Positions 1 through 64,000 of a stretch of DNA of 64,000 nt are shown here, in pieces. Positions within the stretch are counted from its first letter, which is position 1, and the number at the start of each line of letters is the position of its first letter. The notes beneath the pieces were generated by a model. The model saw only the letters and a list, made by a program, of their open reading frames with translations. It searched no databases and was not told the DNA's origin. The translations under genes were made by a program, and so were the position numbers. The DNA is from Acidobacteriota bacterium (GTDB taxonomy: Bacteria; Acidobacteriota; Vicinamibacteria; Marinacidobacterales; Marinacidobacteraceae), in the NCBI GenBank assembly GCA_022822745.1, contig JAJEAO010000006.1, forward strand, positions 9,509 through 73,508. The letters are read 5' to 3'.

Positions 1-217
1 TCGGCGGCCACCGCGAGCACGGTGCAGCTCTTGGCCGGCTTCCCGTTCAGCAGCACGGTGCAGGCGCCGCACGACGTCGTGTCGCACCCGATGTGGGTCC
101 CGGTGAGTCCGAGCTCCTCGCGCAGGAAGTGGACGAGGAGGAGGCGCGATTCGATCTCGCGCTCCATCGGTTCGCCGTTGACCGTGATCGTCACGTGGTG
201 CGCGCTCATGCCGCTTC
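1..217 (-). CDS. Partial [2Fe-2S]-binding small subunit of a molybdopterin dehydrogenase (CoxS/XdhC-like); the window cuts off the 3' end
   Basis: The reverse complement from the ATG at 215-217 reads [69 protein letters not shown], which is the classic CODH/XDH small-subunit ferredoxin N-terminus with the C-x4-C-x2-C cluster. Its start overlaps the stop of the upstream FAD-subunit gene. Confidence 0.8.
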
Positions 218-1131
218 TCCCCTGGCGCGGGCGATCGCCTTCGACGCGGCCCGGAACGTGAGCGTCCGGACGACCGCTCGCTTGTAGGCCTCCGAGCCGC
301 GGGCGTCGGCCATCGGCTCGGCTGCGGCCGCCGCGGCCGCCGCCGCCCGGTCGAGCGCCTCGTCACCGCCGTCCGAGCCGTTCAGCGCGCCTTCCGCCGC
401 CTCGGCCCGGATCGCGGTGAGCCCCACGTTCGTCAGGGCGACGCCGGCGTCGGCGATCACCCCGCCGTGGAAGCGGAGCTGGATCGCCACCGCCGCGACG
501 GCGTAGTCCCCCACCTTCCGCTCCAGCTTGGCGTACGCGCCCCCGGAGCCCGCCGACGGCGACGGGATCCGGATGCCGGTGAGGATCTCGCCTTCCCCGA
601 GCGCCGTCTCGAACGGTCCGGTGAAGAAATCATCCGCCTCGATCTCGCGCTTCTCCGGCGCGAGCGGCAGGCTTCGGCTGCCTTCGCCGGAGAGCGACGG
701 CGCGGGCCGATCCGGATACCCCACGGCGCACATCGTCGCGCCGTAGGCCAGCATGACGGCGGGAAGGTCGTTCCCGGGGTCGGCGTGGGCCACGTTCCCC
801 CCGACGGTGGCGAGGTTTCGCACGACCGGGTCCGCGATGACCCGCGCCGCGTCGCTGAGCAGCGGATACCGGCGCCGGGTCAGCCCGGACTTCTCGATCT
901 CGGCCTGGCGGGTCATCGCGCCGACCCACAGATGTCCGTTCTCCTCGCGGAGCCCGGACAGCCCCGGGACGCGCCGCAGATCCACGAGGGCCGGGGGCTG
1001 GGCGACCCGGAAGCGCATCATCGGGATGAGGCTGTGGCCCCCCGCGAGCAGCTTCGCGTCGTGTTTCTCGACGAGGAGACGACTCGCCTTGGCGAGGGTC
1101 TCCGGAGCGTGGTAGTCGAACGTTGGGGGGA
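206..1131 (-). CDS. FAD-binding medium subunit of a molybdopterin dehydrogenase (CoxM/XdhB-like)
   Basis: The translation contains [80 protein letters not shown] and a CO-dehydrogenase flavoprotein C-terminal domain. The family N-terminus (IPPxFxYH) lies upstream of the first ATG at 1021, with no in-frame ATG/GTG/TTG before a TGA at about 1208, so the start is uncertain (possibly CTG near 1129). Confidence 0.7.
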
Positions 1132-1198
1132 TCAGATCCGCATCCTCCTCTGGGCAGATTCCGAATATACCGAACGGCTCCGGTGCGCCCGTCCCGGT

Positions 1199-2212
1199 TC
1201 AGCGCTGCGAGCCGCCGAGCACGAAGTCCGGCGGGTCACGATCCACGTCGAGGTTCCCCGACGGACGCGCGTAGAGCACCTGCGCATGGAAGATGTCCCA
1301 CTCGGTGAAGTGAGGTGGCTCCAGCTCTCCCGAGTACCACATGTGCGACCGGCGGTGGCCGCCGAGCGGGTGGTAGAGGCCCAGCACGTGCCCGATCTCG
1401 TGGTGGACCGCCCAGGTCTCCTCGAGATGACGGAAGACAATCACGTTGGCCGGTCCGCCCACCTGGAAGGCGAAGGCGTTCGCGTTTCCCGCGCGGTCCG
1501 CCACCTCGGCCGCGTTCCAGCGGAGCACGACGGCGCCGTGGGTCAGGTCCGGCGGCGGATCGTCGGTCGCATGGACCTGCTCGCCGGTGAAGCGGCCGTC
1601 GGTGAGCAGCGGAACCGTGACCCGGATCGCCTCGCGCACGAAGGCCACCGTTTCCTCCGGGATCTCGTCTCCGGTGGTCGGTTCGGGGCGGGTGTCGATG
1701 TAGAAGGTCGGCTCGAAGTCCCACCGGGTGAGCGGCTCCAGTTCTCCTCCCCCGGCGCCGTTACGGACCAGCTCCCGGTAGAAATCCAGCGTCCACGGAC
1801 CGGCATCGGGGATCAGGTCGAGCGTCACGCCGGTCGCCGGAGCGCGCAGCCGCGTGCTCCGCTCCACGAACCCCGGGGCCGAGATCGCGACCTGGTGGAC
1901 TCCGTCCGGGAGATCGAGTCCGAACGCTCCGCCCGCGCCCGAGCCTCCCACGACCTGGCCTCCGACGGAGAAGGAGGCGTTCGGGACCGGGGCGCCGGTC
2001 ACGGTGGCGGTCACGGTTCCCGAGACGGTCGCCGACGGGGACGGCGCGGGCGCGGTGGGCGCCGGGCCGGCGCTGTCCCCGCCGCAACCGGCGAAGGTCA
2101 GCGCGACGGCAGCGCAACCGGCGAGGGTCAGCGCGACCGCCCGGCGACTGGCGAAGGCCAGCGCGACCGCCCCGAGCGCGGGGCGAAGGCGGCCGAGCGC
2201 GATCCCGGTCAC
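1199..2212 (-). CDS. Secreted metzincin-type zinc metallopeptidase lipoprotein
   Basis: Carries a HEIGHVLGLYH motif (HExxHxxGxxH). The N-terminus is a signal/lipobox region whose LAGC-type unit is triplicated by a 3x30-nt tandem repeat (2085-2174). Confidence 0.65.
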   Translation of the reverse strand: MTGIALGRLRPALGAVALAFASRRAVALTLAGCAAVALTFAGCGGDSAGPAPTAPAPSPSATVSGTVTATVTGAPVPNASFSVGGQVVGGSGAGGAFGLDLPDGVHQVAISAPGFVERSTRLRAPATGVTLDLIPDAGPWTLDFYRELVRNGAGGGELEPLTRWDFEPTFYIDTRPEPTTGDEIPEETVAFVREAIRVTVPLLTDGRFTGEQVHATDDPPPDLTHGAVVLRWNAAEVADRAGNANAFAFQVGGPANVIVFRHLEETWAVHHEIGHVLGLYHPLGGHRRSHMWYSGELEPPHFTEWDIFHAQVLYARPSGNLDVDRDPPDFVLGGSQR

Positions 2213-2222
2213 CGCGCGCCCC

Positions 2223-3446
2223 TCAGCCGCGGACCTTGCCCGGAGGCCCCACTTCTCCGGTCGTCGCGCCGGTGAAGACGGCGTTCGAGAACTGCCCGAT
2301 CAGGTTCCCCGTCGTCCGCAGGTGATCCAGGGGACGCTCCACGGCGAGGACCAGCGCCGAGAAATGGACCGGGAGCCCCATGGCTCCGAGCAGGATCGTG
2401 AGGTTCACGAAGCTGGCGCCGGGGACGGCGGAGACCGCCCAGGAGCTCAGGATCGCGGTGAACCAGAGCACGACGAGCTGCGAGATCGAGAGCGGCTCCC
2501 CGACGAGCTGCGCGATCGTGACGACCGAGACGACCTGGTAGATCCCGCTCGAGTCGCGTCCGGCCGCGGCGCCGAAGGGCAGCGCGAAGCCGGCGATCCG
2601 CTGCGAAATCCCCGTCTCGCGCGGGACGGCGACCATCGAGACCGGCAGCGCGGCGGCGGTGGAGACGGAGGCGAACGCGATCGGCAGCGGCTCCCGGAGC
2701 CCTCGCAACAGGTTCCCCAGCGGTTGTCCGGCGAGCAGGCGCACCGCGCCGCCGTGGACTCCCGCGACGTGCGCGGTGGTCGCGATGAGGCACACCCCGA
2801 CATACCAGCCGAGCGCGCCCAGGATGCCGAGCCCGGACTGCCCGACGACCGATGCGAGGATCGCGAAGACGCCCAGCGGGGCGAGCTGCACCACCCAGCC
2901 GACGATCCGGTAGAGCACCGCGTTCACGACCCGCAGCACCTCGAGGAGGGGCCGGGTGCGGTCGCGGCCGAGGGCGTTCACCGTGAAGCCGAACAGGATC
3001 GCGAGGAAGAGAACCTGCAGGACATCGCCGTCCACGAAGGCCCGCCCGATGCTGGAGGGGACGATGCCGACCACGATGTCGTGGAGCGACCGCCCCGAGG
3101 CCGCGACCGCGTCCCCCGGGTCCGAGGGCATCCCCCCGAGAGCGGAGAGGTCCACGCCCCGGCCCGGGCCCAGCCACACCGCGAAGGCGATCCCGATGGC
3201 CAGGGCGGCGGCCAGCGTGCCCAGGTTGTAGAGGAACGCGCGGATGCCGATCGCGCCCGCGGTCCGGCCCCGGATCCCCGTGATCGCGAGCCCCAGAGTC
3301 ACGAAGATGAGCGGCGCGATCAGCATCCGGAGAAGCTGGACGAACAGGTCGGCGATCGGCTGGAGGACGCTCGCGGCCTCGCCGAGCACGACTCCGGTGA
3401 GGATGCCGCCGGCGATGGCGATCAGGACCAGGATGTGGAGCGGCAT
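2223..3446 (-). CDS. Dicarboxylate/amino acid:cation symporter (DAACS family, GltP/DctA-like)
   Basis: About 10 TM segments with family-typical stretches (PLIFVTLGLAITGI, AFASVSTAAALPVSM, SGIYQVVSVVTIAQL). I chose the start at MPLHILVLIAIAGG (ATG 3444-3446), not the R-rich upstream extension. Confidence 0.85.
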   Translation of the reverse strand: MPLHILVLIAIAGGILTGVVLGEAASVLQPIADLFVQLLRMLIAPLIFVTLGLAITGIRGRTAGAIGIRAFLYNLGTLAAALAIGIAFAVWLGPGRGVDLSALGGMPSDPGDAVAASGRSLHDIVVGIVPSSIGRAFVDGDVLQVLFLAILFGFTVNALGRDRTRPLLEVLRVVNAVLYRIVGWVVQLAPLGVFAILASVVGQSGLGILGALGWYVGVCLIATTAHVAGVHGGAVRLLAGQPLGNLLRGLREPLPIAFASVSTAAALPVSMVAVPRETGISQRIAGFALPFGAAAGRDSSGIYQVVSVVTIAQLVGEPLSISQLVVLWFTAILSSWAVSAVPGASFVNLTILLGAMGLPVHFSALVLAVERPLDHLRTTGNLIGQFSNAVFTGATTGEVGPPGKVRG

Positions 3447-3785
3447 CTCTCTTCTGCGACTTCGTCGGGGGCGTTGGCGGACAGGAACCTCGAGATCGAG
3501 CCGGGGCCGGAGGGGCGCCGGGCGGCTCACTCTCGATGGTACCCGGCCCGCCCCCGGTCACCGGTGCGCCCGGAGGAGCGACGGGCTCCGCCATCTCTCC
3601 CGGCAGGGGCCCGGCGCGGGCGGCGCGAACGAACCCCGCCTCCCGGAAATCGAACCTCGAAAGAGCGGTGCCTCACCGGAACGCGACGGAGCGCCGCCGG
3701 GGCCGCGAATCGCCGCGCTGGGGGGCGGCGCTCCCCGCCAGAGAACCGAGCGCGACGGATGGCCCCGTCCCTAGACTCCCGCCCC

Positions 3786-6700
3786 ATGACCAGCGCGCGG
3801 ACGGCCTTCCGGCAGGCGCTCTCCGAGCGGATCGTCGTCTTCGACGGCGCCGGCGGGACGATGCTGCAGTCGCTCCATCTCGACGAAGCCGGATTCCGCG
3901 GCGAGCGGCTCGCGGACCACCCGGAGCCGCTCTCCGGACTCCACGACGCGCTGTGCCTCACCCGCCCCGAACTCGTGGAACGGGTCCACCGCGACTACCT
4001 CGCCGCCGGCGCCGAAGCGCTCACCACGAACACGTTCAACGCGAACGCGGTCTCGCTGGCCGACTACGGCGCCTCGCACCTCGCCTTCGAGATGAACCGG
4101 GAGGGCGCCCGGGCGGCGCGGCGGGCCGTCGAAGCCTTCGCGCCGGACCGCCGGGTGTTCGTGCTCGGTTCGATCGGCCCGACGAACCGCACTCTCGGCA
4201 TCTCGCCCCGGGTCGAGGATCCCGGGTACCGCGCGGTCTCGTGGGAAGCGCTCCGCTCCGCCTACCTGGAGCAGGCGCGGGGGCTCCTCGCCGGGGGGGC
4301 CGACCTGCTGCTGGTCGAGACCTGCTTCGACACGCTGAACGCCAAGGCGGCGCTCGACGCCTGCCGGGAAGCGCTGGACGAGGTGGACGCGGGCTCCGGC
4401 CTGATCGTCTCGTTCACCGCGGTGGATCGAGGAGGACGGAACCTGACCGGCCAGGACTCCGAGGCCTTCTGGATCTCGGTGGCCCACGCCGGGGTCACCG
4501 CCGCCGGCGTGAACTGTTCCTTCGGGGCCGAGACGATGCGCCCGTTCGTGGAGCGGCTCGCCGCCTGCGCCCCGGTTCCGGTCGGAGCGGTCCCCAACGC
4601 GGGGCTCCCGAACGACCTCGGCGAGTACGACGAGACCCCGGCCACGACTGCCGAGGCCCTTGCCGAGCTCGCGGACAGCGGACTCCTGAACTTCACCGGC
4701 GGCTGCTGCGGCACGACGCCCGATCACATCGCCGCCGTCCGCGCCGCCGTCCGCGGAGCGGCGCCTCGGCGACTCCCGGAGCCTCGCGCCGGGCTCCGCC
4801 TCGCGGGGACCGATCCCCTGGTGCGGCCGGAGCGGGCGTTCCTCGTCGTCGGCGAGCGGACGAACGTCACCGGAAGCCGCCGATTCGCCCGGCTCATCCG
4901 CCGCCGGAAGTTCGAGGCCGCCGCCCGGGTGGCCCGCGGCCAGGTCCGCGGCGGCGCGAACCTCCTCGACGTGAACATGGACGCAGCGCTCCTGGACTCC
5001 GCCTCCCGCATGCGCCGCTTCCTCCGGTTTCTGGCGATGGAGCCCGACATCGCGCGCCTTCCGATCCTGGTGGACAGCTCGAAGCTGGAGGTGATCGAGA
5101 CCGGGCTCCGCTGCCTCCCGGGAAAAGGCGTCGTGAACTCGCTCTCGCTGAAGGACGGGGAGTCCGCGTTCCTCGAAGCCGCCCGGCGGGTGCGGCGCTA
5201 CGGGGCGGCGATCGTGGTGATGGCCTTCGACGAGGTCGGCCAGGCGGTGGACGCCGACCGCAAGACCGCCATCTGCCTCCGCGCCTACCGGCTCCTGACC
5301 GGCATCGACGTCCCTCCCGAGGACATCGTGTTCGATCCGAACGTCCTCGCGGTGGCCACCGGGATGGCGGAGCACGACCGATACGCGGTGGAGTTCCTCG
5401 AGGCCCTGCCCCGGATCGCGGCCGCCTGCCCCGGCGCCCTCCTCTCCGGCGGAATCTCGAACCTCTCGTTCGCCTTCCGCGGCCACGAGACGGTGCGGGG
5501 AGCGATGAACGCGGTGTTCCTGCACCACGCCATCGCCGCCGGACTCGACATGGCCATCGTGAACGCCGGGCGCCTGCCGGTCGTGGACGACATCCCGGCG
5601 GAGCTGCGGGAACGGGTGGAGGACGTGATCTTCGCGAGGCGGCCGGACGCCACCGCGCGGCTCGTGGCGCTCGCCTCCCGCACCGGTCGTCGCGCCGGCG
5701 CCCGGCGGGCGAAGGAGACCTGGCGCGGTCTCCCGGTGGGTGAGCGGCTCGCCCACGCCGTGATCCACGGCATCCTCGACCACGTCGGAGAGGACGCGAT
5801 CGAGGCCATCGGCGCGGAGGGCTCGGCGCTCTCCGTGATCGAGGGTCCGCTCATGGACGGGATGCGCGTCGTCGGAGACCGCTTCGGCGACGGGCGCATG
5901 TTTCTGCCCCAGGTCGTCAAGAGCGCCCGGGTGATGAAGCGCGCGGTGGCCCGGCTCCGTCCGCACATGGAGACCGGCGAGCGAGCCGCCGCCCGCCGGC
6001 CCCGGATCGTGCTGGCCACGGTCCGGGGGGACGTGCATGACATCGGCAAGAGCATCGTCGGCATCGTGCTCGCCTGCAGCGGATACGAAGTGGAGGATCT
6101 CGGCGTCATGGTCCCCGCCGACGGGATCCTCGCCGCGGCGGAAGCCGGCGACGCGGCTCTCGTCGGGCTCTCCGGGCTGATCACCCCGTCGCTCGACGAG
6201 ATGGAGCGGTTCGCGGTCGAAATGGAGCGCCGCGGCGACTCCCGACCGCTGCTGATCGGAGGCGCCACCACCTCGGCGCGGCACACGGCGCTCCGGATCG
6301 CTCCCCGCCGTTCCGGGCCGGTCGTCCACGTGCGCGACGCCTCCCGGGCGACCGGCGTGGCGCGGTCCCTCCTCGGGGCGGACCGCGAGAGCTACCTCGC
6401 CGCGGTGCGCGAGCGGCAGGCGCGGGAGCGGGGTCGAAGGGCCGGCCGGGGGCGCCGCCGGCTGCTCCCGCTCGAGGAGGCCCGCCGCCGGGCGCCGAGG
6501 TTCTCTCGGGCGAAGGACGTGCGCGCCAGCTTCCTCGGAGTCCGCCTCCTGCCCGACGTCCCCCTCCGGGAACTGCTCCCGTTCGTGGACTGGACCCCGT
6601 TCTTCCACGCCTGGCAGTTCCGGGGAACCTGGCCGGGGCTCCTCGATCACCCCGAGGCCGGACCCCCGGCGCGGGAGCTCCTCGAAGCCGCCCGCGCCCG

Positions 6701-7421
6701 CGCCGAGTCGCTGGCGGAGACGCGGGCGATCCGCGCCGCGGGGGCCTACGGCTTCTTCCCCGCGGCCCGCGAAGGCGACGACCTCCTCCTGTGGGAGGAC
6801 GGGGACGCCCGGGGCTCTCCGCGCTTCCGCATCCCCACGCTGCGGCAGCAGGAGGACCGCCCCGGCCCGCGTCTCGCCGCGGCGGATTTCGTGGCGCCGG
6901 CGAACGCGGACGGCCCGGAGGATGTGGTCGGGCTCTTCTGCGTCACCGCCGGGCTGGGCCTCCGCGCCGCGGTGGCGGCGGCCGAGCGCCGCGAGGACGA
7001 CTACGAGGCGCTCCTGCTCCGCTCGCTCGCCGACCGCCTCGCCGAAGCCTTCGCCGAGAGACTCCACCAGCGGGCGCGGCGCGATCTCGGCTACGGAGCG
7101 GCGGAGGATCTCTCCCCCCGGGAACTCCTCCGGGGCCGCTACCGCGGGATCCGCCCGGCCCCGGGCTACCCGGCGACGCCCGATCTCTCGATTCTGCAGC
7201 CGGTCTTCGAAGCGCTCGGCGCGGAGGCGGCGCTCGGGGTCCGCCTCACCGAGTCCTTCGCCATCGAGCCCGCAGCCTCGGTCGCCGGGCTCTACTTCGG
7301 GAGCGCCGAGGCCCGGTATTTCTCCGTGGGGAGGATCGGCCGCGACCAGCTCGAGGACTACGCCGGCCGGCGGCAGATCCCGATGGAGCGCGCCGAAGCG
7401 CTCCTCCGCCGCGTGCTCTGA
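3786..7421 (+). CDS. metH: Cobalamin-dependent methionine synthase
   Basis: Full four-module architecture at 1211 aa: homocysteine S-methyltransferase (IVVFDGAGGTMLQS), pterin-binding, B12-binding (GDVHDIGKSIVGIVL) and the AdoMet activation domain. The ATG at 3786 is in frame with the long ORF, whose 5' extension I reject. Confidence 0.95.
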   Translation: MTSARTAFRQALSERIVVFDGAGGTMLQSLHLDEAGFRGERLADHPEPLSGLHDALCLTRPELVERVHRDYLAAGAEALTTNTFNANAVSLADYGASHLAFEMNREGARAARRAVEAFAPDRRVFVLGSIGPTNRTLGISPRVEDPGYRAVSWEALRSAYLEQARGLLAGGADLLLVETCFDTLNAKAALDACREALDEVDAGSGLIVSFTAVDRGGRNLTGQDSEAFWISVAHAGVTAAGVNCSFGAETMRPFVERLAACAPVPVGAVPNAGLPNDLGEYDETPATTAEALAELADSGLLNFTGGCCGTTPDHIAAVRAAVRGAAPRRLPEPRAGLRLAGTDPLVRPERAFLVVGERTNVTGSRRFARLIRRRKFEAAARVARGQVRGGANLLDVNMDAALLDSASRMRRFLRFLAMEPDIARLPILVDSSKLEVIETGLRCLPGKGVVNSLSLKDGESAFLEAARRVRRYGAAIVVMAFDEVGQAVDADRKTAICLRAYRLLTGIDVPPEDIVFDPNVLAVATGMAEHDRYAVEFLEALPRIAAACPGALLSGGISNLSFAFRGHETVRGAMNAVFLHHAIAAGLDMAIVNAGRLPVVDDIPAELRERVEDVIFARRPDATARLVALASRTGRRAGARRAKETWRGLPVGERLAHAVIHGILDHVGEDAIEAIGAEGSALSVIEGPLMDGMRVVGDRFGDGRMFLPQVVKSARVMKRAVARLRPHMETGERAAARRPRIVLATVRGDVHDIGKSIVGIVLACSGYEVEDLGVMVPADGILAAAEAGDAALVGLSGLITPSLDEMERFAVEMERRGDSRPLLIGGATTSARHTALRIAPRRSGPVVHVRDASRATGVARSLLGADRESYLAAVRERQARERGRRAGRGRRRLLPLEEARRRAPRFSRAKDVRASFLGVRLLPDVPLRELLPFVDWTPFFHAWQFRGTWPGLLDHPEAGPPARELLEAARARAESLAETRAIRAAGAYGFFPAAREGDDLLLWEDGDARGSPRFRIPTLRQQEDRPGPRLAAADFVAPANADGPEDVVGLFCVTAGLGLRAAVAAAERREDDYEALLLRSLADRLAEAFAERLHQRARRDLGYGAAEDLSPRELLRGRYRGIRPAPGYPATPDLSILQPVFEALGAEAALGVRLTESFAIEPAASVAGLYFGSAEARYFSVGRIGRDQLEDYAGRRQIPMERAEALLRRVL

Positions 7422-7458
7422 ATCGGGAGTTCAGGACGCGCCGGTCAGGATCCGGGGT

Positions 7459-7890
7459 TCAGGACGCGCCGGTCGGGATCCGGTACTTCTCCACCGGCGC
7501 GCCGCCGCGGAGGTGGCTCTCGATGACCTCCTCGAGCGCCTCCGGGGTCATGTTCCGGTACCAGACGGCTTCCGGATAGACGACCGCCACCGGACCCTCG
7601 GCGCAGATCCGGAGGCAGTCCGCCTTCGTCCGCGCGACCGGACCCCGGGCGGGACCGCAGGCGAGGCCCAGCGCATCGAGACGCGCCTTCAGCAGGCGCC
7701 AGGAACGGGCGCCCGTCTCGGGATCGCAGCACTTCGGCTTCGAGGGGTCGGCGCAGAGGAAGATGTGCCGGCGGACGCCCGCGAGCCCGAGAGCCTCCGC
7801 CTTGCGGGCCGCGGCCGAGGGTTCGCCGGCAGCGGCCGCTCCCTTCCCGCGGCCGGCGGCTGGCGTCTTCTCGCGGCCGGCGGCTGGCAA
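7459..7890 (-). CDS. Thioredoxin-like [2Fe-2S] ferredoxin domain protein
   Basis: The C-terminal approx. 100 aa read VRRHIFLCADPSKPKCCDPETGARSWRLLKARLDALGLACGPARGPVARTKADCLRICAEGPVAVVYPEAVWYRNMTPEALEEVIE, matching the TRX-like Fd family. There is no in-frame ATG; I propose a TTG at 7890. The N-terminal low-complexity region contains a 2x24-nt tandem repeat. Confidence 0.5.
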   Translation of the reverse strand: MPAAGREKTPAAGRGKGAAAAGEPSAAARKAEALGLAGVRRHIFLCADPSKPKCCDPETGARSWRLLKARLDALGLACGPARGPVARTKADCLRICAEGPVAVVYPEAVWYRNMTPEALEEVIESHLRGGAPVEKYRIPTGAS

Positions 7891-7910
7891 TTTCCCGCCC
7901 CGCGGCGCCC

Positions 7911-8504
7911 TCACGCTCCGTTCGCGTCCCGCAGGATCCCCGCCGGACACGAGACGCCGGTCCGGACGATCCCGCAGTAGCCCCCCGGATTCTTCGCCAG
8001 GTACTGCTGGTGGTACTCCTCGGCGTAGTAGAACGGCTGTTCCCGGCGGATCTCGGTCGTGACCTCCGGGAACCCGGCGGCGGCGAAACGAACCCCGTAG
8101 GCCTCCTTCGCCGCGACCGCCGCCCGGAACTGGGCGTCGTCCGCCGGGTAGATCGTGGAGCGGTACTGCGTGCCCACATCGTTCCCCTGACGCATGCCCT
8201 GGGTCGGGTCGTGGTTCTCCCAGAACACCCGCAGCAGCTCGCCGAACGAAACCCGGTCCGGCCGGAACACGACCCGAACGACTTCGGCGTGCCCGGTCCG
8301 ACCGCTGCAGACTTCCCGGTAGGTCGGGTTCCGGGTGATTCCGCCCGCATACCCGACCGCGGTGCTGTACACCCCCGGCAGCTTCCAGAAGAGCCGTTCG
8401 GCGCCCCAGAAACACCCCATCCCGACGAGAGTCTCCGCCGTCCCCTCGGGCCACGGGGGGGTCAGCGGCGCGTCGAGCACGAAATGGCGGCGGGGCACCC
8501 GCAT
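7911..8504 (-). CDS. msrA: Peptide methionine sulfoxide reductase A
   Basis: 197 aa with [28 protein letters not shown] and EYHQQYL signatures. The ATG at 8502-8504 was located by counting back from the stop. Confidence 0.9.
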
Positions 8505-8705
8505 GGCTTTCACCCGGTGCGGCAGGGCGGTGGCCGGGGAGGGCAGCGTGGAGGGACGGGCGAAGGGAATCACGGCGGCCGGGCAGTCTATCCGGGGTCG
8601 GCGACGGCTCCTCCCGCCCGCGCGGACGCCGTTCGACGGGACCGTCCTCGCCGGCGCGCGCCGGCGCCCGGATCCGGCGCGCTCCCGGACGCCCAGTACA
8701 AGCGG

Positions 8706-8802
8706 CGGCGACGGCCAGGAGGAATCCCGGACCGCACCGGCGACAGCCAGGAGGAATCCCGTACCGCGCCGGCGACCGCCAGGGGAAATCCCCGGACCGT
8801 GC
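8706..8802. repeat. Three perfect-tandem copies of a 32-33 bp unit (cggcgacRgccaggRgaatcccSgaccgYRc) in the msrA/ALDH divergent intergenic region
   Basis: Read directly: copies at 8706-8737, 8738-8769 and 8770-8802, followed immediately by TATACT (8805-8810) and the GTG start of the ALDH gene at 8821. Confidence 0.85.
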
Positions 8803-8804
8803 CT

Positions 8805-8810
8805 ATACTC
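8805..8810 (+). promoter_or_regulatory. Candidate -10 element (TATACT) 10 nt upstream of the ALDH GTG start; possible leaderless or short-leader transcript
   Basis: This is the only AT-rich hexamer in a >70% GC intergenic region, positioned directly after the iteron array. Confidence 0.35.
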
Positions 8811-8820
8811 GCCCCCGCCA

Positions 8821-10197
8821 GTGGGAGAGAGCCCGGAACGAGCCGTCGCCCGCGCTCGACGGCTCGCATCGTCGGGCGCCCCCGCCTCCCGCGCGTTCCG
8901 GCGCCGCGCGCTCGGCTCGCTCCAGCGCCTCCTCGTCTCCAGGCGTTCGGCGTGGGAGGCGGCGCTCGCCGAGGATCTGGGCGTCCCCCCCTTCGAGGCG
9001 TGGGCGGCGCAGACGGGCGTGGTCCTCCAGGAAATCCGCCACGCCCGACGAAGGCTCCGGGGCTGGATGCGACCCGAGCGGGTCGGCTCTCCCCTCGCGC
9101 TCCTCCCGTCGCGGAGCCGGATCGAGCCCGCGCCGCTCGGGGTCGTGCTCGTCATCGCTCCCTGGAACTACCCGCTGCAGTTGAGCCTCGCCCCGGCGGT
9201 CGCGGCGCTGGCGGCGGGGAACACCGTCGTCCTGAAGCCCTCGGAGCACGCCCCGGCGACGGCGGCGCTCCTCGCCGAACTCCTCCCGGCGGCGCTCCCC
9301 GAGGGCCTCGTGGAAGTGGTTCCCGGAGGTCCGGATGTCGGGGCGGCCCTCGGCGGTTCCGGTGCGTTCGATCACATTCTCTTCACCGGCAGCCGCGGCG
9401 TGGGGGCGAGAGTGGCCGAGGCCGCCGGACGCACCCTGACCCCCGTCACCCTCGAGCTGGGAGGCAAGTGCCCAGTCCTCCTCGACAAGACTGCGAGCCT
9501 GCGGGTCGCGGCCCGGCGCATTGCCTGGGGAAAGTTCCTGAACGCCGGACAGACCTGCGTCGCCCCCGACTTCGCCCTCGTTCCGTCGAACCGCGCCGAG
9601 CGGTTCCACCGGGAGCTCGGCCGCGCCCTGGACCGGTTCTACGGACCCGACCCCGAGCAGAGCCCCGACTACGCCCGCATCGCGCACCGGGCGCACTTCG
9701 ACCGGCTCGCCCGGCTGCTCGAGGGCCTCCCGATCCGGCGCGGCGGAACCCGCGACCGGGAAACGCTCTACTTCGCGCCGACCGTGACCGGCCCCTGGCC
9801 CGACGGCCACGCCGCGGGCCGGGAGGAGATCTTCGGGCCCATTCTCCCGGTCCTTCCGTACGACACCCTCGATCAGGCGATCACCCTCGCCGCCGAACTG
9901 CCCCCTCCGCTCGCGCTCCACATCTTCACCCGTCGGCGACGGGTCGCGCGACGGGTCGCGGCGGCGGTGCGCTCCGGCGCCGTCCTCGTGAACGACGCCG
10001 TGCTCCACTGCGCGAACCCGGCGCTCCCGTTCGGCGGCGTCGGGGCGAGCGGGTATGGGGCGTACCACGGCGTCCACGGGTTCGACCGGCTCTCCCAGCC
10101 GCGCGCCTGGCTGACCTCCCTGCCCTGGTTCGACATCCCGCTCCGCTACCCGCCCTACCGGGGCAAACTGCCCATCCTCCGCCGGATCCTTCGTTGA
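8821..10197 (+). CDS. Class 3 (fatty/aromatic) aldehyde dehydrogenase
   Basis: 458 aa with LELGGKCP and [11 protein letters not shown] (catalytic Cys), plus [12 protein letters not shown]. The GTG at 8821 gives the class-3 N-terminus ([17 protein letters not shown]...). Its stop overlaps the start of the next gene (TGATG). Confidence 0.85.
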
Positions 10198-12614
10198 TGA
10201 CCTCGAACCCCGCACTCGCCCTCCTCGATCCGGTGTCCGGCCGGCCGCCGCTGAAGCCGCCGGAGGCCGCCCGCATCGCGGCGGAGATCTGGGGCCTCGA
10301 AGCGGACGCATCGCCGCTGCCGGGCGAGCGCGACGCGAACTTCCTCCTGACCTCCCGCTCGGGCGAGCGGTTCGTGCTCAAGGTCTCGGGCGCCGCCGAA
10401 GTCCCGGAGCGGGTCGAACTCCAGACCGCGATGCCGGCGCACATCCGGAAACGCGACCCCCGCCTCCGGACGCCGCGCGCCGTCCCCGCCCGAACCGGAT
10501 CCCCGGGCCCGAACGGGATCGCTGCATGCCGCATTCGGGGCCGAAGCCACGCGGCCCGGCTCCTCGTCCACCAGGACGGCGTGCCCCTCTCGGCCTTCCC
10601 TTCCCCCGCCCCGGCGATTCTCGATGCCGTCGGAAGTTTCGCGGGGCGGCTCCAGCGGACCCTCGCCGACTTCGATCATCCCGGCCTCCGCGCCCGGGAC
10701 CTGCCGTGGGCGCCGCAGCACGGGGCGCGGGTGATCTCCGCCGCAACGGGGCGAATCGAGGGCCCGGCGCGGCGAGCTCTCCACGCCCGGACGGCGGATT
10801 CCGTCCTGCCGCGGCTGCCGGCCCTGCTCGCTCTGCCGCAGGCCCCCCTCCACAACGACCTGAACGACGACAACCTGCTCCTCGCCGCCGGCGCGCCGGA
10901 GAGCGCGGGCCCCGAGGATCTGGCCGTTCTGGATTTCGGCGACGCCCTCGAGGGACCGGCGGTCGTCGAGGTCGCGACCGCGGCGCTCTATGCGGCGGGG
11001 GCCTCCGACGAGCCCCTGGCGGCGGCCGCCGCGGTCCTCGCCGGATTCGTCCGGGAGCGGCCGCTCTCGCGGGCGGAAGCGGGCGCCTTCCGCACCGCCC
11101 TCGCGCTCCGGGCGCTGGTGAGCGGGGGCATCGCCGCCATCCGACGGGCCGAGGTGCCGGGCGCCGCCGCCGACCCCTACCTGATGACCAGCGAGGCCGC
11201 CGTGTGGCGCGTGCTGGCGGCCCTCGATCGGGAATCGGCGCGCGAGTCCGGGGCCCGCTTCCTCGAGGCCGCCGGTCTCGCTCCTCCCGGCGCAGCTCGA
11301 GCCGGAGGCGACGACCCGAGGCGCCTCCTCGCCCGCCGGCGTCGCTGGTTCAGCCGCGCCCTGAGCATCTCCTACGACGATCCGATCCCGGTCGTCCGGG
11401 GCGCGGGCGCCCGGCTCCACGACCCCGACGGACGAAGCTACCTCGACATGGTGAACAACGTCTGCCATGTCGGGCACGCCCACCCCCGGGTCGCGGGGGC
11501 GATCGCCCGGCAGGCGGCGCGCGTCAACACGAACACGCGCTTCCTCTACCGGGAGCTCACCGATTACGCCGAGCGCCTCCTCGCCACGCTGCCGGACCCG
11601 CTCGAAGTCGTCTTCTTCACGAACTCGGGGAGCGAGTCGAACGACCTCGCGCTCCGGATCGCGAGAAACCGGCTGGGACGCTCCGCCACGCTCGTCTTCG
11701 ACGGCGCCTACCACGGCAACCTCACCTCCCTCATCGAGATCAGTCCCTACAAGCTGGATGGCCCCGGGGGCCGGCCCGGTCCGCCGTGGCTGCACCGTCT
11801 GCCGCTGCCCGACGGGTTCCGGGGACGATTCCGAGCGGAGGCGCCCGACTTTCCCGACGCGATGATCGCGGACGCTCGCCGGCGGGTGGCGGCCGCGGGC
11901 CCGGCCACTCTCGTCTCGGAGGCGATCCTCGGCTGCGGGGGGCAGGTCGTGCCTCCGCCGGGCTACCTGCGGGCGCTCTACCGGGCGGTCCGGGACGGGG
12001 GCGGGCTCATCGTCGCCGACGAGGTCCAGACCGGTTTCGGACGGGTGGGGCCCGCGTTCTGGGCCTTCGTCGAGGCGCAGCGCGGACCCGAAGCCGCCGA
12101 GCCCCCCGTGGTCCCGGACATCGTGACCCTGGGCAAACCCGCCGGAAACGGCCATCCGCTCGGGGCCGTGGTCACGACCCGCGAGCTCGCGAACTCGTTC
12201 GAGACCGGGATGGAGTACTTCAACACCTACGGCGGCAACCCGGTCTCCTGCGCCGCCGGACTCGCGGTCCTCGACGTCATCGAGAGCGAGGACCTGGCGG
12301 CCCACGCGGAACGGGTCGGCAACCGGCTGCTCGACGGCCTGAACCGGCTCGCGAACCGGTACCCTCTCATCGGAGAAGCGCGCGGGCGCGGTCTGTTCCT
12401 CGGCTTCGAGCTGGTGCGGGATCCCGAGACCCGCGCTCCCGCGACCGCGGAGGCGCGACGGCTGGTGAACCGCCTCCGCCAGGCGCGCATCCTGAACAGC
12501 ACCGACGGCCCCGACGCGAACGTCATCAAGATCAAGCCGCCGCTTCCGTTCTCGGCGGCGGACGCGGACCACTACCTGGAAGTCCTCGATCGAACGCTGA
12601 GTACCCCCGAATGA
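10197..12614 (+). CDS. Bifunctional fusion: N-terminal APH-fold (hydroxylysine-kinase/HYKK-like) amino-alcohol kinase plus C-terminal class-III aminotransferase-fold phospho-lyase (AGXT2L/ETNPPL-like)
   Basis: N-domain has [19 protein letters not shown] and VLDFGDA (APH/HYKK motifs). C-domain has [16 protein letters not shown]...[47 protein letters not shown] and [12 protein letters not shown], nearly colinear with eukaryotic phospho-lyases as I remember them. 805 aa; the ATG shares its A with the upstream TGA. Confidence 0.9.
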
Positions 12615-13312
12615 GCCCGACCCGGACCCTGCCCCGCTGGAGCCTGGTCGAGGTTCCGCCCCCCGGCGCGCATCGGACGACGATCGTCTGGCTCCACGGG
12701 CTCGGCGCCGACGGCCGGGACTTCGCTCCGGTCATCCCGGCGCTGCGGCTGCCGCGCCCCCTCGGGGTCCGGTTCCTGTTCCCGGAGGCGCCCATCCGTC
12801 CGGTCACCCTGAACGGCGGGATGGCGATGCGCGCCTGGTACGACATCGGCTCCATCACCGACTCCCGTGAACTGAACCGGGACCAGCTCGACGAGTCCGT
12901 CTCCGGGGTGCGGGCGCTCCTCGCCGCCGAACAAGAGCGCGGGATCCCGCCCGAGCGTCAGCTCCTCGTGGGCTTCTCGCAGGGGGGCGCGGTCGCGCTG
13001 AGCGCCGCCACCGCACGGGGGCCGGACGGATCCCCGCCTCCCCCGATCGGGGGGCTGGCTGCGCTCTCGACCTACCTGCCGCAGCCGGAGCGGCTCGTTC
13101 CCGGGGGGCGGGCGCCGATCTTCCTCGCCCACGGCTACTACGACGAAACGGTCCCGTTCCAGGCGGGAGCCAGGACCCGGGACGCCCTGGTGGCGGCCGG
13201 GTGGACCACGGACTTCCACGGCTACGCGATGGGCCACGCGGTGTGCGAAGAAGAGATCCGGGCGCTGGGCGCCTTCTTTCGGCAGGCGCTCGGCGGCGAG
13301 GCCGAATCGTGA
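12611..13312 (+). CDS. Alpha/beta-hydrolase carboxylesterase/phospholipase family (Abhydrolase_2-like)
   Basis: GFSQGG nucleophile elbow, downstream D and H (HGYAMGHAV), about 233 aa. ATGA overlap with the previous stop. Confidence 0.8.
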   Translation: MSPTRTLPRWSLVEVPPPGAHRTTIVWLHGLGADGRDFAPVIPALRLPRPLGVRFLFPEAPIRPVTLNGGMAMRAWYDIGSITDSRELNRDQLDESVSGVRALLAAEQERGIPPERQLLVGFSQGGAVALSAATARGPDGSPPPPIGGLAALSTYLPQPERLVPGGRAPIFLAHGYYDETVPFQAGARTRDALVAAGWTTDFHGYAMGHAVCEEEIRALGAFFRQALGGEAES

Positions 13313-14328
13313 CCGGCCCCGAACCGGTCACCCTGGTCACCGGCTCCGCGGGCGAGATCGGGGCCAACCTGGTGCGGGAGCTCGTCCGCCGGGGCGACCG
13401 GGTCGTCACGGTGGACCTCCGACCCGGCCGAGAGGGATCGGGCGCCCTCGCTCACTTCGCCGGGGACATCACCGATCCGGCGCTCTGGAACGCGTTCGGG
13501 GCCCGCTACCTCCCCCGGACGACGTTCCACCTGGCCGCGGTGCTCTCCACCCACGCCGAGCGGAGCCCCACGCTCGCGCACCGGGTGAACATCGAGGGAA
13601 CGGCCCGGCTGCTGCGCCTCGCTCGCGACGCCGGATCGGCCGCGAACCCGGCGCGGTTCCTGTTTCCCAGCTCGATCGCCGTGTACGGCTTCCCGTCCCG
13701 ATCGCGGAAGGCGGCCGCGGGCAACGTGCGGGAAGACGAGCACCTCGATCCGGCCACGCTCTACGGACAGCAGAAGCTCTACATCGAGCGGCTCGGCGCC
13801 GCCCTCGAACGGGAGCGTCCGGGGCTCGATTTCCGAGCGGTCCGGTTCCCCGGGCTGATCTCCTGCGACACCGTGCCCCAGGGCGGCACGAGCGACTGGG
13901 CGCCGGAACTCCTCCACGCCGCCGCCCGCGGCGAGCCCTGCGCGTTCTTCGTCCGGGGCGACGCGCGGCTCCCGTTCTGCGCCATGCCGGACGCCGTCCG
14001 CGGCCTTCTCCAGCTCGCGGGCAGCGACCGGGCGAACCTGCGCCGGACCGCCTACAACCTGGGCGGATCCAGTTTCTCCGCCGATGAAGTCATTGCGCGC
14101 GTCCGGAGGGACTTCCCCGATGTCCGGGTTCACCGCGCGCTCGACGAGGAGCGGGACCGGATCGTTGCGAGCTGGCCGGGCGCGGTGGACGACGGCGCCG
14201 CGCGCCGCGACTTCGGCTGGGCGCCCGCCCACGACCGGGAGACCCTGTTCTCCCGCTACCTGATTCCCGGCATCCGGGCCCGCTACCGGCGGACTCGGGA
14301 CGAGCCGTCCGTCGCGGAGGTCCGATGA
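13309..14328 (+). CDS. Extended-SDR NAD-dependent epimerase/dehydratase-fold enzyme, L-threonine 3-dehydrogenase (TDH)-like
   Basis: TLVTGSAGEIG Rossmann motif. SSIAVYG, FPGLISCDTVPQGGTSDWAPELL, YNLGGSSFSADEV and ASWPGAVDDGAARRDFGW each match remembered signatures of SDR-type TDH. GTGA overlap with the previous stop. Confidence 0.75.
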   Translation: MTGPEPVTLVTGSAGEIGANLVRELVRRGDRVVTVDLRPGREGSGALAHFAGDITDPALWNAFGARYLPRTTFHLAAVLSTHAERSPTLAHRVNIEGTARLLRLARDAGSAANPARFLFPSSIAVYGFPSRSRKAAAGNVREDEHLDPATLYGQQKLYIERLGAALERERPGLDFRAVRFPGLISCDTVPQGGTSDWAPELLHAAARGEPCAFFVRGDARLPFCAMPDAVRGLLQLAGSDRANLRRTAYNLGGSSFSADEVIARVRRDFPDVRVHRALDEERDRIVASWPGAVDDGAARRDFGWAPAHDRETLFSRYLIPGIRARYRRTRDEPSVAEVR

Positions 14329-15092
14329 CGATGCAGCGCCCCGTTCCTTCCCCCCTGTGGCCCGGCCTCGCGGCCCCGCTGCTGTCGGCCGCTCTCGGAG
14401 CGGTCACCTACATCGGGCTCACGCGGCTCAGCCCGGACCCCGATCAGGACTATCTCCTCCGCCTCTCGGTGGTCGCGCTCGTCATGCTCGCGCCCCCGGT
14501 GTGGGCGCTGCGGCGCTTCGTCCTCGCCCGGCGCGCCGGAGCGCTCACGGCCGGCGGCTGGGCGGGCGCGGGAGTCGCGCTGCTGTCGCTGGGCCTCGTG
14601 GCCGCCCCCATCGGCGGCGCGCTCCGCCGCGCCCGCCAGGCGGCGAACCTCGCGCTCGAAGGGGTTCCGGCCCCTGAGTTCCGCGCCGCCGACCTCGACG
14701 GCAACGTCCACCGGCTCTCCGACCACGCCGGATCCGTCGTCCTCGTGAACATCTGGGCCACCTGGTGCCCGCCCTGCCGGGCCGAGATGCCCGAACTGGA
14801 CCGCCTCGCGAAGGAGCGGGCGGAACAGGGCTTCGCGGTCTTCGGGGTCTCCACCGAGGACGCCGCCACCCAGGAAGCCTTCCGCCGGGAGATGGTGTCG
14901 GTGGACTATCCGCTGCTCCTCCCCGACGCGCTCGCGGACGGCGTCATGCCGGACATCTTCACCGAGACCGCCCGCTACCCGGCGAACTTCCTGATCGACC
15001 GGGACGGACTCCTCCACCCGGCGCCGAGCACGGATCAGCCATTCTCGGCGCTCGAAGCGGCAGTGGACCGGCTCCTGGAAGACATCCGTTAG
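14325..15092 (+). CDS. Membrane-anchored TlpA/ResA-type thiol:disulfide oxidoreductase
   Basis: WATWCPPC motif in a thioredoxin fold, with an N-terminal TM segment. ATGA overlap with the TDH-like gene. Confidence 0.8.
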   Translation: MTMQRPVPSPLWPGLAAPLLSAALGAVTYIGLTRLSPDPDQDYLLRLSVVALVMLAPPVWALRRFVLARRAGALTAGGWAGAGVALLSLGLVAAPIGGALRRARQAANLALEGVPAPEFRAADLDGNVHRLSDHAGSVVLVNIWATWCPPCRAEMPELDRLAKERAEQGFAVFGVSTEDAATQEAFRREMVSVDYPLLLPDALADGVMPDIFTETARYPANFLIDRDGLLHPAPSTDQPFSALEAAVDRLLEDIR

Positions 15093-15120
15093 CGCCGCGC
15101 CGCGATGCCTGGAAGAAACC

Positions 15121-16575
15121 ATGAAGAACATCCTCCGGATTGCCCGGCGGCAGATCCACTCCATCCTCGAGACGCGCTCCACGATCCTCCTTCTGGTTCT
15201 CGTCGCCGCTCTCGGCATCGTCTCCGGCCTCGGCGCCCGCCACCACGCCGTCCGGGAAGCGGAGGCGCGGCTCGAACAGCAGTCCCTGGTGGAGCGCCAG
15301 TGGCTGGAGCAGCCGGGCCGTCATCCGCACCGGGTGATCCACTACGGGTTCCTGCTCTTCCGCGAAGAAGCGCCCCTCGCCTTCTTCGACCCCGGAGTCA
15401 GTCCCTGGGCCGGGACCGCGCTCTACCTCGAAGGGCACCGCCAGAACTCCGCCAGTTTCGGTGACGCGCGCCACGCGACCAGCGCGGCGAGCTTCGGACG
15501 GCTCACGCCGGCTGCCGTGCTCGGGCTCCTCGCGCCGCTGCTCATCATCGTCGCCGGGTTCGCCTCGGTGAGCGGCGAGCGGGAGCAGGGCACGCTGCCG
15601 CTGCTCCTGGCGCAGGGCGCGACCCCGGGGCAGATCGTGGCGGGGAAGTCGCTGGGCATCGGCGCGGCCGCAGCCGCCGCCGCGCTTCCCGTCGGGCTGG
15701 TGACCGCCGCCTTCATGGCGTTCGGTGGCGCAGAAGCGCCCTCGTGGCTCCGGGTCGGGGCGCTCGTCGCCACCTATGGCGCCTACCTGGCTGGGTGGGT
15801 GCTGGTCACGGTCTGGATCTCCTCGCGCCGGAAGTCCTCGGGCGCCGCTCTCGCCCACCTCGTCGCGCTGTGGGTCGTCCTGGGCGTCGGCGCGCCTCGC
15901 CTCGCCGCTTCCGTGGCGGCGGGACTCCATCCAGAGCCCTCGCGCGCCGAGCTCACGGCGCAGGTGCAGGCGGCGGAACGGCAAGTCGGCGAGAGCCACA
16001 ACCCCGACGACCCCTTCTTCGCCGCGCTGCGCGACGAGTACCTGACGCGCTACCAGGTGTCCTCGGTGGAGGAGCTTCCGGTCAACTGGCGAGGCCTGGT
16101 CAGCCGCGAGGGGGAGGCGGCAACGAGCCGCATCCACGAGGAGCACCAGCTCGAACTGCTGGGTGTTCACCAGCGTCAGAACCGCGTCATCGGATGGTTC
16201 GGGCTGCTCGCGCCGCACCTGGCGATGCGGGATCTCTCCATGTCGGCGGCGGGCACCGGACCCGAGGCAGTGGAGGCATTCCGGGCGCAGGCCGAAGCGC
16301 ACCGTTACGACCGCATCCAGCGCCTCAACGACCTCCACATCCACCAGATCCATCTCGAGAACGACCGCGCGCAGCGGCTGTCGCGGGAGGAGTGGGAGCG
16401 GTTTCCGGAGTTTCGGCTGGAACCGCCTTCGCTGCGTCAGGCCCTCGCGGACCGCCCGCAGGCGCTGGCCGGACTGGGGCTGTGGATGCTGGTCCCCTTG
16501 CTGGGGCTGGCGCTCGGTCGCGAACGGCTCTCGCGCGTGAGCGAGCCGGCGTCGAGAAAGGAGCCGGCGGCATGA
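15121..16575 (+). CDS. ABC-2-type transporter permease-like membrane protein (DUF3526-like)
   Basis: 484 aa with an N-terminal TM, a central 4-5 TM block and a C-terminal TM; the architecture recalls the paired DUF3526 permeases. No ATPase gene is adjacent. Confidence 0.55.
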   Translation: MKNILRIARRQIHSILETRSTILLLVLVAALGIVSGLGARHHAVREAEARLEQQSLVERQWLEQPGRHPHRVIHYGFLLFREEAPLAFFDPGVSPWAGTALYLEGHRQNSASFGDARHATSAASFGRLTPAAVLGLLAPLLIIVAGFASVSGEREQGTLPLLLAQGATPGQIVAGKSLGIGAAAAAAALPVGLVTAAFMAFGGAEAPSWLRVGALVATYGAYLAGWVLVTVWISSRRKSSGAALAHLVALWVVLGVGAPRLAASVAAGLHPEPSRAELTAQVQAAERQVGESHNPDDPFFAALRDEYLTRYQVSSVEELPVNWRGLVSREGEAATSRIHEEHQLELLGVHQRQNRVIGWFGLLAPHLAMRDLSMSAAGTGPEAVEAFRAQAEAHRYDRIQRLNDLHIHQIHLENDRAQRLSREEWERFPEFRLEPPSLRQALADRPQALAGLGLWMLVPLLGLALGRERLSRVSEPASRKEPAA

Positions 16576-18017
16576 GATCCACGCGGTGGCGACTGCTCCG
16601 GCTGGAATGGGCCCGGATGTTCCGTTCGGGCGGCTCCACGGTCGCGGCGTGCCTGGTGATCGCCCTCGGGGCGTACGCCGCCTGGGAGGGACGGCAGCGA
16701 CTCGGAGCGGTCGAAGCGAGCGCCGCAGCGGCCGAGGAAGGCTACCGGAGCCAGCTCGAATTTCTCGTCGGGCGCTATCCCCCGACGACGGAAGCCGGCG
16801 AGCTGCTGTACTACCTGACGTTTCCGGCTTCGCAGCCACCATCCCGTCTCTCGGGACTCGCGAGCGGGAGGGAGGCCGTCGAGACGGCGAATCTCCGGAT
16901 CCGGTTGCTCGCGCTCGAAGGGCAGCTCTACGAGCAGGAGACGCTCAATCCGCGTCTCGCCGCCGCCGGGAGGCTCGACCTCGGCTTCGTGCTGCTCGCG
17001 CTGCTGCCGCTTCTCATCATCGCCATCACCTACGATCTCGTCTCCGGGGAGCGCGAGCGCGGGACATGGCGGCTGGCGCAGCTCTTCGTCCCGTCGAGTC
17101 GGCTCGTGGGGGTGAAGACCGGCGCCCGGATCCTCGTGGTGGCAGGTCTCGTCGTTTCGCTGCTCGCGATCGGGGCGCTTGCCACCGGACTCGACGGGGA
17201 CGGGCGCCCCGGCTGGGCTGCGGCTCTCGTCGTCCTGCACACGGCGTTCTGGTTCGCTCTGTGTCTGGCGGTCGCCACGGGTCGCCGCTCATCCACGGCC
17301 AACGCGATGGTGCTGGTCGGCGCCTGGGTGGCGCTCACCTTCCTGGCGCCAGCGGTGCTGAGCCTCATGAACACGATCCTCCACCCGGCGCCGGAAGCTC
17401 TCGATCTGACCGTCCGCCAGCGACAGGGCTACCACGAAGCCTGGGATCTCCCTCGGGAGGAAACGATGGAGGAGTTCTTCGAGGACTACCCCGAGTGGAG
17501 CGACTGGATCGTCCCGCAGGATCGGTTCACCTGGGCCTGGTACTACGCGATGAATCACCGGGGGGATCAGGCCGCCCGCGAGACCTCACGCGCCTACCGG
17601 GATGTGCTCGCCCGCCGGGATGCCTGGGCCGGGCGGTGGTCCCTCCTCGTCCCGCCTCTCGCGGCCCGGATCGCCCTCGACCGGCTGGCGTCGAGCGACC
17701 TGGAAGCTCAGCTCGCTTACCAGGAGGCGGTCCGCAGCTATCACGAGCGGCTCAAGACGCACTTCCAGCCGATCCTGTTCGCGGAGACGCCGCACCCCGA
17801 AGTGGACTGGAGCCGAGTGCCGATCTTCGAACCCGCCGCTCCGGTGGAAGCGCCTGCCGCCGCAGGGCTCCCGGCCGCCGCCTCGCTGGCGCTCGCCTCG
17901 CTGCTGGCCCTCTGGGGCGCTCGTGGCCGCCGAGCGCTCTCGTTCAGCGCTCTCCGCCGAGGAAGCCGAACGCCATCACCGCCGGCACCGCGATTCCGTT
18001 CAGCGTCGCCGGGCTGA
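16572..18017 (+). CDS. Second DUF3526-like ABC-2 permease-like membrane protein
   Basis: Paralogous architecture to the previous gene with an ATGA overlap. The 3' end may be shorter than the ORF (convergent overlap with the TPR gene). Confidence 0.55.
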   Translation: MRSTRWRLLRLEWARMFRSGGSTVAACLVIALGAYAAWEGRQRLGAVEASAAAAEEGYRSQLEFLVGRYPPTTEAGELLYYLTFPASQPPSRLSGLASGREAVETANLRIRLLALEGQLYEQETLNPRLAAAGRLDLGFVLLALLPLLIIAITYDLVSGERERGTWRLAQLFVPSSRLVGVKTGARILVVAGLVVSLLAIGALATGLDGDGRPGWAAALVVLHTAFWFALCLAVATGRRSSTANAMVLVGAWVALTFLAPAVLSLMNTILHPAPEALDLTVRQRQGYHEAWDLPREETMEEFFEDYPEWSDWIVPQDRFTWAWYYAMNHRGDQAARETSRAYRDVLARRDAWAGRWSLLVPPLAARIALDRLASSDLEAQLAYQEAVRSYHERLKTHFQPILFAETPHPEVDWSRVPIFEPAAPVEAPAAAGLPAAASLALASLLALWGARGRRALSFSALRRGSRTPSPPAPRFRSASPG

Positions 18018-19362
18018 AGCGTCCTCGGAGGAGCGACATCATCGTCTGGTGAAGGCGGCCCGAACTCTCGGGATTGAAGTGGGCCGACTTCACGTCGCCG
18101 GTGTGGTCGATCAGGAGCATGACGCCGTCGTTCTCGGAGGACCGTCGTGATCCGCCCCCTCCCCGCAGCGGGACCTCGGTGCTCCGGAGCGTCGGCGGCT
18201 CGTAGATCGCCTCCTCCGAGGCGCTCCGCCGAACCGCGACGAGGAACGGCGCCAGATCGTGCATCAGGTAGTCGAAGTCGGTCTCGAAGGCGACCTCGAA
18301 GGAGGCGCGCGACGCCTCCGCTTCCTCGCGCAGGGCGTGGAAGAACCCGAGCTGCAGGTGCGCTTCCGCGTCGCGGGGACGCAGGTCGAGCACCGCCTGG
18401 TAGAGGCCCTCGGCATCCTCGAGGTTGCCGTTCAGGGAGTGGGACCGGGCGAGGAGCCGCAGCGCCCGCAGGTTCGAGGGGTTCTGGAGGAGAACTTCGC
18501 CGAGTTCCTCGATGGCGAGTTCCAGGTCGCGCGACCCGAGATGGGCCTCGCCCACGAGGAGCCGGACCTCGTTCCGGTGCCGGTCCGAAACCGGCATGAA
18601 GGTGGACAGCCAGTTGATCGCCTGGGCGAACTTGCCGTCCTCGATGTACCGGCGCGCCTGACGGATGGGGTCCTCGACACCGACGATCATCTCGAGCGGC
18701 GGGTCGGGGCGGGTCGGCCGCAGCATGAAGTGGCGCTGCGGAACCACCGACGACTCGGAGAGGCTGGTGGCGAGCGCCGGATAGGTCAGCGAGAGCCGGT
18801 CCATCGCCTGGTCGAAGTCGTCGAGGACGCGGAGCTTCTGCCCCTCGTACACCATGCCCTGGCGCTCGGCGGCGGCCCGGATCGTGCCGATGTACACCGG
18901 ACGGTCCGGCGGCACGGCGATGAGCGGGTCCGATGTCTCGTGCGCTCGGGGGGCGACGCTGAACCGCTGCCGGATCGGCCGGAACCGCCTGGGATTCATC
19001 GGGCGGATGTTCGGGAAATACACGGCCTCGATCCCGCGGACCTCGTACACCCCCGGCTCGACGAGCTCGTGGATCAGCCCCAGACCGTCGTCAATGGACA
19101 GCCGCTCTTCCCTGCCGGTGTCGCGGTGGCGCACGACGAGGCGGCGCGACCGGAAGTCGGGGCTCTCGAACTTGCCGACGAAGCGGCCGATCACGAGGGA
19201 CTTGCCGTCGCGGAGCACTTCGGGCCAGACCTGATCGCGGGACGGCCGTTCGGCGACGGCGAGTCCCGCTGTCATGAGGATCGCGAGCGCAGCCCCGGCG
19301 GAGCGACGGAGCCAGACCCTGGAAGGAGATTCGGAGACAGTCACTGCGCGGGATCGTCTCAC
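17944..19362 (-). CDS. Secreted TPR-repeat protein
   Basis: Signal peptide (AALAILMTAGLAVA) and TPR-like helical repeats (AEAHLQLGFFHALREEAEA, NLRALRLLARSH). Confidence 0.55.
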   Translation of the reverse strand: MRRSRAVTVSESPSRVWLRRSAGAALAILMTAGLAVAERPSRDQVWPEVLRDGKSLVIGRFVGKFESPDFRSRRLVVRHRDTGREERLSIDDGLGLIHELVEPGVYEVRGIEAVYFPNIRPMNPRRFRPIRQRFSVAPRAHETSDPLIAVPPDRPVYIGTIRAAAERQGMVYEGQKLRVLDDFDQAMDRLSLTYPALATSLSESSVVPQRHFMLRPTRPDPPLEMIVGVEDPIRQARRYIEDGKFAQAINWLSTFMPVSDRHRNEVRLLVGEAHLGSRDLELAIEELGEVLLQNPSNLRALRLLARSHSLNGNLEDAEGLYQAVLDLRPRDAEAHLQLGFFHALREEAEASRASFEVAFETDFDYLMHDLAPFLVAVRRSASEEAIYEPPTLRSTEVPLRGGGGSRRSSENDGVMLLIDHTGDVKSAHFNPESSGRLHQTMMSLLRGRFSPATLNGIAVPAVMAFGFLGGER

Positions 19363-19393
19363 TCTTTCGGGCCGGGATTCAACCGCCGCGATC

Positions 19394-20734
19394 TCACTCC
19401 AGCCCGAGGAGGATCAGGAACACGACCGCGAGCGCGTGGACCGCGAGCGGCGTCTCCCGGGCTTTCCCGGCGACGATGTGGAGGACGGACCACGCGATGA
19501 AGCCGGCGCTGATCCCGTTCGTGATGCTCGTGGTGAGGGGCATCCCGACGACGGTGACGAACGCGGGGATCGCGACGAGGGGCCGATCCCAGGCGATGTC
19601 CCGAACCTGCGGCATCATGAAGACGCCGACCAGGATCAGCACCGGCGCCACGACCGGGTAGATCGTCTCCGAGCCCAGGGGCACGCCCCCCACGAGGGAC
19701 AGCAGCGGGTTCACGAAGACGCAGAGGAACAGCAGCGCGGAGGTCGCGAGCGCGGCGAGCCCGGTGCGTCCGCCGGCGGCCACGCCGGAGGCGCTCTCGA
19801 TGTAGGTCGTCACCGTCGAGGTGCCGAGCACGCTCCCGGCGATCGTCCCGCCGGCGTCGGCGGCGAAGGCGGCCTCGGAACCGGGGAGCTTTCCGTCGCG
19901 CATGAGCCCGGTGCGCGAACCGACGCCGACGAGGGTTCCCACGGTGTCGAACATGTCCACGAGGAGGAGAACCAGGACCGCCGCGACCCAGGTCGGCGCC
20001 GCGAACAGGCCGCCGAAGTCGAGGGCGAGGAACGTCGGCGCCAGGGAGGTCGGCGCCGCGACGACCCCGGTGAACTCGGTGAGCCCGAACGCGGCGGCGA
20101 CGGCGCCCGAAGTCGCCGCCGCCAGGATCAGCGCTCCCGGGACTCGCCGCACGGTGAGAGCGGCGCCCACCCCGAGGCCCGCGAGCGCCGCCACCACGGG
20201 CGGCGCCGCCAGATCGCCGAGCCCGATGTAGGCCCCCGGCGTCGCGACCAGGATCCCCGCCCACCGGAGTCCGATCACGGCGATCATGAGGCCGATCCCG
20301 GCCACGATCGCGCTGCGAAGCGGGGCCGGGACGATCGTGATGATCCGCGACCGGAGCCGGAACAGCGACCCGGCGAGAAACAGCACCCCTGCGAGGAAGG
20401 TGGCCGCGAGCGCCTGCTGCCAGCTCAGGCCGAAGCCTCCGGCCGCCGCGGGAGCGCAGAGCGTGAAGGCGAAGAAGAAGTTGAGCCCCATGCCGGGGGC
20501 GAGGGCCAGCGGCAGTCGGGCGAAGAGGCCGGCGGCGAGGGTCGCGAGGCCAGCGGCCACCGCCGTGGCGACGAGGACCGCTCCCCGATCCATCCCGGCG
20601 AGGCCGAGCACGATCGGGTTCACGAGCACGATGTAGGAGAGCGCCACGAAGGTCGTGACGCCTGCGAGCAGCTCGCGGCCGATCGTGCTGCCGCGCGCGG
20701 TGACCCCGAAGGCGCGGTCGAGTGCCTGTCTCAT
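19394..20734 (-). CDS. NCS2-family purine permease (AzgA-like adenine/guanine/hypoxanthine transporter)
   Basis: 446 aa with 12+ TM segments and typical NCS2/AzgA stretches (FVALSYIVLVNP, GMGLNFFFAFT, TTYIESASGVAAGGRTGL). Confidence 0.9.
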   Translation of the reverse strand: MRQALDRAFGVTARGSTIGRELLAGVTTFVALSYIVLVNPIVLGLAGMDRGAVLVATAVAAGLATLAAGLFARLPLALAPGMGLNFFFAFTLCAPAAAGGFGLSWQQALAATFLAGVLFLAGSLFRLRSRIITIVPAPLRSAIVAGIGLMIAVIGLRWAGILVATPGAYIGLGDLAAPPVVAALAGLGVGAALTVRRVPGALILAAATSGAVAAAFGLTEFTGVVAAPTSLAPTFLALDFGGLFAAPTWVAAVLVLLLVDMFDTVGTLVGVGSRTGLMRDGKLPGSEAAFAADAGGTIAGSVLGTSTVTTYIESASGVAAGGRTGLAALATSALLFLCVFVNPLLSLVGGVPLGSETIYPVVAPVLILVGVFMMPQVRDIAWDRPLVAIPAFVTVVGMPLTTSITNGISAGFIAWSVLHIVAGKARETPLAVHALAVVFLILLGLE

Positions 20735-21003
20735 GGCGGTGGTCCTCCCTCACCGGCGGATTCCCCGATCCGGGCCCGAACACTCCCGGACTTCCGCGCG
20801 CGATGGAGCGCGAGAGTACCGGAGCGAACTCCCGACCGGGGCGCGGCGGAGGAACCCGGATCCTCCGGGGGATCGCCCGACTCCCGGTCCGCCCGAAGTC
20901 GCTGAGGGGCGCCGGATGGGCGCTCCCGGGATCCGGACGCTGGCCCGCTCCCGATGCGACCGACTCCGCGCGCTGCCCGGAGCCCCCGACTCCAGTCCGC
21001 GAC

Positions 21004-21050
21004 TTCCGGGGGCTTCGGGAACTTTCCGGGGGGACTTTCCGGGGGCTTCC
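21004..21050. repeat. Four TTCCGGGGG-type repeats plus an AGCCCCCG/CGGGGGCT inverted repeat in the HEAT-gene 3' region / purine-permease 5' region
   Basis: Read as cttccgggggcttcgggaactttccggggggactttccgggggcttccggg. Confidence 0.6.
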
Positions 21051-21053
21051 GGG

Positions 21054-22394
21054 CTACCGCGCCGGAGGACCGCCCTCCTCGACCGGTCCCCGGAGTCTCC
21101 GGACGGCCAGCCGCGCTCGCGCCGCCGCCTGGTCGTCCGCCCGCGCCGCGAACGCCTCGAGGGCCGGCGCCGCCGCCGGGTCGCCGAGCCGCTCGAGGAG
21201 ATCCACCAGCGCCAGGCGCACGTTCCGATCCGGGTCGTCCAGATAGGCCGTCAGCTCGTCCACCAGCGGGGCGCCGAGCTCGATCAGGTAGGCGCGCGCC
21301 ACCTCCGCGTCCGCCGAGTCGGCGAGCGAAAGCACGAGCCGGTCCACGAACGGCATCTCGCCGAGCCGCGCCAGCGAGAAGCAGAAGGCGAGCTGCACCC
21401 TCCGGTCCTCCTCGCGCAGGAAGTCGCGGATCAGCCCGTCCACCAGCGTCTCGTCGCCGAGCCGTCCGATTCCGGCGGCGGCCGCCGCCCGGCGCCGATC
21501 ATCGCGGCTCGCCAGCTCGTGGTAGAGCGTGCCGCGCGCCAGGGGAGTGCCGGATCGCGCCAGGGCAACGAGCGCCCGCAGCCCGTCGCCTCCCTCCGGA
21601 TCCTCGTCGTAGATCCCGATCAGGCGCTCCGCCGCCGCTGGATGGGGCGTCTCGCCCAGGGCCTCCAGCGCGGTCCGCCGCAACCGGTCGTCGCCGAGGA
21701 ACTGGAACAGGAGCTCGCCCGCCTCCTCCCCTCCCAGTTCGCCGAGGGACCGCACCGCCTCGCGCGCGACCTCATCGTCCGGATCCGATGCGGCGGCGCT
21801 CCCGAGCGCCGCAATGGACGCCGCCGAACCGAGCGCTCCCAGCCCGACGGCCGCGCGTCGCCGCACTTCCCTGTCTTCGTCGCCGGTGAGGCGGCCGCCG
21901 ATCCTCTCGACGACGACGGGGTCCACGGGCCGGAGCGGATCGAGAACGAACTCCGCTTCCCGACGCATGAGCCAGTTCAGGGCGCGCGTCGAAAAACCGG
22001 CGGGGGCTTCGCGCCCGTGAATCGCGACCAGGCCGGTCAGAGCCTCCCGCCGATGGTCCCGCTCCTCGTCCTCGAGGAACCGGAGCAGCACCGGCGCGGC
22101 GTCCGGGCGACGCAGCGCCGCGAGCGACCCGATGGCCGCGCGGCGCACCGCCCGCTCCGGATCCTCGGCGACCCCGGCGAGAGCGGCCACCGCGCTCTCC
22201 GACCCGTTCTCGCCGAGAGCCACGACGGCGTCGCGACGCACCCTGGGATCCGCGCTGGCGAGCCGGATCGTCAGCTCCTCCACGCTCGACTGCGCCGACG
22301 CGCCCGCGGCGACGAGCAGGAAAGCGCCGATGCAGATCGCGACCAGCAGCCGGACGCCGAGCCGAAGCGCGGTCAGACGCCCGAACGGGAGCAC
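21054..22394 (-). CDS. HEAT-repeat (PBS-lyase-like) protein with N-terminal signal/TM
   Basis: Repeated RVRRDAVVALG, VRRAAIGSLA, VRRRAAVGLGALG and VAREAVRSLGELG HEAT units. Confidence 0.75.
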   Translation of the reverse strand: MLPFGRLTALRLGVRLLVAICIGAFLLVAAGASAQSSVEELTIRLASADPRVRRDAVVALGENGSESAVAALAGVAEDPERAVRRAAIGSLAALRRPDAAPVLLRFLEDEERDHRREALTGLVAIHGREAPAGFSTRALNWLMRREAEFVLDPLRPVDPVVVERIGGRLTGDEDREVRRRAAVGLGALGSAASIAALGSAAASDPDDEVAREAVRSLGELGGEEAGELLFQFLGDDRLRRTALEALGETPHPAAAERLIGIYDEDPEGGDGLRALVALARSGTPLARGTLYHELASRDDRRRAAAAAGIGRLGDETLVDGLIRDFLREEDRRVQLAFCFSLARLGEMPFVDRLVLSLADSADAEVARAYLIELGAPLVDELTAYLDDPDRNVRLALVDLLERLGDPAAAPALEAFAARADDQAAARARLAVRRLRGPVEEGGPPAR

Positions 22395-22404
22395 GTCCGC
22401 CGGA

Positions 22405-24087
22405 TCACTCGCTGGCCGACGCCCCGGCGAGGAAGGCCTCGGGGTCGTTCAGCAGCAGGGCCGCCCGCGGCATCGCTCCCAGAGCCGCGCGAATCTGCGG
22501 ATCCCGGTCCAGCGTCGCGCTCCGCGCCGGCCCGGGCCCCCACAGCAGGCTGAACACTTCGGTGTCGATGCGCAGGGCGACCCGGTCCCGGTGCTCGTCG
22601 AGACCGACCCGGTCGTAGGGGATCTCCTCTTCGTCGAGGAAGGCGTAGAACTCCTCCAGCGTCGCATCGTCGGCCCGGAAGTCCTGGTCCACGGAACGGA
22701 TCTGGTCGCCGCGAGCCTGGAGCTCGTCCGGCCGGATGCCGGCGCCATCCACCGCGCCCCGCCCGTCGGCGGGGGCGAACCGGGTCGCGAACCGGAAGAA
22801 CGCGCCGTGCCGCTCGACGGCCAGGAGCGGCTCCGGAATCTCCGGTGAAGGGACCGTGATGTCGGGGCCGATGCCGCCGCCGCCGGAAATCTCGCGGCCG
22901 AGCGCGGTCACGATCACGGTGCCGGCTTCGTCGTTCGAGTCGTGCTCGCCGCGCCCCTCGTAGTACGCGAGGAAGTCTCCCGATTCGTAGTCGCGCTGGA
23001 TTCCTCGTCCGCTCGGCGTGAAGTACTCGGCCGAGGTGAGCCCGAGCGCGTAGCCCTGGGGCAACTGGAAGACGGACTGGACGAGGCCCTTGCCGTAGGT
23101 GTTCTCTCCGAGGATCAGCCCCCGGTCGTGGTCCTGAACCGCGCCGGCGACGATCTCGGAGGCGGAAGCGCTCTCGCGGGACACGAGCACCACGAGCGGC
23201 AGGTCCGCATGAGCGCTGGGTTTCGCCGCGTGGAACACCTGGTCGTTCTCGGAATGGCGTCCTCGGATCGAGACGACTTCCGCGCCCTGCTTCAGGAAGA
23301 CGTTGGAAACCGCGACCGCCTGGTTCAGGAGCCCACCCGGGTTCTGGCGCAGATCCACCACGAGTCGGGTCGCGCCCTGGAGCCGAAGCTCCACGATCGC
23401 TTCGTCGAGCTCGGTCTCGGTGTTCTCGTTGAAGTCGGAGATCCGGACGTAGCCGGTCGCTTCGGTGCTCGCCGGGTCGTCGAGAACGAAGAAGTAGGGA
23501 ACGCTCTTCAGGGGGATCCGGTCGCGGATCACGGTGAATTCGAGCGGGGCGTCGTAACCGGGCCGCGTGATCGTGATCTGCACCGGCGTTCCCCGGGGGC
23601 CGCGAAGGAGGTTGACCGCCTCGTCCATCGTGTATTCCGTCGCATCCACCCCCTCGATGCGCGAAATGACGTCCGCGGCGCGGATCCCGAGCCGGTAGGC
23701 GGGAGTCCCCTCGAACGGCGAGACGACGGTCAGGAGACCGTTGCGCTCCTGGACCCGGATGCCGAGGCCCACGTACTCCCCCTGCTGGCGCTCGCGCATC
23801 TGCCGGTAGTTGCGCGGCACGAACAGGCTCGAATGCGGATCGAGGCGCCGGAGCATCCCCGCCACCGTCGCCCTCGTCACGGTCTCGATCGGGATCTCCC
23901 GCACATAGGCGGTCTCGATGGCTCGGAGCACGTTCGCGTGGCGCTGGATCAGCGGCCGGAACTCGTCGCCGGAGACCCGTCCGGGCGCCGGGCGCGGCCC
24001 GAGAACGGTGGCGCCGATCACGCCTCCGACCGCGACCGGCAGGATCAGGGACAGGACACCGCGGCGGAATCTCGGCATGAAACCCAT
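22405..24087 (-). CDS. ctpA: Carboxyl-terminal processing protease (S41 family)
   Basis: PDZ domain plus the S41 catalytic region (GLILGENTYGKGLVQSV, VLVSRESASASEI). Confidence 0.9.
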   Translation of the reverse strand: MGFMPRFRRGVLSLILPVAVGGVIGATVLGPRPAPGRVSGDEFRPLIQRHANVLRAIETAYVREIPIETVTRATVAGMLRRLDPHSSLFVPRNYRQMRERQQGEYVGLGIRVQERNGLLTVVSPFEGTPAYRLGIRAADVISRIEGVDATEYTMDEAVNLLRGPRGTPVQITITRPGYDAPLEFTVIRDRIPLKSVPYFFVLDDPASTEATGYVRISDFNENTETELDEAIVELRLQGATRLVVDLRQNPGGLLNQAVAVSNVFLKQGAEVVSIRGRHSENDQVFHAAKPSAHADLPLVVLVSRESASASEIVAGAVQDHDRGLILGENTYGKGLVQSVFQLPQGYALGLTSAEYFTPSGRGIQRDYESGDFLAYYEGRGEHDSNDEAGTVIVTALGREISGGGGIGPDITVPSPEIPEPLLAVERHGAFFRFATRFAPADGRGAVDGAGIRPDELQARGDQIRSVDQDFRADDATLEEFYAFLDEEEIPYDRVGLDEHRDRVALRIDTEVFSLLWGPGPARSATLDRDPQIRAALGAMPRAALLLNDPEAFLAGASASE

Positions 24088-24096
24088 CCTAGCCGA

Positions 24097-24903
24097 TCAG
24101 CCCTCGTCCCCGTCGGCCCGGCTCCGGCCGCGCAATCGGTTGCCCACCCAGGTGATCCCGATGGAAAGGACGTAGAGCACGATCATCGGCCCCGCCAGGA
24201 TGATCTGGGTCGTGGGATCCGGAGGCGTGAGAAGCGCCGCCAGGACGAAGATCACCAGGATCGCGTACTTGAAGTACCGGAGCATGAACGACGGCGTGAT
24301 GAGTCCGAGTCGGGACAGCAGGAGCGCCAGCGATGGAATCTGGAACACGACCGCCGTGCCGATCACGAGGCGGGCGTAGAAGCTGAACACCTCGGACACC
24401 CGGTACCGGATCTCGATCTCCTCTCCGCCACCCCCGAACGTGCCGAGGAAGTTGGCCGCCGCCGGGAACAGCACGTAGTGGCAGAACACCGCGCCCGCGA
24501 TGAAGAACGCCGAGCCGATCACGATGAACGGCATCGCGAGCCGGCGCTCGTGGGTGTAGAGGCCCGGCGCCACGAATCCCCACACCTGACCCAGCCAGGC
24601 CGGGGTGGAGATGACGAGCGCCACCAGGAAGCTCATCTTGAGCCCCAGGACGAAGATCTCCGGCGGCGTCGTCGCGATCAGTTCGCCGCCGAGCGGTTCG
24701 ATGACCTCTCGGAGGGGCTGCATCAGGAAGGTGAAGATCTGCCGGTAGAAGAAGAAGCAGCCGACGAACGCCACCAGGATGGCGATCGCGGCGCGGATGA
24801 GCCGCCGGCGCAGCTCGTCGAGGTGCTCGAGGAAGGTCATGCGGTCCTCGGGCCGCTCGGCGGCGGATTCAGATGTAGGGGGCACCGGTTCCCGGTCGCT
24901 CAC
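24097..24903 (-). CDS. tatC: Twin-arginine translocase subunit TatC
   Basis: About 6 TM segments with MTFLEHLDELRRRLI and LTPPDPTTQ motifs. Confidence 0.9.
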   Translation of the reverse strand: MSDREPVPPTSESAAERPEDRMTFLEHLDELRRRLIRAAIAILVAFVGCFFFYRQIFTFLMQPLREVIEPLGGELIATTPPEIFVLGLKMSFLVALVISTPAWLGQVWGFVAPGLYTHERRLAMPFIVIGSAFFIAGAVFCHYVLFPAAANFLGTFGGGGEEIEIRYRVSEVFSFYARLVIGTAVVFQIPSLALLLSRLGLITPSFMLRYFKYAILVIFVLAALLTPPDPTTQIILAGPMIVLYVLSIGITWVGNRLRGRSRADGDEG

Positions 24904-25292
24904 GCGGACGAAGATCCCTTCGTCGCGGCGGCCTCGGGGGACTCGCTCTCCTCCGATTCGGGCGGGGCCGTCTTCCGCCCGTCCGCCGCCGCCGTCTTCG
25001 GCTCCGCAGGCTTCGAGGGGGCCGCCGCGGGACCGCTCGGACCCGACGATGAGGGTTGCGGACGGGCGTCCGGGTCGAGTTCCTTCCCGAGATCGCGCCC
25101 CAGGCCGGCTACCTCCTGGCGAGCCTGCCGGAACTCCTCCATCTGCACCTCGCGCTCGAGAGTGTTCCTGAGCTGCTGGCTCTGGCTTCGGAACTCGCGG
25201 ACGGTCTTGCCGAGGGTCTTCCCGATCGTGGGCAGCTTTCTCGGGCCGAAGACGATCAGGGCGACGCCCATGATGATGAGCAGCTCCTGCAT
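24900..25292 (-). CDS. tatA: Twin-arginine translocase subunit TatA/E (or TatB-like with an acidic tail)
   Basis: MQELLIIMGVALIVFGPRKLPTIGKTLGKTVREF. Start ATG at 25290-25292; the longer ORF extension is rejected. Confidence 0.85.
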   Translation of the reverse strand: MQELLIIMGVALIVFGPRKLPTIGKTLGKTVREFRSQSQQLRNTLEREVQMEEFRQARQEVAGLGRDLGKELDPDARPQPSSSGPSGPAAAPSKPAEPKTAAADGRKTAPPESEESESPEAAATKGSSSA

Positions 25293-25364
25293 TCCGAGGG
25301 GGCCGAAGAGAAGCGGCAAGGGGGCGAGATGGATCACGGCAGCGGAGATTCTACGGAGCCGGCG

Positions 25365-25540
25365 GAACCGATGCGCCGCGCGAGAGGAGCCCGGCCCCTG
25401 CCGGCGCGCCACGCGAGACGAGCCCGGCCCCTGCCGGCGCGTCGGGCCGATTCTCGCGGTAGCGGCCCTGCCCGGCACGGATGCCGGGCGCAACCGATGC
25501 GCCGCGCGAGAAGAGCCCGGCCCCTGCCGGCGCGTCGGGG
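25365..25540. repeat. Intergenic repeat cluster between tatA and ubiE: three copies of cgcgagaNgagcccggcccctgccggcgcg (each with a CCGGC-cccT-GCCGG mini-hairpin) plus a GCCCGGCAcggaTGCCGGGC hairpin
   Basis: Copies at about 25381-25410, 25413-25443 and 25504-25534. The longer unit aaccgatgcgccgcgcgagaRgagcccggcccctgccggcgcg occurs twice (25365-25410 and 25490-25535), and the hairpin is at 25468-25487. Confidence 0.8.
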
Positions 25541-25558
25541 GCGTCAGACTTCCGGCCC

Positions 25559-26425
25559 ATGGAACCGTCGAGACCCCGGCTCGCCCCCGACGAGCGCCGA
25601 AGGACCCCGGGCGCCATCCGCCGCATGTTCGAGGCGGTGGCCCCCGGCTACGACCGGATGAACCGCCTGCTCAGCTTCGGCCTGGATCAGGGCTGGCGAA
25701 GGGCGGCGCTGCGGGATCTGAAGGTGAAGCCGAACGCCCGGATCCTCGACCTCTGCTGCGGCACCGGAGATCTGGGGCTCGCCCTGCCCCGCGGGCCGCT
25801 GCGGGTGGGATGCGACTTCACGCCGGCGATGCTCGAGATCGCGGCCCGGAAGGCGAGGACCGGGCGCGTCGCGTTCCCGGTGGTCGCGGGCGACGCGATG
25901 CGCCTCCCCTTCCGTCCGGAGAGTTTCGACCGCCTGATCGTCGGCTTCGGAGCCCGCAACCTCTCTGACCTGCGCGCGGCGTTCCGGGAGATGCATCGGG
26001 TGCTGCGGCCCGGCGGCCGGGTGGTCATCCTCGAGTTCTCCCAGCCGACCGGCCGGTTCGCCCGCTGGGGGAACCGGCTCTGGCTGCGGACCGGCGTGCC
26101 GTGGCTCGCCCGGCTGCTCGCTCCCGGGCCGGACGCCTACGGATACCTGCGCGATTCGGTCCTCGAGTTTCCCGAGCCCGAGGCGATCGCGCGAACCCTC
26201 GCATCGGGGGGCTTCGAGCGCGTCTCGTGGCGCCCGCTGTGGTTCGGGACGGTCGCCATCCACTCGGGCCGCGCGGTCACCGAAGGACGTCCAGGATCGG
26301 ACCGAGGAATCGGAGCGGCCCCACCCGGGGCACCTCGGCGAGCACCGCCTTCTGCTGCATCGCTTCCTCCCACAGCCGCCGGTCGGCCCCGGCCGCCGCG
26401 ACCCGGAGCCCGACGCGCCGAGTGA
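25559..26425 (+). CDS. ubiE: Demethylmenaquinone/ubiquinone C-methyltransferase
   Basis: MFEAVAPGYDRMNRLLSFGLDQGWRR, ILDLCCGTGDL and RVLRPGGRVVILEFS motifs. The real C-terminus probably lies before 26425: the tail is low-complexity and overlaps the convergent pilin gene. Confidence 0.8.
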   Translation: MEPSRPRLAPDERRRTPGAIRRMFEAVAPGYDRMNRLLSFGLDQGWRRAALRDLKVKPNARILDLCCGTGDLGLALPRGPLRVGCDFTPAMLEIAARKARTGRVAFPVVAGDAMRLPFRPESFDRLIVGFGARNLSDLRAAFREMHRVLRPGGRVVILEFSQPTGRFARWGNRLWLRTGVPWLARLLAPGPDAYGYLRDSVLEFPEPEAIARTLASGGFERVSWRPLWFGTVAIHSGRAVTEGRPGSDRGIGAAPPGAPRRAPPSAASLPPTAAGRPRPPRPGARRAE

Positions 26426-27749
26426 AGCTGCGGCTGAGGCGGCCCTTGCCCGCTTCGTCCCCGGGATTCGCGGCGTAGCGGCCGACCGTGGAGCGCATCC
26501 GCACCGTGACCTCCACCGCCCGAACGACATGGCGACTGAGAGCTCCGGCCCCACTCATGTCACCGACGTATCCGGGCGGGTCATCGGAACCGGAGGCGGC
26601 ATCGTCGCCGGTGAAATACCGCACCTGGAAGTCCTCCACGAACGCGACTGGCTGCGGCGTCTCGTCGTCCACCTGCCGCAGCAGGAGGCGCTGCCCGTCC
26701 TCATCGGGCTCCCCCACCCGGTAGCGGATCCGCGCCACCGGCACCAGCCCCGGCTGGCCGAGGCCGAAGAGCCCGGAGCCATCGTCGAGATCCTCGTCGT
26801 CGCCGGGAAGGCTCGATCCCGGCGCCCCCCCACCGGTGGTCTTCCCGGATTTCTTCCCCTTCGCCTTCTTTCCCTTGCGGGCGCGGATGATGTCCACGAC
26901 GGCTGAAGTGAGCTTCTCGGTCACGGCCGACTTCATGACGGGGGGCACGCCCGGCAGCGCGGATTCCACGAACCCGCCGAGGAGCGCCTGCAGCGACCTT
27001 CCGATGAGGCCGCCCTGCCCCGGGGAGAACGTGCCCCCGTCCCCCGCGTGGAAGCGTCGGTGCCAGTCGCCGGGCAGCGCGCGGAGCTGCACCGACGCGC
27101 CTCCGGACGCCGGCTCGTCTCCCGCCTTCTCGCGGCCCTTCCGCAGGAGATCGGACAGCGCGCCCGAACCCTCCGACCGGACCGAGACCACTTCACCCAC
27201 GACCCATCGGGGCATGAACTTGTCGTCGTTGAACACCGCCGCCAGCGGGCGCGTTCGGGGATCGAGACCGGTGCCCGGAACCGCGAGCGTCACCCGGGTT
27301 CCGTCGAACTCGGCGACGGGCTCGAACACGACCTCGCCGAGCCGCGCCGGCGCAGCGAGGAAGTCCAGCCCATCCGGGCGACCGCCGCCGTCGCCCGCCG
27401 GACCGAGGTCGGCGAACACCGGGATTTCGGGAGGAAGCCCGGACCCCGCCCGGACGAGGTCCCGGGCGATCCGGTCCAGCGCCCCGCGCGCATCCTGGCG
27501 GATGGCGGCGAGCTCCGGCTCGAGGCGAAGCGCGCCTCCGCCGTGGCGGAACAGCAGGAGGAAGCACGCGGTGACGGCGATGGTGATCGCAAGCGCAACC
27601 ATCGCCTCCACCAGGGTGAAGCCGGTGCTCGCGCCGAGCGACCGGTCGGGTGGGGACGCGCCGCGGGGACGCGCCGGAGGCGAGGCGGGACCGGAGGATC
27701 CGGCGCCGGTTTCAGGAATACGGGGGGAGAGAAGACTCATGATCATCAT
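26277..27749 (-). CDS. Type IV pilus minor pilin / pseudopilin with a prepilin cleavage-methylation N-terminus (PilW-like)
   Basis: STGFTLVEAMVALAITIAVTACFLLLF sits about 50 aa from the proposed start (MMIMSLL at 27749), followed by a large periplasmic domain. Confidence 0.6.
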   Translation of the reverse strand: MMIMSLLSPRIPETGAGSSGPASPPARPRGASPPDRSLGASTGFTLVEAMVALAITIAVTACFLLLFRHGGGALRLEPELAAIRQDARGALDRIARDLVRAGSGLPPEIPVFADLGPAGDGGGRPDGLDFLAAPARLGEVVFEPVAEFDGTRVTLAVPGTGLDPRTRPLAAVFNDDKFMPRWVVGEVVSVRSEGSGALSDLLRKGREKAGDEPASGGASVQLRALPGDWHRRFHAGDGGTFSPGQGGLIGRSLQALLGGFVESALPGVPPVMKSAVTEKLTSAVVDIIRARKGKKAKGKKSGKTTGGGAPGSSLPGDDEDLDDGSGLFGLGQPGLVPVARIRYRVGEPDEDGQRLLLRQVDDETPQPVAFVEDFQVRYFTGDDAASGSDDPPGYVGDMSGAGALSRHVVRAVEVTVRMRSTVGRYAANPGDEAGKGRLSRSFTRRVGLRVAAAGADRRLWEEAMQQKAVLAEVPRVGPLRFLGPILDVLR

Positions 27750-27760
27750 GCCTCGGGAAG

Positions 27761-30700
27761 TCAGAAGGGGGATCGCCGGAATCCCTCGACGAAGAGGGTG
27801 ATCGGCTCGAGCGCGCTGTCCCGGATCCGGAACCGGAAGTCGCCGATGACCGTGTCCAGGACCCCGCCGGCGGCCTCGGTGACGCTGAGCGCCATGTTGC
27901 CGGTGGACGAGAGGGAAACGCCCCGGATGCGGCTTGGTCCGAAGTCCACGAACGGGGCGTCGTCGGCCACGACTCCGGCGAGGGGTTCGCCGCTGACCCC
28001 GTCGAACGCCCGCAGCCGGGAAACGCCGACCTCGGTGCGCACGCCGCCGCATCCGATCGAGGATGACGAGGCGGTCGTCAGTGTCGGGAGCACGACCTCG
28101 ACCCCGAAGTTGTCGGCTCGGACCACCGGCCGCCCCTGGGGCGCCTCTTCGGCGGGAAGCGGCTTCCGCCAGACCTCCTCCATCCGGTCCCCCAGATCCC
28201 GCAGGAGCACCATGTGAGCCGGGCCGCCCGGCAGCCGGCGGTCGCCGCCGGTCACGACCAGCAGGTGCGGCTCGGCGCGTCCCGGAAACGGAAACGCCAC
28301 CGGGCGGGCGTGGACCGGGTGGCGTCCGCCGAGGCGATGGACGGTCCGCAGTTCGAGGGCGCCGGGGCTGCCGGTCGGGCGTAGCCGGTGGATCTGCCCG
28401 TGGAGGTCGGCGACATAGACGGCGCTCACGTGATCCGGAGCCGCGCGCGAGGCCCAGCGAGGGCTCCAGGGCGCCGGCGCCGTCGGCGCTCCGTTTCGCG
28501 GGATCGCGGCGTCCGGGGCCGAGGGGAGGTGGAACGCGCGGCGGAGCCGGCCGTCCGCCGGCTCGAGGACGAACAGCGAGGCGCCGGCGCTCCCGGCCCC
28601 GTCGCCGCTGCTCTGGAACACGAGCCACTCGGCGCCGAATCCGGGCGAGACCTCGGCGAAGACGGGCGCCGGCGTCTCCCGCAGGCCGGCGAACCCCGGC
28701 GCCTCCGGACCCATGCTCCACAGCAGGCGCGGCCGCTTCGCTCCCGCCGGCCACCGCGACGGGGGCTCACGGTCCCCGCTCCAGGCGCCACCGATGGCAG
28801 TCACGTCCAGCGCGGTCACGAAACGCCCGCCGAACGAGCGGCCGAACGCGAGGACCGTCGCCCACTCGCCCCCTGCGAGCGGCAGATCCCGAACGACGGG
28901 CGAGCCGGCCAGGCTGAAGCGGCTCTCCAGCCCCCGGCGCAGCCCCGGCGCGCCGCGGACGCGGGCGAGAGCCAGATCGCGCAGGAACGGGCCTGCCCCG
29001 GAGTCGCCCGGGAGCGGCCCCAGGGCGTCGGCGGGGATGAAGGCGAACGCCTCGGCGCCGGTCTCCGCCGAGAAGGCGTGGAGCATGCCCCCGTTCGCGG
29101 GCAGATAGACCATGGTCCGGCGGTTCACCTGCGCGTGGAAGAACCGTTCCCACGCCGGTCCCGCGCCCGTCCGCGACGGCGGCGCCCCGACGACCACCGG
29201 CGAGGCCAGGCTCTCCCGGAGTTTCGGGCTTCCCGCGCCGCCCACGAAGTGGAGTCCGCCGTCGGACCCGTAGATCGAGCCGGTCTCGGGATGGACTTCG
29301 ATCTCCTCGCCGCGGATCAGGCGGACGACGATCTCGGCGGCATCGGCAGCGGATCGCGCCCCTGCGCCGTCGAGCGCATCGAGGTAGCCCGCGCCGACGC
29401 CGAGATCCTCGGGACGCACCTCGGCCACGGTGAACGGCCGCAGCCGGGTCTCGCCGCGGCGATGGAACCAGATGAGCCGATCCTCGGGATCGCGCGCCGC
29501 GAGAAGAGCCCCCGCGTCCCAGACCGGAGCCCCGGAGACGTCCCCCTCCTCCGAGACCGGGACGGCCCGAACTGTCGCCTGGAGACCGCGGAGATCGGCT
29601 TCCGTCGTGACCAGCACGTTGTCCTGGTGCTCCCGGCGCCGCGCCAGGACTTCGTTCAGCGCGGCCGGGTCGTTCGGATCGGCGACGAAGTCGCGCCGGC
29701 GCCCACCGTTCACATCCCCACCAGTCAACTCCCCACCGGCCAACTCCTTGACGGCCGCGAGTCGGGGTTCCGCCAGCTTCACCGACCCGTCAGGCAGCGT
29801 GACCTCGGAGAGCACGGCGCTGATGGCCGACCGGAGCCCCTCGCGGTCGGCGGCGTGGATCGCCGGCCGCTCCAGGTCGGACGCCATCCAGGCCAGGTGA
29901 TTCGTCAGCCCCCGGCTGAACTCCGCCTCCATGGCGAACCCCACGATGTGGATTTCCCCGAATCCGTTGGCCGGATCGCCGCGATTGAGGCGAAGCATCG
30001 CGTCCCTCGCCTTGAGGCCGGCGTTGTGCGCCTGCATAACGCGTGTCCGCGCACTGCCCTCGATCCCGTGCTGTTCGACGAGAGTCGGCGCCGTTCCCAG
30101 AACCCGGAGCTCCACCGGTCGCCTTCTCAGCACTCCAGGGGAACCCGCGGTGAAGTCGTTCCAGATCCGTTTGCCGCACTCGCAGGAGTCCACGCCGTCC
30201 GTCAGGAACAGCACGATGTTCCGCTGCCCGGGCGCCAGGTCCTCGGTCGCCTCGTTCGCGATGTAGCTCGCAAGCTGAAGCAGGGCGATGCCCGCCGGCG
30301 TGTGGGTGGAGTTCGCTTCCCAGGGAAGCCTCCGGAGAATGGCGCTGCGCTGCGCGACGAAGTTGCACCCCGCGGGCCTGGCGAGAAGCGACAGTCCGCC
30401 GCACTGGATCATCGAGGTCGCGGGCGGTCCGCTCGGAGAGAGGGACGGGACTCCCGCCCCGAAGTAGGGATCCCGGCACACGCCTTCGGACCGGTTCTGC
30501 AAATCGAAGTCGCGAAACCGCGCCAGTCCCCACGCAACGAGGGGGTCGCCTGCATCGGAGACGAACGTGGAAGCGGCCCAGCGGATCACCTCGCGCGCCT
30601 CATGCAGCCGCGTCCGCCGCCGGCCGCCCGCGCGACGGTCCATCGAGGTCGAGGTGTCGAGGAGCACCCACACCCGGGGCGGGACCAGGGTGCGAACGAG

Positions 30701-30856
30701 ACCGAGCGGGTCACGGCCCCGCGACGAGCCGTCGAGGATGCGGTCCACCGACCGGCTGGCGGGAGCGGGGGCCGCCGGTCCGGATGCGGAGGCGAAGAGC
30801 AGGAGAGAAGCCGCGGCCAGGAAGAGGGCGCGGCGGGCGGCGGATGTGGAATTCAC
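27761..30856 (-). CDS. pilY1: PilY1-like type IV pilus tip adhesin/biogenesis protein with an N-terminal vWA domain
   Basis: vWA MIDAS-like VWVLLDTSTSM...LFLTDG, and the PilY1 C-terminal propeller signature RTMVYLPANGGMLHAFSAETGAEAFAFIP. The GTG start at 30856 follows a GGAGG 9 nt upstream and gives a signal peptide; the R-rich ORF extension is rejected. Confidence 0.8.
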   Translation of the reverse strand: MNSTSAARRALFLAAASLLLFASASGPAAPAPASRSVDRILDGSSRGRDPLGLVRTLVPPRVWVLLDTSTSMDRRAGGRRRTRLHEAREVIRWAASTFVSDAGDPLVAWGLARFRDFDLQNRSEGVCRDPYFGAGVPSLSPSGPPATSMIQCGGLSLLARPAGCNFVAQRSAILRRLPWEANSTHTPAGIALLQLASYIANEATEDLAPGQRNIVLFLTDGVDSCECGKRIWNDFTAGSPGVLRRRPVELRVLGTAPTLVEQHGIEGSARTRVMQAHNAGLKARDAMLRLNRGDPANGFGEIHIVGFAMEAEFSRGLTNHLAWMASDLERPAIHAADREGLRSAISAVLSEVTLPDGSVKLAEPRLAAVKELAGGELTGGDVNGGRRRDFVADPNDPAALNEVLARRREHQDNVLVTTEADLRGLQATVRAVPVSEEGDVSGAPVWDAGALLAARDPEDRLIWFHRRGETRLRPFTVAEVRPEDLGVGAGYLDALDGAGARSAADAAEIVVRLIRGEEIEVHPETGSIYGSDGGLHFVGGAGSPKLRESLASPVVVGAPPSRTGAGPAWERFFHAQVNRRTMVYLPANGGMLHAFSAETGAEAFAFIPADALGPLPGDSGAGPFLRDLALARVRGAPGLRRGLESRFSLAGSPVVRDLPLAGGEWATVLAFGRSFGGRFVTALDVTAIGGAWSGDREPPSRWPAGAKRPRLLWSMGPEAPGFAGLRETPAPVFAEVSPGFGAEWLVFQSSGDGAGSAGASLFVLEPADGRLRRAFHLPSAPDAAIPRNGAPTAPAPWSPRWASRAAPDHVSAVYVADLHGQIHRLRPTGSPGALELRTVHRLGGRHPVHARPVAFPFPGRAEPHLLVVTGGDRRLPGGPAHMVLLRDLGDRMEEVWRKPLPAEEAPQGRPVVRADNFGVEVVLPTLTTASSSSIGCGGVRTEVGVSRLRAFDGVSGEPLAGVVADDAPFVDFGPSRIRGVSLSSTGNMALSVTEAAGGVLDTVIGDFRFRIRDSALEPITLFVEGFRRSPF

Positions 30857-30930
30857 GGTGCGGTTCCTCCGTTGGTCAGGTCGGGTCGGGAAGCCGGGTC
30901 GAGAGGCGGCGGCGGATCGGCGGGGGGTCT

Positions 30931-31695
30931 TCACGGCCGTTTCCGTCGGGACGAGCCGCCCGGGCGCGGGCCGCGGTTCTTGAGGACGTCGCTGTAGCCC
31001 TCGCCCGAGTCCTCGGCCTCCCGCGAGGGACGCGGGGCCACCCGAAGGGCGAGTTCGAGGCGGACGACCGCGTGGGGATCGTCCGGGCGAGAGGGCGGCG
31101 GAAACGTCCCCTCGGCGGTCACGACGGCCCGGTCGCTTCCCTCGGCGTCGCGCCCTCCGACGAGCGGGCGACGCACCCAGACGGTGACCCCGGCGAGGTC
31201 GGGTTCGCCGTCGCGGTCCAGATCGGGGGACCAGCCCGCCCGCGGCGCGCGGGGATCGTGGAGGAGAGCACGCCCGGCCGGGTCCCTCAGGACCCGGCCC
31301 ACGTAGATGCGCGCCGTCCCGCCAGCGGTCGTCTCGTCGAGGAAGAGTTCGTAGTCGCGGCACCCGGCGCGGCCCGGGTCACGACAGGAGCGCCGGTCGC
31401 GCGGGAGAGCGGCCCCCCAGCCCTGGCCAGGCCGCGCCGAGACATTGGGCCGCGCCGGCGGAAGCGCCGCCTCGAGGCTGCCGTCGGCGGCGCGGGCGTG
31501 CGCGGCGAGAACGGTCTTGGCGAACTCGAGTCCGGCCTCGGCCCTCGCCGCCGCCGTTTCGCCCCACTGCTCGTTGCGGGCCATGGATCCGCCTCCGGCC
31601 ACCGCGAGGACGACGGCCGCCGCGATCCCGGCGAGCGCCGCGACCATCAGGACGGCGACGAGGAGCGCCGCGCCCCTCTCCCGGGCGCTATTCAC
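30931..31695 (-). CDS. PilX-like minor pilin/pilus assembly protein
   Basis: N-terminal hydrophobic helix ERGAALLVAVLMVAALAGIAAAVVLAV typical of PilX. The GTG start at 31695 (VNS..., as in pilY1) is uncertain; an ATG at 31764 is the alternative. Confidence 0.5.
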   Translation of the reverse strand: MNSARERGAALLVAVLMVAALAGIAAAVVLAVAGGGSMARNEQWGETAAARAEAGLEFAKTVLAAHARAADGSLEAALPPARPNVSARPGQGWGAALPRDRRSCRDPGRAGCRDYELFLDETTAGGTARIYVGRVLRDPAGRALLHDPRAPRAGWSPDLDRDGEPDLAGVTVWVRRPLVGGRDAEGSDRAVVTAEGTFPPPSRPDDPHAVVRLELALRVAPRPSREAEDSGEGYSDVLKNRGPRPGGSSRRKRP

Positions 31696-32188
31696 GGTTC
31701 GCCGCCCGGATCGAGACGAAGCGGACGACCGGCCCCCGGCCTCCATGGGCCGGGCCGGCGGCAACCTCGAAGCGGAGGGCCGCGAGCCGGTCGGACCCCG
31801 GCCGGGCCACCTCCTCGACGCGCCAGCGCACCTGGATCGAGGCGGAGTCGCGCCCGGCGGGGAGACCGGCCTCGTCGAAGTACTCGACGTATCCCGGCGT
31901 CGGGGGCCCGGTGAAGTCGGCGCTGCCCCCGGGAGCGACGGCGCCGTGGTAGCCGGAACCCAGCCACCCGGCGGTGAATCGGGCGGCGTGGAGGCGGTCC
32001 AGCCGAGCCCGCGCGATGCGGGACGCGAGGCCGTTGTCCGCCGTCGCCCGGCCGCTGGCGGTGGCGGCGGCGAGGCCGCGGGCGAGTCCCCCCGCAGCCG
32101 CCACCAGGAGCAGGGCCGCCAGGAGCGCCTCGACGAGAGTGAAGCCGGCGGCAGTGCGCCGGGGATTGGAACTGCGGGATCGAGCCAT
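31688..32188 (-). CDS. Type IV pilin-like minor pilin (PilV/FimT/GspH-like)
   Basis: Prepilin motif AAGFTLVEALLAALLLVAAAGGLARGL close to the N-terminus; 166 aa. Confidence 0.75.
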   Translation of the reverse strand: MARSRSSNPRRTAAGFTLVEALLAALLLVAAAGGLARGLAAATASGRATADNGLASRIARARLDRLHAARFTAGWLGSGYHGAVAPGGSADFTGPPTPGYVEYFDEAGLPAGRDSASIQVRWRVEEVARPGSDRLAALRFEVAAGPAHGGRGPVVRFVSIRAANRE

Positions 32189-32220
32189 TTCGGAATGTCC
32201 TCCTCAGCCCGATCCCCAAC

Positions 32221-32275
32221 GGGAAAACGGGGTCCATCCGCCCGTTTTCGGGGCGCGGTGTCGAAAACTCGGGGC
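32221..32275. promoter_or_regulatory. Alternating inverted-repeat element (GGGAAAACGGGG-n8-CCCGTTTTCGGGG-n6-GTCGAAAACTCGGGG) in the 5' region of the minor-pilin operon; a near-identical element precedes pilM
   Basis: Read directly; compare 50211-50260. The half-sites CCCGTTTTCG and CGAAAAC(N)CGGG are reverse complements. Confidence 0.6.
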
Positions 32276-32323
32276 CCCGGGGCCGCGCTGCCGCTCCGTG
32301 GAGCGCGCGGGCGGAAGACGGCG

Positions 32324-33058
32324 TCAGGCGGGCGAGGGCGCGACGAGGACGACGACGGCGCCGAGAGCCAGAAAGGCTCCGAAGGGCAGCGGCGTCTCTC
32401 TCCGGATGCGTCCGGCGGCGAGGAGCGGCGCCGCCACGATCAGCCCGGCGGCGGACGCGGCGCCCAGACTCGCGAGAGCCCCGACCGGTCCGAGGAAGGC
32501 GCCGATCAGCAGGAGCAGCTTCACATCCCCGAGACCGAGCGCCTCCACCCCCCGCCACCGCAGCCAGACGGCCCGCAACCCCAAGAGAACCCCGGCGCCG
32601 AGGAGCGCCCCGCCCGCCGCGGCAGGCAGGCCCGCCCCTCCGGGAGCGAGACTCAGCAGGAGCCCCGCCGCCGCGCCCGGGAGGGTCAGAAGGTCGGGCA
32701 GCACGAGGTGCTCGAGGTCGGTCGCGGCGAGCGCGAGGAGGAGCAGCAGCAGGACGGACCAGGAGACTCCAGGCCACACGCCGACATGCCAGGGCGCGAA
32801 ACCGACCGCGGCCGCGGAAAGCGCCTCCACGACCGGGTATCGCCACCGGATGCGGACGCCGCAGTCGCGGCAGCGACCCGCGAGCAGGAGGAAGGAGACG
32901 ATCGGGACGTTGTCGCGCCAACGCACGCGAGCGGCGCAGTCGGGACATCGGGAGGGTGGAGACACGACCGATTCCCCGCGCGGGAGCCGGTGGATGAGCA
33001 CGTTCAGGAAGCTGCCGACGACGAGCCCCGCGGCGCCCGCGAGGATGACCCCGTACAC
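32324..33058 (-). CDS. pilD: Prepilin peptidase (A24 family)
   Basis: VVGSFLNVLIHRLP...CPDCAARVRWRDNVPIVSFLLLAGRCRDCGVRIRWRYP, the tetracysteine zinc motif plus the peptidase TM core. GTG start at 33058. Confidence 0.85.
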   Translation of the reverse strand: MYGVILAGAAGLVVGSFLNVLIHRLPRGESVVSPPSRCPDCAARVRWRDNVPIVSFLLLAGRCRDCGVRIRWRYPVVEALSAAAVGFAPWHVGVWPGVSWSVLLLLLLALAATDLEHLVLPDLLTLPGAAAGLLLSLAPGGAGLPAAAGGALLGAGVLLGLRAVWLRWRGVEALGLGDVKLLLLIGAFLGPVGALASLGAASAAGLIVAAPLLAAGRIRRETPLPFGAFLALGAVVVLVAPSPA

Positions 33059-33087
33059 GCTGCGACTCCGTCCGGCGCCCGCCCGCC

Positions 33088-33966
33088 TCAGCGAACCGGC
33101 CGCCCGGGGTAGCCGGCGAGCGGCGATCCCGCGGCGATTTCCACCGCCCCTCCGGGCCCCAGGATGAAGGGCGCGCCGACGGGATCGACGGGAACCGCTT
33201 CCAGAAACCCGGCGTCCACGAGATCCTTCCACCGCCGCGGCGGCCGCCCGAACTCCGCCCGGAATCCCGTGACGACGCGCAGCAGCTCGTCCCGCCGGTC
33301 CAGCGCATCGAGCTGACGCAGGTGTGTCGCGGCGTTGGCGCGCTCTCGCGGCGACTCCGCCGCCTCGAGGGCCGCCCGCCAGAGGAAACGCGCAGCCTCG
33401 CGGGATCCCGCCTCCTCGAGCATGCGCGCCGCGAGGCCCTCGAACCACGCGGGCGCCCCGGGCTCGCGGGCTGCGTTCCGGAGCAGCCGCGCCGCCGCTC
33501 CCGGATCCGCGAGATGCCAGTGACGGACCAGACCCTCGAGGAGGCGGGCCGACCAGTCCCGGTGATGCCGGGCCGTCCAGTCCGACAGCAGCTCCGCCGC
33601 CGCCCGCGGGTCGCCGGCGCCCAGTGGCGGCGGCTCGGCCAGGAGGAGCGCTCCCTCGACGGCAGGCGCCCGGAACCCGGGATCGAAGTCCGCCGCCCGC
33701 CGGACGCGTCCGGCGAGGCGCGGGAATTCAGCGCCCCCTTCGAGCCGGATCCGTCCGTAGTGCTGGACCGCTCCGAGCCAGGCCAGGTCGGCGAGGAGAC
33801 GGCGGACGCCGGCGGGCAGCGCGGTCACGACCTCGCGGTCCAGCCCGGCGCCCGGAGCGGAGTCCGCGATGGCCGGGTCGCCCGAACGCCCCGCGGCCGT
33901 CCACAGCGCGACGAGTCCCGCGAGGAGGACGCCGCCCGCGCGCAACCGGGCCGAGAGCCGCGTCAT
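33088..33966 (-). CDS. Hypothetical secreted/membrane-anchored protein in the pilus operon (possible PilG-like accessory to the ABC pair)
   Basis: N-terminal TM/signal (GGVLLAGLVALWTAAG) and no recognisable catalytic motif. It is translationally coupled (ATGA) to the upstream permease. Confidence 0.45.
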   Translation of the reverse strand: MTRLSARLRAGGVLLAGLVALWTAAGRSGDPAIADSAPGAGLDREVVTALPAGVRRLLADLAWLGAVQHYGRIRLEGGAEFPRLAGRVRRAADFDPGFRAPAVEGALLLAEPPPLGAGDPRAAAELLSDWTARHHRDWSARLLEGLVRHWHLADPGAAARLLRNAAREPGAPAWFEGLAARMLEEAGSREAARFLWRAALEAAESPRERANAATHLRQLDALDRRDELLRVVTGFRAEFGRPPRRWKDLVDAGFLEAVPVDPVGAPFILGPGGAVEIAAGSPLAGYPGRPVR

Positions 33967-34700
33967 CGTCCCGACCGACGAAGCACAGCCGGAAAGGCGG
34001 CCGTCGCGACGAGAAGGACGCCCGCGACGTAGAGCGCGGCGTAGAGCGTCGCGTCACCCGGGGGAGCGCCCTGCCCGAAGCCGGGATGATCCAGCCGGGA
34101 CAGGTCGGGCAGGATCCGGCGCGCGACGGCGGCGGCGGGGCGAAGCCACCCCTCCGCCTCGGGCCCGGGCAGGCGGTGGGAGAGCCAGCCGGCGCTCGAC
34201 ACCGCGGCCGCGAGCGGGGCCGCGAGGGCCGGACGGGACAACGCGAAGAGCGCGGTCGCCACGCTCAGCACGACGAGGAGGCGCAGACCCAGGAGCCACC
34301 CCGTCAGCAGCGTCCCGGATCCGCTCGAGCCAAGCCCCACCAGGAGTGTGGCGGCCGCCGCATGGACGACGAGTCCCCCGGCGTGGCCGGCGAAGCGGGC
34401 GAACAGCAGCGCCGAGGGCGAGATCGGGCGCGCGAGGACGGCCGGCGCGACCACGCCGCCCCCTCCGACGACCCCGCTCCCGTGACCGAGCGCCAGGATC
34501 CACCCGAGAAGGCCGGCGGCGCCCCAGCCCAGATCGGCGGCGAGCCGGCCGCCGTCGTCCACCGAGGCCGGCGTCAGCGCCATGCCAGCGGCGACGGCCG
34601 CCGCCACCAGACCAACCGACCCGACGAGCCCCCCCTCCCTCGCAAGACCGCGAAAGCCCGCCAGCGCCGCCGACGCGACGGGGAGCCAGCGCCGGGTCAT
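33963..34700 (-). CDS. ABC-2-type transporter permease (PilI-like)
   Basis: About 245 aa with 6 predicted TM segments. ATGA overlap with the ABC ATPase stop. I chose the start at MTRRWLP; the R-rich 5' extension is rejected. Confidence 0.7.
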   Translation of the reverse strand: MTRRWLPVASAALAGFRGLAREGGLVGSVGLVAAAVAAGMALTPASVDDGGRLAADLGWGAAGLLGWILALGHGSGVVGGGGVVAPAVLARPISPSALLFARFAGHAGGLVVHAAAATLLVGLGSSGSGTLLTGWLLGLRLLVVLSVATALFALSRPALAAPLAAAVSSAGWLSHRLPGPEAEGWLRPAAAVARRILPDLSRLDHPGFGQGAPPGDATLYAALYVAGVLLVATAAFPAVLRRSGR

Positions 34701-35524
34701 CCCCGCGCGACGGAGGCGGGAGGGTCTCCGCCTCCCCGGTTCGGTCCGGAGGATCGAAGCAGGTCGCCGAGCCACCCGGCGCCGTCCTCCGGACCTCCTG
34801 CCCGTGGTCTTCGTCGAAGCTCTTCCACCGGCCCGGCGGCCACGACGGTCCCCGCCGCGATCGCGACCACGCGCTCGGCGATGGCTTCCACTGCGCGCTC
34901 GTCGTGGAGGCTGACGAGAACGGCCGCGCCGCGGTCGGCGGATCGCCGCACGGCGACGAAGGCCCGCCCGCGAGCCACCGGATCGAGGCCGGTGAAGGGC
35001 TCGTCCAGAACGAGGATCGCGGGTCGGCCGAGGATCGCCTGAGCGAGGCTCACGCGCCTCCGCACGCCTCGGGAACAGCGCGACGGGCGCCGGGACAGCC
35101 AGGGACCCAGGTCCAGGGCGGCGGCGGCGCGCGTCGCCGCCGCCTTCGCCTCGGAGCCGCGGAGCCCGGCCAGGCTGGCGTGGAGTCGCAGCACGCCCCG
35201 AACGTCGAGCCCTCCCGGGAACCGGTCTTCCTCGGCCGCGAAGCCGAGCCGGCGCCGGGCTGCGGGAAACGTCGCCGGGCAGCCGGCGATCCGCGCGTCC
35301 CCGGAGTCCGGAGCGAGGAGTCCGGCGAGGAGGCGCAGCGTCGTCGTCTTGCCGGACCCGTTCTCGCCGACGAGCGCCACGACTTCGCCCGCTTCGACCG
35401 CGAGGTCCAGCTCCCGGACGGCGAACCGGCGACGGGCGCGCCATCCGCTCCGGCCGCGAACCGGGAACGAGCGCGTCAGGCGCCGGGCCAGGATCTCTGG
35501 CTCCCGGCGCCGACCCGGCGTCAC
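34697..35524 (-). CDS. ABC transporter ATP-binding protein (PilH-like)
   Basis: Walker A GENGSGKTT, signature LSRRPSRCSRGVRRRVSLAQA and Walker B ILVLDEP. GTG start at 35524 overlaps the pilA stop. Confidence 0.85.
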   Translation of the reverse strand: MTPGRRREPEILARRLTRSFPVRGRSGWRARRRFAVRELDLAVEAGEVVALVGENGSGKTTTLRLLAGLLAPDSGDARIAGCPATFPAARRRLGFAAEEDRFPGGLDVRGVLRLHASLAGLRGSEAKAAATRAAAALDLGPWLSRRPSRCSRGVRRRVSLAQAILGRPAILVLDEPFTGLDPVARGRAFVAVRRSADRGAAVLVSLHDERAVEAIAERVVAIAAGTVVAAGPVEELRRRPRAGGPEDGAGWLGDLLRSSGPNRGGGDPPASVARG

Positions 35525-36132
35525 TCGAGGAACGCGGTGCCGCCCGGAACCGGACAGTCTATGGCGGCGCCGGAGGGGTCGTTGTAGAGCGCGCCGGCGC
35601 TGGTCGCCGAGAACGAGCGGACCCCGGTGCGGCCCACGTCGGCGGGCTCGGCGTGGTAGCAGTAGTCGAGCAGGCTCTGTGGATCGCAGTGGGCCGGAAC
35701 GCTCGTCGGGTTGCCGTTTCCGGTCAGGCTCCGGTTGTAGCCCGACTTGACGTACGGGGTGGTGCGACCGAGGTCGCCGCCGACGAACTCGGGTGCGGCG
35801 TCGGGATAATTCGGAATGCCCACGCCGGCGCAGTCGCCGCCGTCGCGACACAGGTTCACCAGATCCGAGAAGAAGCCGCAGTTCGAGGCGGCGTAGGTCT
35901 GCTGGGCCGCGATCACGGCGCGCGAGTCGCCGATCGCCTGAGCCTCGTTCGCGGAGAGGCGGGCCCGGAGGAGCTGCGGAATCGCGATCCCGGCGATGAC
36001 GCCGATGATCGCGACGACGATGAGCAGCTCGATGAGCGTGAACCCGCGCTCGCGCCGGGCGGGAGCGGGGCGCGGCGACGGGACCGGCGGCGGACGGGAG
36101 GAAAGGGGGGTGAACACGGGAACGCGGCTCAT
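35521..36132 (-). CDS. pilA: Type IV major pilin
   Basis: GFTLIELLIVVAIIGVIAGIAIPQLLRARLSANEAQAIGDSRAV, then a C-terminal domain with 7 Cys. The leader is unusually long (about 25-30 aa, Pro-rich) if the ATG at 36132 is used. Confidence 0.85.
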   Translation of the reverse strand: MSRVPVFTPLSSRPPPVPSPRPAPARRERGFTLIELLIVVAIIGVIAGIAIPQLLRARLSANEAQAIGDSRAVIAAQQTYAASNCGFFSDLVNLCRDGGDCAGVGIPNYPDAAPEFVGGDLGRTTPYVKSGYNRSLTGNGNPTSVPAHCDPQSLLDYCYHAEPADVGRTGVRSFSATSAGALYNDPSGAAIDCPVPGGTAFLE

Positions 36133-36233
36133 AAGGATAGACCTCCGGGGAGCGACGATGAGGGCCGCGGAGAGGTCCCGCGACCGATGGAACGGAAAGA
36201 GCGCGGCGAGCGCCGCGAGAGGGAGACGCCGGA

Positions 36234-37385
36234 TCACGACAGGCGTCCGACCAGGGTCCAGATCGGCATGTACATCGCCACCACGATGCCCCCGATGACC
36301 GCGCCGAGCACCACGATCAGCAACGGCTCGAGGAGGGGCAGGACGGTGGCGTGGATCCGGGTGACCTCCTGCTCGTAGAACTCGGCCACCTTCTCGAGGG
36401 CGCCCTCGAGTTCGCCGGTCCGCTCCCCGACGGCCACCATCTGGTGGACCATGGGAGGAAACAGCCCGGTCGCCTGGAGCGGACGAGAGAGCGAGGATCC
36501 GGCGGCGACCCGCTGCCGGACGTCGCCCACGGCGCGCTCGAGATGGAGATTGCCGACCGTGTGGCGGGCGATCTGAAGCCCCTCCAGAAGCGGGACCCCG
36601 GCGCCGGTGAGCGCGGAGAGCGTGCGGCAGAACCGGGCCAGAGCGGCGCGGTGGGACAGCCTGCCGAAGAGGGGAACGCGCAGGACGAGCCGGTCCACCG
36701 CCGCGCCGCCCACGCTCGTCCGGCGGATGCGCCAGACCGCCGCCGCCAAGCCGAGGGCGAGAAGGCCCGCCACCGCGGCCCACCATCCGAACGACTCCGA
36801 AACGCTCACCACGACCCGGGTGGCCAGGGGAAGTTCCGCGTCCAGTCCGGCGTAGAGCTCGGTGAAGACCGGCACGACCTTCCACAGGATGACGGCGACC
36901 ACCGCCACGCCGATCCCGCACACCACGAGCGGATAGGCGAAGGCGCCCCGCACCCTGGACGCGGTCTCGGCCGCCTTCTCCAGTTCGGTGGCGAGCCGAA
37001 GCAGGCTGTCGTCCAGCCGTCCGCTGGACTCCCCGATGCCCGTCATCGCCACCGCCAGCCGGTTGAACACCTGCGGGTGGCGCCCCATCGCGCTTCCCAG
37101 GGAACTTCCGGCTCGAACGTCCCGGGCGACCGAGGCGACCGCGTTCCGGAGCCGACTGTTCTGCTGCTGGTCGTGGAGAACGGCGAGGCTCTCGGCGAGC
37201 GGCAGCCCGGCGCCGATCATCACCGCAAGCTGGCGGACGAGGATCGCTACCTGGCGACGCCGCACCGGCAGCGCGAGCGCCGCTCCCGGTCCGCGGATGT
37301 CGAGGCCGACGGCGAGGGCCGATCCACGCCCGGGGCGGCCCGCCCGGATCGCGGCCAGACCCGGAATGCGGGGAAGCGGCTTCAC
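36234..37385 (-). CDS. pilC: Type IV pilus inner-membrane platform protein (PilC/GspF family)
   Basis: Two GspF repeats (LVRQLAVMIGAGLPLAESL and FCRTLSALTGAGVPLLEGL); 383 aa. Confidence 0.9.
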   Translation of the reverse strand: MKPLPRIPGLAAIRAGRPGRGSALAVGLDIRGPGAALALPVRRRQVAILVRQLAVMIGAGLPLAESLAVLHDQQQNSRLRNAVASVARDVRAGSSLGSAMGRHPQVFNRLAVAMTGIGESSGRLDDSLLRLATELEKAAETASRVRGAFAYPLVVCGIGVAVVAVILWKVVPVFTELYAGLDAELPLATRVVVSVSESFGWWAAVAGLLALGLAAAVWRIRRTSVGGAAVDRLVLRVPLFGRLSHRAALARFCRTLSALTGAGVPLLEGLQIARHTVGNLHLERAVGDVRQRVAAGSSLSRPLQATGLFPPMVHQMVAVGERTGELEGALEKVAEFYEQEVTRIHATVLPLLEPLLIVVLGAVIGGIVVAMYMPIWTLVGRLS

Positions 37386-38533
37386 GGCGCGTGCTCCCCG
37401 CCCGGACGAAGCCGCTCCGCGAGCCCCTCGGGGTCGTTCGAGGCGGCCAGGGCGTCCGATGCGACCACGACGCCCCGACGGACCAGGGAGCGGAGCGCGT
37501 CGTTCAGCGACGCCGAGCGCGCAGGGCCCGCGCCCGCATCCATGACAGCGAGGAGCTGATGGAGCTTGTCCTCCCGGATCAGGTTGCGCGCCGCGGGGGT
37601 CGGAGCGAGGTGCTCCACCGCGAGAACCCGCCCGCGGCCATCGGCGCGCGGCACCAGCCGCTGGCAGTAGATGGTCTCCACCGAGGTCGCCAACCGGTTC
37701 CGGATCTGACGGTGCTGCGACGGAGGAAACAGCTCGACGAGCCGCTGGAGGGCGTGGAGCACCGAACGGGCGTGGAGGGTGGCGAGGGCGAGATGGCCGG
37801 TCTCCGCGACCCGGAGGGTGGCGTCGGCCGTTTCCCGGTCACGAATCTCGCCGATCATGACGACGTCGGGATCGGACCGAAGCACCGAGCGCAGGGCGGC
37901 GTGCACCGACGCCGTGTCGGATCCCACCTGGCGCTGGGTCACCAGGGCCCGCGCGTTCCGATGGAGGGCTTCGACCGGATCCTCGATGGTCAGCACGTGG
38001 ACCGGACGGGTCCGGTTGATCCGGTCCACGATCCCGGCGAGGGTCGTGGACTTGCCGGATCCCACCGGCCCGGTCGTCAGGACCAGACCGGAAGTCAGCG
38101 CCGCGAGGCGGACGGCGCCCTCGGGCAATCCGAGAGCGTCGAGCGAGGGGACCCGTTCGTTCACGACCCGGTACACCGCGCCGAGCCCGCCGCGCCGCCG
38201 GAAGACGCTCGCGCGGAATCGCGCCGCGCCCGCCAGCGTGAAGGAGAAGTCGGCCTCCTCCCCGGCTTCGACCTGTTCGCGGGCGCGGGTCGGCATCGCG
38301 GTGGCGACCATGGCCTCGACCCGCGACGCCGGCAACGCTTCCTCGCCCGCCCGGGTGAGGGCGCCGTTCACCCGGAAGCGGGGCGCGACCCCCGGCGCCA
38401 GGTGCAGGTCGCTCCCACCGAGCTCCACCAGCCCGGACAGGAGCCGCCCGAGCTCCTCCTTCGGTTCGGTCGCGGGGGACACGCGATGCACAACTTCGGC
38501 CATACCCCATGCATGACGGATTTTCGGGAGCAA
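37382..38533 (-). CDS. pilT: Twitching-motility ATPase PilT family
   Basis: Walker A LVLTTGPVGSGKSTTLA, DPVMIGEIRD and His box ATLHARS; its length matches PilT, not PilB. An alternative start at 38503 (MAEVV) is possible. Confidence 0.9.
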   Translation of the reverse strand: MLPKIRHAWGMAEVVHRVSPATEPKEELGRLLSGLVELGGSDLHLAPGVAPRFRVNGALTRAGEEALPASRVEAMVATAMPTRAREQVEAGEEADFSFTLAGAARFRASVFRRRGGLGAVYRVVNERVPSLDALGLPEGAVRLAALTSGLVLTTGPVGSGKSTTLAGIVDRINRTRPVHVLTIEDPVEALHRNARALVTQRQVGSDTASVHAALRSVLRSDPDVVMIGEIRDRETADATLRVAETGHLALATLHARSVLHALQRLVELFPPSQHRQIRNRLATSVETIYCQRLVPRADGRGRVLAVEHLAPTPAARNLIREDKLHQLLAVMDAGAGPARSASLNDALRSLVRRGVVVASDALAASNDPEGLAERLRPGGEHAP

Positions 38534-38715
38534 CGCGCCAAAGTCGCTCCCCGGGGGCCCGGAAGGGCCATACCGGCCCGGCGCTTGCTTTCGACCCGGC
38601 CGCCCCGGGCGTCGCTGCTACCATTCTGCTCCGCATGGCGGGCCAGCGGGGCGGAGCACCGGGGGGACGGGGCTCCGGGGGCGAGAGGGGATCGAATCGA
38701 GGGGCGCCGCCGCCG

Positions 38716-40353
38716 TTGCAGATCCCCCCCGAGACGCGTTTCCTGTTCGTCACCGGGGGCGTGATCTCCTCGCTGGGCAAGGGGATCGCATCGGCCTCGG
38801 TGGGAAGGCTGCTCAAGTCGCAGGGGTACTCGGTGAGTTTTCTGAAGCTCGACCCCTATCTGAACGTGGACCCGGGGACGATGAGTCCGTTCCAGCACGG
38901 CGAGGTCTTCGTCACCCACGACGGCGCCGAAACAGACCTGGATCTGGGGCACTACGAGCGCTTCACCGGAGGGGCGTTCTCGTCGCTGTCCAACGTGACC
39001 AGCGGGCAGATCTACGAAGCGGTCATCGAACGGGAGCGTCAGGGCGGCTACCTCGGGGCGACCGTTCAGGTCGTCCCTCACGTGACCGACGAGATCAAGC
39101 GGCGCGTCGCCGCGGTCGCGGTGGCCGACCGTCCCGACGTCGTGATCGCCGAGATCGGAGGCACGATCGGCGACATCGAGGGGCAGCCCTTCCTCGAGGC
39201 CGCTCGGCAGTTCCGCCTGGACGCCGGTCCCGGACGGGTCTGCTTCCTCCACCTGACGCTCGTGCCCCTGATCCGGGCGGCGGGGGAGTACAAGACGAAG
39301 CCCACGCAGCACAGCGTCCGCGAGCTGCGCGCCATCGGCATCCAGCCCGATGTCCTGCTGTGCCGGGCCGAGGAGCCTCTCTCGGCGGAGCTCAAGGCCA
39401 AGATCGGCCTCCACACGTCGGTTTCTCCGGATGCGGTCTTCACCGCGGTGGACGCCGCTTCAGTGTATGAAGTACCGCTGAACCTCGCCGCCGAGGGCGT
39501 GGACACGCAGATCCTGGCCCACTTCCGCCTCGAGTCCCGCGAGCGGCGGCTCGACGACTGGCGACGCCTGGTGGAGCGGCTCCGGACCGGCAGCCGCGAC
39601 GTGCGAATCGCCGTCGTGGGCAAGTACGTCGAGCACAAGGACTCCTACAAGAGTCTGGGAGAGGCGCTCGTCCACGCCGGGGTCGCGCACGGCGCCCGCG
39701 TGGACATTCGCTGGATCGAGGCCGAGAGCCTGGAGCGCGGCGACCTTTCCCCGCTCGAGGAGGCCGACGGAATCCTCGTTCCCGGGGGGTTCGGGAAGCG
39801 GGGAACGGAGGGGATGGCCGCCGCCGCCGGACGCGCCCGGACCGGCGAGGTCCCGTTCCTCGGGATCTGCTACGGGTTCCAGTGGGCGCTCGTGGAGTTC
39901 GCCCGCTCCCGGTGCGGCCTCGAAGGGGCGAGCACCGAGGAGATCGACCCGGACGCGCCCCACCGGATCTTCGCCCTGCTCAGGCACCTCGAGGGCGCCG
40001 AACCCATGGGCGGCACGATGCGGGTCGGCGCGGTGACCTGTCTCCTGGAGGAGGGATCGCTGGCGGCGCAGGCCTACGGCGTCACCCGGATCCGGGAGCG
40101 GCACCGCCATCGCTACGAGTTCCACCACGACTACGAGCAGCGGCTCGCCGACCAGGGGATGCGCTTCACCGGGTCCACCGAGGACGGCTTCTTCGAGGTC
40201 TGCGAGCTACCGGAGCACCCGTGGTTCGTGGCCGTTCAGTTCCATCCCGAGTTCCAGTCGAACCCGCTTCGTCCCCATCCGCTGTTCCGCGAGTTCGTGG
40301 GTGCGGCGCTGGAACAGCGGGAGAACGGACCCGCCGAACCGGTCGCGGTCTGA
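38716..40353 (+). CDS. pyrG: CTP synthase
   Basis: RFLFVTGGVISSLGKGI and the glutamine amidotransferase GICYGFQ...HPEF motifs. The TTG start at 38716 yields 545 aa with GAGGGG 13 nt upstream; the 5' ORF extension is rejected. Confidence 0.95.
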   Translation: MQIPPETRFLFVTGGVISSLGKGIASASVGRLLKSQGYSVSFLKLDPYLNVDPGTMSPFQHGEVFVTHDGAETDLDLGHYERFTGGAFSSLSNVTSGQIYEAVIERERQGGYLGATVQVVPHVTDEIKRRVAAVAVADRPDVVIAEIGGTIGDIEGQPFLEAARQFRLDAGPGRVCFLHLTLVPLIRAAGEYKTKPTQHSVRELRAIGIQPDVLLCRAEEPLSAELKAKIGLHTSVSPDAVFTAVDAASVYEVPLNLAAEGVDTQILAHFRLESRERRLDDWRRLVERLRTGSRDVRIAVVGKYVEHKDSYKSLGEALVHAGVAHGARVDIRWIEAESLERGDLSPLEEADGILVPGGFGKRGTEGMAAAAGRARTGEVPFLGICYGFQWALVEFARSRCGLEGASTEEIDPDAPHRIFALLRHLEGAEPMGGTMRVGAVTCLLEEGSLAAQAYGVTRIRERHRHRYEFHHDYEQRLADQGMRFTGSTEDGFFEVCELPEHPWFVAVQFHPEFQSNPLRPHPLFREFVGAALEQRENGPAEPVAV

Positions 40354-40454
40354 ATCGCCGGGTCGCAGGACTCTCTGCCGCTGGTACGATCGGGGCTTCG
40401 CCGGCGCCCTCCGCTGCGCGCCGGAACAGTCCGTTCCCGGGAGGTTCCGTATCC

Positions 40455-40934
40455 GTGAGGCCAGGTGTCGTTCTGCTGATCGCCGCCCTGGCCGCCGGCT
40501 GCAGCCCGCCCGCCGAGGAGACGTCCGACATGCGCGACCTGACGCCATTCCTCACGTTCCAGGAAGGACGCGCCGAGGAAGCGATGCGCTTCTACGTTTC
40601 AGTCGTTCCGGGAAGCTCGATCCTCGAGATCCAGAGGTGGCAGGAAGGCGAGACGGGAGCGGTCGAGTTCGCCGGCAGGGTGAAGCTCGCCCGCTTCTCG
40701 CTGGGCGGCCTCGAGGTGCGCGCGAGCGACAGCCCGATCCCCCACGATTGGGGGTTCAGCCCAGCCGTCTCCCTCTTCCTGACCTGCCGGGACGATGACG
40801 AGATCGAGCGCCTGGCGGAGGCGCTGGTCGAGGGCGGCCAGGCCCTCATGCCGCTCGACAACTACGGCTTCAGCCGCCGGTTCACCTGGATCGAGGACCG
40901 GTTCGGGGTCTCCTGGCAACTGAACCTCGAGTGA
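40455..40934 (+). CDS. PhnB-like / VOC (glyoxalase-fold) protein, possibly a lipoprotein
   Basis: MRDLTPFLTFQEGRAEEAMRFYVSVVPGS matches the PhnB-like N-terminus. The in-frame upstream GTG gives an LIAALAAGC lipobox signal; an ATG start at 40529 is the alternative. Confidence 0.6.
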   Translation: MRPGVVLLIAALAAGCSPPAEETSDMRDLTPFLTFQEGRAEEAMRFYVSVVPGSSILEIQRWQEGETGAVEFAGRVKLARFSLGGLEVRASDSPIPHDWGFSPAVSLFLTCRDDDEIERLAEALVEGGQALMPLDNYGFSRRFTWIEDRFGVSWQLNLE

Positions 40935-41455
40935 ACCACCCGGAGGCGGCCATCGAGGCCATCCTGTTCGATGTGGACGGGGTGCTCACCGACGGGACGT
41001 TCGAACCCGAGGATCCGGGCCTCGATCTCCCGGAGCGGAAACGCTTCCATGCCCGCGACGGCCTGGGCCTCCTCCTCGCCCGGCGAGCCGGGCTCCGGCT
41101 CGGTTTCGTGACCGGCAGGCGCTCCGCCATCGTCCGCCGACGGGCGCGCGAGATCAACGCGGCGTTCCTGCGCGAGGGCTGCTTCACCAAGGGCGTCGCC
41201 TTCGAGGAAGCGTGCGAGACGCTCGGGCTGTCGCCGGCGCAGATCGCCTTCGTGGGCGACGACGTGCAGGATCTCCCGGCGATGCGCCGGGCCGGCTTCT
41301 CCGCCGCCCCGGCGGACGCGCATCCGCGGGCGCTTGCGGCGGCCGACTTCGTCAGCGCCTTTCCGGGCGGCCGGGGCGCGGTGCGGGAAATCGTGGAGCG
41401 GATCCTCGAGGCGCGGGGCGCCCTCGAGGCCGCCGAGAACTCGTTCGGCGACTGA
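40931..41455 (+). CDS. kdsC: HAD-family KDO-8-phosphate phosphatase-like
   Basis: ILFDVDGVLTDG (HAD motif I) and GDDVQDLPAM (motif III). GTG start with GTGA overlap. Confidence 0.7.
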   Translation: MNHPEAAIEAILFDVDGVLTDGTFEPEDPGLDLPERKRFHARDGLGLLLARRAGLRLGFVTGRRSAIVRRRAREINAAFLREGCFTKGVAFEEACETLGLSPAQIAFVGDDVQDLPAMRRAGFSAAPADAHPRALAAADFVSAFPGGRGAVREIVERILEARGALEAAENSFGD

Positions 41456-41471
41456 ACGGACGAGGCGCCGG

Positions 41472-42080
41472 TCAGCCGGCGTCCGACCGCAGGAAACGTC
41501 GCGCCAGCTCTTCCGCCCGCGCCACGGTCTCCGCGAGTGCGCCACTGGTGTCGAGGACGTCGCTGGCCCGCGAGACCTTCTCCTCGAGCGGGAGCTGCGC
41601 CGCGAGCCGGAGCCGGCCTTCGTCGGGGGTCATCCCGGGAGTGCGCGCGAGCAGCCGTTCGAGCTGGAGATCCGGCGGGCACGCGGCCAGGACGACGCGG
41701 TCGTAGTTCCGGTAGCTCCCGGTCTCGATCAGAAGCGCCGCCTCGACGCCGGCGACGGATCGCCCATCGGCTTCGCGGGCGTCGAGGAAGGCGCCGATGT
41801 CGCGGCGGATGCGCGGGTGCGTCTGCCGATGGAGCCAGCGCCTCGCCGCCTCGTCCAGGAACACCCGCGCGCCGAGCGCCTTGCGATCCACTCCGCCTCT
41901 CCGGTCGAGCACCTCGGCGCCGAACCGCCCCGCGACCTCGGCCACGAGCGCGCCTCCGGGAGCGAGGTAGCCGTGGACCGTCTCGTCGGCATCCAGCATC
42001 GGGATCCCCAGGCGCTCGAACACCCGCCGGACGACCGACTTGCCCGATGCGATGCCGCCGGTGAGCCCGACCCGCAGCAC
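41472..42080 (-). CDS. coaE: Dephospho-CoA kinase
   Basis: GLTGGIASGKS P-loop at the N-terminus; 202 aa. GTG start. Confidence 0.8.
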   Translation of the reverse strand: MLRVGLTGGIASGKSVVRRVFERLGIPMLDADETVHGYLAPGGALVAEVAGRFGAEVLDRRGGVDRKALGARVFLDEAARRWLHRQTHPRIRRDIGAFLDAREADGRSVAGVEAALLIETGSYRNYDRVVLAACPPDLQLERLLARTPGMTPDEGRLRLAAQLPLEEKVSRASDVLDTSGALAETVARAEELARRFLRSDAG

Positions 42081-42091
42081 CAGGTCGCGCC

Positions 42092-43021
42092 TCAGCCGTT
42101 CCCGGCGGCTCGACGGGCCCGGGCGAGTTCGACCGTGTTGGAGAGCAGCGTCGCGATCGTCAGCGGTCCGACGCCTCCCGGCACCGGGGTGTAGCGGGAG
42201 GCGCGTTCCCGCATCGCCCGCGGGTCCACGTCCCCCACGAGCGTGTAACCGTGGCGGCGGAACCGCGTCAGCCTCCGGGACCGGTCCCCGAAGAGCTCCC
42301 GCACGCGGGTCTCGTCCACGATCCGGTTCATCCCCACGTCCACGACGACGGCTCCCGGCCGGATCGCGTCCGCGCCCAGCAATCCGGCGCGACCCACGGC
42401 GGCGCACAGGATGTCCGCCTGCGAACAGAGCGCCGCCAGATCCCGGGTCCGGGAGTGGCAGATCGTGACCGTGGCGTGAGCATGGAGCAGAAGCAGCGCG
42501 AGGGGTTTTCCCACGATGTTGCTGCGTCCCACGACGACGGCGCGGCGACCCGCCACCTCGACGCCCTTCCGCCGGAACATCTCCAGGATGCCGGCCGGGG
42601 TGCACGGACGGGGGCCGGGCGCCCCGGACGCGAGGCGCCCCACGTTGACCGGATGGAAACCGTCCACATCCTTGTCGGGACGGATCCGGGCCAGGAATTT
42701 CCCCGCGTCGAGTCCCCGCGGGAGGGGGAGCTGGAGGAGGATTCCGTCCACGCCGGAATCCTCGTTGAGCGCGTCGAGGCGGGCTCCGAGCGCCTCGGCC
42801 GTGGCGTCCGCGGGGAGCCGGTGGGTCTCGGACCGGATCCCGGCCTTCCTCGACGCGCGGACCTTGCCGCGCACGTAGATCGCGGACGCCGGGTCGTCGC
42901 CGACGAGCACGACCGCGAGCCCCGGCGGACGCCCTCCGCCCGCGAAATCGCGAGCCGCCTCGCCGGCGTCGGCGCGGATCGCGGCCCCGATCTTCTTCCC
43001 GTCGAGAATCCTTCCCGCCAT
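42092..43021 (-). CDS. folD: Bifunctional methylenetetrahydrofolate dehydrogenase/cyclohydrolase
   Basis: ILDGKKIG, VVLVGDDPASAIYVRGK, DVDGFHPVNVGRL and VVVGRSNIVGKPLA; 309 aa. Confidence 0.9.
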   Translation of the reverse strand: MAGRILDGKKIGAAIRADAGEAARDFAGGGRPPGLAVVLVGDDPASAIYVRGKVRASRKAGIRSETHRLPADATAEALGARLDALNEDSGVDGILLQLPLPRGLDAGKFLARIRPDKDVDGFHPVNVGRLASGAPGPRPCTPAGILEMFRRKGVEVAGRRAVVVGRSNIVGKPLALLLLHAHATVTICHSRTRDLAALCSQADILCAAVGRAGLLGADAIRPGAVVVDVGMNRIVDETRVRELFGDRSRRLTRFRRHGYTLVGDVDPRAMRERASRYTPVPGGVGPLTIATLLSNTVELARARRAAGNG

Positions 43022-43026
43022 GGCTC

Positions 43027-43671
43027 CTACTCCGGACCGGCGGTCGTGAGGCAGCGCAGCAGCTCGCGGGCGCGCTCGGCCGTTTCCGCGGGCGACGGCG
43101 CCGCCACCGCCGAGATGACCGCGATCATGTCGGCGCCGGCGTCGAGCGCCTTGCGGCCGCGGGGGCCATCCAGCCCCCCGATCGCCACCAGCGTCCTGCG
43201 GGTGCGACGACGAGCATCCGCCACGCCCCGGAGCCCGACGACGGGCTCGGCGTCCACCTTCGCGCCGGTGGGATAGACGGGTCCGATCGCGAGATAGTCG
43301 GCGGCGTCCGGGGACTCGGCCACCTGGCGCGGCGAGTGCGTGGACAGGCCGATCCACCGGCTCTCCCCGAGGAACCGTCGGGCGCGTCGCGGGGAGAGAT
43401 CGTCCTGCCCGAGATGGACGCCGGCGGCGTCCGCGAGCAGGGCCACATCGGCCCGGTCGTTCACGATGACGCGCACCCCCGATGTCCCGGCGCTCCGAAG
43501 GCCGGCGCTCACCCAGGTCCAGTAGTCCCGAGCGGAGAGGGCCTTGCCCCGCAACTGCGTCACCCGGACGCCCGCGTCGGCGAGCGCAGCGAGGAACGGT
43601 CCCGGATCGCGGTCACCGATCAGCGAGGCGTCGAGGATCGGGTAGAGCGGGCCGGGGCCGAAACCGGTCAC
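43027..43671 (-). CDS. thiE: Thiamine-phosphate synthase
   Basis: LYPILD...VTQLRGK...VIVNDRADVAL...HLGQDD...IGLSTHS...DYLAIGPVYPT; 214 aa. GTG start with GTGA overlap on the accC stop. Confidence 0.85.
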   Translation of the reverse strand: MTGFGPGPLYPILDASLIGDRDPGPFLAALADAGVRVTQLRGKALSARDYWTWVSAGLRSAGTSGVRVIVNDRADVALLADAAGVHLGQDDLSPRRARRFLGESRWIGLSTHSPRQVAESPDAADYLAIGPVYPTGAKVDAEPVVGLRGVADARRRTRRTLVAIGGLDGPRGRKALDAGADMIAVISAVAAPSPAETAERARELLRCLTTAGPE

Positions 43672-45014
43672 TGCCCCTCCGGCGGCAAGCGGGTCAGGAA
43701 CCCGGTGTCGAAGCCTCCGGCGAGGAACTCCGGGCTCCGGAGGATGCGGCGGTGCAGCGGAATCGTGGTGCGGATCCCCTCGACCTCCATCTCGGCGAGC
43801 GCCCGGCGCATCCGGGCGGCGGCGTGGGCGCGGTCTTCCCCGTGGGTAATCAGCTTGGCGACCAGGGAGTCGTAATAGGGAGGGATCACCGCGCCGGCGT
43901 GAGCCGCCGTATCCACCCGGACCCCCGGTCCGCCCGGGCTGTGGAAGGTGTCTATGGTTCCGGGACTCGGCACGAAGGTCTCCGGATCCTCGGCGTTGAC
44001 GCGGCACTCGATCGCGGCGCCCGAGACCTCGACATCCTCCTGGGCGAACGAGAGCGGCTCGCCGGCGGCCACGCGGATCTGCTCGCGCACCAGGTCCAGC
44101 CCGGTGACCATCTCGGTGACCGGATGCTCGACCTGGATCCGCACATTCATCTCGCTGAAGTAGAACCGGCCCTCCGGGTCCATCAGAAACTCCACGGTGC
44201 CTGCGTTCCGGTAGTCCACCGCCTCCGCGGCGCGAACCGCCGCCTCGCCCAGCTCGCTTCGGGTGGAAGCGGAGAGTCCAGGCGCGGGCGCCTCTTCGAC
44301 CAGCTTCTGGTGCCGTCGCTGGACCGAGCAATCCCGCTCGCCGAGATGCACGGTGCTGCCGCGAGCGTCGGCGAAGACCTGCACCTCGATGTGTCGCACG
44401 CTGGACAGGTAGCGCTCGAGGTAGATCTCTCCATCGCCGAAGGCCGCCGTGGCCTCTGCCGCTGCGGATGCGAACGCGCCCTCGATGCCGCTCTCGTCCT
44501 CGACGATGCGCATGCCGCGGCCGCCGCCGCCGAACGACGCCTTGAGGAGCACCGGGTACCCCACCTCCCCCGCGATCCGCCTCGCTTCGCCGGCGTTCGG
44601 GATGGGCTCCTCGGTGCCGGGGAGAATCGGCACGCCGGCTGCCTTCATGGTGCGCCGGGCGAGCGCCTTGTCCCCCATGACCCGGATCGCCCGTCGCGGC
44701 GGCCCGATGAACGTGACGCGGCACGCCTCGCAGACCTCGGCCAGGTCATGACTCTCGGCGAGGAAGCCGTACCCGGGGTGGATCGCCTCCGCGCCGGCGA
44801 TCTCCGCCGCCGTGAGGATCCGGGGCACGTCGAGGTAGCTCTCCCGGGGGGAGGGCGGGCCGATGCAGATCGCCTCGTCGGCGAGCCGCACCGGAAGCGA
44901 GTCGCGGTCCGCCACCGAATACACGATCACGGTGCGGATCCCCAGATCGCGACAGGCGGCGATCACGCGCACCGCGATCTCGCCGCGGTTCGCGATCAGG
45001 ATCTTGCGGAACAC
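43668..45014 (-). CDS. accC: Acetyl-CoA carboxylase biotin carboxylase subunit
   Basis: MFRKILIANRGEIAVRVIRA...GGGGRGMR...EMNVRIQVEHPVTE; 448 aa. Confidence 0.95.
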   Translation of the reverse strand: MFRKILIANRGEIAVRVIAACRDLGIRTVIVYSVADRDSLPVRLADEAICIGPPSPRESYLDVPRILTAAEIAGAEAIHPGYGFLAESHDLAEVCEACRVTFIGPPRRAIRVMGDKALARRTMKAAGVPILPGTEEPIPNAGEARRIAGEVGYPVLLKASFGGGGRGMRIVEDESGIEGAFASAAAEATAAFGDGEIYLERYLSSVRHIEVQVFADARGSTVHLGERDCSVQRRHQKLVEEAPAPGLSASTRSELGEAAVRAAEAVDYRNAGTVEFLMDPEGRFYFSEMNVRIQVEHPVTEMVTGLDLVREQIRVAAGEPLSFAQEDVEVSGAAIECRVNAEDPETFVPSPGTIDTFHSPGGPGVRVDTAAHAGAVIPPYYDSLVAKLITHGEDRAHAAARMRRALAEMEVEGIRTTIPLHRRILRSPEFLAGGFDTGFLTRLPPEGQ

Positions 45015-45048
45015 CGGCTCGGCACGAACCCGCCGCTGCCGCGGAACC

Positions 45049-45531
45049 TCAGGACGGGCGCACGAGGAACAGCGGATCCCCGAACTGGACCGGCGAGGCG
45101 TCTTCGGGGAGAACCTCGACGACCTCGCCGGCGGCCTCCGCCTCGATGTTGTTCATCAGCTTCATCGCTTCGATGATGCAAAGCACCTGGCCCTTCTTCA
45201 CCCGATCGCCGACCTCCACGAAGGCGTCGGCATCGGGTCGCGGCCGCCGGTAGAAGGTCCCGACCATCGGAGACGACACGGTCAGGAGGGCGTCGTCGGC
45301 CTCGGCGGGGGCGGCAGCGGGTGCGGACGGAGGCGGAGGCGCCGCCTCCACGGGCGGGACAGGCGGAGGGGCAGCCTCGACGGATCGAACCGGGACCGAC
45401 GGACCCCGCGAGACCCGGAGCCGCACACCGCCGAAACGGAGGTCCGCCTGGTGGAAGCCGGACGCGGCGAGCCGGTCCACCGCGTCGAGCAGCTCGTCGA
45501 GGGTAGGTTCCGGGGACCGGTCTGCAGGCAC
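45049..45531 (-). CDS. accB: Biotin carboxyl carrier protein
   Basis: Pro/Ala linker then the EAMKLMN biotinyl-lysine motif. Confidence 0.9.
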   Translation of the reverse strand: MPADRSPEPTLDELLDAVDRLAASGFHQADLRFGGVRLRVSRGPSVPVRSVEAAPPPVPPVEAAPPPPSAPAAAPAEADDALLTVSSPMVGTFYRRPRPDADAFVEVGDRVKKGQVLCIIEAMKLMNNIEAEAAGEVVEVLPEDASPVQFGDPLFLVRPS

Positions 45532-45588
45532 GAAGCGGAGCGGGGCTCGGCCCGCGAGGGGAGGAAAATACCACAGCCCCCCGCGCGA

Positions 45589-47448
45589 TCAGCGGATGCG
45601 CGGGGTGAGGAAGATGAGCAGCTCGTCGTCGCGGCGGGATTCCTCGCGGGACCGGAACAGATGACCCAGGAGCGGGATGCGGTGGAGCCCGGGAACCCGG
45701 CCGCTGCGGTCGGACTCCCGCCGGGCGAAGACACCGCCGACGACCGTGGTTTCGCCGTCGGCGACGCGGACCCGGGTCGTGGCTCTCTGGGTCACGATGC
45801 TGGGGATTCCCCCGACGGCCTGGCCGAAGTCGAGGCTGTCGTTGCTGACTTCGAGATCGAGCAGCACCGTGCCGCCGGGACTGACCTGCGGGGTGACGGT
45901 CAGTTCGAGGACGGCATCCTGGAACTGGACGGTGACCGTGTTGTTCGCCACGACTTGCACCGGGAACGTGACGCCCTGCTTGATCGTGGCGGGACGGGCG
46001 TTCTGCGCCACGATCCGGGGGGCGGACAGGATCCGGACCTCTCCATCCCGCTCGGCGGCGGCGAGGACGAAGTCGAGATGGGCGAGGCCGTCGAGCGCGC
46101 CAAGCGCGAGTCCGAGAGCGCCGGTCGGGAGATCGCTGATCGGGAGATCCACGCCGTAGCCCGGCCGGGCTCCTTCCTCGTCGGCAGGTGGCAGGACGCC
46201 GCCGCTCCCCGGCGTGGCGAACGACGAGGTGCCGGACCCGATCGCGTCGCCGCCGACCACGACCGACTGGGGAAACCGCTTGCCGGTGCGCGGCTCGATG
46301 AGCCCCCCGCCCCACTGGATACCCAGCTCCTGGGACAGCGTCCTCGACGCGAGGACGATGCGCGCCTCGATCTCGACCCCCGGAACCGGAATGTCGAGGG
46401 CGTCCATCAGGTCGGTGATTTCCTCCACCCGGCTCCGGACATCCCGCAGCAGCACCGTGCCGGTGCGCGGGTCCGCCACCAGGACGCCCCGCTCGCTCAG
46501 GCGCGCCTCCAGCACCTCGCGCACTTCCTCCGGTCGGACATAGGCGAGGCGGCGACGCACCGCCACGATCTCGCCGGCGAGATCCCGGGCTTCGGCGTGA
46601 AGCTGCAGATCCCGCCGCTCCTCCACCAGATCGGCGAGAGGGCCCACGCGCAGCACGCCGCCCTCGGTCAGATAGCCGAGCCGGTGGGAGCGCAGGATGA
46701 CTTCGAGGGCCTGGTCCCACGGGGTCTCGGTCAGTCGCACGGAGACGCGCCCGGTGACGCCCGGCTGAAGCACGAAGTCATAGCCGCTGACCTCGCTCAG
46801 GATCCGCAGCACATCGCGGAGATCGGCGTCGCGAAAGTCCAGACTGACCGGAGTCGCGGGTTCGTCGGGGTTCGGGGCCTCTCCCCGCGGATCCGCATCC
46901 GGGTCGCCCCCCGCATCCGGTGACGCGACGTCTTCCGGGTCGGACAGTTCAGTGTCGGTGGGTTCGGGGACGGACGGTTCCGGGTCTGGCCCGTCGTCGG
47001 GGCCGGACGCCGGCTCCGAGGTGACGGCGTCGGTCAGCGGGAGGACGATCGCCTCCGGCGGATCCTCGGCGCGGCACCGGACCTCGAGCCCGGACTCCCT
47101 CCGGTCCAGATCGCAGGAGACCCCCGGCCGCAGCTCGAGTTCGAGCCCGGCGCCCCCGGTGTTGTCGGCGCCCACCCGCACGGCCACGACCTCATTCGTC
47201 GCCGCGTTCCACCCCCCGGTGACTTCGCTCAGATCCGAGAAGGGCAGCAGGACGCCGAACCGGGTGCCGGCGCGGACCACCGCGGCGGCTTCCAGAGGCC
47301 CGTCCGCGCCGAGCCGCACGACCGTCTCTCCGGGATCCTGGCGAAGCTCCAGCCGACGAACGGCGCTCGCCGTCCGGTCCGACTGCGCGGCGGCGGCGAC
47401 GGGCAGCAGGCCCGCGATGAGGACGAGCCGGAACGCGGCGCCAGTCAT
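45589..47448 (-). CDS. pilQ: Type IV pilus secretin
   Basis: Signal peptide, an AMIN-like N-terminus and the C-terminal secretin domain (VLSAPRIVAQNARPATIKQG...VVGGVF...IPLLGHLFRSR...LLIFLTPRI). Confidence 0.9.
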   Translation of the reverse strand: MTGAAFRLVLIAGLLPVAAAAQSDRTASAVRRLELRQDPGETVVRLGADGPLEAAAVVRAGTRFGVLLPFSDLSEVTGGWNAATNEVVAVRVGADNTGGAGLELELRPGVSCDLDRRESGLEVRCRAEDPPEAIVLPLTDAVTSEPASGPDDGPDPEPSVPEPTDTELSDPEDVASPDAGGDPDADPRGEAPNPDEPATPVSLDFRDADLRDVLRILSEVSGYDFVLQPGVTGRVSVRLTETPWDQALEVILRSHRLGYLTEGGVLRVGPLADLVEERRDLQLHAEARDLAGEIVAVRRRLAYVRPEEVREVLEARLSERGVLVADPRTGTVLLRDVRSRVEEITDLMDALDIPVPGVEIEARIVLASRTLSQELGIQWGGGLIEPRTGKRFPQSVVVGGDAIGSGTSSFATPGSGGVLPPADEEGARPGYGVDLPISDLPTGALGLALGALDGLAHLDFVLAAAERDGEVRILSAPRIVAQNARPATIKQGVTFPVQVVANNTVTVQFQDAVLELTVTPQVSPGGTVLLDLEVSNDSLDFGQAVGGIPSIVTQRATTRVRVADGETTVVGGVFARRESDRSGRVPGLHRIPLLGHLFRSREESRRDDELLIFLTPRIR

Positions 47449-47867
47449 CGTGCGCTCCCGCGGGGCTCGACCGGCTCCGTTCCGGCGCCGACAGGCGCGA
47501 AGAGCTCGCGGTTCGCCTCGCCGAAACGCCGGAACACCGCGCCCCCGATTTCCACGCGCTCGAGGAAGCCATCGAGAAGCCGGTCCCCGGGCGCGACGAT
47601 GAAGCCGACGCCCTCCGCGGTCTCGAGGACGGCAAGGCCGCGGGGCCGCCCCTCGCGGACCTCGGGGGTCAGGATCAGGACGCCGCGGACCGCGGTTTCG
47701 CTGATCCGCACTCCGGCGAGCCCGGGAGGCCGGGGCGCCGCGGCGCGGCCCGCCGGCCAGGAGAAGGGATCGCGGGCCTCGGCCTCCTGACGGGAACCGG
47801 CGGGGGACGCGAATCCGAGGACGAAGACGAGCAGGGCGCCGAGGAAGGCGCCAGACCTCCAGACCAT
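47445..47867 (-). CDS. pilP: PilP-like pilus assembly lipoprotein
   Basis: Small signal-peptide protein in the position between pilO and pilQ, with ATGA overlap to pilQ. This is a positional/size call with weak sequence support. Confidence 0.55.
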   Translation of the reverse strand: MVWRSGAFLGALLVFVLGFASPAGSRQEAEARDPFSWPAGRAAAPRPPGLAGVRISETAVRGVLILTPEVREGRPRGLAVLETAEGVGFIVAPGDRLLDGFLERVEIGGAVFRRFGEANRELFAPVGAGTEPVEPRGSAR

Positions 47868-47883
47868 GAAAGACCTCCTTCGG

Positions 47884-48447
47884 TCAACGGGACGGCGGAA
47901 AGGGGGGACCGGGAGCGGTCACTGCGACGGCGGTCAGGCGAGCCCGAATCGTTCCCCCGGACTCGCCCAGGCTCTCGAAGTCCGCCTCCTCGATCACGAT
48001 GAGATGGGGTAGTCGGGCGACCCGCTCGACGAACCCGAGGAGCTCGAAGAAGCCGCCCTCGGCGGTCAGCACCACGGCGCGCGCCCGAAAGCGGTCGAGG
48101 AGCATCCCGGCCTCCGGGGCAAACCGGACGATCCGGACCCGCTCGCGGGCGGCGGCGGCCCGCAGCGCGTGGAGCAGGTCGTCGGGTTCGGCCGGAGGAG
48201 CGAACAGCGCCCAGGCGGACTCGACGCGGGCGCGGCGTTGCGACAGCTCCTCCTCCAGCCGTTCCGCTTCGGCCGCCAGATCCTCGGCGGTCCCGACCGG
48301 ATCGCTCTCGAGACGCGCGACCTCCCGGGCGGCCGCCTCGGCGGCGGCCCGCCGGGAGGGGTGGATCAGGAGCGAAAAGACGCCGGCGGTGAGACCGGCG
48401 AAGAGCAGGAAGGCCAGACACGAGGTCCACGGGCGGGCGCGCGACAT
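47884..48447 (-). CDS. pilO: PilO-like pilus assembly protein
   Basis: N-terminal TM then a coiled-coil and a periplasmic domain; operon position. Confidence 0.65.
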   Translation of the reverse strand: MSRARPWTSCLAFLLFAGLTAGVFSLLIHPSRRAAAEAAAREVARLESDPVGTAEDLAAEAERLEEELSQRRARVESAWALFAPPAEPDDLLHALRAAAARERVRIVRFAPEAGMLLDRFRARAVVLTAEGGFFELLGFVERVARLPHLIVIEEADFESLGESGGTIRARLTAVAVTAPGPPFPPSR

Positions 48448-49088
48448 CAGCGATCCGGGCCCTCCACCGGCGCAACCGCCCCGAAGGGCGCCGGTTCGGG
48501 GGAGGAATACCCGAGGATCCCCTCGAGCGCGAAGCGCTGCGCGCCTCCGGCGGGCAGATCCTCCGAGTCCCCGGGAGGACGATCTGCCCCCGCGTCCCGC
48601 TCGACGAACAGGAGATCGAGCTGCGCGACGGGATCGAGGCGTCCGAGCTCGCGCACCGCCGCCGTCACCGCATCGCCGGAAGCCGCGCGCCCGGTGATCG
48701 CGAACCCGCGTCCGTCCCGACGGAGGCTGTCGAGAACCACGTCATCGCGCAGCCGACCGGAGAGGCCACGCAGGAGCGTGGCCAGGATCTCGCGCTCCTC
48801 GACCCAGCGGGCCACCCGGCGTTCGAGCCGACCGGCCCGCTCGTGGGCCTCGCGGGCGGCCAGCAGTCGCGCCTCGGCCTGCTCCCGGTCCCGGGCCGCC
48901 TGGCGCAGTCGCGCCAGCTCGATTTCCGCGGCCTGCCGGCGGCGATCCATCGAGCGGCTCTCGAAGACGCCCCAGGCGGCGGCCGCGAGGATCAGGAACA
49001 CGCCGACGGCCGTGACGAGTCGGGACGGCGCCGCCGGAATCCCGATCCGGGGCCGGTTTCGCCGTGGCGCGGCGGAGCCCAGGTTCAC
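48447..49088 (-). CDS. pilN: PilN-like pilus assembly protein
   Basis: TM helix VTAVGVFLILAAAAWGV followed by a coiled-coil. GTG start at 49088 with GTGA overlap on pilM; the R-rich extension is rejected. Confidence 0.7.
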   Translation of the reverse strand: MNLGSAAPRRNRPRIGIPAAPSRLVTAVGVFLILAAAAWGVFESRSMDRRRQAAEIELARLRQAARDREQAEARLLAAREAHERAGRLERRVARWVEEREILATLLRGLSGRLRDDVVLDSLRRDGRGFAITGRAASGDAVTAAVRELGRLDPVAQLDLLFVERDAGADRPPGDSEDLPAGGAQRFALEGILGYSSPEPAPFGAVAPVEGPDR

Positions 49089-50188
49089 GGCGAACCTCGC
49101 CGGGCCCGGACCGCCGCCCGGACCTGGATCCAGGCCAGTCCGGCGGCGATCGCGAAGGCCGGTCCGCCGGGGGAATCTCCGGCGCCGGCCTCCACGCCCT
49201 CCGCGCCGGGCCGGCGGAGCCCGGCGAGCGGGTCGAGAACGGACGGCCCGCCTCCGAGGGCCGCCCGAGCCCCCTCGGGAAGGGCGCCGCCTCCGCTGAC
49301 CCACACGCGGGCGGCGGAGCGGACCCCGGCTTCTCGGAGTCCCTCGCGAAACGCGGCGACGATCCGCGCGGCCGCCCCCGAGTCACCGGCCGCGTCCCGG
49401 CGCCCGTTCTCCCGCGCCGGGAGGGAGAGCGCGTCGTTCGCCAGCGGCGGCGCCTCGACGCTCGCGAGAAGGTCTCCCGGCCCCTCGTCCCCGGGCGAAT
49501 CGGCGAAGATGTGGACGGATGCCCGGCGGGCGCCCAGTTCGACGAACGCCGCAGGACCCGGAGGCGACGGAGCCCCGTCTCCGTCGCCCACCACCCCTCG
49601 CAGGCGAGCGGCCGCGAACAGCGCGTACGGTTCGAGGTCCACGCGGGTCGTCTGCCTCCCGCAGCGGGTGACCGCGTCGCAGTGGGCCCGCACCATCTCC
49701 CGGGGAGCCGCCCCGAACACGATCGCCTTCGGGGGGCCGGTCTCGGGGCCGTCTTCGCCGTCCGCGGTGGCCTCGCCGCCGGCCGCGGGTGGCGAGGCGA
49801 CCCAGTCGAACTCGAGCGACTCGATGTGGAACGGCACGTGCCGCGCCGCCTCCTGCGCGACCGCGTCGCGGAAGTCGGGCGACGCCGGATCAGCGGCCGG
49901 AGGCGGGAGCCGGCGAATGAAGACCGAGCTGCCGCCGACCGCGACCGCCACCTCCCGGGTCCGGGCGCCGATCCGGGTGAGCAGCCGGCCGAGCGCGTCG
50001 CCGACTTCGTCCGGATCGCTCGTCATCCCGTCGGAGATCGAGCCGGGAGGCAACGGCTCCCGGCCCGCCCCGACGAGGAACGGGCCGTCCCGGTCCCAGC
50101 CGAGCTCGACCGCCTTCACGCCCGCCGAGCCGATGTCCACGCCGATGCCGGAGAGAGGTTTCCGGAGTCCGAAGGGAATCTGCGCCAT
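49085..50188 (-). CDS. pilM: Type IV pilus assembly ATPase-fold protein
   Basis: Actin/FtsA-like fold beginning GIGVDIGSAGVKAVEL; 367 aa. Confidence 0.85.
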   Translation of the reverse strand: MAQIPFGLRKPLSGIGVDIGSAGVKAVELGWDRDGPFLVGAGREPLPPGSISDGMTSDPDEVGDALGRLLTRIGARTREVAVAVGGSSVFIRRLPPPAADPASPDFRDAVAQEAARHVPFHIESLEFDWVASPPAAGGEATADGEDGPETGPPKAIVFGAAPREMVRAHCDAVTRCGRQTTRVDLEPYALFAAARLRGVVGDGDGAPSPPGPAAFVELGARRASVHIFADSPGDEGPGDLLASVEAPPLANDALSLPARENGRRDAAGDSGAAARIVAAFREGLREAGVRSAARVWVSGGGALPEGARAALGGGPSVLDPLAGLRRPGAEGVEAGAGDSPGGPAFAIAAGLAWIQVRAAVRARRGSP

Positions 50189-50210
50189 GCCCGGGGAATG
50201 ACGCAGCGGC

Positions 50211-50260
50211 GGGTCGAAAATCCCGTTTTCGGGCGCTTTGTCGAAAACCGGGCGCCTCGC
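50211..50260. promoter_or_regulatory. Alternating inverted-repeat element (GGGTCGAAAATCCCGTTTTCGGGcgctttGTCGAAAACCGGG) 20-70 nt upstream of pilM; paralogous to the element at 32221-32275
   Basis: Read directly; about 30 of 35 positions are identical to the minor-pilin copy. Confidence 0.6.
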
Positions 50261-50390
50261 CCGGACTTACCAGCCCCGGAAAGCGCCCGACGGGTGCTCC
50301 GGGGCCGCCCTCCCGGCGATTCGGACGCTCCCCCGAGCCGGTCGGATCAGAGCAGAAGCGCTGCCGAAAGCACCGCCTCGAACGCGGCCC

Positions 50391-50450
50391 GTGCGGAGCG
50401 CGAACAGTCCGGGTTGGTCCGTGCGGGGCAGGAGCGATCCGGGCTTGTCC
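50391..50450. repeat. 2x30-nt tandem repeat (gtgcggRgcRMgaRcRRtccgggYttgtcc) in the pilM upstream region
   Basis: Copies at 50391-50420 and 50421-50450. Confidence 0.8.
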
Positions 50451-50482
50451 GGGCCGCCGGCGAGGGGCCGGGGCCCCGCCGC

Positions 50483-51664
50483 TCAATCCGGAGGGGGCTC
50501 GGCGTGCTCTTCCTCTTCCACGCCGCACCGGATCGGCCAGTCGCCCGCGGGGATCCGCACCCGGGGCGCGAGGCTCAGCCTGGCGACCCGACCGCCGGGA
50601 AGCGGCTCCCACCACCGGCTGCGAGCCGTGTCGAGGCAGTCGCTGCGGCCGTGCCCGAAGTAGTCGTCGCGGCCCCGATCGATCACGGCCTCCGGGCGCT
50701 GCACCCGATCCTGCTTCGTGTACATCAGATCGGCGGGATCATCGCCCACATGGGAACCCGGGATGTGATTGGGGGCGCAGGGATCCACGGCTCGGAAGAC
50801 ATGGAGCAGCTCGTGAACCATGACGGCTTCGAACGTGGAGATCTCGTCCGGGTCGGCCCCGAGCGTGGCGTCGCTGCAGGACAGGTACACCGCGGCGCCC
50901 GGGCCGCCGAATGGAGCGCTGCCGCACACGCCTGCCTGCCTGCCGTCGTAGTAGATGGCGTAGATCTTGTCCGGGTCGAGACCCATCGCGGCCTCGATCT
51001 CGTCGGTCAGCCCATGCACCAGCCCTCCGGCCTGGCCGTCGCCTTCCTGGTGGGTGAACGACACGCGCAGGAAGCTCACGTCGAGCTCGCCCCCGTAGGT
51101 GTCCAGTTTCAGCCGGTACCCGATTTCCTCGGCCAGCCAGTTCTGGATCGCCTCGAAGGATGTCGCGACATCCCCCCACCGGTCCAGGTTCCGATCCTCC
51201 CGGTCGCTCGGGACCGCGTACACGGCGTGGATCTGGGGCCCCTCGAAGTCGTCCGGTCGGTCGCGGGTCGAGCGATCGTCGGGCTCGGAAACCTCGAGGA
51301 CCACGGAGGATGAGAACATCTCGAAACTCGCGGTGATTTCCGCCGACCCAGCCCCTTCCCCGGTGACGACCCCCTCCGCATCCACCGAAGCCACCGCCTC
51401 GTCCGAGGAGGACCAGCTCGCCGCCAGCGTGCCGGTCGTGCCGTTGTCGTAGAGACCGTAGGCCACCAGAGGGGCCAGGGTCTGGCCGATCCTCAACGAG
51501 GCCCGCGGGGCGACGATCTCGAGGCCGGTGAGCTGCCGCGCGACGGCTTCCGGCGCCTGCGGGGTGACGGCGTTGCCGCTGTCGCCGCCCCCGCACGACA
51601 GGCACAGGCCGGTGACGAGCGGGAGCAGGGCCGCGGGGATCCGATGGGTCCGCCTGATCGTCAT
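50483..51664 (-). CDS. Secreted HExxH zinc metallopeptidase lipoprotein with an N-terminal Big_2 (bacterial Ig-like) domain
   Basis: Lipobox LVTGLCLSC; Big_2-like VDAEGVVTGEGAGSAEITAS; HELLHVF zinc motif. The ATG at 51664 follows GGAGGTGA 9 nt upstream; the 230-aa R-rich ORF extension is rejected. Confidence 0.7.
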   Translation of the reverse strand: MTIRRTHRIPAALLPLVTGLCLSCGGGDSGNAVTPQAPEAVARQLTGLEIVAPRASLRIGQTLAPLVAYGLYDNGTTGTLAASWSSSDEAVASVDAEGVVTGEGAGSAEITASFEMFSSSVVLEVSEPDDRSTRDRPDDFEGPQIHAVYAVPSDREDRNLDRWGDVATSFEAIQNWLAEEIGYRLKLDTYGGELDVSFLRVSFTHQEGDGQAGGLVHGLTDEIEAAMGLDPDKIYAIYYDGRQAGVCGSAPFGGPGAAVYLSCSDATLGADPDEISTFEAVMVHELLHVFRAVDPCAPNHIPGSHVGDDPADLMYTKQDRVQRPEAVIDRGRDDYFGHGRSDCLDTARSRWWEPLPGGRVARLSLAPRVRIPAGDWPIRCGVEEEEHAEPPPD

Positions 51665-51672
51665 CGTCCGGT

Positions 51673-52287
51673 TCACCTCCCCGCTTCTCCCGCTGCGAAG
51701 TCTGCCGTACCACAGCGGGGACACAGCGGAGCGTGGCGGAAGCAGGAGACGACGTGGTCGTTCACGAGACCGGTCGCCTGCATGTGGGCGTAGAGGATCG
51801 TGCTCCCCACGAAGCGGAAACCGCGCCGTTTCATGGCCCGGGTGAGCGCGTCGGATGCCTCCGAAGTCGCCGGTACGTCCTCGTCCTTCTCCCGGCACGG
51901 AGGCGTCGAGCGGGCGGTGACGGTCGAGAGGAACGCGAGGAAACTCCCGAACTCCCGCCGGACCTCGAGGAACCGGGCGGCGTTGTTCACCGCCGCTTCC
52001 ACCTTGGCCCGGTTTCGCACGATGCCGGGGTTTCGCAGCAGCCGCTCCACCGTCGCCCGATCGAACCGGGCGACCGCCTCCGGGTCGAAGCCGGCGAAGG
52101 CCTCCCGGTAGCCTTCGCGGCGCTTCAGGATCGTCGCCCACGAGAGGCCGGCCTGGGCCGACTCGAGGACGAGGAACTCGAACTGCGCCCGGTCGTCCAG
52201 CGCGGGAACGCCCCACTCCTCGTCGTGGTAGCGGACGCCGGCCGGGAAGGACGCTTCCGCCCACCCGCAGCGGACGAGGCCGGTCAT
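51673..52287 (-). CDS. tag: DNA-3-methyladenine glycosylase I
   Basis: RCGWAEASFPAGVRYHDEEWGVP...FEFLVLESAQAGLSWATILKRRE..., with a C-terminal Cys/His-rich extension. Confidence 0.85.
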   Translation of the reverse strand: MTGLVRCGWAEASFPAGVRYHDEEWGVPALDDRAQFEFLVLESAQAGLSWATILKRREGYREAFAGFDPEAVARFDRATVERLLRNPGIVRNRAKVEAAVNNAARFLEVRREFGSFLAFLSTVTARSTPPCREKDEDVPATSEASDALTRAMKRRGFRFVGSTILYAHMQATGLVNDHVVSCFRHAPLCPRCGTADFAAGEAGR

Positions 52288-52865
52288 TCCCTCGGGAGGC
52301 CGTCCTCGTAGGCGACGATCCGCTCCTCGTGCGAGAGGAGGAAGTCCAGGGGCGAGAGCCCGGTGAGCAGGCAGCGCCGGGCGAACGGGTCCAGCGTGAA
52401 GCGGGCCGAGCCGCCCCCGGGGAAGGTCGCCACCCCGGTTTCCAGCGCGATCGAGACCTCCGCGCCCGGCGACGCGACCAGTTCGGCGTGCGCCGCGGCA
52501 TCGAGCTCCACCGGCGCGAGACCGTTGCGGGCTGCGTTCCCCCGGAAGATGTCGGCGAACGAGGTGCTGATCACCGCCTCGAATCCGGCGTCCACGAGCG
52601 CCCACGGGGCGTGCTCGCGGGACGAGCCGCAGCCGAAGTTGGCCCCCGCGACGAGGATTCGGGCGCCCTCCGCCTCGGGACGGTTCAGCGGAAAGTCGGG
52701 CCGGAGGGACCCCGACGCGTCCCGCCGCCAGTCGGCGAAGAGGCCGGCGCCGAGTCCCTCGCGCGTCGTCGCGGTGAGGAACCGCGCCGGGATGATCTGA
52801 TCCGTGTCCACGTGGTCCCCCGGGAGAACGACGGTGCGGGAGACGATGCGGCTCAGGGGCTTCAT
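52284..52865 (-). CDS. leuD: 3-isopropylmalate dehydratase small subunit
   Basis: VLPGDHVDTDQIIPARFL...ILVAGANFGCGSSREHAPWAL. Confidence 0.9.
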   Translation of the reverse strand: MKPLSRIVSRTVVLPGDHVDTDQIIPARFLTATTREGLGAGLFADWRRDASGSLRPDFPLNRPEAEGARILVAGANFGCGSSREHAPWALVDAGFEAVISTSFADIFRGNAARNGLAPVELDAAAHAELVASPGAEVSIALETGVATFPGGGSARFTLDPFARRCLLTGLSPLDFLLSHEERIVAYEDGLPRE

Positions 52866-52878
52866 GGGTTCTCGAGGA

Positions 52879-54276
52879 TCAGGGATCCAGCCAGGGGCGG
52901 GGGTCGCTGACCGCGCCGGCGAGAGCGGAGGCGGCGGCGGTGGCGGGCGATGCGAGGATGGTGCGGCCGCCGGGACCCTGCCGGCCCTCGAAGTTGCGGT
53001 TCGATGTGGAGACCGCGAGTTCTCCGGAGCGGAGGTGATCCCCGTTCATGCCGATGCACATCGAGCAGCCCGGCGCCCTCCACTCCGCGCCGGCGGCGAG
53101 GAACGCCTCATCGAGCCGTTCCGCGCGCGCCTGCTCGCGCACGGAAGCGGAACCGGGCACGACGAGCACCCGCGTGCCGGGATGCACCCGGCGGCCGCGG
53201 AGGACTCCCGCCGCGACGCGCAGATCCGAAATCCTCGCGTTGGTGCAGCTTCCGATGAACACGACATCCACCGGCCGACCCGCGAGCGGCCGACCCGGCT
53301 CGAGTCCCATGTAGTCGAGCGCCGCCCGGGCCTCGGGCCCGCGCGGCTCCGGAAGCGGCTCGCTGACGCCGCAGGCCATCGAGGGGTTCGTGCCCCAGGT
53401 CACCATCGGCTCGAGACGCGAAGCGTCGAAGTGGAGTTCGGCGTCGAAGCGGGCATCCTCATCGGTGGCCAGCCTCCGCCAGCCTTCCACGGCGCGATCG
53501 AACCCGTCGCCCCGGGGAACCATCTCGCGGCCTTCGAGCCAGGCGAAGGTCTCGTCATCGGGGCCGACGAGCCCGGCGCGAGCCCCCGCCTCGATGGACA
53601 TGTTGCAAACGGTCATCCGCGCCTCCATGCCCAGACGACGGATCGCGGGACCCCGGTACTCGATCACGTGACCGCGCCCCGCCGCGACTCCGAACCGCGC
53701 GATCAGGCCCAGGATCAAATCCTTGGCGGAGACCCCGGGACGGAGCGCGCCGGAGACCTCGATGGACAGCGTGCGGGGACGCGACTGGAGCAGGCACTGG
53801 GACGCGAGAACCTGCGCCACCTCGCTGGTGCCGATCCCGAACGCCCAGGCCCCGAAGGCGCCGTGGGTGCTCGTGTGGCTGTCGCCGCACACGATCGTGC
53901 GCCCCGGCTGCGTGAGCCCCATCTCGGGGCCGATCACGTGGACGATCCCCTGCCCCGGATCCCCGGCCCGGAACAGGGGAACGCGGTGGCGGACGCAGTT
54001 CCTCTCGAGCGTCTCGACCTGGCGCCGGGTGGCGGCGTTCAGCCACGCCGGGCGGCCGCCGGTCTGCCGGGTGGGAATCGAGTGGTCCACCGTGGCCCAG
54101 GTCCGGTCGGGCCGGCGGACGGGCAGCCCCCGGTCCCGAAGCATCGAAAACGCCTGCGGCGAGGTCACCTCGTGGATCAGGTGAACATCCACGTAAACGA
54201 CGGCGGGGTGATCGGCGGCCTCCGGGACGACCGTGTGGGCCTCCCAGATCCGGTCGAAGAGCGTTCGCGGTCTCAT
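52879..54276 (-). CDS. leuC: 3-isopropylmalate dehydratase large subunit
   Basis: [38 protein letters not shown] and [11 protein letters not shown]; 465 aa. I chose the start at MRPRTLF (54276). Confidence 0.95.
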
Positions 54277-54803
54277 CGCCCGCCCCGCCCCCGCCGGGCC
54301 CGGATCCGGGCCCGATTCTCCGCGTCGCGGACCTTCCACCGACGCTCCGCCTCCGCCGACGCTGCGACCAGGACGACGCCGACGAGAAGCGCGACGCGCG
54401 GAGTCTCCTCCCAGCCGCCTGCCGGATCCACCTCGGCGAGACGGCGACAGATCGCTTCCGGGTCGCGCTCGATCCGCATCCGGTCGAGCGCATCGTCGGA
54501 GAGGCGGCCGAGCGGCGAATCGTCGTCGCCGAGGGCGAGCAGACGACTCCCGGCGACGCCAAGCGCGGCGGTCTCCTCCGGCTTGAGGACCTGCTCCCCC
54601 AGCCGACTCGCTCGTCTCGCCTCCCGCTCGGCGAGAAGCTTCCGAGCCGTCTCCTTCCAGACCCGAAGGGGATGGCGCACCGCCACCCGCGGCCCTACGA
54701 GCGCCGGCAGCCCGGCGGGATCCTCGAGCGCCTCCACCTGGCGGAGACGACGGGCCGAATGCCTCCGGAGCGAGGTGCGGGCGGGGACCGGGGAAGCGGG
54801 CAC
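54273..54803 (-). CDS. Hypothetical protein with a C-terminal TM segment, translationally coupled upstream of leuC
   Basis: ATGA overlap with leuC. No recognisable family, so it could be a high-GC artefact. Confidence 0.3.
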
Positions 54804-54928
54804 GGACGGGAGGGCGCGGGAGAGTAGCAGCGGGGCGCGGCGGGGCCTCGAGGCCGTGTACGGGCCGACCGCTAGCGACCGGCTCCCGGGGGTGGCGGCC
54901 TCGGCGTCGCCCGGCTAAAGTCACAGCC

Positions 54929-55216
54929 ATGCGCGAGACCCGGAACACCATCGCCCTCACGGCGGTCATCATCGCGGCCGCCGGATTCCTCGGCCTGGGG
55001 CAGCGGGACATCCGCGCGGACCTCCGCGCCGCGACCGACGATCGCTCCGCGATCCGGGCGGAAGTCGCCGATGTCCGGGCGGAAGTCGCCGATGTCCGCG
55101 CCGAGCTCGCCGACCTTCGGGCCGACTTCCGGGCGCTGGCGCAGCGCGTCGCGCGGATCGAAGGCGCCCTGCCCTTCCTCGCCGAGCAACCGGGAGCCGG
55201 GGACGCCAGCCGCTAG
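54929..55216 (+). CDS. Small membrane-anchored coiled-coil protein with an internal heptad-like repeat
   Basis: N-terminal TM ([16 protein letters not shown]) then [26 protein letters not shown], encoded by a 2x21-nt tandem repeat (55055-55096). Confidence 0.4.
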
Positions 55217-55387
55217 CCGGTCGCAGTCCCGGGAAGGCTCACCCGCTCCCGGCATCCCCCACTGCCAGAGAGGGTGGCCCGTACAGAGGGTGGACCCGTA
55301 CTACAATCCGGTGACACGCGGGGAACATGAAACCGGGTTCGGACCCGCCGTTCCCGGATCCCTCCCCTGCCGAGCATCTCCCGCCCC

Positions 55388-56566
55388 GTGACGTCCCTTC
55401 CCGATCGCGTCCGGATCTTCGACACGACGCTCCGCGACGGCGAGCAGTCGCCCGGCTGCAGCATGGGGCTCGACGGGAAACTGGAGATGGCCCGCCAGCT
55501 CGCCCGGCTGCGCGTTGACATCATCGAAGCCGGGTTCCCGGCGGTCTCGGAAGGAGACCGGGAGGCGGTCCGGGCCATCGCCCGGGAGGTCGAGGGCCCC
55601 CGGATCGCGGCGCTCGCGCGGTGCGTCCCCGCCGACATCGAAGCGGCGTGGGACGCGCTCGCCGACGCTCCCCGGCCCCGGCTCCACGTGTTCCTCGCCA
55701 CCAGCGCGCTCCATCGGCAGTACAAGCTGCGGATGGCGAAGCGGGAGATCCTGCGCCGCGCCGTCGAGTCGGTCGCCGCCGCCCGGGAGCGGACGGACGA
55801 CGTCGAGTTCTCTCCGGAGGACGGCTCCCGCACCGAGCCGGACTTCCTCGCCGAGGTCGTCGAGCGCGTGATCGAAGCCGGCGCCACGACGGTGAACATC
55901 CCGGACACGGTGGGTTACACGATGCCCCAGGAGTTCTCCGCCCTGATCCGGCGCCTGCGGGCCACCGTCAACGGCATCGAGAACGCGGTGATCAGCGTGC
56001 ACTGCCACAACGACCTCGGGATGGCGGTCGCGAACAGCCTCGCCGCGGTCGGGGCGGGCGCGCGGCAGGTCGAGTGCACCGTGAACGGGATCGGCGAGCG
56101 GGCCGGCAACGCGTCGCTCGAAGAGGTCGTGATGGCGCTTCGCACCCGGCGCGATCTGTTCGAGGTGGACACCGGCGTCGAAACGCGCGAGATCCACGCT
56201 TCCAGCCGACTGCTCACCCGGATCACCGGGGCGGTGGTGCAGCGGAACAAGGCGATCGTGGGCCGCAACGCCTTTGCCCACGAGGCGGGCATCCACCAGC
56301 ACGGCGTCCTCCGGCACCGGGCCACCTACGAGATCATGCGGCCCGAGGATGTGGGGGCCGCCGGCAACGAACTCGTGCTCGGCAAGCACAGCGGCCGCCA
56401 CGCGCTTCGGTCGCGGCTGGAGGAGATCGGATTCGCTCCGGCGGAGGCGGAGATGGACGAGATCTTCGTCCAGTTCAAGCGCCTCGCCGACCGGATCGGG
56501 GAAATCGGAGACGCCGACCTCACCGCGCTCATGGGCCAGCGCCGGGTCGCTCCACCCCCCTCCTGA
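55388..56566 (+). CDS. LeuA/CimA/NifV-family alpha-keto-acid acetyl-transferase, short form without the C-terminal regulatory domain
   Basis: [15 protein letters not shown] and [17 protein letters not shown]...[16 protein letters not shown]. Only 392 aa, which is homocitrate/citramalate-synthase-like in size. GTG start at 55388. Confidence 0.85.
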
Positions 56567-56573
56567 CCTCCGG

Positions 56574-57377
56574 ATGCGGGCGCGCGCCCTCGCCGACGCC
56601 CGGCGGCTGGTGCGCGGCGCCCGGCGGATCGTCGGCTTCACCGGGGCCGGGATCTCGACCGAGTCGGGGATCCCGGACTTCCGCAGCCCGGACGGAGTGT
56701 GGGCGACGAACCGCACCGTGACCTTTCAGGAGTTCCTCGCCAGCGAAGCGGGCCGGATCGAGTACTGGCGGCAGAAGGTGGCGGCGTGGCCGGCCATGCG
56801 GAAGGCGACTCCGAACGCCGGGCATGCCGCGTTCGTCGAACTCCACCGCCAGGGCCGGCTCGGGACGCTCGTCACCCAGAACATCGACGGCCTCCATCAG
56901 CGCGCCGGCCTGCCCGCCGACCAGGTTCTCGAGCTCCACGGAACGACGCGGGAGGCGGCGTGCCTCCGGTGCGACGACCGGATTTCCGCCGATGAGGCCG
57001 CGCGCCGAGTGGCCGCCGGCGAGCTGTCCCCGCGTTGCCGGGACTGCGGAGGGTTCCTGAAACCCGCGACGATCTCGTTCGGACAGAGCCTGACCCCCGA
57101 GGTGGTGACCGCCGCGTTCGAAGCGGCTCGCCGCTGCGACCTGCTGCTCGCAGTGGGCTCCTCGCTCGTCGTGGAGCCCGCCGCCTCCATCCCGCGGGCG
57201 GCCCGCCTCGCGGGCGCCGGACTCGTCATCGTGAACCGGGAGGCGACCCCCCTCGACGGGATGGCCACCGTCGTGGTGCGGGGAGAGATCGGGGAGGTGC
57301 TGCCGGACATCGTGGACAGCCGGTCTTCCGACCGGGAGGTTCCGGAGGGCGGAGTCGAGCCGGAGCGGACGGCATGA
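56574..57377 (+). CDS. cobB: NAD-dependent protein deacylase (sirtuin)
   Basis: GAGISTESGIPDFRS, QNIDGLH and a Cx2C...Cx2C zinc module. Confidence 0.85.
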   Translation: MRARALADARRLVRGARRIVGFTGAGISTESGIPDFRSPDGVWATNRTVTFQEFLASEAGRIEYWRQKVAAWPAMRKATPNAGHAAFVELHRQGRLGTLVTQNIDGLHQRAGLPADQVLELHGTTREAACLRCDDRISADEAARRVAAGELSPRCRDCGGFLKPATISFGQSLTPEVVTAAFEAARRCDLLLAVGSSLVVEPAASIPRAARLAGAGLVIVNREATPLDGMATVVVRGEIGEVLPDIVDSRSSDREVPEGGVEPERTA

Positions 57378-58747
57378 CGGATCCGGTCCCGACGGGAGGA
57401 CTCGAGGCGTGGCGGGGGTTCCTCGCCGGACAGGGCGTCTCCGACGACGAGGCCGAGCCGAGAGTGGCCGCCGTGCGCGAAGAGGCGCAGACGCTCGAGG
57501 AGGCCGGTCTCACCGCGGAGGAGGCCTTCTCGGTCGCCATTCGCCGCCACGCCGACCGCGACCCGCTCGCCCGCCGCTTCGCCGGCCCCCCGAGACGCTG
57601 GCCGTCGTCCGGGACGCCCGGCGCTTCCACGGACGCGAGGCGCGCGATCCTCGCATCCACGGACCCGAGGCGCGCAATCCTGGCCGCCATCGGCCTCGCC
57701 GTCGCGGCGGCGGCGGCGGTGAAGCTCCCCGAACTCTTCGGGATCTCCTTCGACTCCCCGGCCGCCGACCGCTTCTACCTGCGGAACCTGAGCCTCCTGA
57801 TCCTGCCGTCACTGTCGGTGTGGGTGGCCTGGAGGCAGCGGTTTCCCCGGCCGCAGATCCTCGCCCTGCTCGGCGTCTTCCTCCTCGGCGCCGTTCTCAT
57901 CAACGGGATTCCGTTCGCCGCCGGCGGCTCCACCGAGACGCTCGCGGCGATCCATCTTCCGCTCGCCCTCTGGCTCGCGGTGGGACTCGTCGGGAGCGGA
58001 GCGGAGTCCGGGAACATCGTGGGGCGGCGGCTGCGCTTCGCGCGCTTCACCGGCGAGCTGCTGCTCACGCTGCCGCTCCTCGGCCTCGGCGGGCTCATTC
58101 TCGTCGGACTCACGATCGGTCTGTTCGGCCTCATCGGGCTCGAGGCGGAGGGCTTCGTGGAGCGCTGGATGCTGCCCGCCGGGGCCGCCGGCGCGATCGT
58201 GATCGCCGGCTTCCTCGCGGAGACGCGCCGCCGACTCACCGGACAGCTCGCGCCCGTGCTGATCCGGGTGTTCTCCCCGATGTTCGCTGGCGTGCTCGTC
58301 GTCTTCCTCGCCACGATGGCGTGGACCGGCGCCGGGCTGCAACCGGACCGGGAAGTCCTGATCGGGCTGGACCTGCTTCTCGTCCTGGTCGTCGGGCTCG
58401 TCCTGCTCCACGTGGCCGCCCGCGACGAGGAAGCGAAGCCCGGACTCTTCGATGGCGTCACCGCGGCCCTCGTCGTCCTCGCCCTGATCGTGGACGGGAT
58501 CGCGCTCGGCGCCATCGCCGGGCGAATCTCGGAATTCGGCCCCAGCCCGAACCGGGTCGCCGCCGTGGGCATCAACCTGATCCTGCTGGCGAACCTCGCC
58601 GGATCGGGGTGGCTCCTCCTCGGCTTCCTGCGCGAGAGGGCGGGATTCGACCGGCTGCGGCGCTGGCAGGCGGCGTTCCTGCCGATCTACGCCGGATGGG
58701 CGGCCTTCGTCATCGCCGTGCTCCCGCTGGTGTTCTCCTTCGCCTGA
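57374..58747 (+). CDS. Multi-pass integral membrane protein of unknown function with a soluble N-terminal domain
   Basis: About 10 TM segments after an approx. 100-aa cytoplasmic N-terminus. Contains a 2x30-nt in-frame tandem repeat (57626-57685) encoding ...STDARRAILASTDPRRAILA. ATGA overlap with cobB. Confidence 0.55.
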   Translation: MTDPVPTGGLEAWRGFLAGQGVSDDEAEPRVAAVREEAQTLEEAGLTAEEAFSVAIRRHADRDPLARRFAGPPRRWPSSGTPGASTDARRAILASTDPRRAILAAIGLAVAAAAAVKLPELFGISFDSPAADRFYLRNLSLLILPSLSVWVAWRQRFPRPQILALLGVFLLGAVLINGIPFAAGGSTETLAAIHLPLALWLAVGLVGSGAESGNIVGRRLRFARFTGELLLTLPLLGLGGLILVGLTIGLFGLIGLEAEGFVERWMLPAGAAGAIVIAGFLAETRRRLTGQLAPVLIRVFSPMFAGVLVVFLATMAWTGAGLQPDREVLIGLDLLLVLVVGLVLLHVAARDEEAKPGLFDGVTAALVVLALIVDGIALGAIAGRISEFGPSPNRVAAVGINLILLANLAGSGWLLLGFLRERAGFDRLRRWQAAFLPIYAGWAAFVIAVLPLVFSFA

Positions 58748-58757
58748 GCCGCGGCGG

Positions 58758-59135
58758 TCAGCGCCAGTAGCCCACCGCGAACCCGAGCGCCGCGCCGATC
58801 CCCCAGAGAACGACGCCGAACGCGGCGAGAGCGGCGAGACTCCGCGAGGCCAGCGCGCCCAGCCCGCCGGGAGGCTTCGGGCGCAGGAGGATGCCGGCCT
58901 GAGCTCCCATCCCCGCGAAGCACGCCCCCGCCGAGACCGCCGGCCAGGCGCAGAACGGGCAGTCCGGAGGACCGGGGATCCGGATGTTGCAGTGGGCGGC
59001 GCCGCCGGCCCACCACGCCACGCACCCGCAGCGGTAGATCAGGTCGCACAGGTCGAGGAAGAGCAGGGCTCCGGCCGCGGCCACGGCGGCGAAGGCCAGC
59101 GCCGGACCCAGGAACGGCCGAAGGGACGAGGACAA
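58758..59135 (-). CDS. Small Cys-rich membrane protein (DUF2752-like?)
   Basis: Two TM segments flanking CGC...HCN...CPFC; the assignment is weak. Confidence 0.3.
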   Translation of the reverse strand: MSSSLRPFLGPALAFAAVAAAGALLFLDLCDLIYRCGCVAWWAGGAAHCNIRIPGPPDCPFCAWPAVSAGACFAGMGAQAGILLRPKPPGGLGALASRSLAALAAFGVVLWGIGAALGFAVGYWR

Positions 59136-59258
59136 GGCGAACGAACCCTACTCCGGATCCCGGATCGCGGCTTCGGATCCCCCGGCAGGCGCGGAACGAC
59201 GTCATGCCGACGGACCGCGGGACGAAGGACGGGATCCCGCCCGTAGAATCCGACCCGC

Positions 59259-60125
59259 ATGGACAGCCCGGGCGACCGCCGGCGGCGGCGCGCGGCCGCT
59301 CTCCTGCTGCTGCCGGCGCTCGCGGTCGTCGGGGTCGCGGCGGCGATCCCGGTCGGCGTCCTGGTGCGGGTCTCCCTGATCCCGCCGGGTCCGCTGGCGC
59401 CGCTCGAAGGCGGCCCGACTCTCGCCGCCTTCCGCGGGCTGCTCGCGGCGCCCTGGGCGGAGGTCGCCGGCGGCACCGCGGGACTCGCTCTCGCGACAAC
59501 CGCGCTCACCGTCGTCCTGGCGTTTCCGGCGGCGTGGGTCCTTTCCCGCGCCACCGGCTCGATCCGAAGCGTTCTGACGCTGCTCGTCGTCGCGCCGCTC
59601 CTCATGTCCGTCGTGGTGCGCGCCTACGGCTGGACCCTGATCCTCGGCGCCCGCGGCTTTCTCGGCGAATCTCTCGCAGCGGTGGGGCTGCCCCGGGTCG
59701 GCCTCCTCCACACCGGAGCCGGCGTTCTCATCGCGCTCACCGAGGCGTTCCTGCCGTTCATGATCCTCGCCCTGACCGCCAGTCTCGACCGAAGCGACCG
59801 GTCGCTCGTGGACGCGGCCCGCGGCCTCGGCGCCTCCCCGGCGTCGGCATTCCTTCGGGTCACGCTGCCGCTCGCGCTCCCCGGTCTCGTCGCCGGGGCC
59901 GGTTTCGTCCTCGTCGGTTGCCTCTCGGCCTACGCCACACCCGCGCTCCTCGGGGGAAGCGCGACCCGCACGCTCGTTCTCGAGATCTACGAACGCATCA
60001 CGATCCACTTCGACTGGCCCGCCGCCGCGGCCGCCTCGCTGGTGCTGCTGGCCGCCGCGACCGCCCTGCTCACCGCCACCGCCGGCTTCAGCCGCCGACG
60101 GTCGGCGACGGTCTTCGGGGGCTGA
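59259..60125 (+). CDS. ABC transporter permease (PotB-like)
   Basis: Six TM segments and an EAA-type loop (LVDAARGLGASPASAFLRVTLPLALPG). Confidence 0.85.
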   Translation: MDSPGDRRRRRAAALLLLPALAVVGVAAAIPVGVLVRVSLIPPGPLAPLEGGPTLAAFRGLLAAPWAEVAGGTAGLALATTALTVVLAFPAAWVLSRATGSIRSVLTLLVVAPLLMSVVVRAYGWTLILGARGFLGESLAAVGLPRVGLLHTGAGVLIALTEAFLPFMILALTASLDRSDRSLVDAARGLGASPASAFLRVTLPLALPGLVAGAGFVLVGCLSAYATPALLGGSATRTLVLEIYERITIHFDWPAAAAASLVLLAAATALLTATAGFSRRRSATVFGG

Positions 60126-60131
60126 GACGCC

Positions 60132-60950
60132 GTGTCCGACCGAACCAGCCGCCGCCTCCCGAGACTCGCCCTCGGCCTCGGCGCCGCCGCCGCGTTCGCC
60201 GTGCTGCTGGCGTCGCCGCTCGCGGTCATCCTCTACTCGTTCAGCCCCACGGCCGCGCTCGAAGTGCCCCCGACGGGATTCAGCCTCCGCTGGTACGCCG
60301 GCCTGGCCGGACACCCCCGCCTCCTCGACGGGCTGTGGACGAGCCTGGCGCTGGCCGCGGTCGCGAGCGGGGCGGCGGCGCTGGTCGGCGTCCCGGCCGC
60401 GCTCGCCCTCGCCCGCGGTTCGCTGCGCGGGCGCGAGGCGCTGGTCGCCGTTCTCCTCTCCCCGCTCGCGCTGCCCGGCCTGGTGCTCGGCGTGGGCCTC
60501 CTGACGGCCGCCTCGCTCACCGCCCGGACCACCGGGCTCCAGCTCGCGGGGACCGCAGCCCCCCTCCTGCTGGCGCACCTCCTCATCACGATCCCCTGGG
60601 TCACCCGCAACGTTCTCGCCTCGCTCGAATCGAGCGACCCTCTCCTCGAGGAGCAGGCCCGCAGCCTCGGCGCCAGCCCGCTCGCCACGCTGTTCCTGGT
60701 GACGCTCCCCGGCGCCCGGCCCGGTATCGTCGCCGGCGTCATCTCGGCGTTCGTGATCTCCTTCGGGAACTTCGCGCTCTCGCTGCTCCTCGCTTCCGGC
60801 CGCACGGTGACCCTCCCGGTCGCCATCTTCGAGGCGGTGGACCGCTTCCAGGATCCCACCGTCGCCGCCATCAGCACCGTGACCATTGCCGTCACCGGGA
60901 TCGCGGCGGTCGCGGCCGAGCGCCTGTCGCGCGCCGGCTCGACCCCATGA
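60132..60950 (+). CDS. ABC transporter permease (PotC-like)
   Basis: EAA loop EEQARSLGASPLATLFLVTLPGARPG. GTG start. Confidence 0.85.
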   Translation: MSDRTSRRLPRLALGLGAAAAFAVLLASPLAVILYSFSPTAALEVPPTGFSLRWYAGLAGHPRLLDGLWTSLALAAVASGAAALVGVPAALALARGSLRGREALVAVLLSPLALPGLVLGVGLLTAASLTARTTGLQLAGTAAPLLLAHLLITIPWVTRNVLASLESSDPLLEEQARSLGASPLATLFLVTLPGARPGIVAGVISAFVISFGNFALSLLLASGRTVTLPVAIFEAVDRFQDPTVAAISTVTIAVTGIAAVAAERLSRAGSTP

Positions 60951-61945
60951 TCCAGCGCCTCCTTCCCGCCGCCCTCCTCCTCGCCGCCCTCGCGGGTTGC
61001 GGTCCCGGCGAAGACGACCTGATCGTCGCCGCGCCGCCGGGTCGCATCGCCGACCTCGAGAGCCGCTTCGCTCCGGCCTTCGAAGCGCGGACCGGCGCGC
61101 AGATCGTCGCCATCGGGCTCCGCTCGAGCGACCAGGCTGCCCGCGTCCGGGTGGAGGCGGGCAACCCGTCGCTGGACGCGCTCTGGATCGACGCCGGCGA
61201 AGCGGCGCTGCTCGCGGCGGAGAGCCTGATCGAGGATGCCGGGACCGTCGGCCTCCCCGACCCGGAGCGACTGGATCCGGGGGCGCACATCCACGAGCGG
61301 GCGCTTCCGGCGACCTTCGCTTCTCCGGTCGGCTTCCTCTACAACACGGACGCCCTCCCGGAACCGCCGGCCTCGTGGCGGGCCCTCGAGGCCCCCCGGT
61401 TCCGGGAACGGCTCGCCCTGTTCGGATTCGGCAGCACGCTCGGCCCCCTGACGGTCGCCGCCCTCGCCCGTGCGGAGACGGGCGACGAGACCGACGCCGA
61501 CGCCGGATTCGCCCGGCTTCGGGCGCTCCGGTCGCAGGTCATGGTGTTCGGAACGAGCGGCCCGGCGAACAACCAGTTGGTCGCGCAGGGGGAGGCGTGG
61601 TTGACCCTGGGCCTCCCGGCGCAGGCGCGCCAGCTCGCCGCGGCCGGGGCTCCGGTCGCCTGGACCGCCCCGGCCGAAGGCGCGATCGCGCTGCCCCAGG
61701 GCATCCAGGTCGTCTCCGGCGCCCGGAGCGCCGGCCGGGCGCGCGCCTTCGCCGTCCGCATGTTCGGGCTGGAGGCGCAGTCGGTCGCGGCGCGCGAGCT
61801 GCTCCTGATCCCGTCGCGGATGGATGTGGAGCGCCCCGCCGGACTCCCGGCCGCGGAGGATGTCCTCTGGTTCGACATGGCTGCCCTCGGACGACTCCGG
61901 CCCGGGTGGGCCGAGCGATTCCGGCGGGAAATCGTCCCGGAATGA
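60947..61945 (+). CDS. ABC transporter periplasmic substrate-binding lipoprotein (PotD/PotF-like)
   Basis: Lipobox LLAALAGCG; about 330 aa. ATGA overlaps on both sides. Confidence 0.75.
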   Translation: MIQRLLPAALLLAALAGCGPGEDDLIVAAPPGRIADLESRFAPAFEARTGAQIVAIGLRSSDQAARVRVEAGNPSLDALWIDAGEAALLAAESLIEDAGTVGLPDPERLDPGAHIHERALPATFASPVGFLYNTDALPEPPASWRALEAPRFRERLALFGFGSTLGPLTVAALARAETGDETDADAGFARLRALRSQVMVFGTSGPANNQLVAQGEAWLTLGLPAQARQLAAAGAPVAWTAPAEGAIALPQGIQVVSGARSAGRARAFAVRMFGLEAQSVAARELLLIPSRMDVERPAGLPAAEDVLWFDMAALGRLRPGWAERFRREIVPE

Positions 61946-63441
61946 ACGCCGCCACCGCCCTCTTCGAGTGCCTCGGAGGGGGCGTTCGGGGGCCGCGGGC
62001 CACCGGACGCTGGATGCGGGACTGGGTCGCCGCCGGCTTCCGGCCGCCTTCCCGGGCCCCGCGGCCGGAGGGGCCGCCCGACCCTCGCGGCGCGGACCCC
62101 GCCCGCTGGCGCCTGGACCGGCAAGCCGGGCCCGGAGAGGTTCGCCGCGCCGCCCGGTGGGCCGCCGGAGCCCGGTTCGACGGACGGCAACGGGCAGCCG
62201 CCCTCGACTTCCTGACCGACGCGCTCGCGGTCGGCGCCGCGCGCCCCCCGCCCGGCATCGTGCCCGAGGCGGCAGCCGCCGCGATCCTCGGCGCTCCCGC
62301 GTCGTCGGACGCGGCCCGGCTGTGGCGCCCGGTGGGACATCGCCGCGCCGCCGGACTCGCCCCGGCGGTCCTGTGGAACCGCCTCCCGGGGGACGCCCTC
62401 GAACTCCACGCCGGACCGGAGATCGCCGCCGCCGCGGTGGCGGCGGCCGAGCGGGGCGGCCGGACCCTGGGAGAACTCCTCGACGCCCTCGCGGCCGGCG
62501 CCGGGATTTCGGCGTGGCACCGGGATCTCGTCGGAGCCGCGCTGGAAGACGCGGGAGTCCACTCCCCGGGCGCGCTCGCCGCCGTGTCCACCGCGGCCGC
62601 GGTCAGCCGACTCCTGGGCTGCGGTCCCCGGAGGATGGCGGCGGCGATGCTGCGCGCCGACCGGAGAATGCCGATCCATCCCTACCGGGCCTTCGCGGAA
62701 GGCGCCACCGTGAAGCTCGCCTACGGCGCCTGGGGTCAGGCGGTTGGCCTTCGGGAGGCCCTGGAAATCGCAGCCGTGGGCCTTCGGGCGCTTCCGGACA
62801 CCGCGGCCGGGTCCCCTCCCGTTCGGTCCGGCGGGGAGGGACGCGGCTTCGACGAGGCGAAAGCCGCCGCGGCGATCACCGCGCTCGCCTTCAAGCGGCG
62901 CCCCGGCTCCCGCGCTCTCGCACCCACCTTCGCCGCCCTTTCCGCGATGCCGCGATTCGACCCCGACCGGATCGCTTCCGTCGAGGTGGAAACCTACCCG
63001 TTCTCGGCGCTCCTCTCCTCCTGGGCCGACCCCGACGGGGGGCCGATCGCCCGGCAGATGCACCTCCCCGCCGCGGTCGCGCTCTTCCTCCGGACCCGGT
63101 TCCGCGGAGAACCCTTCCGAGCCGACGCCTACCGGGCGTGGGATCCCGGCGTCCGGTCGCTTGCCCGAAGAGTCCGGGTCGAGGCGCGCGACTTCGGCAA
63201 CCCGGAAGCGCCGCCCGGCAGCCGGATCCGACGCGCCCGGGTGCGGGTCACGACGCGGGATGGCCTCGTCCGGGAGGCGGAGGCCAACGCCGGCTACGCT
63301 CCCCCGCCGCCGGGAGCGCTGCGGACGCGGTTCCGGGAACTCGCCGGCGGGAGCGCATTGAAGGAACCCTGGACCCTGGCTCCGGACGCGCCGGCGCGCG
63401 ACCTGTTCCGGGCCGGCGAGCCCGGAAGGAGCGGCCGATGA
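61942..63441 (+). CDS. MmgE/PrpD-family protein (2-methylcitrate dehydratase / cis-aconitate decarboxylase superfamily) embedded in the ABC operon
   Basis: Size (499 aa), all-alpha N-region and a C-terminal RVEARDFGNPE...RVRVTTRDGLVREAEANAGYAPPPP region that resembles the PrpD C-domain. This is a moderate-confidence family call made from memory. Confidence 0.5.
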   Translation: MNAATALFECLGGGVRGPRATGRWMRDWVAAGFRPPSRAPRPEGPPDPRGADPARWRLDRQAGPGEVRRAARWAAGARFDGRQRAAALDFLTDALAVGAARPPPGIVPEAAAAAILGAPASSDAARLWRPVGHRRAAGLAPAVLWNRLPGDALELHAGPEIAAAAVAAAERGGRTLGELLDALAAGAGISAWHRDLVGAALEDAGVHSPGALAAVSTAAAVSRLLGCGPRRMAAAMLRADRRMPIHPYRAFAEGATVKLAYGAWGQAVGLREALEIAAVGLRALPDTAAGSPPVRSGGEGRGFDEAKAAAAITALAFKRRPGSRALAPTFAALSAMPRFDPDRIASVEVETYPFSALLSSWADPDGGPIARQMHLPAAVALFLRTRFRGEPFRADAYRAWDPGVRSLARRVRVEARDFGNPEAPPGSRIRRARVRVTTRDGLVREAEANAGYAPPPPGALRTRFRELAGGSALKEPWTLAPDAPARDLFRAGEPGRSGR

Positions 63442-64000
63442 AGCGGGAAGACGCGGGACTCGCCGCTCTGGACCTGACGAAGCGGTTCGACGACGTCGAA
63501 CCGGTCGCCGGGGTCACCCTCGAAGTCGGTCGCGGCGAACTGGTCGCCCTCCTCGGATCCAGCGGGGCCGGCAAGAGCACGATCCTCCGACTCATCGCCG
63601 GCCACCTCGAACCGGACGCCGGGGAGGTGTGGATCGGCGGGGAACCGATGGAGGGGATTCCCCCGGAGAAGCGGAACGTGGGGATGGTGTTCCAGAGCTA
63701 CGCGCTGTTCCCGCACCTGAACCTGCGCCGCAACGTGGCCTTCGGGCCCCAGCGGCGCGGCGAGTCCAGGCGCGCCGCCCGCCGGATCGCCGACGAGATG
63801 CTGGCGCGGGTGGGCCTCGCCGACCTCGCCGGACGGATGCCCCGCGAGATCTCCGGAGGGGAGGCGCAGCGCGCCGCGGTCGCGCGGGCCCTCGCCATCC
63901 GGCCCGATGTCCTGCTGCTCGACGAGCCGCTGTCGAGCCTCGACGCCGCCCTGCGGCGGGATCTGCGCACCCAGCTCGCCGAGCTTCAGCGCGAGTTCGC
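63438..64000 (+). CDS. ABC transporter ATP-binding protein (PotA-like), 5' partial at the window edge
   Basis: Read from the DNA: MKREDAGLAALDLTKRFDDVEPVAGVTLEVGRGELVALLGSSGAGKSTILRL...ISGGEAQRAAVARAL...LLLDEPLSSLD. GGAAGGA RBS; the ATG overlaps the previous stop. Confidence 0.9.
   Translation, partial: MKREDAGLAALDLTKRFDDVEPVAGVTLEVGRGELVALLGSSGAGKSTILRLIAGHLEPDAGEVWIGGEPMEGIPPEKRNVGMVFQSYALFPHLNLRRNVAFGPQRRGESRRAARRIADEMLARVGLADLAGRMPREISGGEAQRAAVARALAIRPDVLLLDEPLSSLDAALRRDLRTQLAELQREF

Follow-up and report, generated by a model that had tools for sequence, protein, structure and literature searches.

A cluster of genes at ~8.8-15.1 kb of the 64-kb stretch of DNA analysed here (the window) probably degrades a small amino alcohol by phosphorylation, elimination of phosphate and ammonia, and oxidation of the aldehyde. 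The conserved unit is formed by four genes, in the order aldehyde dehydrogenase (ALDH), kinase/phospho-lyase fusion, esterase and short-chain dehydrogenase (SDR), and not by the five that the initial annotation had joined. The reading we prefer, with a probability of roughly 0.45, is that these four could constitute a cytoplasmic module that needs no coenzyme B12, CoA or microcompartment shell to break down a small vicinal amino alcohol, in which the likeliest flow would go from threonine or aminoacetone to 1-aminopropan-2-ol and on to propionate; that is, a known pathway in a new gene arrangement rather than a new kind of system.

The GC3 frame plot gives five consecutive coding frames on the + strand, and with the junctions read from the sequence it bears out the five co-directional genes with TGATG, ATGA, GTGA and ATGA junctions that had been described; the family calls made for all five also hold. 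The features are:

8706..8799, no strand: tandem repeat, 32 nt x 2.9 copies, consensus CGGCGACAGCCAGGAGGAATCCCGGACCGCAC (TRF)
8821..10197, + strand: class-3 (non-acylating) NAD(P)+ aldehyde dehydrogenase, 458 aa (Pfam, PDB matches, motifs)
ALDH/fusion junction, + strand: ALDH stop TGA 10195-10197, fusion ATG 10197; TGATG, 1-nt overlap
10197..12614, + strand: kinase/phospho-lyase bifunctional protein, 805 aa (Pfam, NCBIfam, identity, motifs, fold)
Fusion/esterase junction, + strand: fusion stop 12612-12614, esterase ATG 12611; ATGA
12611..13312, + strand: Abhydrolase_2 serine carboxylesterase, 233 aa (Pfam, PDB matches, motifs)
Esterase/SDR junction, + strand: esterase stop 13310-13312, SDR GTG 13309; GTGA
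13309..14328, + strand: extended GalE-like SDR, L-threonine 3-dehydrogenase (TDH) homologue, 339 aa (PDB matches, motifs)
SDR/TlpA junction, + strand: SDR stop 14326-14328, TlpA ATG 14325; ATGA
14325..15092, + strand: TlpA/ResA-like membrane-anchored thiol:disulfide oxidoreductase, 255 aa (Pfam/NCBIfam matches below cut-off, WCPPC)

The left boundary, which had been set at 8706 as the start of the ALDH, is wrong: this position is out of the ALDH frame and is the exact first base of the tandem repeat. The ALDH frame has no start codon between 8548 and 8821, and its start is placed at GTG 8821 because of the frame plot and of the ALDH lengths of 457-458 aa called in relatives. The start of TlpA is ambiguous, a second candidate being ATG 14331, chosen by one gene caller on the same contig (253 aa in L004 vs 255 aa in L005). 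As for the repeat (TRF score 137, 87% matches), it sits outside the ALDH gene, in the 247-nt intergenic region between this gene and the divergent msrA, a region far shorter in relatives (~30-105 nt); its unit does not occur again in the window, and two of the 174 loci compared contain it, both being the same contig as the window. A search for intrinsic terminators, sigma-70 promoters and Rfam RNAs gave nothing convincing within the cluster or upstream of it. Transporter and regulator genes are absent from the cluster, with no hint at an inducer.

The fusion begins with an APH-fold small-molecule kinase (residues 1-~365, 10197-~11300) and ends with a PLP phospho-lyase of the AGXT2L/ETNPPL type (residues ~376-805, ~11322-12611). 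Its domains are APH and Aminotran_3 in Pfam, and PRK06148/PRK06149 in NCBIfam. As the Pfam names go no further than these, and as there are many matches to NCBIfam transaminase models below cut-off, one could imagine an ordinary class-III aminotransferase (of the GABA, ornithine or beta-alanine type) joined to an antibiotic-resistance APH, an explanation that we consider extremely unlikely. The lyase domain matches human ETNPPL (6tor) with 426 bits and 50% identity and, as the second-best PDB match, the Arthrobacter phospholyase 5g4i with 305 bits, against at most 205 bits for racemases, a decarboxylase and GABA-AT/transaminases, the best transaminase score being less than half that of ETNPPL; the motifs DEVQ and GKPxGNGHP, with the PLP lysine K647, are invariant. 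To judge from its sequence, the domain would be of the phospho-lyase type, far from any transaminase, and it groups with the AGXT2L-type lyases as had been proposed. The kinase domain has kept its motif H219-x-D221-x-N223-D224...D246-F-G-D invariant, with the catalytic HxDxxxxN/DFG motifs intact, and in NCBIfam it matches only models of the fused family and then homoserine kinase, no antibiotic APH model matching at E<=1. The structure predicted for it (pLDDT 92.5) has its closest solved folds in homoserine kinase II, N-acetylhexosamine kinase and, in third place, the microcompartment aminopropanol kinase 6ef6, with the antibiotic APH structures ranking below these metabolite kinases, and so the assignment of the N-domain to something other than an antibiotic APH is also upheld. 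The M23-like middle domain that its nearest relatives have is missing from the fusion of the window, which shows a gap of ~220-245 residues after residue 363-365 in the comparison with the three-domain relatives; in the kinase domain, the cluster-bearing clade shares only 25-38% identity with the two-domain relatives. The joining of kinase and lyase is not new in itself, such fusions having been noted in 2012, when Veiga-da-Cunha and colleagues reportedly started from bacterial bi- and trifunctional APH+AGXT2L proteins; we know of no bacterial kinase+AGXT2L protein that has been characterised.

The membership of the other proteins can be read just as directly. The ALDH (Pfam Aldedh, 285 bits) finds its best PDB matches in ALDH3A1, the fatty aldehyde dehydrogenase ALDH3A2 and bacterial class-3 enzymes (344-360 bits, against at most 170 bits for classes 1/2), and its translation contains PWNYP, LELGGK and GQTCVAPD, that is, the catalytic Asn, Glu and Cys. 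The esterase (PF02230, Abhydrolase_2, 125.6 bits) belongs to the phospholipase/carboxylesterase and acyl-protein thioesterase/lysophospholipase family, with P. aeruginosa PA3859 (154 bits), P. fluorescens carboxylesterase II and human APT1/APT2 as best PDB matches, and its triad is present as the Ser of GFSQGG, a conserved Asp (YYDETVP) and a His (MGHAV). In the case of the SDR, the 18 best PDB matches are without exception L-threonine dehydrogenases of the SDR type (112-167 bits, against 51 bits for the match that follows), and TGSAGEIG, PSSIAVYG, YGQQK, GGTSDWA and SWP are conserved; in its nearest outgroup (~50% identity) kbl, for glycine C-acetyltransferase, adjoins in 7 of the ~65 loci with room. 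A class-3 ALDH with its catalytic residues and an SDR that keeps the TDH motifs both speak in favour of the module. None of these three proteins nor the fusion has a signal peptide, and the esterase is read as cytoplasmic; unlike these four, the TlpA-like protein is membrane/periplasmic, with three N-terminal hydrophobic segments, the WCPPC motif, and matches to AhpC-TSA/Redoxin in Pfam and TlpA/ResA in NCBIfam that are all below cut-offs.

The four-gene order is observed in L001-L003, L019, L034, L086-L088, L093 and L094, and partially in L121 and L095, with flanking genes that vary from one locus to another, and it is because of this conserved order that the four are considered a unit. It has been kept in two diverged lineages of the Vicinamibacteria type, in which the identity of the fusion goes down to 59-61%, and the esterase stands directly after the fusion in every cluster-bearing locus. 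The conservation of neighbourhood that the initial annotation had anticipated is thus present in related genomes and fails beyond the Vicinamibacteria-type Acidobacteriota: among 80 diverse fusion-bearing genomes the ALDH-esterase-SDR setting appears in only 2, and in other settings the fusion occurs by itself or, in three lineages, adjoins lysine-catabolism genes. TlpA comes after the SDR in L001, L002, L019 and L086-L088, with a spacing of -4 to +273 nt, and it is absent in the more distant of the lineages with the cluster (L034, L093, L094, L121); the unit of five genes does not survive this absence, the variable spacing and the different compartment, and TlpA is probably a syntenic envelope redox neighbour outside the catabolic module. 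The junctions had also been taken as an argument for one coupled unit, and here the overlaps are real but by themselves little evidence, because genes that overlap by 1 or 4 nt are usual in this genome (73% GC), and several unrelated neighbour pairs of the same contig also share 4 nt (L004 gene table).

In the preferred scheme, the N-domain of the fusion would phosphorylate a hydroxyl next to a terminal amine, the C-domain, as a PLP enzyme of the ETNPPL/PHYKPL type, would eliminate phosphate and ammonia to leave an aldehyde, and the class-3 ALDH would oxidise this to the free acid. The TDH-like SDR would convert L-threonine into 2-amino-3-oxobutanoate, which, with no kbl partner, could decarboxylate spontaneously to aminoacetone. 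A reducing step is then required, because a strict TDH yields aminoacetone, without a hydroxyl for the kinase; the reducer would possibly be the same SDR, reusing the NADH just made, and the resulting 1-aminopropan-2-ol would be phosphorylated, broken down to propanal, NH3 and Pi, and oxidised to propionate, with ethanolamine to acetaldehyde to acetate as a likely parallel route. The esterase would perhaps cleave an ester-linked precursor to yield the amino alcohol. Here we infer the substrate, the aminoacetone-reducing enzyme and the role of the esterase, and there are points that weigh against the scheme: (i) the esterase is conserved as strictly as the other three genes and yet has no role in it; (ii) class-3 ALDHs usually favour medium-chain or aromatic aldehydes over propanal or acetaldehyde; (iii) and finally, the same kinase/lyase family beside lysine-catabolism genes in three lineages points to 5-hydroxylysine as a family substrate. 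Of the amino-alcohol/threonine catabolism first suggested, the kinase, lyase and ALDH families stand, while threonine or aminoacetone as substrate is only plausible and the reducing step has no gene in the cluster. It had also been conceded that the esterase and TlpA fell outside the chemical model, and so they do, the former still without a role and the latter probably a mere neighbour.

An alternative origin for the amino alcohol, unlikely in our opinion, is the scavenging of phospholipid head groups or phosphorus, where the esterase would act as a (lyso)phospholipase/lipase freeing glycerophosphoethanolamine, ethanolamine or phosphoethanolamine, the fusion would give acetaldehyde, NH3 and Pi, the ALDH would take acetaldehyde or a fatty aldehyde, and the SDR would have a side role. 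The esterase family does include lysophospholipase/APT1, the best match of the lyase is a phosphoethanolamine enzyme, and ALDH3A2-type enzymes are among the best ALDH matches; furthermore, an Exo_endo_phos gene (phosphodiesterase/phosphatase superfamily) lies directly upstream of the ALDH in the second lineage (L034, L093 and L094), with a 1-nt overlap in L094, where a PstS-like binding protein and a type-I phosphodiesterase are also near the cluster. However, for the Exo_endo_phos protein the matches are to generic family models alone, none being to a solved structure; it occurs widely, at 67-85% identity, and does not adjoin the cluster in the one other lineage checked. The cluster has no GlpQ/UgpQ-type diesterase or ethanolamine permease, all the proteins are cytoplasmic, and the strictly conserved TDH-like SDR is left without explanation. 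The SDR, together with the esterase, would also lack a role in a catabolism of 5-hydroxylysine like that of mammalian HYKK and PHYKPL, in which 5-hydroxy-L-lysine would be phosphorylated by the kinase, converted by the lyase into 2-aminoadipate semialdehyde and then by the ALDH into 2-aminoadipate. It is the neighbours of related kinase/lyase genes in three cultured lineages that suggest it: L-piperidine-6-carboxylate dehydrogenase in Undibacterium (L026; 806 bits against a cut-off of 730, with kinase and lyase as separate ORFs), saccharopine dehydrogenase/LKR in Shewanella abyssi (L027), and HGLS (2-oxoadipate dioxygenase/decarboxylase) in Pedobacter steynii (L033). As the window ALDH is of class 3 and not of the ALDH7/P6C-dehydrogenase type, further lysine-pathway genes are absent nearby, and the kinase domain is as distant from the two-domain relatives as indicated above, we give this reading little credence.

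Nor does it seem probable that the genes share no pathway, being conserved neighbours in one lineage whose tight junctions reflect compact high-GC packing. Besides the frequent 4-nt overlaps between unrelated neighbours, this idea can call on the wider synteny (MetH, msrA, TPR, HEAT, S41 peptidase, TatC), also kept in close relatives, on TlpA as an example of a conserved overlapping neighbour unrelated to the pathway, and on the 76 of 80 other fusion-bearing genomes without these partners. Against it, the order and adjacency of the four genes are kept while both flanks change (L087, L088, L093 and L094 vs the window) and identity falls to 46-61% across the loci keeping the block, neither the esterase nor this SDR clade was seen beside the fusion in any locus lacking the other partners, and the chemistry is coherent for three of the four genes.

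The logic of kinase, phospho-lyase and ALDH dates from the 1970s, when Jones, Faulkner and Turner (in Biochem J, 1973-74) are said to have described in Pseudomonas and Erwinia a route for ethanolamine, 1-aminopropan-2-ol and aminoacetone via an amino alcohol kinase, an amino alcohol O-phosphate phospho-lyase and an aldehyde dehydrogenase. The SDR, fusion and ALDH of the window could supply its four activities, of which an amino-alcohol dehydrogenase is the fourth, and neither shell nor B12 is needed in either case; the differences are that the window comes from an uncultured marine acidobacterium and that its esterase has no counterpart in that route, whose genes, as far as we know, were never assigned. 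In vertebrates, the system reportedly described by Veiga-da-Cunha and colleagues in 2012 comprises the kinase HYKK/AGPHD1 and the phospho-lyases PHYKPL (AGXT2L2) and ETNPPL (AGXT2L1), the last sharing the 50% identity already mentioned with the window lyase domain; there too the amino alcohol is O-phosphorylated by an APH-fold kinase, and a class-III-fold PLP enzyme then removes phosphate and ammonia, leaving an aldehyde, whereas the window would have both activities on one polypeptide, in the company of class-3 ALDH, esterase and TDH-like SDR.

With the tdh-kbl operon the window shares an SDR homologous to its TDHs, with family motifs intact, but kbl is missing from the cluster and was not found in the window, and its place is taken by kinase/lyase, ALDH and esterase as partners, with which the carbon would flow to aminoacetone and not to glycine and acetyl-CoA. 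The aminoacetone/1-amino-2-propanol microcompartment (RMM/AAUM) of Mycobacterium smegmatis and Rhodococcus (Mallette and Kimber, 2018; Axen et al., 2014, PMC4207490) has an amino-alcohol dehydrogenase, the APH-fold aminopropanol kinase (6ef6), a class-III-fold enzyme and an aldehyde dehydrogenase in the same chemical order. It differs in that the window has no BMC shell gene in its 64 kb, as had been claimed, that the kinases are only ~19% identical and not detected by sequence search, that the window dehydrogenase is a GalE-like TDH homologue and not a classical SDR, and that the ALDH is a non-acylating class-3 enzyme and therefore no acyl-CoA would be formed, with the esterase as an addition. 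Finally, A1RDF1 of Arthrobacter aurescens TC1 (PDB 5G4I; Cuetos et al., 2016, cited in PMC6750192), a homologue of class-III transaminases that acts as a phospho-lyase on O-phosphoethanolamine, is the bacterial enzyme that matches the window lyase domain with 305 bits, although it stands alone, without a kinase domain, and the window domain is closer to the human enzyme.

On the forward strand of this scaffold of a marine metagenome, which in the window has a G+C content of ~73%, five successive genes are visible in the plot of GC at the third codon position, and their junctions, read directly from the sequence, are TGATG (10195-10199), ATGA (12611-12614), GTGA (13309-13312) and ATGA (14325-14328), just as the initial annotation had described them. 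The features of the region are:

7459-7950, minus strand, small gene overlapping msrA, no Pfam match, several Cys in the C-terminal part
7911-8573, minus strand, msrA, divergent from the cluster
8821-10197, plus strand, aldehyde dehydrogenase (ALDH)
10197-12614, plus strand, kinase/phospho-lyase fusion, 805 aa
12611-13312, plus strand, esterase
13309-14328, plus strand, short-chain dehydrogenase/reductase (SDR), homologue of L-threonine 3-dehydrogenase (TDH)
14325-15092, plus strand, TlpA-like gene

The left boundary has had to be moved, as position 8706, where the operon and the ALDH had been made to begin, is out of the ALDH frame and is the first base of a tandem repeat (32 nt x 2.9, 8706-8799) in the divergent intergenic region between msrA and ALDH. 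Between 8548 and 8821 no start codon occurs in this frame, and the real start is the GTG at 8821, which gives a protein of 458 aa, the genes called in relatives being of 457-458 aa. The repeat, each copy of which includes AGGAGG, is found once in the window and, among the related loci, only in those that are the same contig, the msrA/ALDH spacer of the relatives being much shorter and devoid of it; possible readings are an array of operators, an element of the 5' UTR or a mere expansion. A search of Rfam (E<=1) over 7000-16800 gave no riboswitch or other RNA, the promoter search found no sigma-70-like site, and the terminator search returned four weak terminator-like hairpins, no more than in shuffled sequences and none of them convincing.

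What is conserved at this locus is a unit of four genes and not of five. The flanks of 80 diverse genomes bearing a relative of the fusion were searched with the window proteins, and the flanking ORFs were also clustered all-against-all; ALDH, esterase and SDR stand beside the fusion in two of the 80 (L019, Vicinamibacteria, and L034, Acidobacteriota), and the clustering gave no general conserved neighbour of the fusion, the commonest family, an unrelated one, being found in eight loci. The co-occurrence about which the initial annotation had asked is constant in the close relatives and rare in the wider family. Among the closest relatives of the window, the relatives being annotated as Vicinamibacteria or Acidobacteriota, six (L001-L003 and L086-L088) carry ALDH-fusion-esterase-SDR-TlpA, with an identity of 70-86% in the C-domain of the fusion, while a second and remoter lineage (L034, L093 and L094) carries Exo_endo_phos-ALDH-fusion-esterase-SDR without TlpA (fusion identity 59-61%, SDR 46-50%), and fragments of the same arrangement are found in two loci of the SDR search, L121 (fusion-esterase-SDR) and L095 (esterase-SDR). 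The scan of metagenomes with the SDR alignment recovered chiefly an outgroup of ~50% identity and only one or two added instances of the cluster.

The fifth gene, which had been counted in the operon, is missing in L034, L093, L094 and L121; it follows the SDR in one lineage only, at a spacing of -4 to +273 nt, so the conserved unit is reduced to four genes. The TlpA-like protein, with three N-terminal hydrophobic segments and a thioredoxin domain with WCPPC, acts in another compartment, and its gene forms part of a stretch of synteny that continues downstream with the TPR/HEAT/S41/TatC genes; it is treated here as a neighbour and not as a member of the module. Between the TlpA-like and TPR genes, in the window and in L001, there is a pair of ABC-2/DUF3526 permease genes (15121-16575 and 16572-18017 in the window) that L002 and L086-L088 do not have there, so that this is an insertion or deletion amid conserved synteny. 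The catabolic block stands between the methionine sulfoxide reductase gene msrA and the gene of the TlpA-like thiol oxidoreductase in the window and in L001, L002, L019 and L086, although not in L087 or L088.

The fusion matches APH (39-281) and Aminotran_3 (396-801) in Pfam, an APH-fold kinase and a class-III domain in one chain, and the NCBIfam fused-family models PRK06148/PRK06149; the score with PRK06148 (777 bits, cut-off 1128) falls short because the protein lacks the M23-like middle domain. The prediction that the C-domain belongs to the AGXT2L-type PLP phospho-lyases within the class-III aminotransferase fold holds, as it groups with the ETNPPL/PHYKPL/A1RDF1 type, reaching 426 bits with human ETNPPL (6tor; 50% identity in 403 aligned columns) and 305 with the Arthrobacter phospholyase A1RDF1 (5g4i), whereas ACL racemase, dialkylglycine decarboxylase and GABA-AT, which come next, do not exceed 205 bits; the PLP lysine K647 (GKPxGNGHP) and the cofactor-binding D608 (ADEVQ) are invariant in an alignment of 23 sequences including the window protein. 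In the N-domain, the kinase motifs (HxDxxxxN and a DFG-like motif: H219, D221, N223, D224, N226 and D246-F-G-D) are wholly or almost wholly invariant. A search of PDB sequences with this domain gave no match, and NCBIfam gave no antibiotic-resistance APH model, just PRK06148/9 followed by homoserine kinase. Its confident AlphaFold model (pLDDT 92.5), compared with the PDB by Foldseek, has on top the type II homoserine kinase 2ppq, the N-acetylhexosamine kinase NahK and the microcompartment aminopropanol kinase 6ef6, the antibiotic APHs being 3-5 orders of magnitude weaker, and the domain is accordingly nearer to metabolite kinases than to antibiotic phosphotransferases. That the protein should instead be a true transaminase joined to an antibiotic APH, the outcome against which the initial annotation had weighed its own reading, is hardly credible.

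The fusion belongs to a large family with two architectures, kinase-lyase (~770-805 aa) and kinase-M23-like-lyase (~1025 aa), and the nearest relatives of the window protein have the M23-peptidase-like middle domain (~220-245 residues, after residue 363-365) that it lacks. In the kinase domain it shares 45-53% of its residues with the three-domain proteins and 25-38% with other proteins of two domains, and the nearest relatives bearing the M23 domain share the same operon, with identities of ~75% in the C-domain and ~50% in the kinase. The middle domain has most probably been lost secondarily, and apparently recently, which suggests that it is dispensable for the pathway.

The ALDH (Pfam Aldedh) is of class 3, with 344-360 bits to ALDH3A1, the fatty aldehyde dehydrogenase ALDH3A2 and bacterial class 3 enzymes, against at most 170 bits to classes 1/2; at ~450 aa it is without the N-terminal extension of the latter, and the motifs with the catalytic Asn, Glu and Cys can all be recognised in the translation. 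The esterase belongs to the carboxylesterase/lysophospholipase/acyl-protein thioesterase family Abhydrolase_2 (PF02230, 125.6 bits, cut-off 23), with the Ser-Asp-His triad intact (GFSQGG, Asp and His) and without signal peptide, and its nearest solved relatives are Pseudomonas carboxylesterases (PA3859, 154 bits) and the acyl-protein thioesterase/lysophospholipase type.

The strong solved matches of the SDR are all GalE-like L-threonine 3-dehydrogenases, at 112-167 bits, which represents a modest identity. Its motifs TGSAGEIG, PSSIAVYG, YGQQK, GGTSDWA and SWPGAVDD, which match the TDH structures in the alignment, do not vary within the clade; they cover the NAD-binding GxxGxxG and the catalytic Ser/Tyr/Lys as well as two motifs specific to TDH, GGT[TS]D[YW]A and SWP. 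Even so, judging from sequence, the enzyme could act on some other vicinal amino alcohol instead of L-threonine. Homologues in the clade of the cluster have 57-99% identity, after which there is a drop to the outgroup at ~50%, in which kbl (444 bits in NCBIfam, its best family, just below the cut-off) adjoins the SDR in 7 of the ~65 loci with enough flank, from 80 metagenome loci. No kbl was found in the 64-kb window (tblastn) or in any cluster-bearing locus. From the kbl genes beside the outgroup SDRs it follows that the cluster SDR descends from bona fide tdh-kbl threonine dehydrogenases and that its kbl partner has been lost. A second threonine-related neighbour of the outgroup SDR, besides kbl, is a GHMP-type homoserine kinase (thrB, 342 bits), just downstream in six loci of the SDR search (L095-L174).

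On the grounds of family membership, the cluster would carry out three steps: the kinase domain would phosphorylate an amino alcohol, the lyase domain would remove phosphate and ammonia to give an aldehyde, and the class-3 ALDH would oxidise this to the free acid. As for the amino alcohol, a TDH without kbl would yield 2-amino-3-oxobutanoate, whose spontaneous decarboxylation would give aminoacetone; once reduced to 1-aminopropan-2-ol, a classic substrate of amino-alcohol kinases and phospho-lyases, it would be converted by both domains into propanal and then into propionate, and ethanolamine would be a substrate of the same enzymes. The reduction of aminoacetone has no gene assigned to it, although the SDR itself is a candidate. 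The best explanation, with a probability of roughly 0.45, would thus be a route from threonine/aminoacetone through 1-aminopropan-2-ol (and/or ethanolamine) to aldehyde and acid. Its weak points are the lack of a reducing gene, the preference of class-3 ALDHs, which usually favour larger aldehydes, and an esterase that is without a role yet equally conserved.

Because the esterase and the kbl-less TDH homologue are strictly co-conserved with the kinase/phospho-lyase and the class-3 ALDH, an undescribed route may be entertained, although on the unlikely side: either a CoA-independent conversion of threonine to propionate, in which one GalE-like SDR would oxidise threonine and re-reduce aminoacetone, redox-neutrally, before phosphorylation and elimination, or the degradation of a compound in which an amino alcohol is ester-linked, for instance a lipid head group or other natural ester, so far unrecognised as a bacterial substrate. 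The degradation of lipid head groups or the scavenging of phosphate would account for the esterase, while leaving the SDR without explanation, and is to be regarded as unlikely. It draws weak support from phosphate-related genes nearby in the second lineage and from the Exo_endo_phos gene upstream of ALDH, which lies at:

L034, 5466-6278
L093, 5764-6504
L094, 4289-5029

This gene encodes a cytoplasmic protein of 246 aa and is directly upstream of ALDH, with a 1-nt overlap in L094. However, the protein gives generic family matches only, with no solved relative, is very widespread, with identities of 67-85%, and its gene lies away from the cluster in L175, the only further lineage checked, so that as a clue to a phosphodiester substrate it is a weak hint.

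In three cultured lineages the kinase/lyase family has neighbours of lysine catabolism: in Undibacterium (L026, 8299-12391) the kinase and the lyase are separate ORFs, preceded by the gene of an L-piperidine-6-carboxylate dehydrogenase (806 bits), in Shewanella abyssi (L027, 7488-12334) the fusion adjoins saccharopine dehydrogenase/LKR, and in Pedobacter steynii (L033, 9959-13162) it adjoins 2-oxoadipate dioxygenase/decarboxylase (HGLS). From this it follows that some bacterial members of the family probably degrade 5-hydroxylysine; for the cluster of the window this is nevertheless improbable, as its ALDH is of class 3 and its kinase domain strongly diverged. There is likewise little chance that the genes share synteny alone and no pathway, the block being kept in L087 and L088, where the genes upstream of it differ. 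Unrelated neighbours in the contig often overlap by 1 or 4 nt as well (gene table of L004, the same contig), and the overlaps are thus, on their own, weak evidence of a unit.

If the threonine/aminopropanol scheme is true, amino alcohols would be used as sources of C, N and possibly P without B12, CoA or shell, and functions would be gained for one TDH paralogue and one esterase; if the threonine-to-propionate or the ester-linked route is true, it would be the first physiological role for the bacterial APH+AGXT2L fusions. In any case, the cluster gives these fusions a well-delimited setting of four genes, in Acidobacteriota of soil and sea that are abundant but uncultured, with substrate candidates that can be tested (threonine/aminoacetone/1-aminopropan-2-ol, ethanolamine and 5-hydroxylysine), and is a reasonable target for the discovery of enzyme functions, albeit no surprise to the specialist.

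With respect to known systems, the bacterial bi- and tri-functional APH+AGXT2L proteins were reportedly, in work of 2012 attributed to Veiga-da-Cunha et al., the clue to the human enzymes, which degrade hydroxylysine and phosphoethanolamine; to our knowledge, the bacterial fusions' own substrates have never been determined, and they have been known from sequence alone since then. The aminopropanol route was reportedly worked out in the 1970s by biochemical studies of Pseudomonas and Erwinia, and the same route has been assigned to the aminoacetone-utilisation microcompartment of M. smegmatis. The present locus is not of this RMM/AAUM kind, and the initial description of it as shell-less stands: the gene tables of the contig and of the relatives list no BMC or EutN family of Pfam, a tblastn of the 64 kb with a PduA query gave no match, and there are no BMC-H/BMC-P shell genes beside the enzymes or in the window. 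In summary, the fusion itself is already known, the logic of kinase, phospho-lyase and aldehyde dehydrogenase is decades old, and no new principle is involved; what appears to be undescribed is the four-gene arrangement, in which the kinase/phospho-lyase fusion is accompanied by an esterase, a TDH homologue lacking kbl and a class-3 ALDH of the non-acylating type, with no shell, and which appears to be confined to Vicinamibacteria-type Acidobacteriota.

Follow-up and report, generated by a model that had tools for sequence, protein, structure and literature searches.

Tandem repeats in the promoters of leaderless genes have been described in Mycobacterium tuberculosis, where VNTR3690 lies at lpdA, QUB15 at cysG and a further repeat in the dop promoter (PMC12817950), with the lpdA array ending 12 bp before the start codon (PMC12817950). 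Read for a leaderless gene such as lpdA, this distance would place the end of the array roughly at the 5' border of the -10 hexamer. A TANNNT signal near the start codon is a published signature of leaderless genes (PMC3160421). Literature searches gave nothing useful on repeat phase variation at divergent promoters or on a kinase/phospho-lyase fusion.

In the window analysed here, a stretch of 64,000 nucleotides from an uncultured marine member of the Acidobacteriota (nearest named relative Ca. Marinacidobacterium, class Vicinamibacteria), a head-to-tail tandem array occupies positions 8706-8802, intergenic between msrA and an aldehyde dehydrogenase (ALDH) gene. The array is probably a minisatellite of recent, lineage-specific origin whose copy number varies (a promoter-proximal VNTR), remodelled by slippage or unequal recombination. 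The features of the locus are:

7911..8573, minus strand: msrA (220 aa), GTG start at 8573; Pfam PMSR, E=1e-59; gene call of 220 aa
8585..8590, minus strand: TAGACT, -10-like hexamer of the putative divergent promoter of msrA, separated from its GTG by 11 nt
8591..8705, no strand: unique left part of the spacer, 115 nt, lineage-specific and absent from relatives
8706..8737, no strand: repeat unit 1, 32 nt, CGGCGACGGCCAGGAGGAATCCCGGACCGCAC; position 8 is G or C among strains
8738..8769, no strand: repeat unit 2, 32 nt; 29/32 (91%) identical to unit 1
8770..8802, no strand: repeat unit 3, 33 nt, the promoter-nearest unit; core altered to CCAGGGGAAATCCCC
8804..8809, plus strand: TATACT, -10-like hexamer of the ALDH operon; putative promoter element
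8821..10197, plus strand: aldehyde dehydrogenase (458 aa), GTG start; Pfam Aldedh, E=1e-84; the gene call of the source assembly agrees
10197..12614, plus strand: APH-kinase/class-III aminotransferase fusion (Pfam); operon gene
12611..13312, plus strand: Abhydrolase_2 hydrolase (Pfam); operon gene

The original prediction had placed three head-to-tail units at this site, which is borne out, and had called them exact, which they are not: besides the difference in length, unit 3 departs from unit 1 by five mismatches and one inserted base (27/33 columns, about 82% identity; 69% ungapped). Unit 2 is polymorphic among strains at unit positions 8 (A/C) and 25 (T/G), and unit 3 is invariant in 8/8 strain contigs. 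The TRF score of the array, 137, is the maximum for the window and lies beyond chance, since 30 first-order-Markov shuffles (periods of at least 16) reached no more than 75. Seven distinct tandem arrays in the window score at least 80, versus none in the shuffles, and short tandem duplications are a general tendency of the genome. The unit taken whole is non-palindromic, as had been said, but a short palindrome forms a core within it, reading GGAATCC in copies 1 and 2 and GGGGAAATCCCC (10/12) in copy 3.

Unit 3 spans the DNA just upstream of the ALDH -10-like box through the expected -35 position, and its terminal bases, GTGCC, are the sequence preceding TATACT in array-free relatives. A single nucleotide separates the array (end at 8802/8803) from TATACT, and 11 nt (cgcccccgcca, 8810-8820) separate TATACT from the GTG at 8821, where gaps of 2 and 10 nt had been counted; nor is TATACT the sole AT-rich hexamer of the intergenic region, its minus strand also carrying TAGACT. 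The GTG start proposed for ALDH is upheld by the Pfam match, by the gene call and by conservation of both the GTG and the N-terminus in relatives, and the GC3 frame fits a coding gene with coding onset near 8821. The N-terminal extension of msrA (VIP.ARP.TLP.PATALP) is conserved with the relative L083 through synonymous changes. The gene starts of metH, msrA and ALDH are called inconsistently.

No Shine-Dalgarno sequence was found upstream of the ALDH GTG, and a sigma-70 consensus scan detected no full promoter having both -35 and -10 elements; the -10 box by itself appears to drive promoters here. The arrangement TATACT-N9-11-GTG is kept in all six relatives examined (L083, L084, L085, L087, L088 and L001; 63-85% ALDH identity), and 9 of the 19 -10-like hexamers in the window, TATACT among them, sit 5-11 nt before a gene start, where 1.2 would be expected (P about 1e-6). 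Because the TATACT geometry is conserved and the pairing of box and start is enriched across the window, a leaderless or near-leaderless ALDH promoter, as first suggested, can be inferred with good support. As the 9-11-nt spacing exceeds the ~6 nt expected of a strictly leaderless gene, a transcript leader of 2-5 nt is likely. Further comparators for TANNNT-type leaderless genes are reportedly provided by GeneMarkS-2 and Deinococcus-Thermus work.

The interval between the two boxes measures 213 nt (8591-8803) in the window, whereas relatives at 85, 82, 75, 73 and 71% ALDH identity have 31, 21, 36, 11 and 57 nt, respectively, and no repeat. The same five relatives keep the msrA<>ALDH-kinase/aminotransferase-hydrolase synteny, with the order of the operon genes (ALDH followed by the fusion and the hydrolase at 10197..13312) repeated, and both back-to-back -10 boxes, the msrA box (agtcta) being conserved in L083, L084, L085, L087 and L088. 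None of these, nor L001, carries the array. The inter-box sequence is unrelated in L084, L085, L087 and L088, and a partial single copy exists only in L083, where a lone unit-like sequence, CAGGAGGA...TCCCGGtgccTATACT, stands at the place of the array and is a plausible seed for it. The 115-nt left part of the spacer has no other copy in the window or the loci compared, and its similarity to the array is not significant (p=0.08). On this comparison the array is lineage-specific, of evidently recent origin and not conserved.

These observations bear directly on the proposal, made originally, that the array is an iterated transcription-factor-binding site governing the operon. Each unit would then be a putative site, bound by a monomer or in tandem; because the 32-bp period approximates three helical turns, the sites would share one helical face, and the promoter-nearest unit, overlapping the -35 position, would activate or repress the ALDH promoter. 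The 16-nt core GCCAGGAGGAATCCCG is constant across the five distinct distal-unit variants seen, all five variable positions falling in the other 16 nt, and together with the palindromic core, the helical period and the one related sequence at the same place in L083 it speaks for binding; it is the promoter-nearest unit, however, which would matter most, that has the most altered core. The array is missing from 5/5 relatives at 71-85% ALDH identity, and the four with unrelated inter-box DNA possess the same operon. Among the 10 flanking genes scanned with Pfam, no DNA-binding domain or regulator gene was found (neighbours include msrA, ALDH, the kinase/aminotransferase fusion, the hydrolase, an epimerase, a redoxin and metH), although regulators can be encoded elsewhere. 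The search for other copies of the unit that had been advised returned none beyond chance in the 64-kb window or in the collections scanned, and a tandem pair of cores was matched once in metagenomes, by an unrelated sequence. A regulator-binding array is, on this evidence, improbable. The invariant core would still be compatible with constraint and counts, weakly given that the units are non-independent, against a neutral reading, as does the period close to three helical turns.

Variation in copy number, which the original prediction had considered plausible and advised looking for in related strains, is seen. The strain set consists of eight near-identical contigs forming one ALDH cluster at an identity of at least 90%, with DNA differing at 19 of 2380 aligned sites; seven contigs have three units and the eighth, L093, has four, the extra unit sitting after unit 2. 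The population is present in samples SRR8304783, SRR8304784, SRR8304786, SRR16351688, SRR16351689 and SRR22586460 and in those underlying ERZ23491076 and ERZ23491617. In L094 and L095, unit 2 reads as a chimera of units 1 and 2. The 98-nt array has three variable sites and the coding sequence, over about 2160 nt, has 14, such that SNP density is higher in the array than in its flanks, and L093 differs from L095 by two SNPs and one unit inside the array, with only one differing site in the flanks.

The four-unit variant was assembled from the short reads of a mixed population, which counts against the VNTR reading, and assembly of this kind could in principle have generated the repeat, or else the difference in copy number: every sequence is a metagenome assembly, the Logan contigs derive from a k-mer graph, and the sample series of L093 holds several array haplotypes. 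Such an artefact is nonetheless very improbable, as eight contigs, drawn from at least three sample series and assembled by two pipelines, show the three-unit array in identical or nearly identical form, and the differences between units make every 31-mer unique. In L093, where the extra unit joins its neighbour (CGC at the end of one unit, then a unit bearing C8, AGGAGG and T25), there are k-mers absent from all three-unit haplotypes seen, so that a real molecule must carry them.

The same variation could be that of a contingency locus, in which selection keeps the array and copy number tunes expression of the ALDH operon and/or msrA, either by altering promoter strength or by altering the coupling of the two divergent promoters, as has been proposed for the promoter tandem repeats of M. 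tuberculosis (PMC12817950). Copy number differs among near-identical strains of one sample series, in an array that is more variable than its flanks and directly abuts a -10 box. Only one variant appears in eight contigs, however; the repeat unit lacks a -10-like hexamer, meaning that extra units add no promoters, and all other relatives manage on 11-57 nt and no array at all. Selected tuning is accordingly doubtful, though it keeps an appreciable minor share of the probability.

Several further identities were rejected. Nothing marks the site as an iteron array or replication origin, since an initiator gene, an AT-rich unwinding element and a skew switch are all lacking: positions 8400-9100 are GC-rich throughout, with AT-rich tracts only at the two hexamers, GC content is 0.70-0.76 in 2-kb windows and the cumulative GC skew shows no turn around 8.7 kb. 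A structured RNA or riboswitch leader was set aside with only a chance-level miRNA match in Rfam and an RNA fold z-score of 0.03. Coding repeats, an N-terminal extension of ALDH (in-frame ORF from 8335) and an antisense ORF (8588-8869) were dismissed on the position of the GC3 onset, on the period of 32/33 nt and on the +32-nt variant; no ORF runs through the array, as the period is not a multiple of three and the +32-nt variant would cause a frameshift. A mobile element, MITE or MIRU-type origin was set aside because the unit and the 213-nt spacer are single-copy in the window and 96 loci, and neither matched viral contigs or plasmids. A single metagenome scan for arrays of the core returned one unrelated low-GC contig holding the core twice, apparently within a coding region. 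Older, decayed units at 8593-8705, suspected by eye from the resemblance of CCCGGACGC and CCCAGTACAAGCGG to the 3' end of the unit, gave p=0.08 in a local-alignment shuffle, and the 18-bp perfect palindrome CGCCGGCGCGCGCCGGCG (8649-8666), considered as an operator, belongs to a class occurring at chance rate (7 observed versus 2-16 in shuffles).

Under the preferred reading, that of a promoter-proximal VNTR, the array would have arisen, and would still be changing, through slipped-strand mispairing of its 32-bp units or unequal recombination among them, in the spacer of two divergent, -10-driven and putatively leaderless or near-leaderless promoters, those of msrA and the ALDH operon. The most likely effects of the array would be passive. 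Together with the 115 nt of unique inserted DNA it would have widened the separation of the boxes from 11-57 nt to 213 nt; two RNA polymerase footprints would have to overlap at the shorter distances, and independent occupancy would become possible at 213 nt. The sequence on the upstream side of the -10 box, with the few ancestral bases (GTGCC) adjoining it, would come from the promoter-nearest unit. Were a unit gained or lost, only upstream DNA would move, by ~three helical turns; neither the -10 box nor the start codon nor the frame would change, and such events would be tolerated for this reason.

Two further direct repeats in the window end, like the array, precisely at a -10 box. Ends of this kind, which a purely neutral model does not predict, count against a neutral reading, and their presence at two additional promoters is in keeping with a contingency locus. 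When repeats abutting -10 boxes were sought under strict ungapped conditions, no case emerged; a gapped, end-anchored test gave 2 of 19 boxes. It is an unlikely generalisation that promoters of the lineage repeatedly have this design, with repeats that run up to the -10 hexamer and end there (ALDH, tatA and an HMGL-like gene in the window). Such repeats may arise because mutation is concentrated at the upstream boundary of the promoter or open complex; alternatively, they may be selected, copy-number-tunable upstream modules by which promoter strength is set and overlapping divergent leaderless promoters are uncoupled. Their position echoes that of VNTR3690 in M. tuberculosis. The exact protein of the tatA repeat locus is carried only by the window's own contig.

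As one more intergenic VNTR, the array matters little so far. The relatives and the window together do supply a natural series for one divergent promoter pair, with 11, 21, 31, 36, 57 and 213 nt between the -10 boxes, which could be used for the study of promoter interference. Sequence-level evidence also points to wide use of -10-adjacent, leaderless or near-leaderless starts in this lineage, which would affect the annotation of gene starts in such MAGs.

Among known systems, the iterons of replication origins are likewise tandem, directly repeated and non-palindromic, but they have units of about 17-22 bp as opposed to 32 bp, and the present array, absent from relatives, lies in a chromosomal housekeeping context with no initiator gene, AT-rich unwinding element or DnaA-box cluster. 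Direct-repeat operators of the OmpR/PhoB or AraC type resemble it in lying upstream of and overlapping the -35 position and in being phased on one face of the helix; unlike them, the array is unconserved in orthologous promoters, has no nearby cognate regulator and no other sites, and repeats with a period of 32 bp rather than 10-21 bp. The putative promoter shares with TANNNT-led leaderless genes of high-GC bacteria a box near the start, the lack of a Shine-Dalgarno sequence and of a recognisable -35 element, and enrichment of the signal (Zheng et al. 2011, PMC3160421), although the box ends 9-11 nt before the ALDH and msrA starts, and 5-11 nt before starts window-wide, as compared with ~6 nt in strictly leaderless genes. 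The M. tuberculosis promoter VNTRs differ from the array in their units of 54-58 bp, versus 32-33 bp here in only the three to four copies seen; the present unit, moreover, has no -10 element, such that its copies do not multiply promoters, and its host is an uncultured marine acidobacterium. Both nevertheless occur in high-GC genomes as imperfect head-to-tail units of tens of base pairs in an intergenic promoter region, directly upstream of a leaderless (here putatively so) gene, with close strains differing in copy number and with strand slippage or recombination as the attributed cause, making the array a possible parallel, in an unrelated phylum, to the copy-variable promoter repeats of M. 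tuberculosis.

The repeat between msrA and the aldehyde dehydrogenase (ALDH) operon is most likely a young, lineage-specific, promoter-proximal VNTR. Its units lie head to tail and are imperfect, units 1 and 2 being identical at 29/32 positions, while unit 3, compared with unit 1, has five substitutions and an extra base. With a Tandem Repeats Finder score of 137, the array ranks top in the window and beats all 30 shuffles preserving first-order composition (maximum 75, periods ≥16), and is therefore a real repeat, as originally predicted; the units are not exact copies, however, and the predicted distances were slightly off, the array ending 1 nt before TATACT, itself 11 nt from the GTG.

Features of the array and its surroundings
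Array 8706–8802, unit 1 (first): 32 nt, CGGCGACGGCCAGGAGGAATCCCGGACCGCAC
Array 8706–8802, unit 2 (middle): 32 nt, CGGCGACAGCCAGGAGGAATCCCGTACCGCGC
Array 8706–8802, unit 3 (last, promoter-nearest): 33 nt, CGGCGACCGCCAGGGGAAATCCCCGGACCGTGC
8804–8809, plus strand: TATACT, -10-like box of ALDH, 1 nt after the array end and 11 nt before GTG 8821
8585–8590 (plus-strand coordinates), minus strand: TAGACT, -10-like box of msrA, 11 nt before the msrA GTG, with the same geometry as the ALDH side
Start GTG 8821, plus strand: ALDH, 458 aa; GC3 periodicity, Pfam (Aldedh, E=1e-84) and the source-assembly gene call concur
10197–12614, plus strand: APH-kinase/class-III aminotransferase fusion (Pfam), stop/start codons overlapping in the operon
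12611–13312, plus strand: Abhydrolase_2 hydrolase (Pfam), stop/start codons overlapping in the operon
Start GTG 8573, minus strand: msrA (Pfam PMSR), divergent from ALDH, 220 aa in the source assembly

The window, at 73% G+C, belongs to a metagenome scaffold of 139 kb (ENA ERZ23491076, KELL22-1 scaffold_208). An msrA start at ATG 8504 was rejected in favour of GTG 8573, the resulting 23-codon N-terminal extension being kept through synonymous changes relative to the 85% relative, L083. The kinase/aminotransferase fusion resembles hydroxylysine or ethanolamine kinase and phospho-lyase pairs, whose aldehyde product would suit ALDH.

The closest GTDB species-level genome, Ca. Marinacidobacterium (Acidobacteriota, Vicinamibacteria), has an ALDH of only 63% identity; closer metagenomic relatives were picked by protein search and their loci retrieved.

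Inter-box spacing (nt between 'agtcta' and 'tatact') and array content in the window and relatives, with ALDH identity and source
Window (ENA): 213 nt, array of 3 units
L083 (85%, ENA): 31 nt, no array
L084 (82%, Logan): 21 nt, no array
L085 (75%, Tara): 36 nt, no array
L087 (73%, ENA/NCBI): 11 nt, no array
L088 (71%, ENA): 57 nt, no array

In all five tabled relatives msrA is divergent from ALDH and an aminotransferase-domain gene lies next downstream, with the full metH...msrA<>ALDH-kinase/aminotransferase order kept in four; in the exception, L088, the second gene (4524–7524) encodes a 1060-aa protein in which the aminotransferase domain (Aminotran_3) is paired instead with a Peptidase_M23 match. 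The hydrolase gene follows wherever the contig extends far enough (L083, L085, L087). Both -10 boxes and a TATACT-N9-11-GTG motif are kept in 5/5 relatives (back-to-back boxes at L083 2949–2990, L084 588–620, upstream of 3001 in L085 and L087, and upstream of 3152 in L088), and TATACT-N10-GTG is present in L001 (63% ALDH identity). The array is absent from all six loci, and the sequence between the boxes is unconserved among the five. GTGCC at the end of unit 3 is ancestral, preceding TATACT in relatives, and a plausible seed for the array is ccggCAGGAGGAcgccacgcTCCCGGtgccTATACT, one unit-like stretch present at the same place in L083 only. Three of the relatives' spacings (11, 21 and 31 nt) form a series with steps of exactly 10 bp, roughly one turn of the helix. 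Two sequences, CCCGGGAAAATTCCG at 2975–2995 of L088 (between msrA and the -10 boxes) and GGAAACGGCTTCC in the inter-box spacer of L085, bear a loose likeness to the unit core GGAATCC / GGGGAAATCCCC, which may be coincidence.

The original prediction of a possibly leaderless mRNA is upheld by the conservation of this box-to-start motif, by the absence of a Shine-Dalgarno sequence before the ALDH GTG, and by the distribution of boxes across the window. In high-GC bacteria, TANNNT close to the start codon has been described as the signature of leaderless genes (PMC3160421). Of 19 -10-like boxes (TAnnnT with ≥4/6 matches to TATAAT, both strands), nine lie 5–11 nt upstream of a start codon that begins a long ORF whose frame fits GC3 (metH 3786, 3530-, msrA 8573-, ALDH 8821, 24078-, tatA 25337-, 38635, 54929 and 59259), against 1.2 expected (background rate for arbitrary positions 6.5%; P ~1e-6), and no -35/-10 pair emerged from a scan for the sigma-70 consensus. 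Leaderless or near-leaderless starts thus seem widespread in the lineage. Since the 9–11 nt spacing in ALDH and its orthologues exceeds the ~6 nt expected where there is strictly no leader, the ALDH mRNA would likely have a leader of 2–5 nt. Gene callers conflict with box-supported starts in places, metH being called at 3759 rather than at the box-supported ATG 3786.

Copy-number variation, a further suggestion of the original prediction, was found among near-identical strains. Within the window ALDH cluster at ≥90% identity (eight contigs, at least three sample series, two assembly pipelines), seven contigs carry three units and in L093 (Logan SRR8304784) there are four, the additional one being CGGCGACCGCCAGGAGGAATCCCGTACCGCGG; junction k-mers of this fourth unit are absent from every three-unit haplotype seen, which argues for the four-unit assembly reflecting a real molecule. 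Unit 2 of L094 and L095 looks like a mosaic of units 1 and 2, and the promoter-nearest unit is identical in 8/8 contigs. Variable sites number 19 in 2380 aligned bases: three in the 98-nt array, two in the 115-nt unique spacer and 14 in ~2160 coding nt. Between L093 and L095, the differences are two substitutions and one whole unit within the array, and one site outside it. The array behaves as a slippage- or recombination-prone minisatellite. Six independent Logan contigs (L082, L091–L095) start at the same base within msrA (fragment called 2–376), which suggests a consistent assembly break, for example where a site varies between strains or a repeat lies just past this point.

Such units could instead be iterated binding sites for a regulator, as originally predicted: none of the five distal-unit variants alters the 16-nt core GCCAGGAGGAATCCCG, all five variable positions lying outside it, the unit core holds a small palindrome, and the period keeps sites on the same helix face. 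These points weigh little, given the youth and non-independence of the units, and the reading is not favoured: orthologous promoters show no conservation of the array, no transcription-factor gene was found among the ten flanking genes scanned, the core is most altered in the promoter-nearest unit, and the 32-mer does not recur beyond the array in the window or the other loci scanned. With no second copy of unit or spacer there, and no match in viral contigs or plasmids, a dispersed element was also ruled out; a metagenome search with a tandem pair of cores returned one match, in an unrelated low-GC contig. A coding repeat was rejected (the period is not divisible by 3, and in the +32-nt variant any ORF would be thrown out of frame), as were a structured RNA (fold z-score 0.03; nothing from Rfam) and a replication origin (no initiator gene, AT-rich tract or skew switch found). 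In its unique part, the inserted spacer holds an 18-bp perfect palindrome, CGCCGGCGCGCGCCGGCG (8649–8666), and a 10-bp palindrome, CCGGATCCGG (8670–8679); palindromes ≥16 bp occur in the window at chance rate (7 observed; shuffles 2–16).

The favoured promoter-proximal VNTR would occupy the only freely variable stretch of the region, between two presumably essential -10 boxes whose promoters appear to lack a recognisable -35 element. Strain variation points to slipped-strand mispairing or unequal recombination as the way in which units are gained, lost and mixed. Because a unit corresponds to roughly three turns of the helix and the array stops just short of the -10 hexamer, changes in copy number would spare core promoter, start codon and frame, and so be tolerated. 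In relatives, with boxes only 11–57 nt apart, two polymerase footprints must overlap and the promoters would compete for the same DNA; in the window lineage, 213 nt would probably allow independent occupancy. This is the only architectural effect to emerge directly from comparing the loci.

Two further direct repeats in the window end at a -10-like box.

Other repeats in the window
25353–25348, minus strand: TAGAAT, -10-like box of tatA, 10 nt before tatA GTG 25337
55267–55307 region: 2 x 17–18-nt direct repeat AGAG(AG)GGTGG(A)CCCGTAC, directly abutting TACAAT 55302–55307
2082–2174, 7424–7483, 7843–7888, 55053–55125 and 57622–57681: other tandem repeats

Upstream of tatA-tatC (25338–25540, minus) lie three copies of GCGCCGGCAGGGGCCGGGCTC.TCTCGCG.GGC, two in tandem (25440–25408, 33 nt, and 25407–25353), the proximal ending at the first T of TAGAAT; the third (25533–25477, 55–57 nt), 126 nt further upstream, matches the box-proximal copy. 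This distal copy is in or adjoins the 5' end of a divergent UbiE-like methyltransferase gene (ATG 25481). TACAAT lies ~80 nt upstream of GTG 55388 of an HMGL-like/homocitrate-synthase-like gene, and its promoter would yield a leadered transcript, unlike the other boxed promoters noted. In a gapped, end-anchored test, repeats end at 2/19 boxes (tatA, HMGL-like; P=0.018), and the ALDH array, owing to divergence at its proximal end, gets no further than the 95th percentile; a strict ungapped test gives 0. Repeats stopping at -10 boxes are thus a suggestive, not established, regularity of the window. Seven distinct tandem repeats (period ≥16, TRF score ≥80) occur in the window and none in shuffles, and the genome as a whole seems liable to short tandem duplications. 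Several fall within genes: a CarboxypepD_reg-domain protein has 3 x 30 nt close to its N-terminus, the 163-aa ORF downstream of msrA has a 24-nt repeat, and other ORFs carry repeats of 21 nt and 30 nt; a 28 nt x 2.1 repeat lies at the convergent metH/ORF junction.

Promoter-proximal VNTRs are a kind already known, to which the array adds a new example. Its closest known match is a set of tandem repeats of variable copy number in M. tuberculosis, each situated directly upstream of a leaderless promoter: VNTR3690, whose 58-bp units stop 12 bp short of lpdA, QUB15 at cysG, and the repeat at the dop promoter (PMC12817950). The likeness lies in variable copy number and in position next to a putatively leaderless promoter, whereas the present array has shorter units, which do not contain a -10 element, and belongs to a different phylum.

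Follow-up and report, generated by a model that had tools for sequence, protein, structure and literature searches.

A predicted kinase/phospho-lyase fusion in a conserved aldehyde dehydrogenase operon of an Acidobacteriota bacterium

We describe an operon, contained in a 64,000-nucleotide stretch of Acidobacteriota DNA (referred to here as the window), in which a class-3 aldehyde dehydrogenase (ALDH), a kinase/phospho-lyase-like fusion protein, an esterase, an SDR and a redoxin are encoded in that order. The conservation of this arrangement in a clade, which is probably acidobacterial, is the principal new result. With a probability of roughly 0.6, the fusion protein is a bifunctional catabolic kinase/phospho-lyase working alongside the ALDH, for which we infer both a reaction sequence and a substrate. 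No new kind of system comes to light in this locus, and the kinase/lyase fusion architecture is itself common; what is new is a conserved operon that hints at a substrate. The fusion family is large, with members in many bacterial phyla and some archaea, yet it is automatically annotated merely as 'aminotransferase class III'. The locus provides a concrete and testable substrate lead for this family because the fusion travels with a TDH-family SDR, the class-3 ALDH, and the esterase in a conserved operon. Knowledge of the substrate would allow better annotation of at least 600 homologous loci in species-representative genomes, and shed light on the recycling of amino alcohols by uncultured Acidobacteriota as carbon, nitrogen, and phosphate-neutral substrates.

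The features of the operon are as follows, with coordinates given in the window.

8802..8812, + strand: CCTATACTCGC element with a TATACT -10-like hexamer, probable operon promoter (conserved in orthologous loci).
8821..10197, + strand: class-3 (ALDH3-type) NAD(P)-dependent aldehyde dehydrogenase, 458 aa, first gene of the operon (Pfam and PDB matches).
10197..11270, + strand: kinase domain of the fusion protein, APH fold, residues 1-358 (Pfam APH, family profile, AF2 model).
11271..11372, + strand: interdomain linker, residues 359-392 (low pLDDT, alignment gap).
11373..12614, + strand: putative PLP-dependent phospho-lyase-like domain, residues 393-805, class-III aminotransferase fold (PDB matches, motifs).
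12611..13312, + strand: Abhydrolase_2 carboxylesterase/acyl-thioesterase-like protein, 233 aa (PDB matches, GFSQG motif).
13309..14328, + strand: extended SDR, member of the GalE-like L-threonine 3-dehydrogenase (TDH) family, 339 aa (PDB matches, motifs).
14325..15092, + strand: membrane-anchored TlpA/ResA-like thiol:disulfide oxidoreductase with a CPPC motif (Pfam AhpC-TSA and Redoxin, NCBIfam TlpA-like).

The genes overlap at all four junctions (TGATG, ATGA, GTGA, and ATGA), indicating translational coupling; the esterase ATGA overlaps the fusion stop codon. The ALDH3-fusion-esterase-SDR order holds in relatives down to 59% AT3 identity, and the outer flanks of these loci differ. In loci L003, L004, L014, and L088-L091 the esterase adjoins the fusion and the SDR is kept in the operon, and in L003, L004, L014, and L088-L090 the SDR is followed by the redoxin, the last conserved gene of the cluster, which has a CPPC motif at residue 148 and a hydrophobic N-terminus. 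Upstream, the CCTATACTCGC element has its last base 9 nt ahead of the ALDH start codon, and the TATACT hexamer its last base 11 nt ahead. The TATACTC core does not vary between the window and L003, L004, L088, and L089, nor do several of the bases flanking it, whereas the remainder of the intergenic region is not alignable. This conservation points to a probable operon promoter, which would leave a very short leader, and scans for sigma-70 promoters and intrinsic terminators returned nothing above chance.

The class of the ALDH is clear. It matches Pfam Aldedh (E 2.6e-84), residues 5-454 match ALDH3A1 and fatty aldehyde dehydrogenase in the PDB with E-values of 1e-101 to 1e-106, benzaldehyde dehydrogenase is also among the best matches, and the catalytic motifs ELGG (212) and GQTC (243) are intact. 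The esterase is similar to PDB carboxylesterases (3cn7, 6e-44; 1auo, 2e-39) and to APT1/2 (~1e-25), with its GFSQG nucleophile motif at residue 121. The next gene product belongs to the TDH family of SDRs, as it matches SDR-type TDHs in the PDB at E-values of 7e-48 to 4e-31 (1e-12 for the best non-TDH SDR), and contains the motifs GSAGEIG, SSIA, and Y152-x3-K156. Its substrate specificity is a prediction. The loop PQGGTSDWA fits the family pattern GGT(T/S)D(Y/W)A, and the protein differs from canonical TDHs in the substrate loop, with PQGGTSDWA and LSTHAE in place of PGGGTTDYA and LSATGE.

The fusion open reading frame extends from the ATG at 10197 to the TGA ending at 12614 on the + strand, and encodes 805 aa with no internal stop or frameshift. 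A single polypeptide thus carries both APH (PF01636, residues 39-281, E 2.9e-16) and Aminotran_3 (PF00202, residues 396-801, E 4e-71). The start codon is supported both by the one base that the ATG shares with the TGA of the upstream gene (TGATG), and by the homologues P0002 and P0003, which can be aligned from residue 1. Independent Logan contigs and an ENA MAG scaffold carry an identical protein, which rules out an assembly artefact, and the two-domain build recurs in relatives from other samples at 86% and 70% identity. We also considered whether two genes had been joined by a sequencing error or frameshift, and rejected this in view of the uninterrupted frame in independent assemblies and the occurrence of both domains in about 72 of 80 retained loci.

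The C-terminal domain most closely resembles known phospho-lyases. Its two best PDB matches are human ETNPPL (AGXT2L1, 6tor; E 4e-126, 48% identity) and the Arthrobacter phospholyase A1RDF1 (5g4i/5g4j; E 3e-89, 41% identity), with identities spanning about 415-430 residues; these are the two solved phospho-lyases, and the first non-lyase, a racemase (1.5e-59), trails them by over 30 orders of magnitude in E-value. The key features are the PLP (Schiff-base) lysine K647, D608-E-V-Q611 with the PLP-binding Asp, an 11-residue motif (420-430), and NTNTRFL (444-450). K647 aligns opposite the Lys of TMGKPMGNGHP in 6tor and D608-E-V-Q opposite ADEVQ, and neither varies in alignment A1. The C-terminal domain, ETNPPL, and A1RDF1 have in common the motifs NNVxHVGHxHP and NTN(T/S)RFL, which the racemase alignment lacks. 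By these comparisons the domain lies nearer to the demonstrated phospho-lyases than to any of the transaminases, racemases, or decarboxylases of the fold, and would be an AGXT2L-type PLP-dependent phospho-lyase. Were it instead an ordinary omega-transaminase, with the kinase fusion reflecting some other coupling, it would fit the Pfam and NCBIfam labels and the NCBI-derived homologue names, which speak of class-III aminotransferases only, but the PDB ranking makes this very improbable, as the uninterrupted frame does for the joining of two genes.

For the kinase domain, a PDB search with the single sequence gave nothing significant and a family profile was needed, with which the matches include homoserine kinase II (2ppq, 2.6e-16) and aminopropanol kinase (6ef6, 1.1e-14). 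The AF2 model of the domain has a pLDDT of 91.7, and in a Foldseek search with it 2ppq ranked first, the N-acetylhexosamine 1-phosphate kinase 4ocj second, and 6ef6 third, with the choline/ethanolamine kinases 3dxq and 2qg7 placed lower than the homoserine and aminopropanol kinases. By profile similarity, the nearest solved relatives are two amino-alcohol kinases, the type-II homoserine kinase and the mycobacterial microcompartment aminopropanol kinase; no HYKK structure was among the PDB matches. The catalytic loop is H219-N-D221-L-N-D-D-N226, the metal-binding motif is D246-F-G-D249, and the ATP-binding lysine is K62; K62, H219/D221/N226, and D246 are invariant in family alignments A1 and A2.

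These observations bear out most of what the preliminary description had said of the protein and its surroundings. An APH-type small-molecule kinase and an ETNPPL/AGXT2L-type PLP domain do share a single frame, as two significant Pfam domains in one open reading frame without stop or frameshift, here and in independent assemblies. The kinase catalytic Asp (HNDLN, residues 219-223) and the PLP lysine K647, both proposed as checks, are present and invariant in the family alignment used for catalytic residues (n=20 sequences), as are K62 and the DFGD at 246-249. The ALDH directly upstream is of class 3, as had been stated, with ALDH3A1 and fatty aldehyde dehydrogenase matches at about 1e-103 and intact ELGG and GQTC motifs. 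Channelling of an intermediate between the two active sites had also been suggested; the AlphaFold model does not bear this out, as it consists of two confident domains joined by a disordered 34-residue linker, with a pTM of 0.54, such that the domain geometry is undefined. What the fusion probably secures is 1:1 expression of both steps.

The linker, in which pLDDT falls below 50 at residues 364-376 and 384-391, sits where close relatives have an M23 peptidase-like domain of about 230 residues. There is a clean alignment gap in the window protein opposite the M23 domain of P0004, P0007, and P0009, and Pfam found no M23 (PF01551) in the window protein. In a neighbour-joining tree the protein is nested within a three-domain clade, and the M23 domain is degenerate in its nearest relatives. 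The window protein has lost the M23 domain cleanly.

Members of the family are encoded in at least 600 stretches of a species-representative genome collection, and the fusion loci come from many phyla, with Asgard archaeal MAGs among them. The family has two forms, kinase+lyase and kinase+M23+lyase (NCBIfam PRK06148/PRK06149), and these two models are the best NCBIfam matches for both halves of the window protein. Each matches in two separate stretches and below its cutoff (777 bits against 1128, and 606 against 973), the former shortfall being due to the missing central M23. Names of homologues from NCBI, and from Pfam and NCBIfam, give only 'aminotransferase class III(-fold)'. The novelty originally attributed to the fusion was therefore overstated, as it is very widespread, has NCBIfam models, and has been known since 2012, when Veiga-da-Cunha et al. 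(J Biol Chem 287:7246) reportedly used such fusions as the clue by which HYKK, ETNPPL, and PHYKPL were identified. The statement that the substrate of the bacterial fusions is uncharacterised fared better, and in the literature we found no paper giving an activity or a substrate for them.

The operon partners are a property of one clade. Clustering of the open reading frames around 83 loci yielded no family-wide neighbour, the largest cluster being one of sensor kinases at 7 loci, and in the other approximately 75 loci examined the fusion has neither the partners of the window clade nor any common neighbour. The family at large may therefore have other substrates. S9 and Xaa-Pro peptidases adjoin the fusion in a few loci, and on proteobacterial plasmids (a Klebsiella plasmid) a split kinase/lyase gene pair adjoins a Lys/Arg/Orn-type ABC transporter.

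These contexts, together with the M23 peptidase-like domain carried by relatives, speak for the idea that the fusion is a bacterial counterpart of HYKK and PHYKPL, in which 5-hydroxylysine, from collagen-like proteins or hydroxylysine lipids, would be phosphorylated and converted to 2-aminoadipate semialdehyde, and by the ALDH to 2-aminoadipate. Aminoadipate-semialdehyde dehydrogenases, however, are ALDH7-type enzymes and not class 3, the operon contains no amino-acid transporter or peptidase gene, and the M23 domain is lost in the window protein. On balance we consider hydroxylysine improbable as the substrate here, even though the 2012 work, which PMC12138971 cites as a fusion example, reportedly arrived at HYKK and PHYKPL by way of this family.

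Our preferred reading, of a catabolic kinase/phospho-lyase acting with the ALDH, can be set out as a pathway. The N-terminal APH-fold domain would phosphorylate a small vicinal amino alcohol, H2N-CH2-CH(OH)-R, on its hydroxyl; the C-terminal PLP domain would carry out a 1,2-elimination from the O-phospho-amino-alcohol to give R-CH2-CHO, NH3, and Pi; and the co-translated class-3 ALDH would convert the aldehyde to the acid. Biochemical work of the 1970s on Erwinia and Pseudomonas reportedly described such a pathway for ethanolamine and 1-aminopropan-2-ol, made up of an amino-alcohol kinase, an O-phosphate phospho-lyase, and an aldehyde dehydrogenase. The leading substrate candidate, at somewhat under even odds, is 1-aminopropan-2-ol, favoured because the SDR family oxidises the CH3-CH(OH)-CH(NH2)- unit of threonine. 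Aminopropanol had been among the substrates guessed at earlier and is the best fit of these because the operon also has a TDH-family SDR, which the preliminary description had overlooked, whereas a sphingoid base, the other guess, is unlikely on chemical grounds, as its amine is on C2 and the product of elimination would be a ketone, not an aldehyde, with no need for an ALDH. The full route would run from threonine through 2-amino-3-oxobutyrate, aminoacetone, and 1-aminopropan-2-ol to propanal and propionate. TDH makes 2-amino-3-ketobutyrate, which decays to aminoacetone unless KBL acts, and canonical tdh is paired with kbl (PMC9814548). No kbl was found within 10 kb of the fusion, and none of the genes within 10 kb on each side belongs to a BMC shell Pfam family. 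The operon might, more doubtfully, constitute an undescribed shell-free Acidobacteriota route that turns threonine-derived aminoacetone or another vicinal amino alcohol into a carboxylic acid. If so, it would supply the first physiological substrate for the widespread PRK06148-type kinase/phospho-lyase family, and the M23-like middle domain would be dispensable.

Several points count against the aminopropanol route. Class-3 ALDHs usually favour medium-chain, long-chain, or aromatic aldehydes over propanal, and phosphoethanolamine, not aminopropanol phosphate, is the substrate of the lyase domain's closest characterised relative. The threonine route requires an aminoacetone reductase step, from the same SDR or from a gene elsewhere, and the esterase and redoxin, whose parts in the pathway we can only infer, have no role in it as proposed. 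The split pair beside the Lys/Arg/Orn ABC transporter points, on that plasmid, to a basic amino acid such as hydroxylysine.

The similarity to ETNPPL, and next to the Arthrobacter enzyme, speaks for ethanolamine, which an ethanolamine kinase and phosphoethanolamine phospho-lyase would convert to acetaldehyde and then acetate, as a B12-independent alternative to ethanolamine ammonia-lyase. The adjoining ALDH is consistent with this, as is the kinship of the esterase to lysophospholipase/acyl-protein-thioesterase-type enzymes, for it could act as a lysophospholipase if the ethanolamine came from, for example, phosphatidylethanolamine turnover. The kinase domain, however, is nearer to the homoserine and aminopropanol kinases than to 3dxq and 2qg7, the breakdown of ethanolamine has no use for a TDH-family SDR, acetaldehyde is a poor substrate for class-3 ALDHs, and there is no glycerophosphodiesterase gene in the operon; ethanolamine seems unlikely.

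The class of the ALDH, with ALDH3A1, fatty aldehyde dehydrogenase, and benzaldehyde dehydrogenase as best matches, would suit a hydrophobic, long-chain, or aromatic 1-amino-2-ol (a 1-amino-2-alkanol, phenylethanolamine, or octopamine) yielding a fatty aldehyde or arylacetaldehyde, an idea close to that of the preliminary description. The esterase could free such an amino alcohol from an acylated precursor, and the SDR departs from canonical TDHs in its substrate loop. Phenylethanolamine or octopamine would arise from a beta-hydroxy amino acid by way of the TDH-like SDR and decarboxylation. The lyase domain, however, is very similar to the enzyme for the smallest member of the series, and we judge a substrate of this kind to be only an outside chance.

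Comparison with known systems places the aminopropanol candidate in context. PRK06148/PRK06149 proteins have the same N-terminal kinase, C-terminal PLP domain, and catalytic residues, but the window protein lacks the central M23, and most family members lack the ALDH3-esterase-TDH-like-SDR operon of the window clade. ETNPPL and A1RDF1 share the PLP lysine, NNVxHVGHxHP, and NTN(T/S)RFL with the window domain, although both are stand-alone enzymes acting on phosphoethanolamine, whereas the window domain is fused to a presumed kinase. Animal HYKK and PHYKPL have the two-step logic predicted here, a kinase followed by PLP-dependent elimination of Pi and NH3 to give an aldehyde, but are encoded by separate genes, and lysine metabolism is not what the window operon suggests. 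In Mycobacterium and Rhodococcus, the RMM/aminoacetone locus encodes an aminopropanol dehydrogenase, an APH phosphotransferase, a class-III aminotransferase-like protein, and an aldehyde dehydrogenase (PMC4207490, PMC6620236). The same four enzyme types are clustered in the window operon (8821-10197, 10197-12614, 13309-14328), and the RMM aminopropanol kinase 6ef6 is among the nearest solved relatives of the window kinase domain. The window locus differs in having no shell genes within 10 kb, in the fusion of kinase and lyase, and in the addition of an esterase and a redoxin; its dehydrogenase is a TDH-family extended SDR where that of RMM is a classical SDR, and its ALDH is class-3 and non-acylating where that of RMM is CoA-acylating.

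The preliminary description held that a hydroxylysine-kinase-like domain and an AGXT2L-type phospho-lyase domain are joined in a single polypeptide, and the joining is borne out by the reading frame. The window has a G+C content of 70–76% and spurious long open reading frames are plentiful, but the frame that opens with ATG at 10197 and closes with TGA at 12612–12614 is real and translates without interruption into 805 residues, in which Pfam recognizes an APH phosphotransferase domain (residues 39–281, E = 2.9e-16) followed by a class-III aminotransferase domain (residues 396–801, E = 4e-71). The ATG shares one base with the upstream gene's TGA (TGATG) and is a sound start codon, since the alignment of homologues begins at residue 1; the in-frame extension 5' of it is an off-frame of the upstream aldehyde dehydrogenase (ALDH) gene. 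A frameshift artefact joining two genes is excluded, because the identical protein is present in the same frame on a 139-kb ENA MAG scaffold and on independent Logan contigs, and the build is repeated in relatives found in other marine metagenomes, whose identities are 86% and 70%. In a full-length predicted model the two domains are well folded, and the relative position of their active sites is undefined because the segment between them (residues 359–391) is of low confidence and the pTM is 0.54. The model thus argues neither in favour of channelling between the two active sites nor against it.

The catalytic residues proposed for each half, the PLP lysine and the kinase aspartate of HNDLN, are both in place as K647 and D221, and are invariant in an alignment of 20 family members with 43–86% identity to the window protein. 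The other invariant positions are K62 (VLK), H219, N223 and D224 of HNDLNDDN, and D246 of DFGD in the kinase half, and S477-G-S479, Y505-H-G, D608-E-V-Q611 and R729 in the PLP half, where the counterpart of K647 in human ETNPPL is the lysine of TMGKPMGNGHP. The C-terminal domain matches human ETNPPL (6tor; E = 4e-126, 48% identity over 415 residues) and an Arthrobacter phospholyase (5g4i; E = 3e-89, 41% identity), and these top two solved relatives are the sole two phospho-lyases in the match list; an aminocaprolactam racemase (1.5e-59) and GABA transaminases (about 1e-47) follow. An 11-residue motif (pattern NNVxHVGHxHP) and the heptapeptide NTNTRFL are common to the window protein and both lyases, and are missing from the racemase alignment. 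By the features that could be tested, the C-terminal half is an AGXT2L-type phospho-lyase.

A single-sequence search of the PDB with the kinase half gave no significant match. A family profile matched the type-II homoserine kinase of Agrobacterium (2ppq; 2.6e-16) and 6ef6 (1.1e-14), which is labelled in Foldseek as a microcompartment-associated aminopropanol kinase, and homoserine kinase is the sole named NCBIfam family found besides the fusion models. Foldseek comparison of an AlphaFold model of residues 1–358 (pLDDT 91.7) with the PDB ranked 2ppq first and 6ef6 third, both above the choline/ethanolamine kinases. As far as its profile and predicted fold could be tested, the N-terminal half is a member of the APH-fold amino-alcohol kinases.

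The fusion belongs to a very large and poorly annotated enzyme family. A pattern scan using one genome per species recovered at least 600 confirmed relatives, and both domains lie in one frame in about 72 of the 80 loci retained among the matches listed. The hosts among these matches are Acidobacteriota, Gemmatimonadota, Chloroflexota, Planctomycetota, Bacteroidota (Pedobacter), Pseudomonadota (Shewanella abyssi, Ensifer adhaerens, Acidovorax) and Asgard archaeal MAGs. The family has two architectures, kinase plus lyase (about 770–810 aa) and kinase plus M23 peptidase plus lyase (about 1000–1070 aa); the latter is present in the Asgard MAG loci L051 (Thorarchaeota CP070658.1, 8001–11039) and L064 (Promethearchaeota, 89–3091), with about 50% identity in the lyase. 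Each half of the window protein matches best the NCBIfam models PRK06148 and PRK06149, which represent the three-domain form, yet the scores fall below cutoff, and the protein is not a full member because it lacks the M23 domain. The abstract of a 2012 study reportedly describes bacterial bi- and trifunctional proteins with a kinase of the aminoglycoside-phosphotransferase family. The preliminary interpretation stands in part, in that the two domains are fused, but its novelty was overestimated, the fusion being already known from the 2012 identification work. A passage in a 2025 review presents that identification of hydroxylysine kinase and the ammoniophospholyases as an example of fusions revealing function (PMC12138971). 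Literature searches found no substrate assignment for the bacterial fusions.

Split kinase and lyase genes, adjacent to each other, are also found on plasmids, as in L086 (Klebsiella pneumoniae plasmid pINF358.3, CP110559.1, 2917–10222) and L087 (Chelatococcus daeguensis pTAD1, 5700–10280). A GntR regulator and an EamA transporter (exporter) border both of these proteobacterial pairs; the Klebsiella pair also has a Lys/Arg/Orn-type ABC transporter beside it, and the Chelatococcus pair a Zn hydrolase, a deacetylase-family gene and ectoine-utilisation genes. These neighbours suggest that branches of the family may differ in the amino alcohol handled.

The two-domain form of the window protein is derived, by loss of the M23 domain. 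After its closest homologues (P0002 and P0003), the next-nearest relatives are three-domain proteins (lyase half 73–77% identical, kinase half about 56%), and other two-domain proteins have only 43–50% identity. Neighbour joining on the lyase domain groups the window protein, P0002 and P0003 in a clade nested within a larger one made up of 40 three-domain proteins, with two-domain forms at several separate positions. At the M23 site the alignment shows a clean gap about 230 residues long. The nearest three-domain relatives have already lost the M23 zinc ligands (HxxxD to QLGIE, HxH to HLQ), which more distant members retain as HLGID and HLH, and the domain that was lost was probably non-catalytic. 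The zinc-ligand motifs are degenerate in about half of the kinase-M23-lyase proteins (P0004–P0120), the first being QxxxE in 30, or S/T/ExxxE, and HxxxD in 24, and the second HLQ in 30 and HLH in 34, so across many lineages the middle domain probably has no catalytic function.

The fusion is the second of five genes, and every junction overlaps (TGATG, ATGA, GTGA and ATGA).

8821–10197, + strand, gene 1: class-3 ALDH; matches to fatty aldehyde dehydrogenase and ALDH3A1 (E = 1e-101 to 1e-106) cover it from residue 5 on
10197–12614, + strand, gene 2: kinase/phospho-lyase fusion
12611–13312, + strand, gene 3: carboxylesterase/acyl-thioesterase-like protein (Abhydrolase_2) with GFSQG intact
13309–14328, + strand, gene 4: short-chain dehydrogenase (SDR) of the threonine dehydrogenase (TDH) family, by solved structures and motifs
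14325–15092, + strand, gene 5: TlpA-like redoxin with CPPC, membrane-anchored

Gene 1 is the class-3 ALDH previously placed directly upstream of the fusion. NCBI and Logan cluster members call it at 376 aa compared with 458 aa here, and are apparently N-terminally truncated, because ALDH3 homology begins at residue 5 of the longer form. Pfam labels gene 4 only as 'epimerase', but it matches solved L-threonine 3-dehydrogenases at E = 7e-48 to 4e-31, compared with 1e-12 for the top other SDR. It has GxxGxxG, SSIA and Y152-x3-K156, and a loop PQGGTSDWA opposite the PGGGTTDYA of TDH; to judge from its sequence, it belongs unmistakably to the GalE-like SDR family of L-threonine 3-dehydrogenases.

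The ALDH-fusion-esterase-SDR order is retained in L003, L004, L014 (a Vicinamibacteria MAG) and the loci of the homologues P0010, P0042, P0056 and P0072, down to 59% lyase-domain identity, with the redoxin after the SDR in all but that of P0072. With this order retained between differing outer flanks, the operon is a module under selection. It is limited to the clade of the window protein; at the other loci, about 75, these neighbours are all missing, and when flanking ORFs were clustered without supervision no family-wide partner gene emerged. Two tandem ABC-2-type permease genes with DUF3526 (15121–18017) follow the redoxin, as in L003, and are probably outside the module because L004, though syntenic in other respects, lacks them. 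The stretch upstream (about 3760–8573) holds the B12-dependent methionine synthase gene metH on the + strand and then, on the - strand and divergent from the ALDH gene, a small hypothetical gene and msrA, an arrangement syntenic in L003, L004 and L088.

The motif CCTATACTCGC (8802–8812, with TATACT inside) ends 9 nt 5' of the ALDH GTG start. Five orthologous loci, in which the remaining spacer is not alignable, all have its core unchanged. A scan for consensus promoters missed it. Its position and conservation suggest that it is the -10 element of the operon, which would give an mRNA with a very short leader or nearly none. Between msrA and the ALDH start (8706–8799) a 32-bp unit, CGGCGACAGCCAGGAGGAATCCCGGACCGCAC (consensus), is repeated in tandem in 2.9 copies, each with an AGGAGG-like stretch; the corresponding spacers in L003 and L004 lack it, which marks it as a recent lineage-specific expansion.

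By their established chemistry, ETNPPL and PHYKPL eliminate phosphate and ammonia (1,2-elimination) from H2N-CH2-CH(OPO3)-R to give R-CH2-CHO. The most economical scheme from the domain identities and the operon is that a vicinal amino alcohol would be phosphorylated by the kinase domain, the aldehyde formed by the PLP domain and the acid by the ALDH. Characterised TDH-family SDRs act on the CH3-CH(OH)-CH(NH2)- unit of threonine. Their product, 2-amino-3-ketobutyrate, decays to aminoacetone unless consumed by KBL, and canonical tdh genes come paired with kbl (PMC9814548); no kbl was found within 10 kb of the fusion. The operon partners would be those required to take aminoacetone and 1-aminopropan-2-ol through propanal to propionate. 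On the strength of the TDH-family SDR, the lack of kbl nearby, the enzyme types of the microcompartment-linked aminoacetone-utilisation (RMM) locus and kinship with 6ef6, we rank 1-aminopropan-2-ol first as the candidate substrate, with a probability of roughly 35–40%.

This assignment has several weak points. The aminoacetone reductase step must come from the SDR or from a gene elsewhere, and the esterase and redoxin have no explained role. Class-3 ALDHs generally favour larger aldehydes, and larger hydrophobic or aromatic 1-amino-2-ols are a less likely rival. Phosphoethanolamine is the substrate of the closest lyase to have been characterised; ethanolamine is a second rival, and in the Foldseek ranking the choline/ethanolamine kinases stand below 6ef6. 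The third is 5-hydroxylysine. In a minority of loci, by-eye labelling places S9 peptidase-like ORFs (L006, L011, L031, L036 and L078) or Xaa-Pro aminopeptidase-like ORFs (L041, L052, L057 and L069) next to the fusion; in those lineages this would be consistent with a substrate derived from peptides or collagen, such as hydroxylysine.

The value of the locus is that the operon provides a lead to the substrate of the fusion family. The RMM locus of Mycobacterium and Rhodococcus clusters the same four enzyme types (PMC4207490, PMC6620236), and 6ef6, the kinase of that locus, counts among the nearest solved relatives that the fusion's kinase domain has. The window operon resembles the RMM pathway, but has no shell genes within 10 kb on either side, and has a different dehydrogenase family and a non-acylating ALDH.
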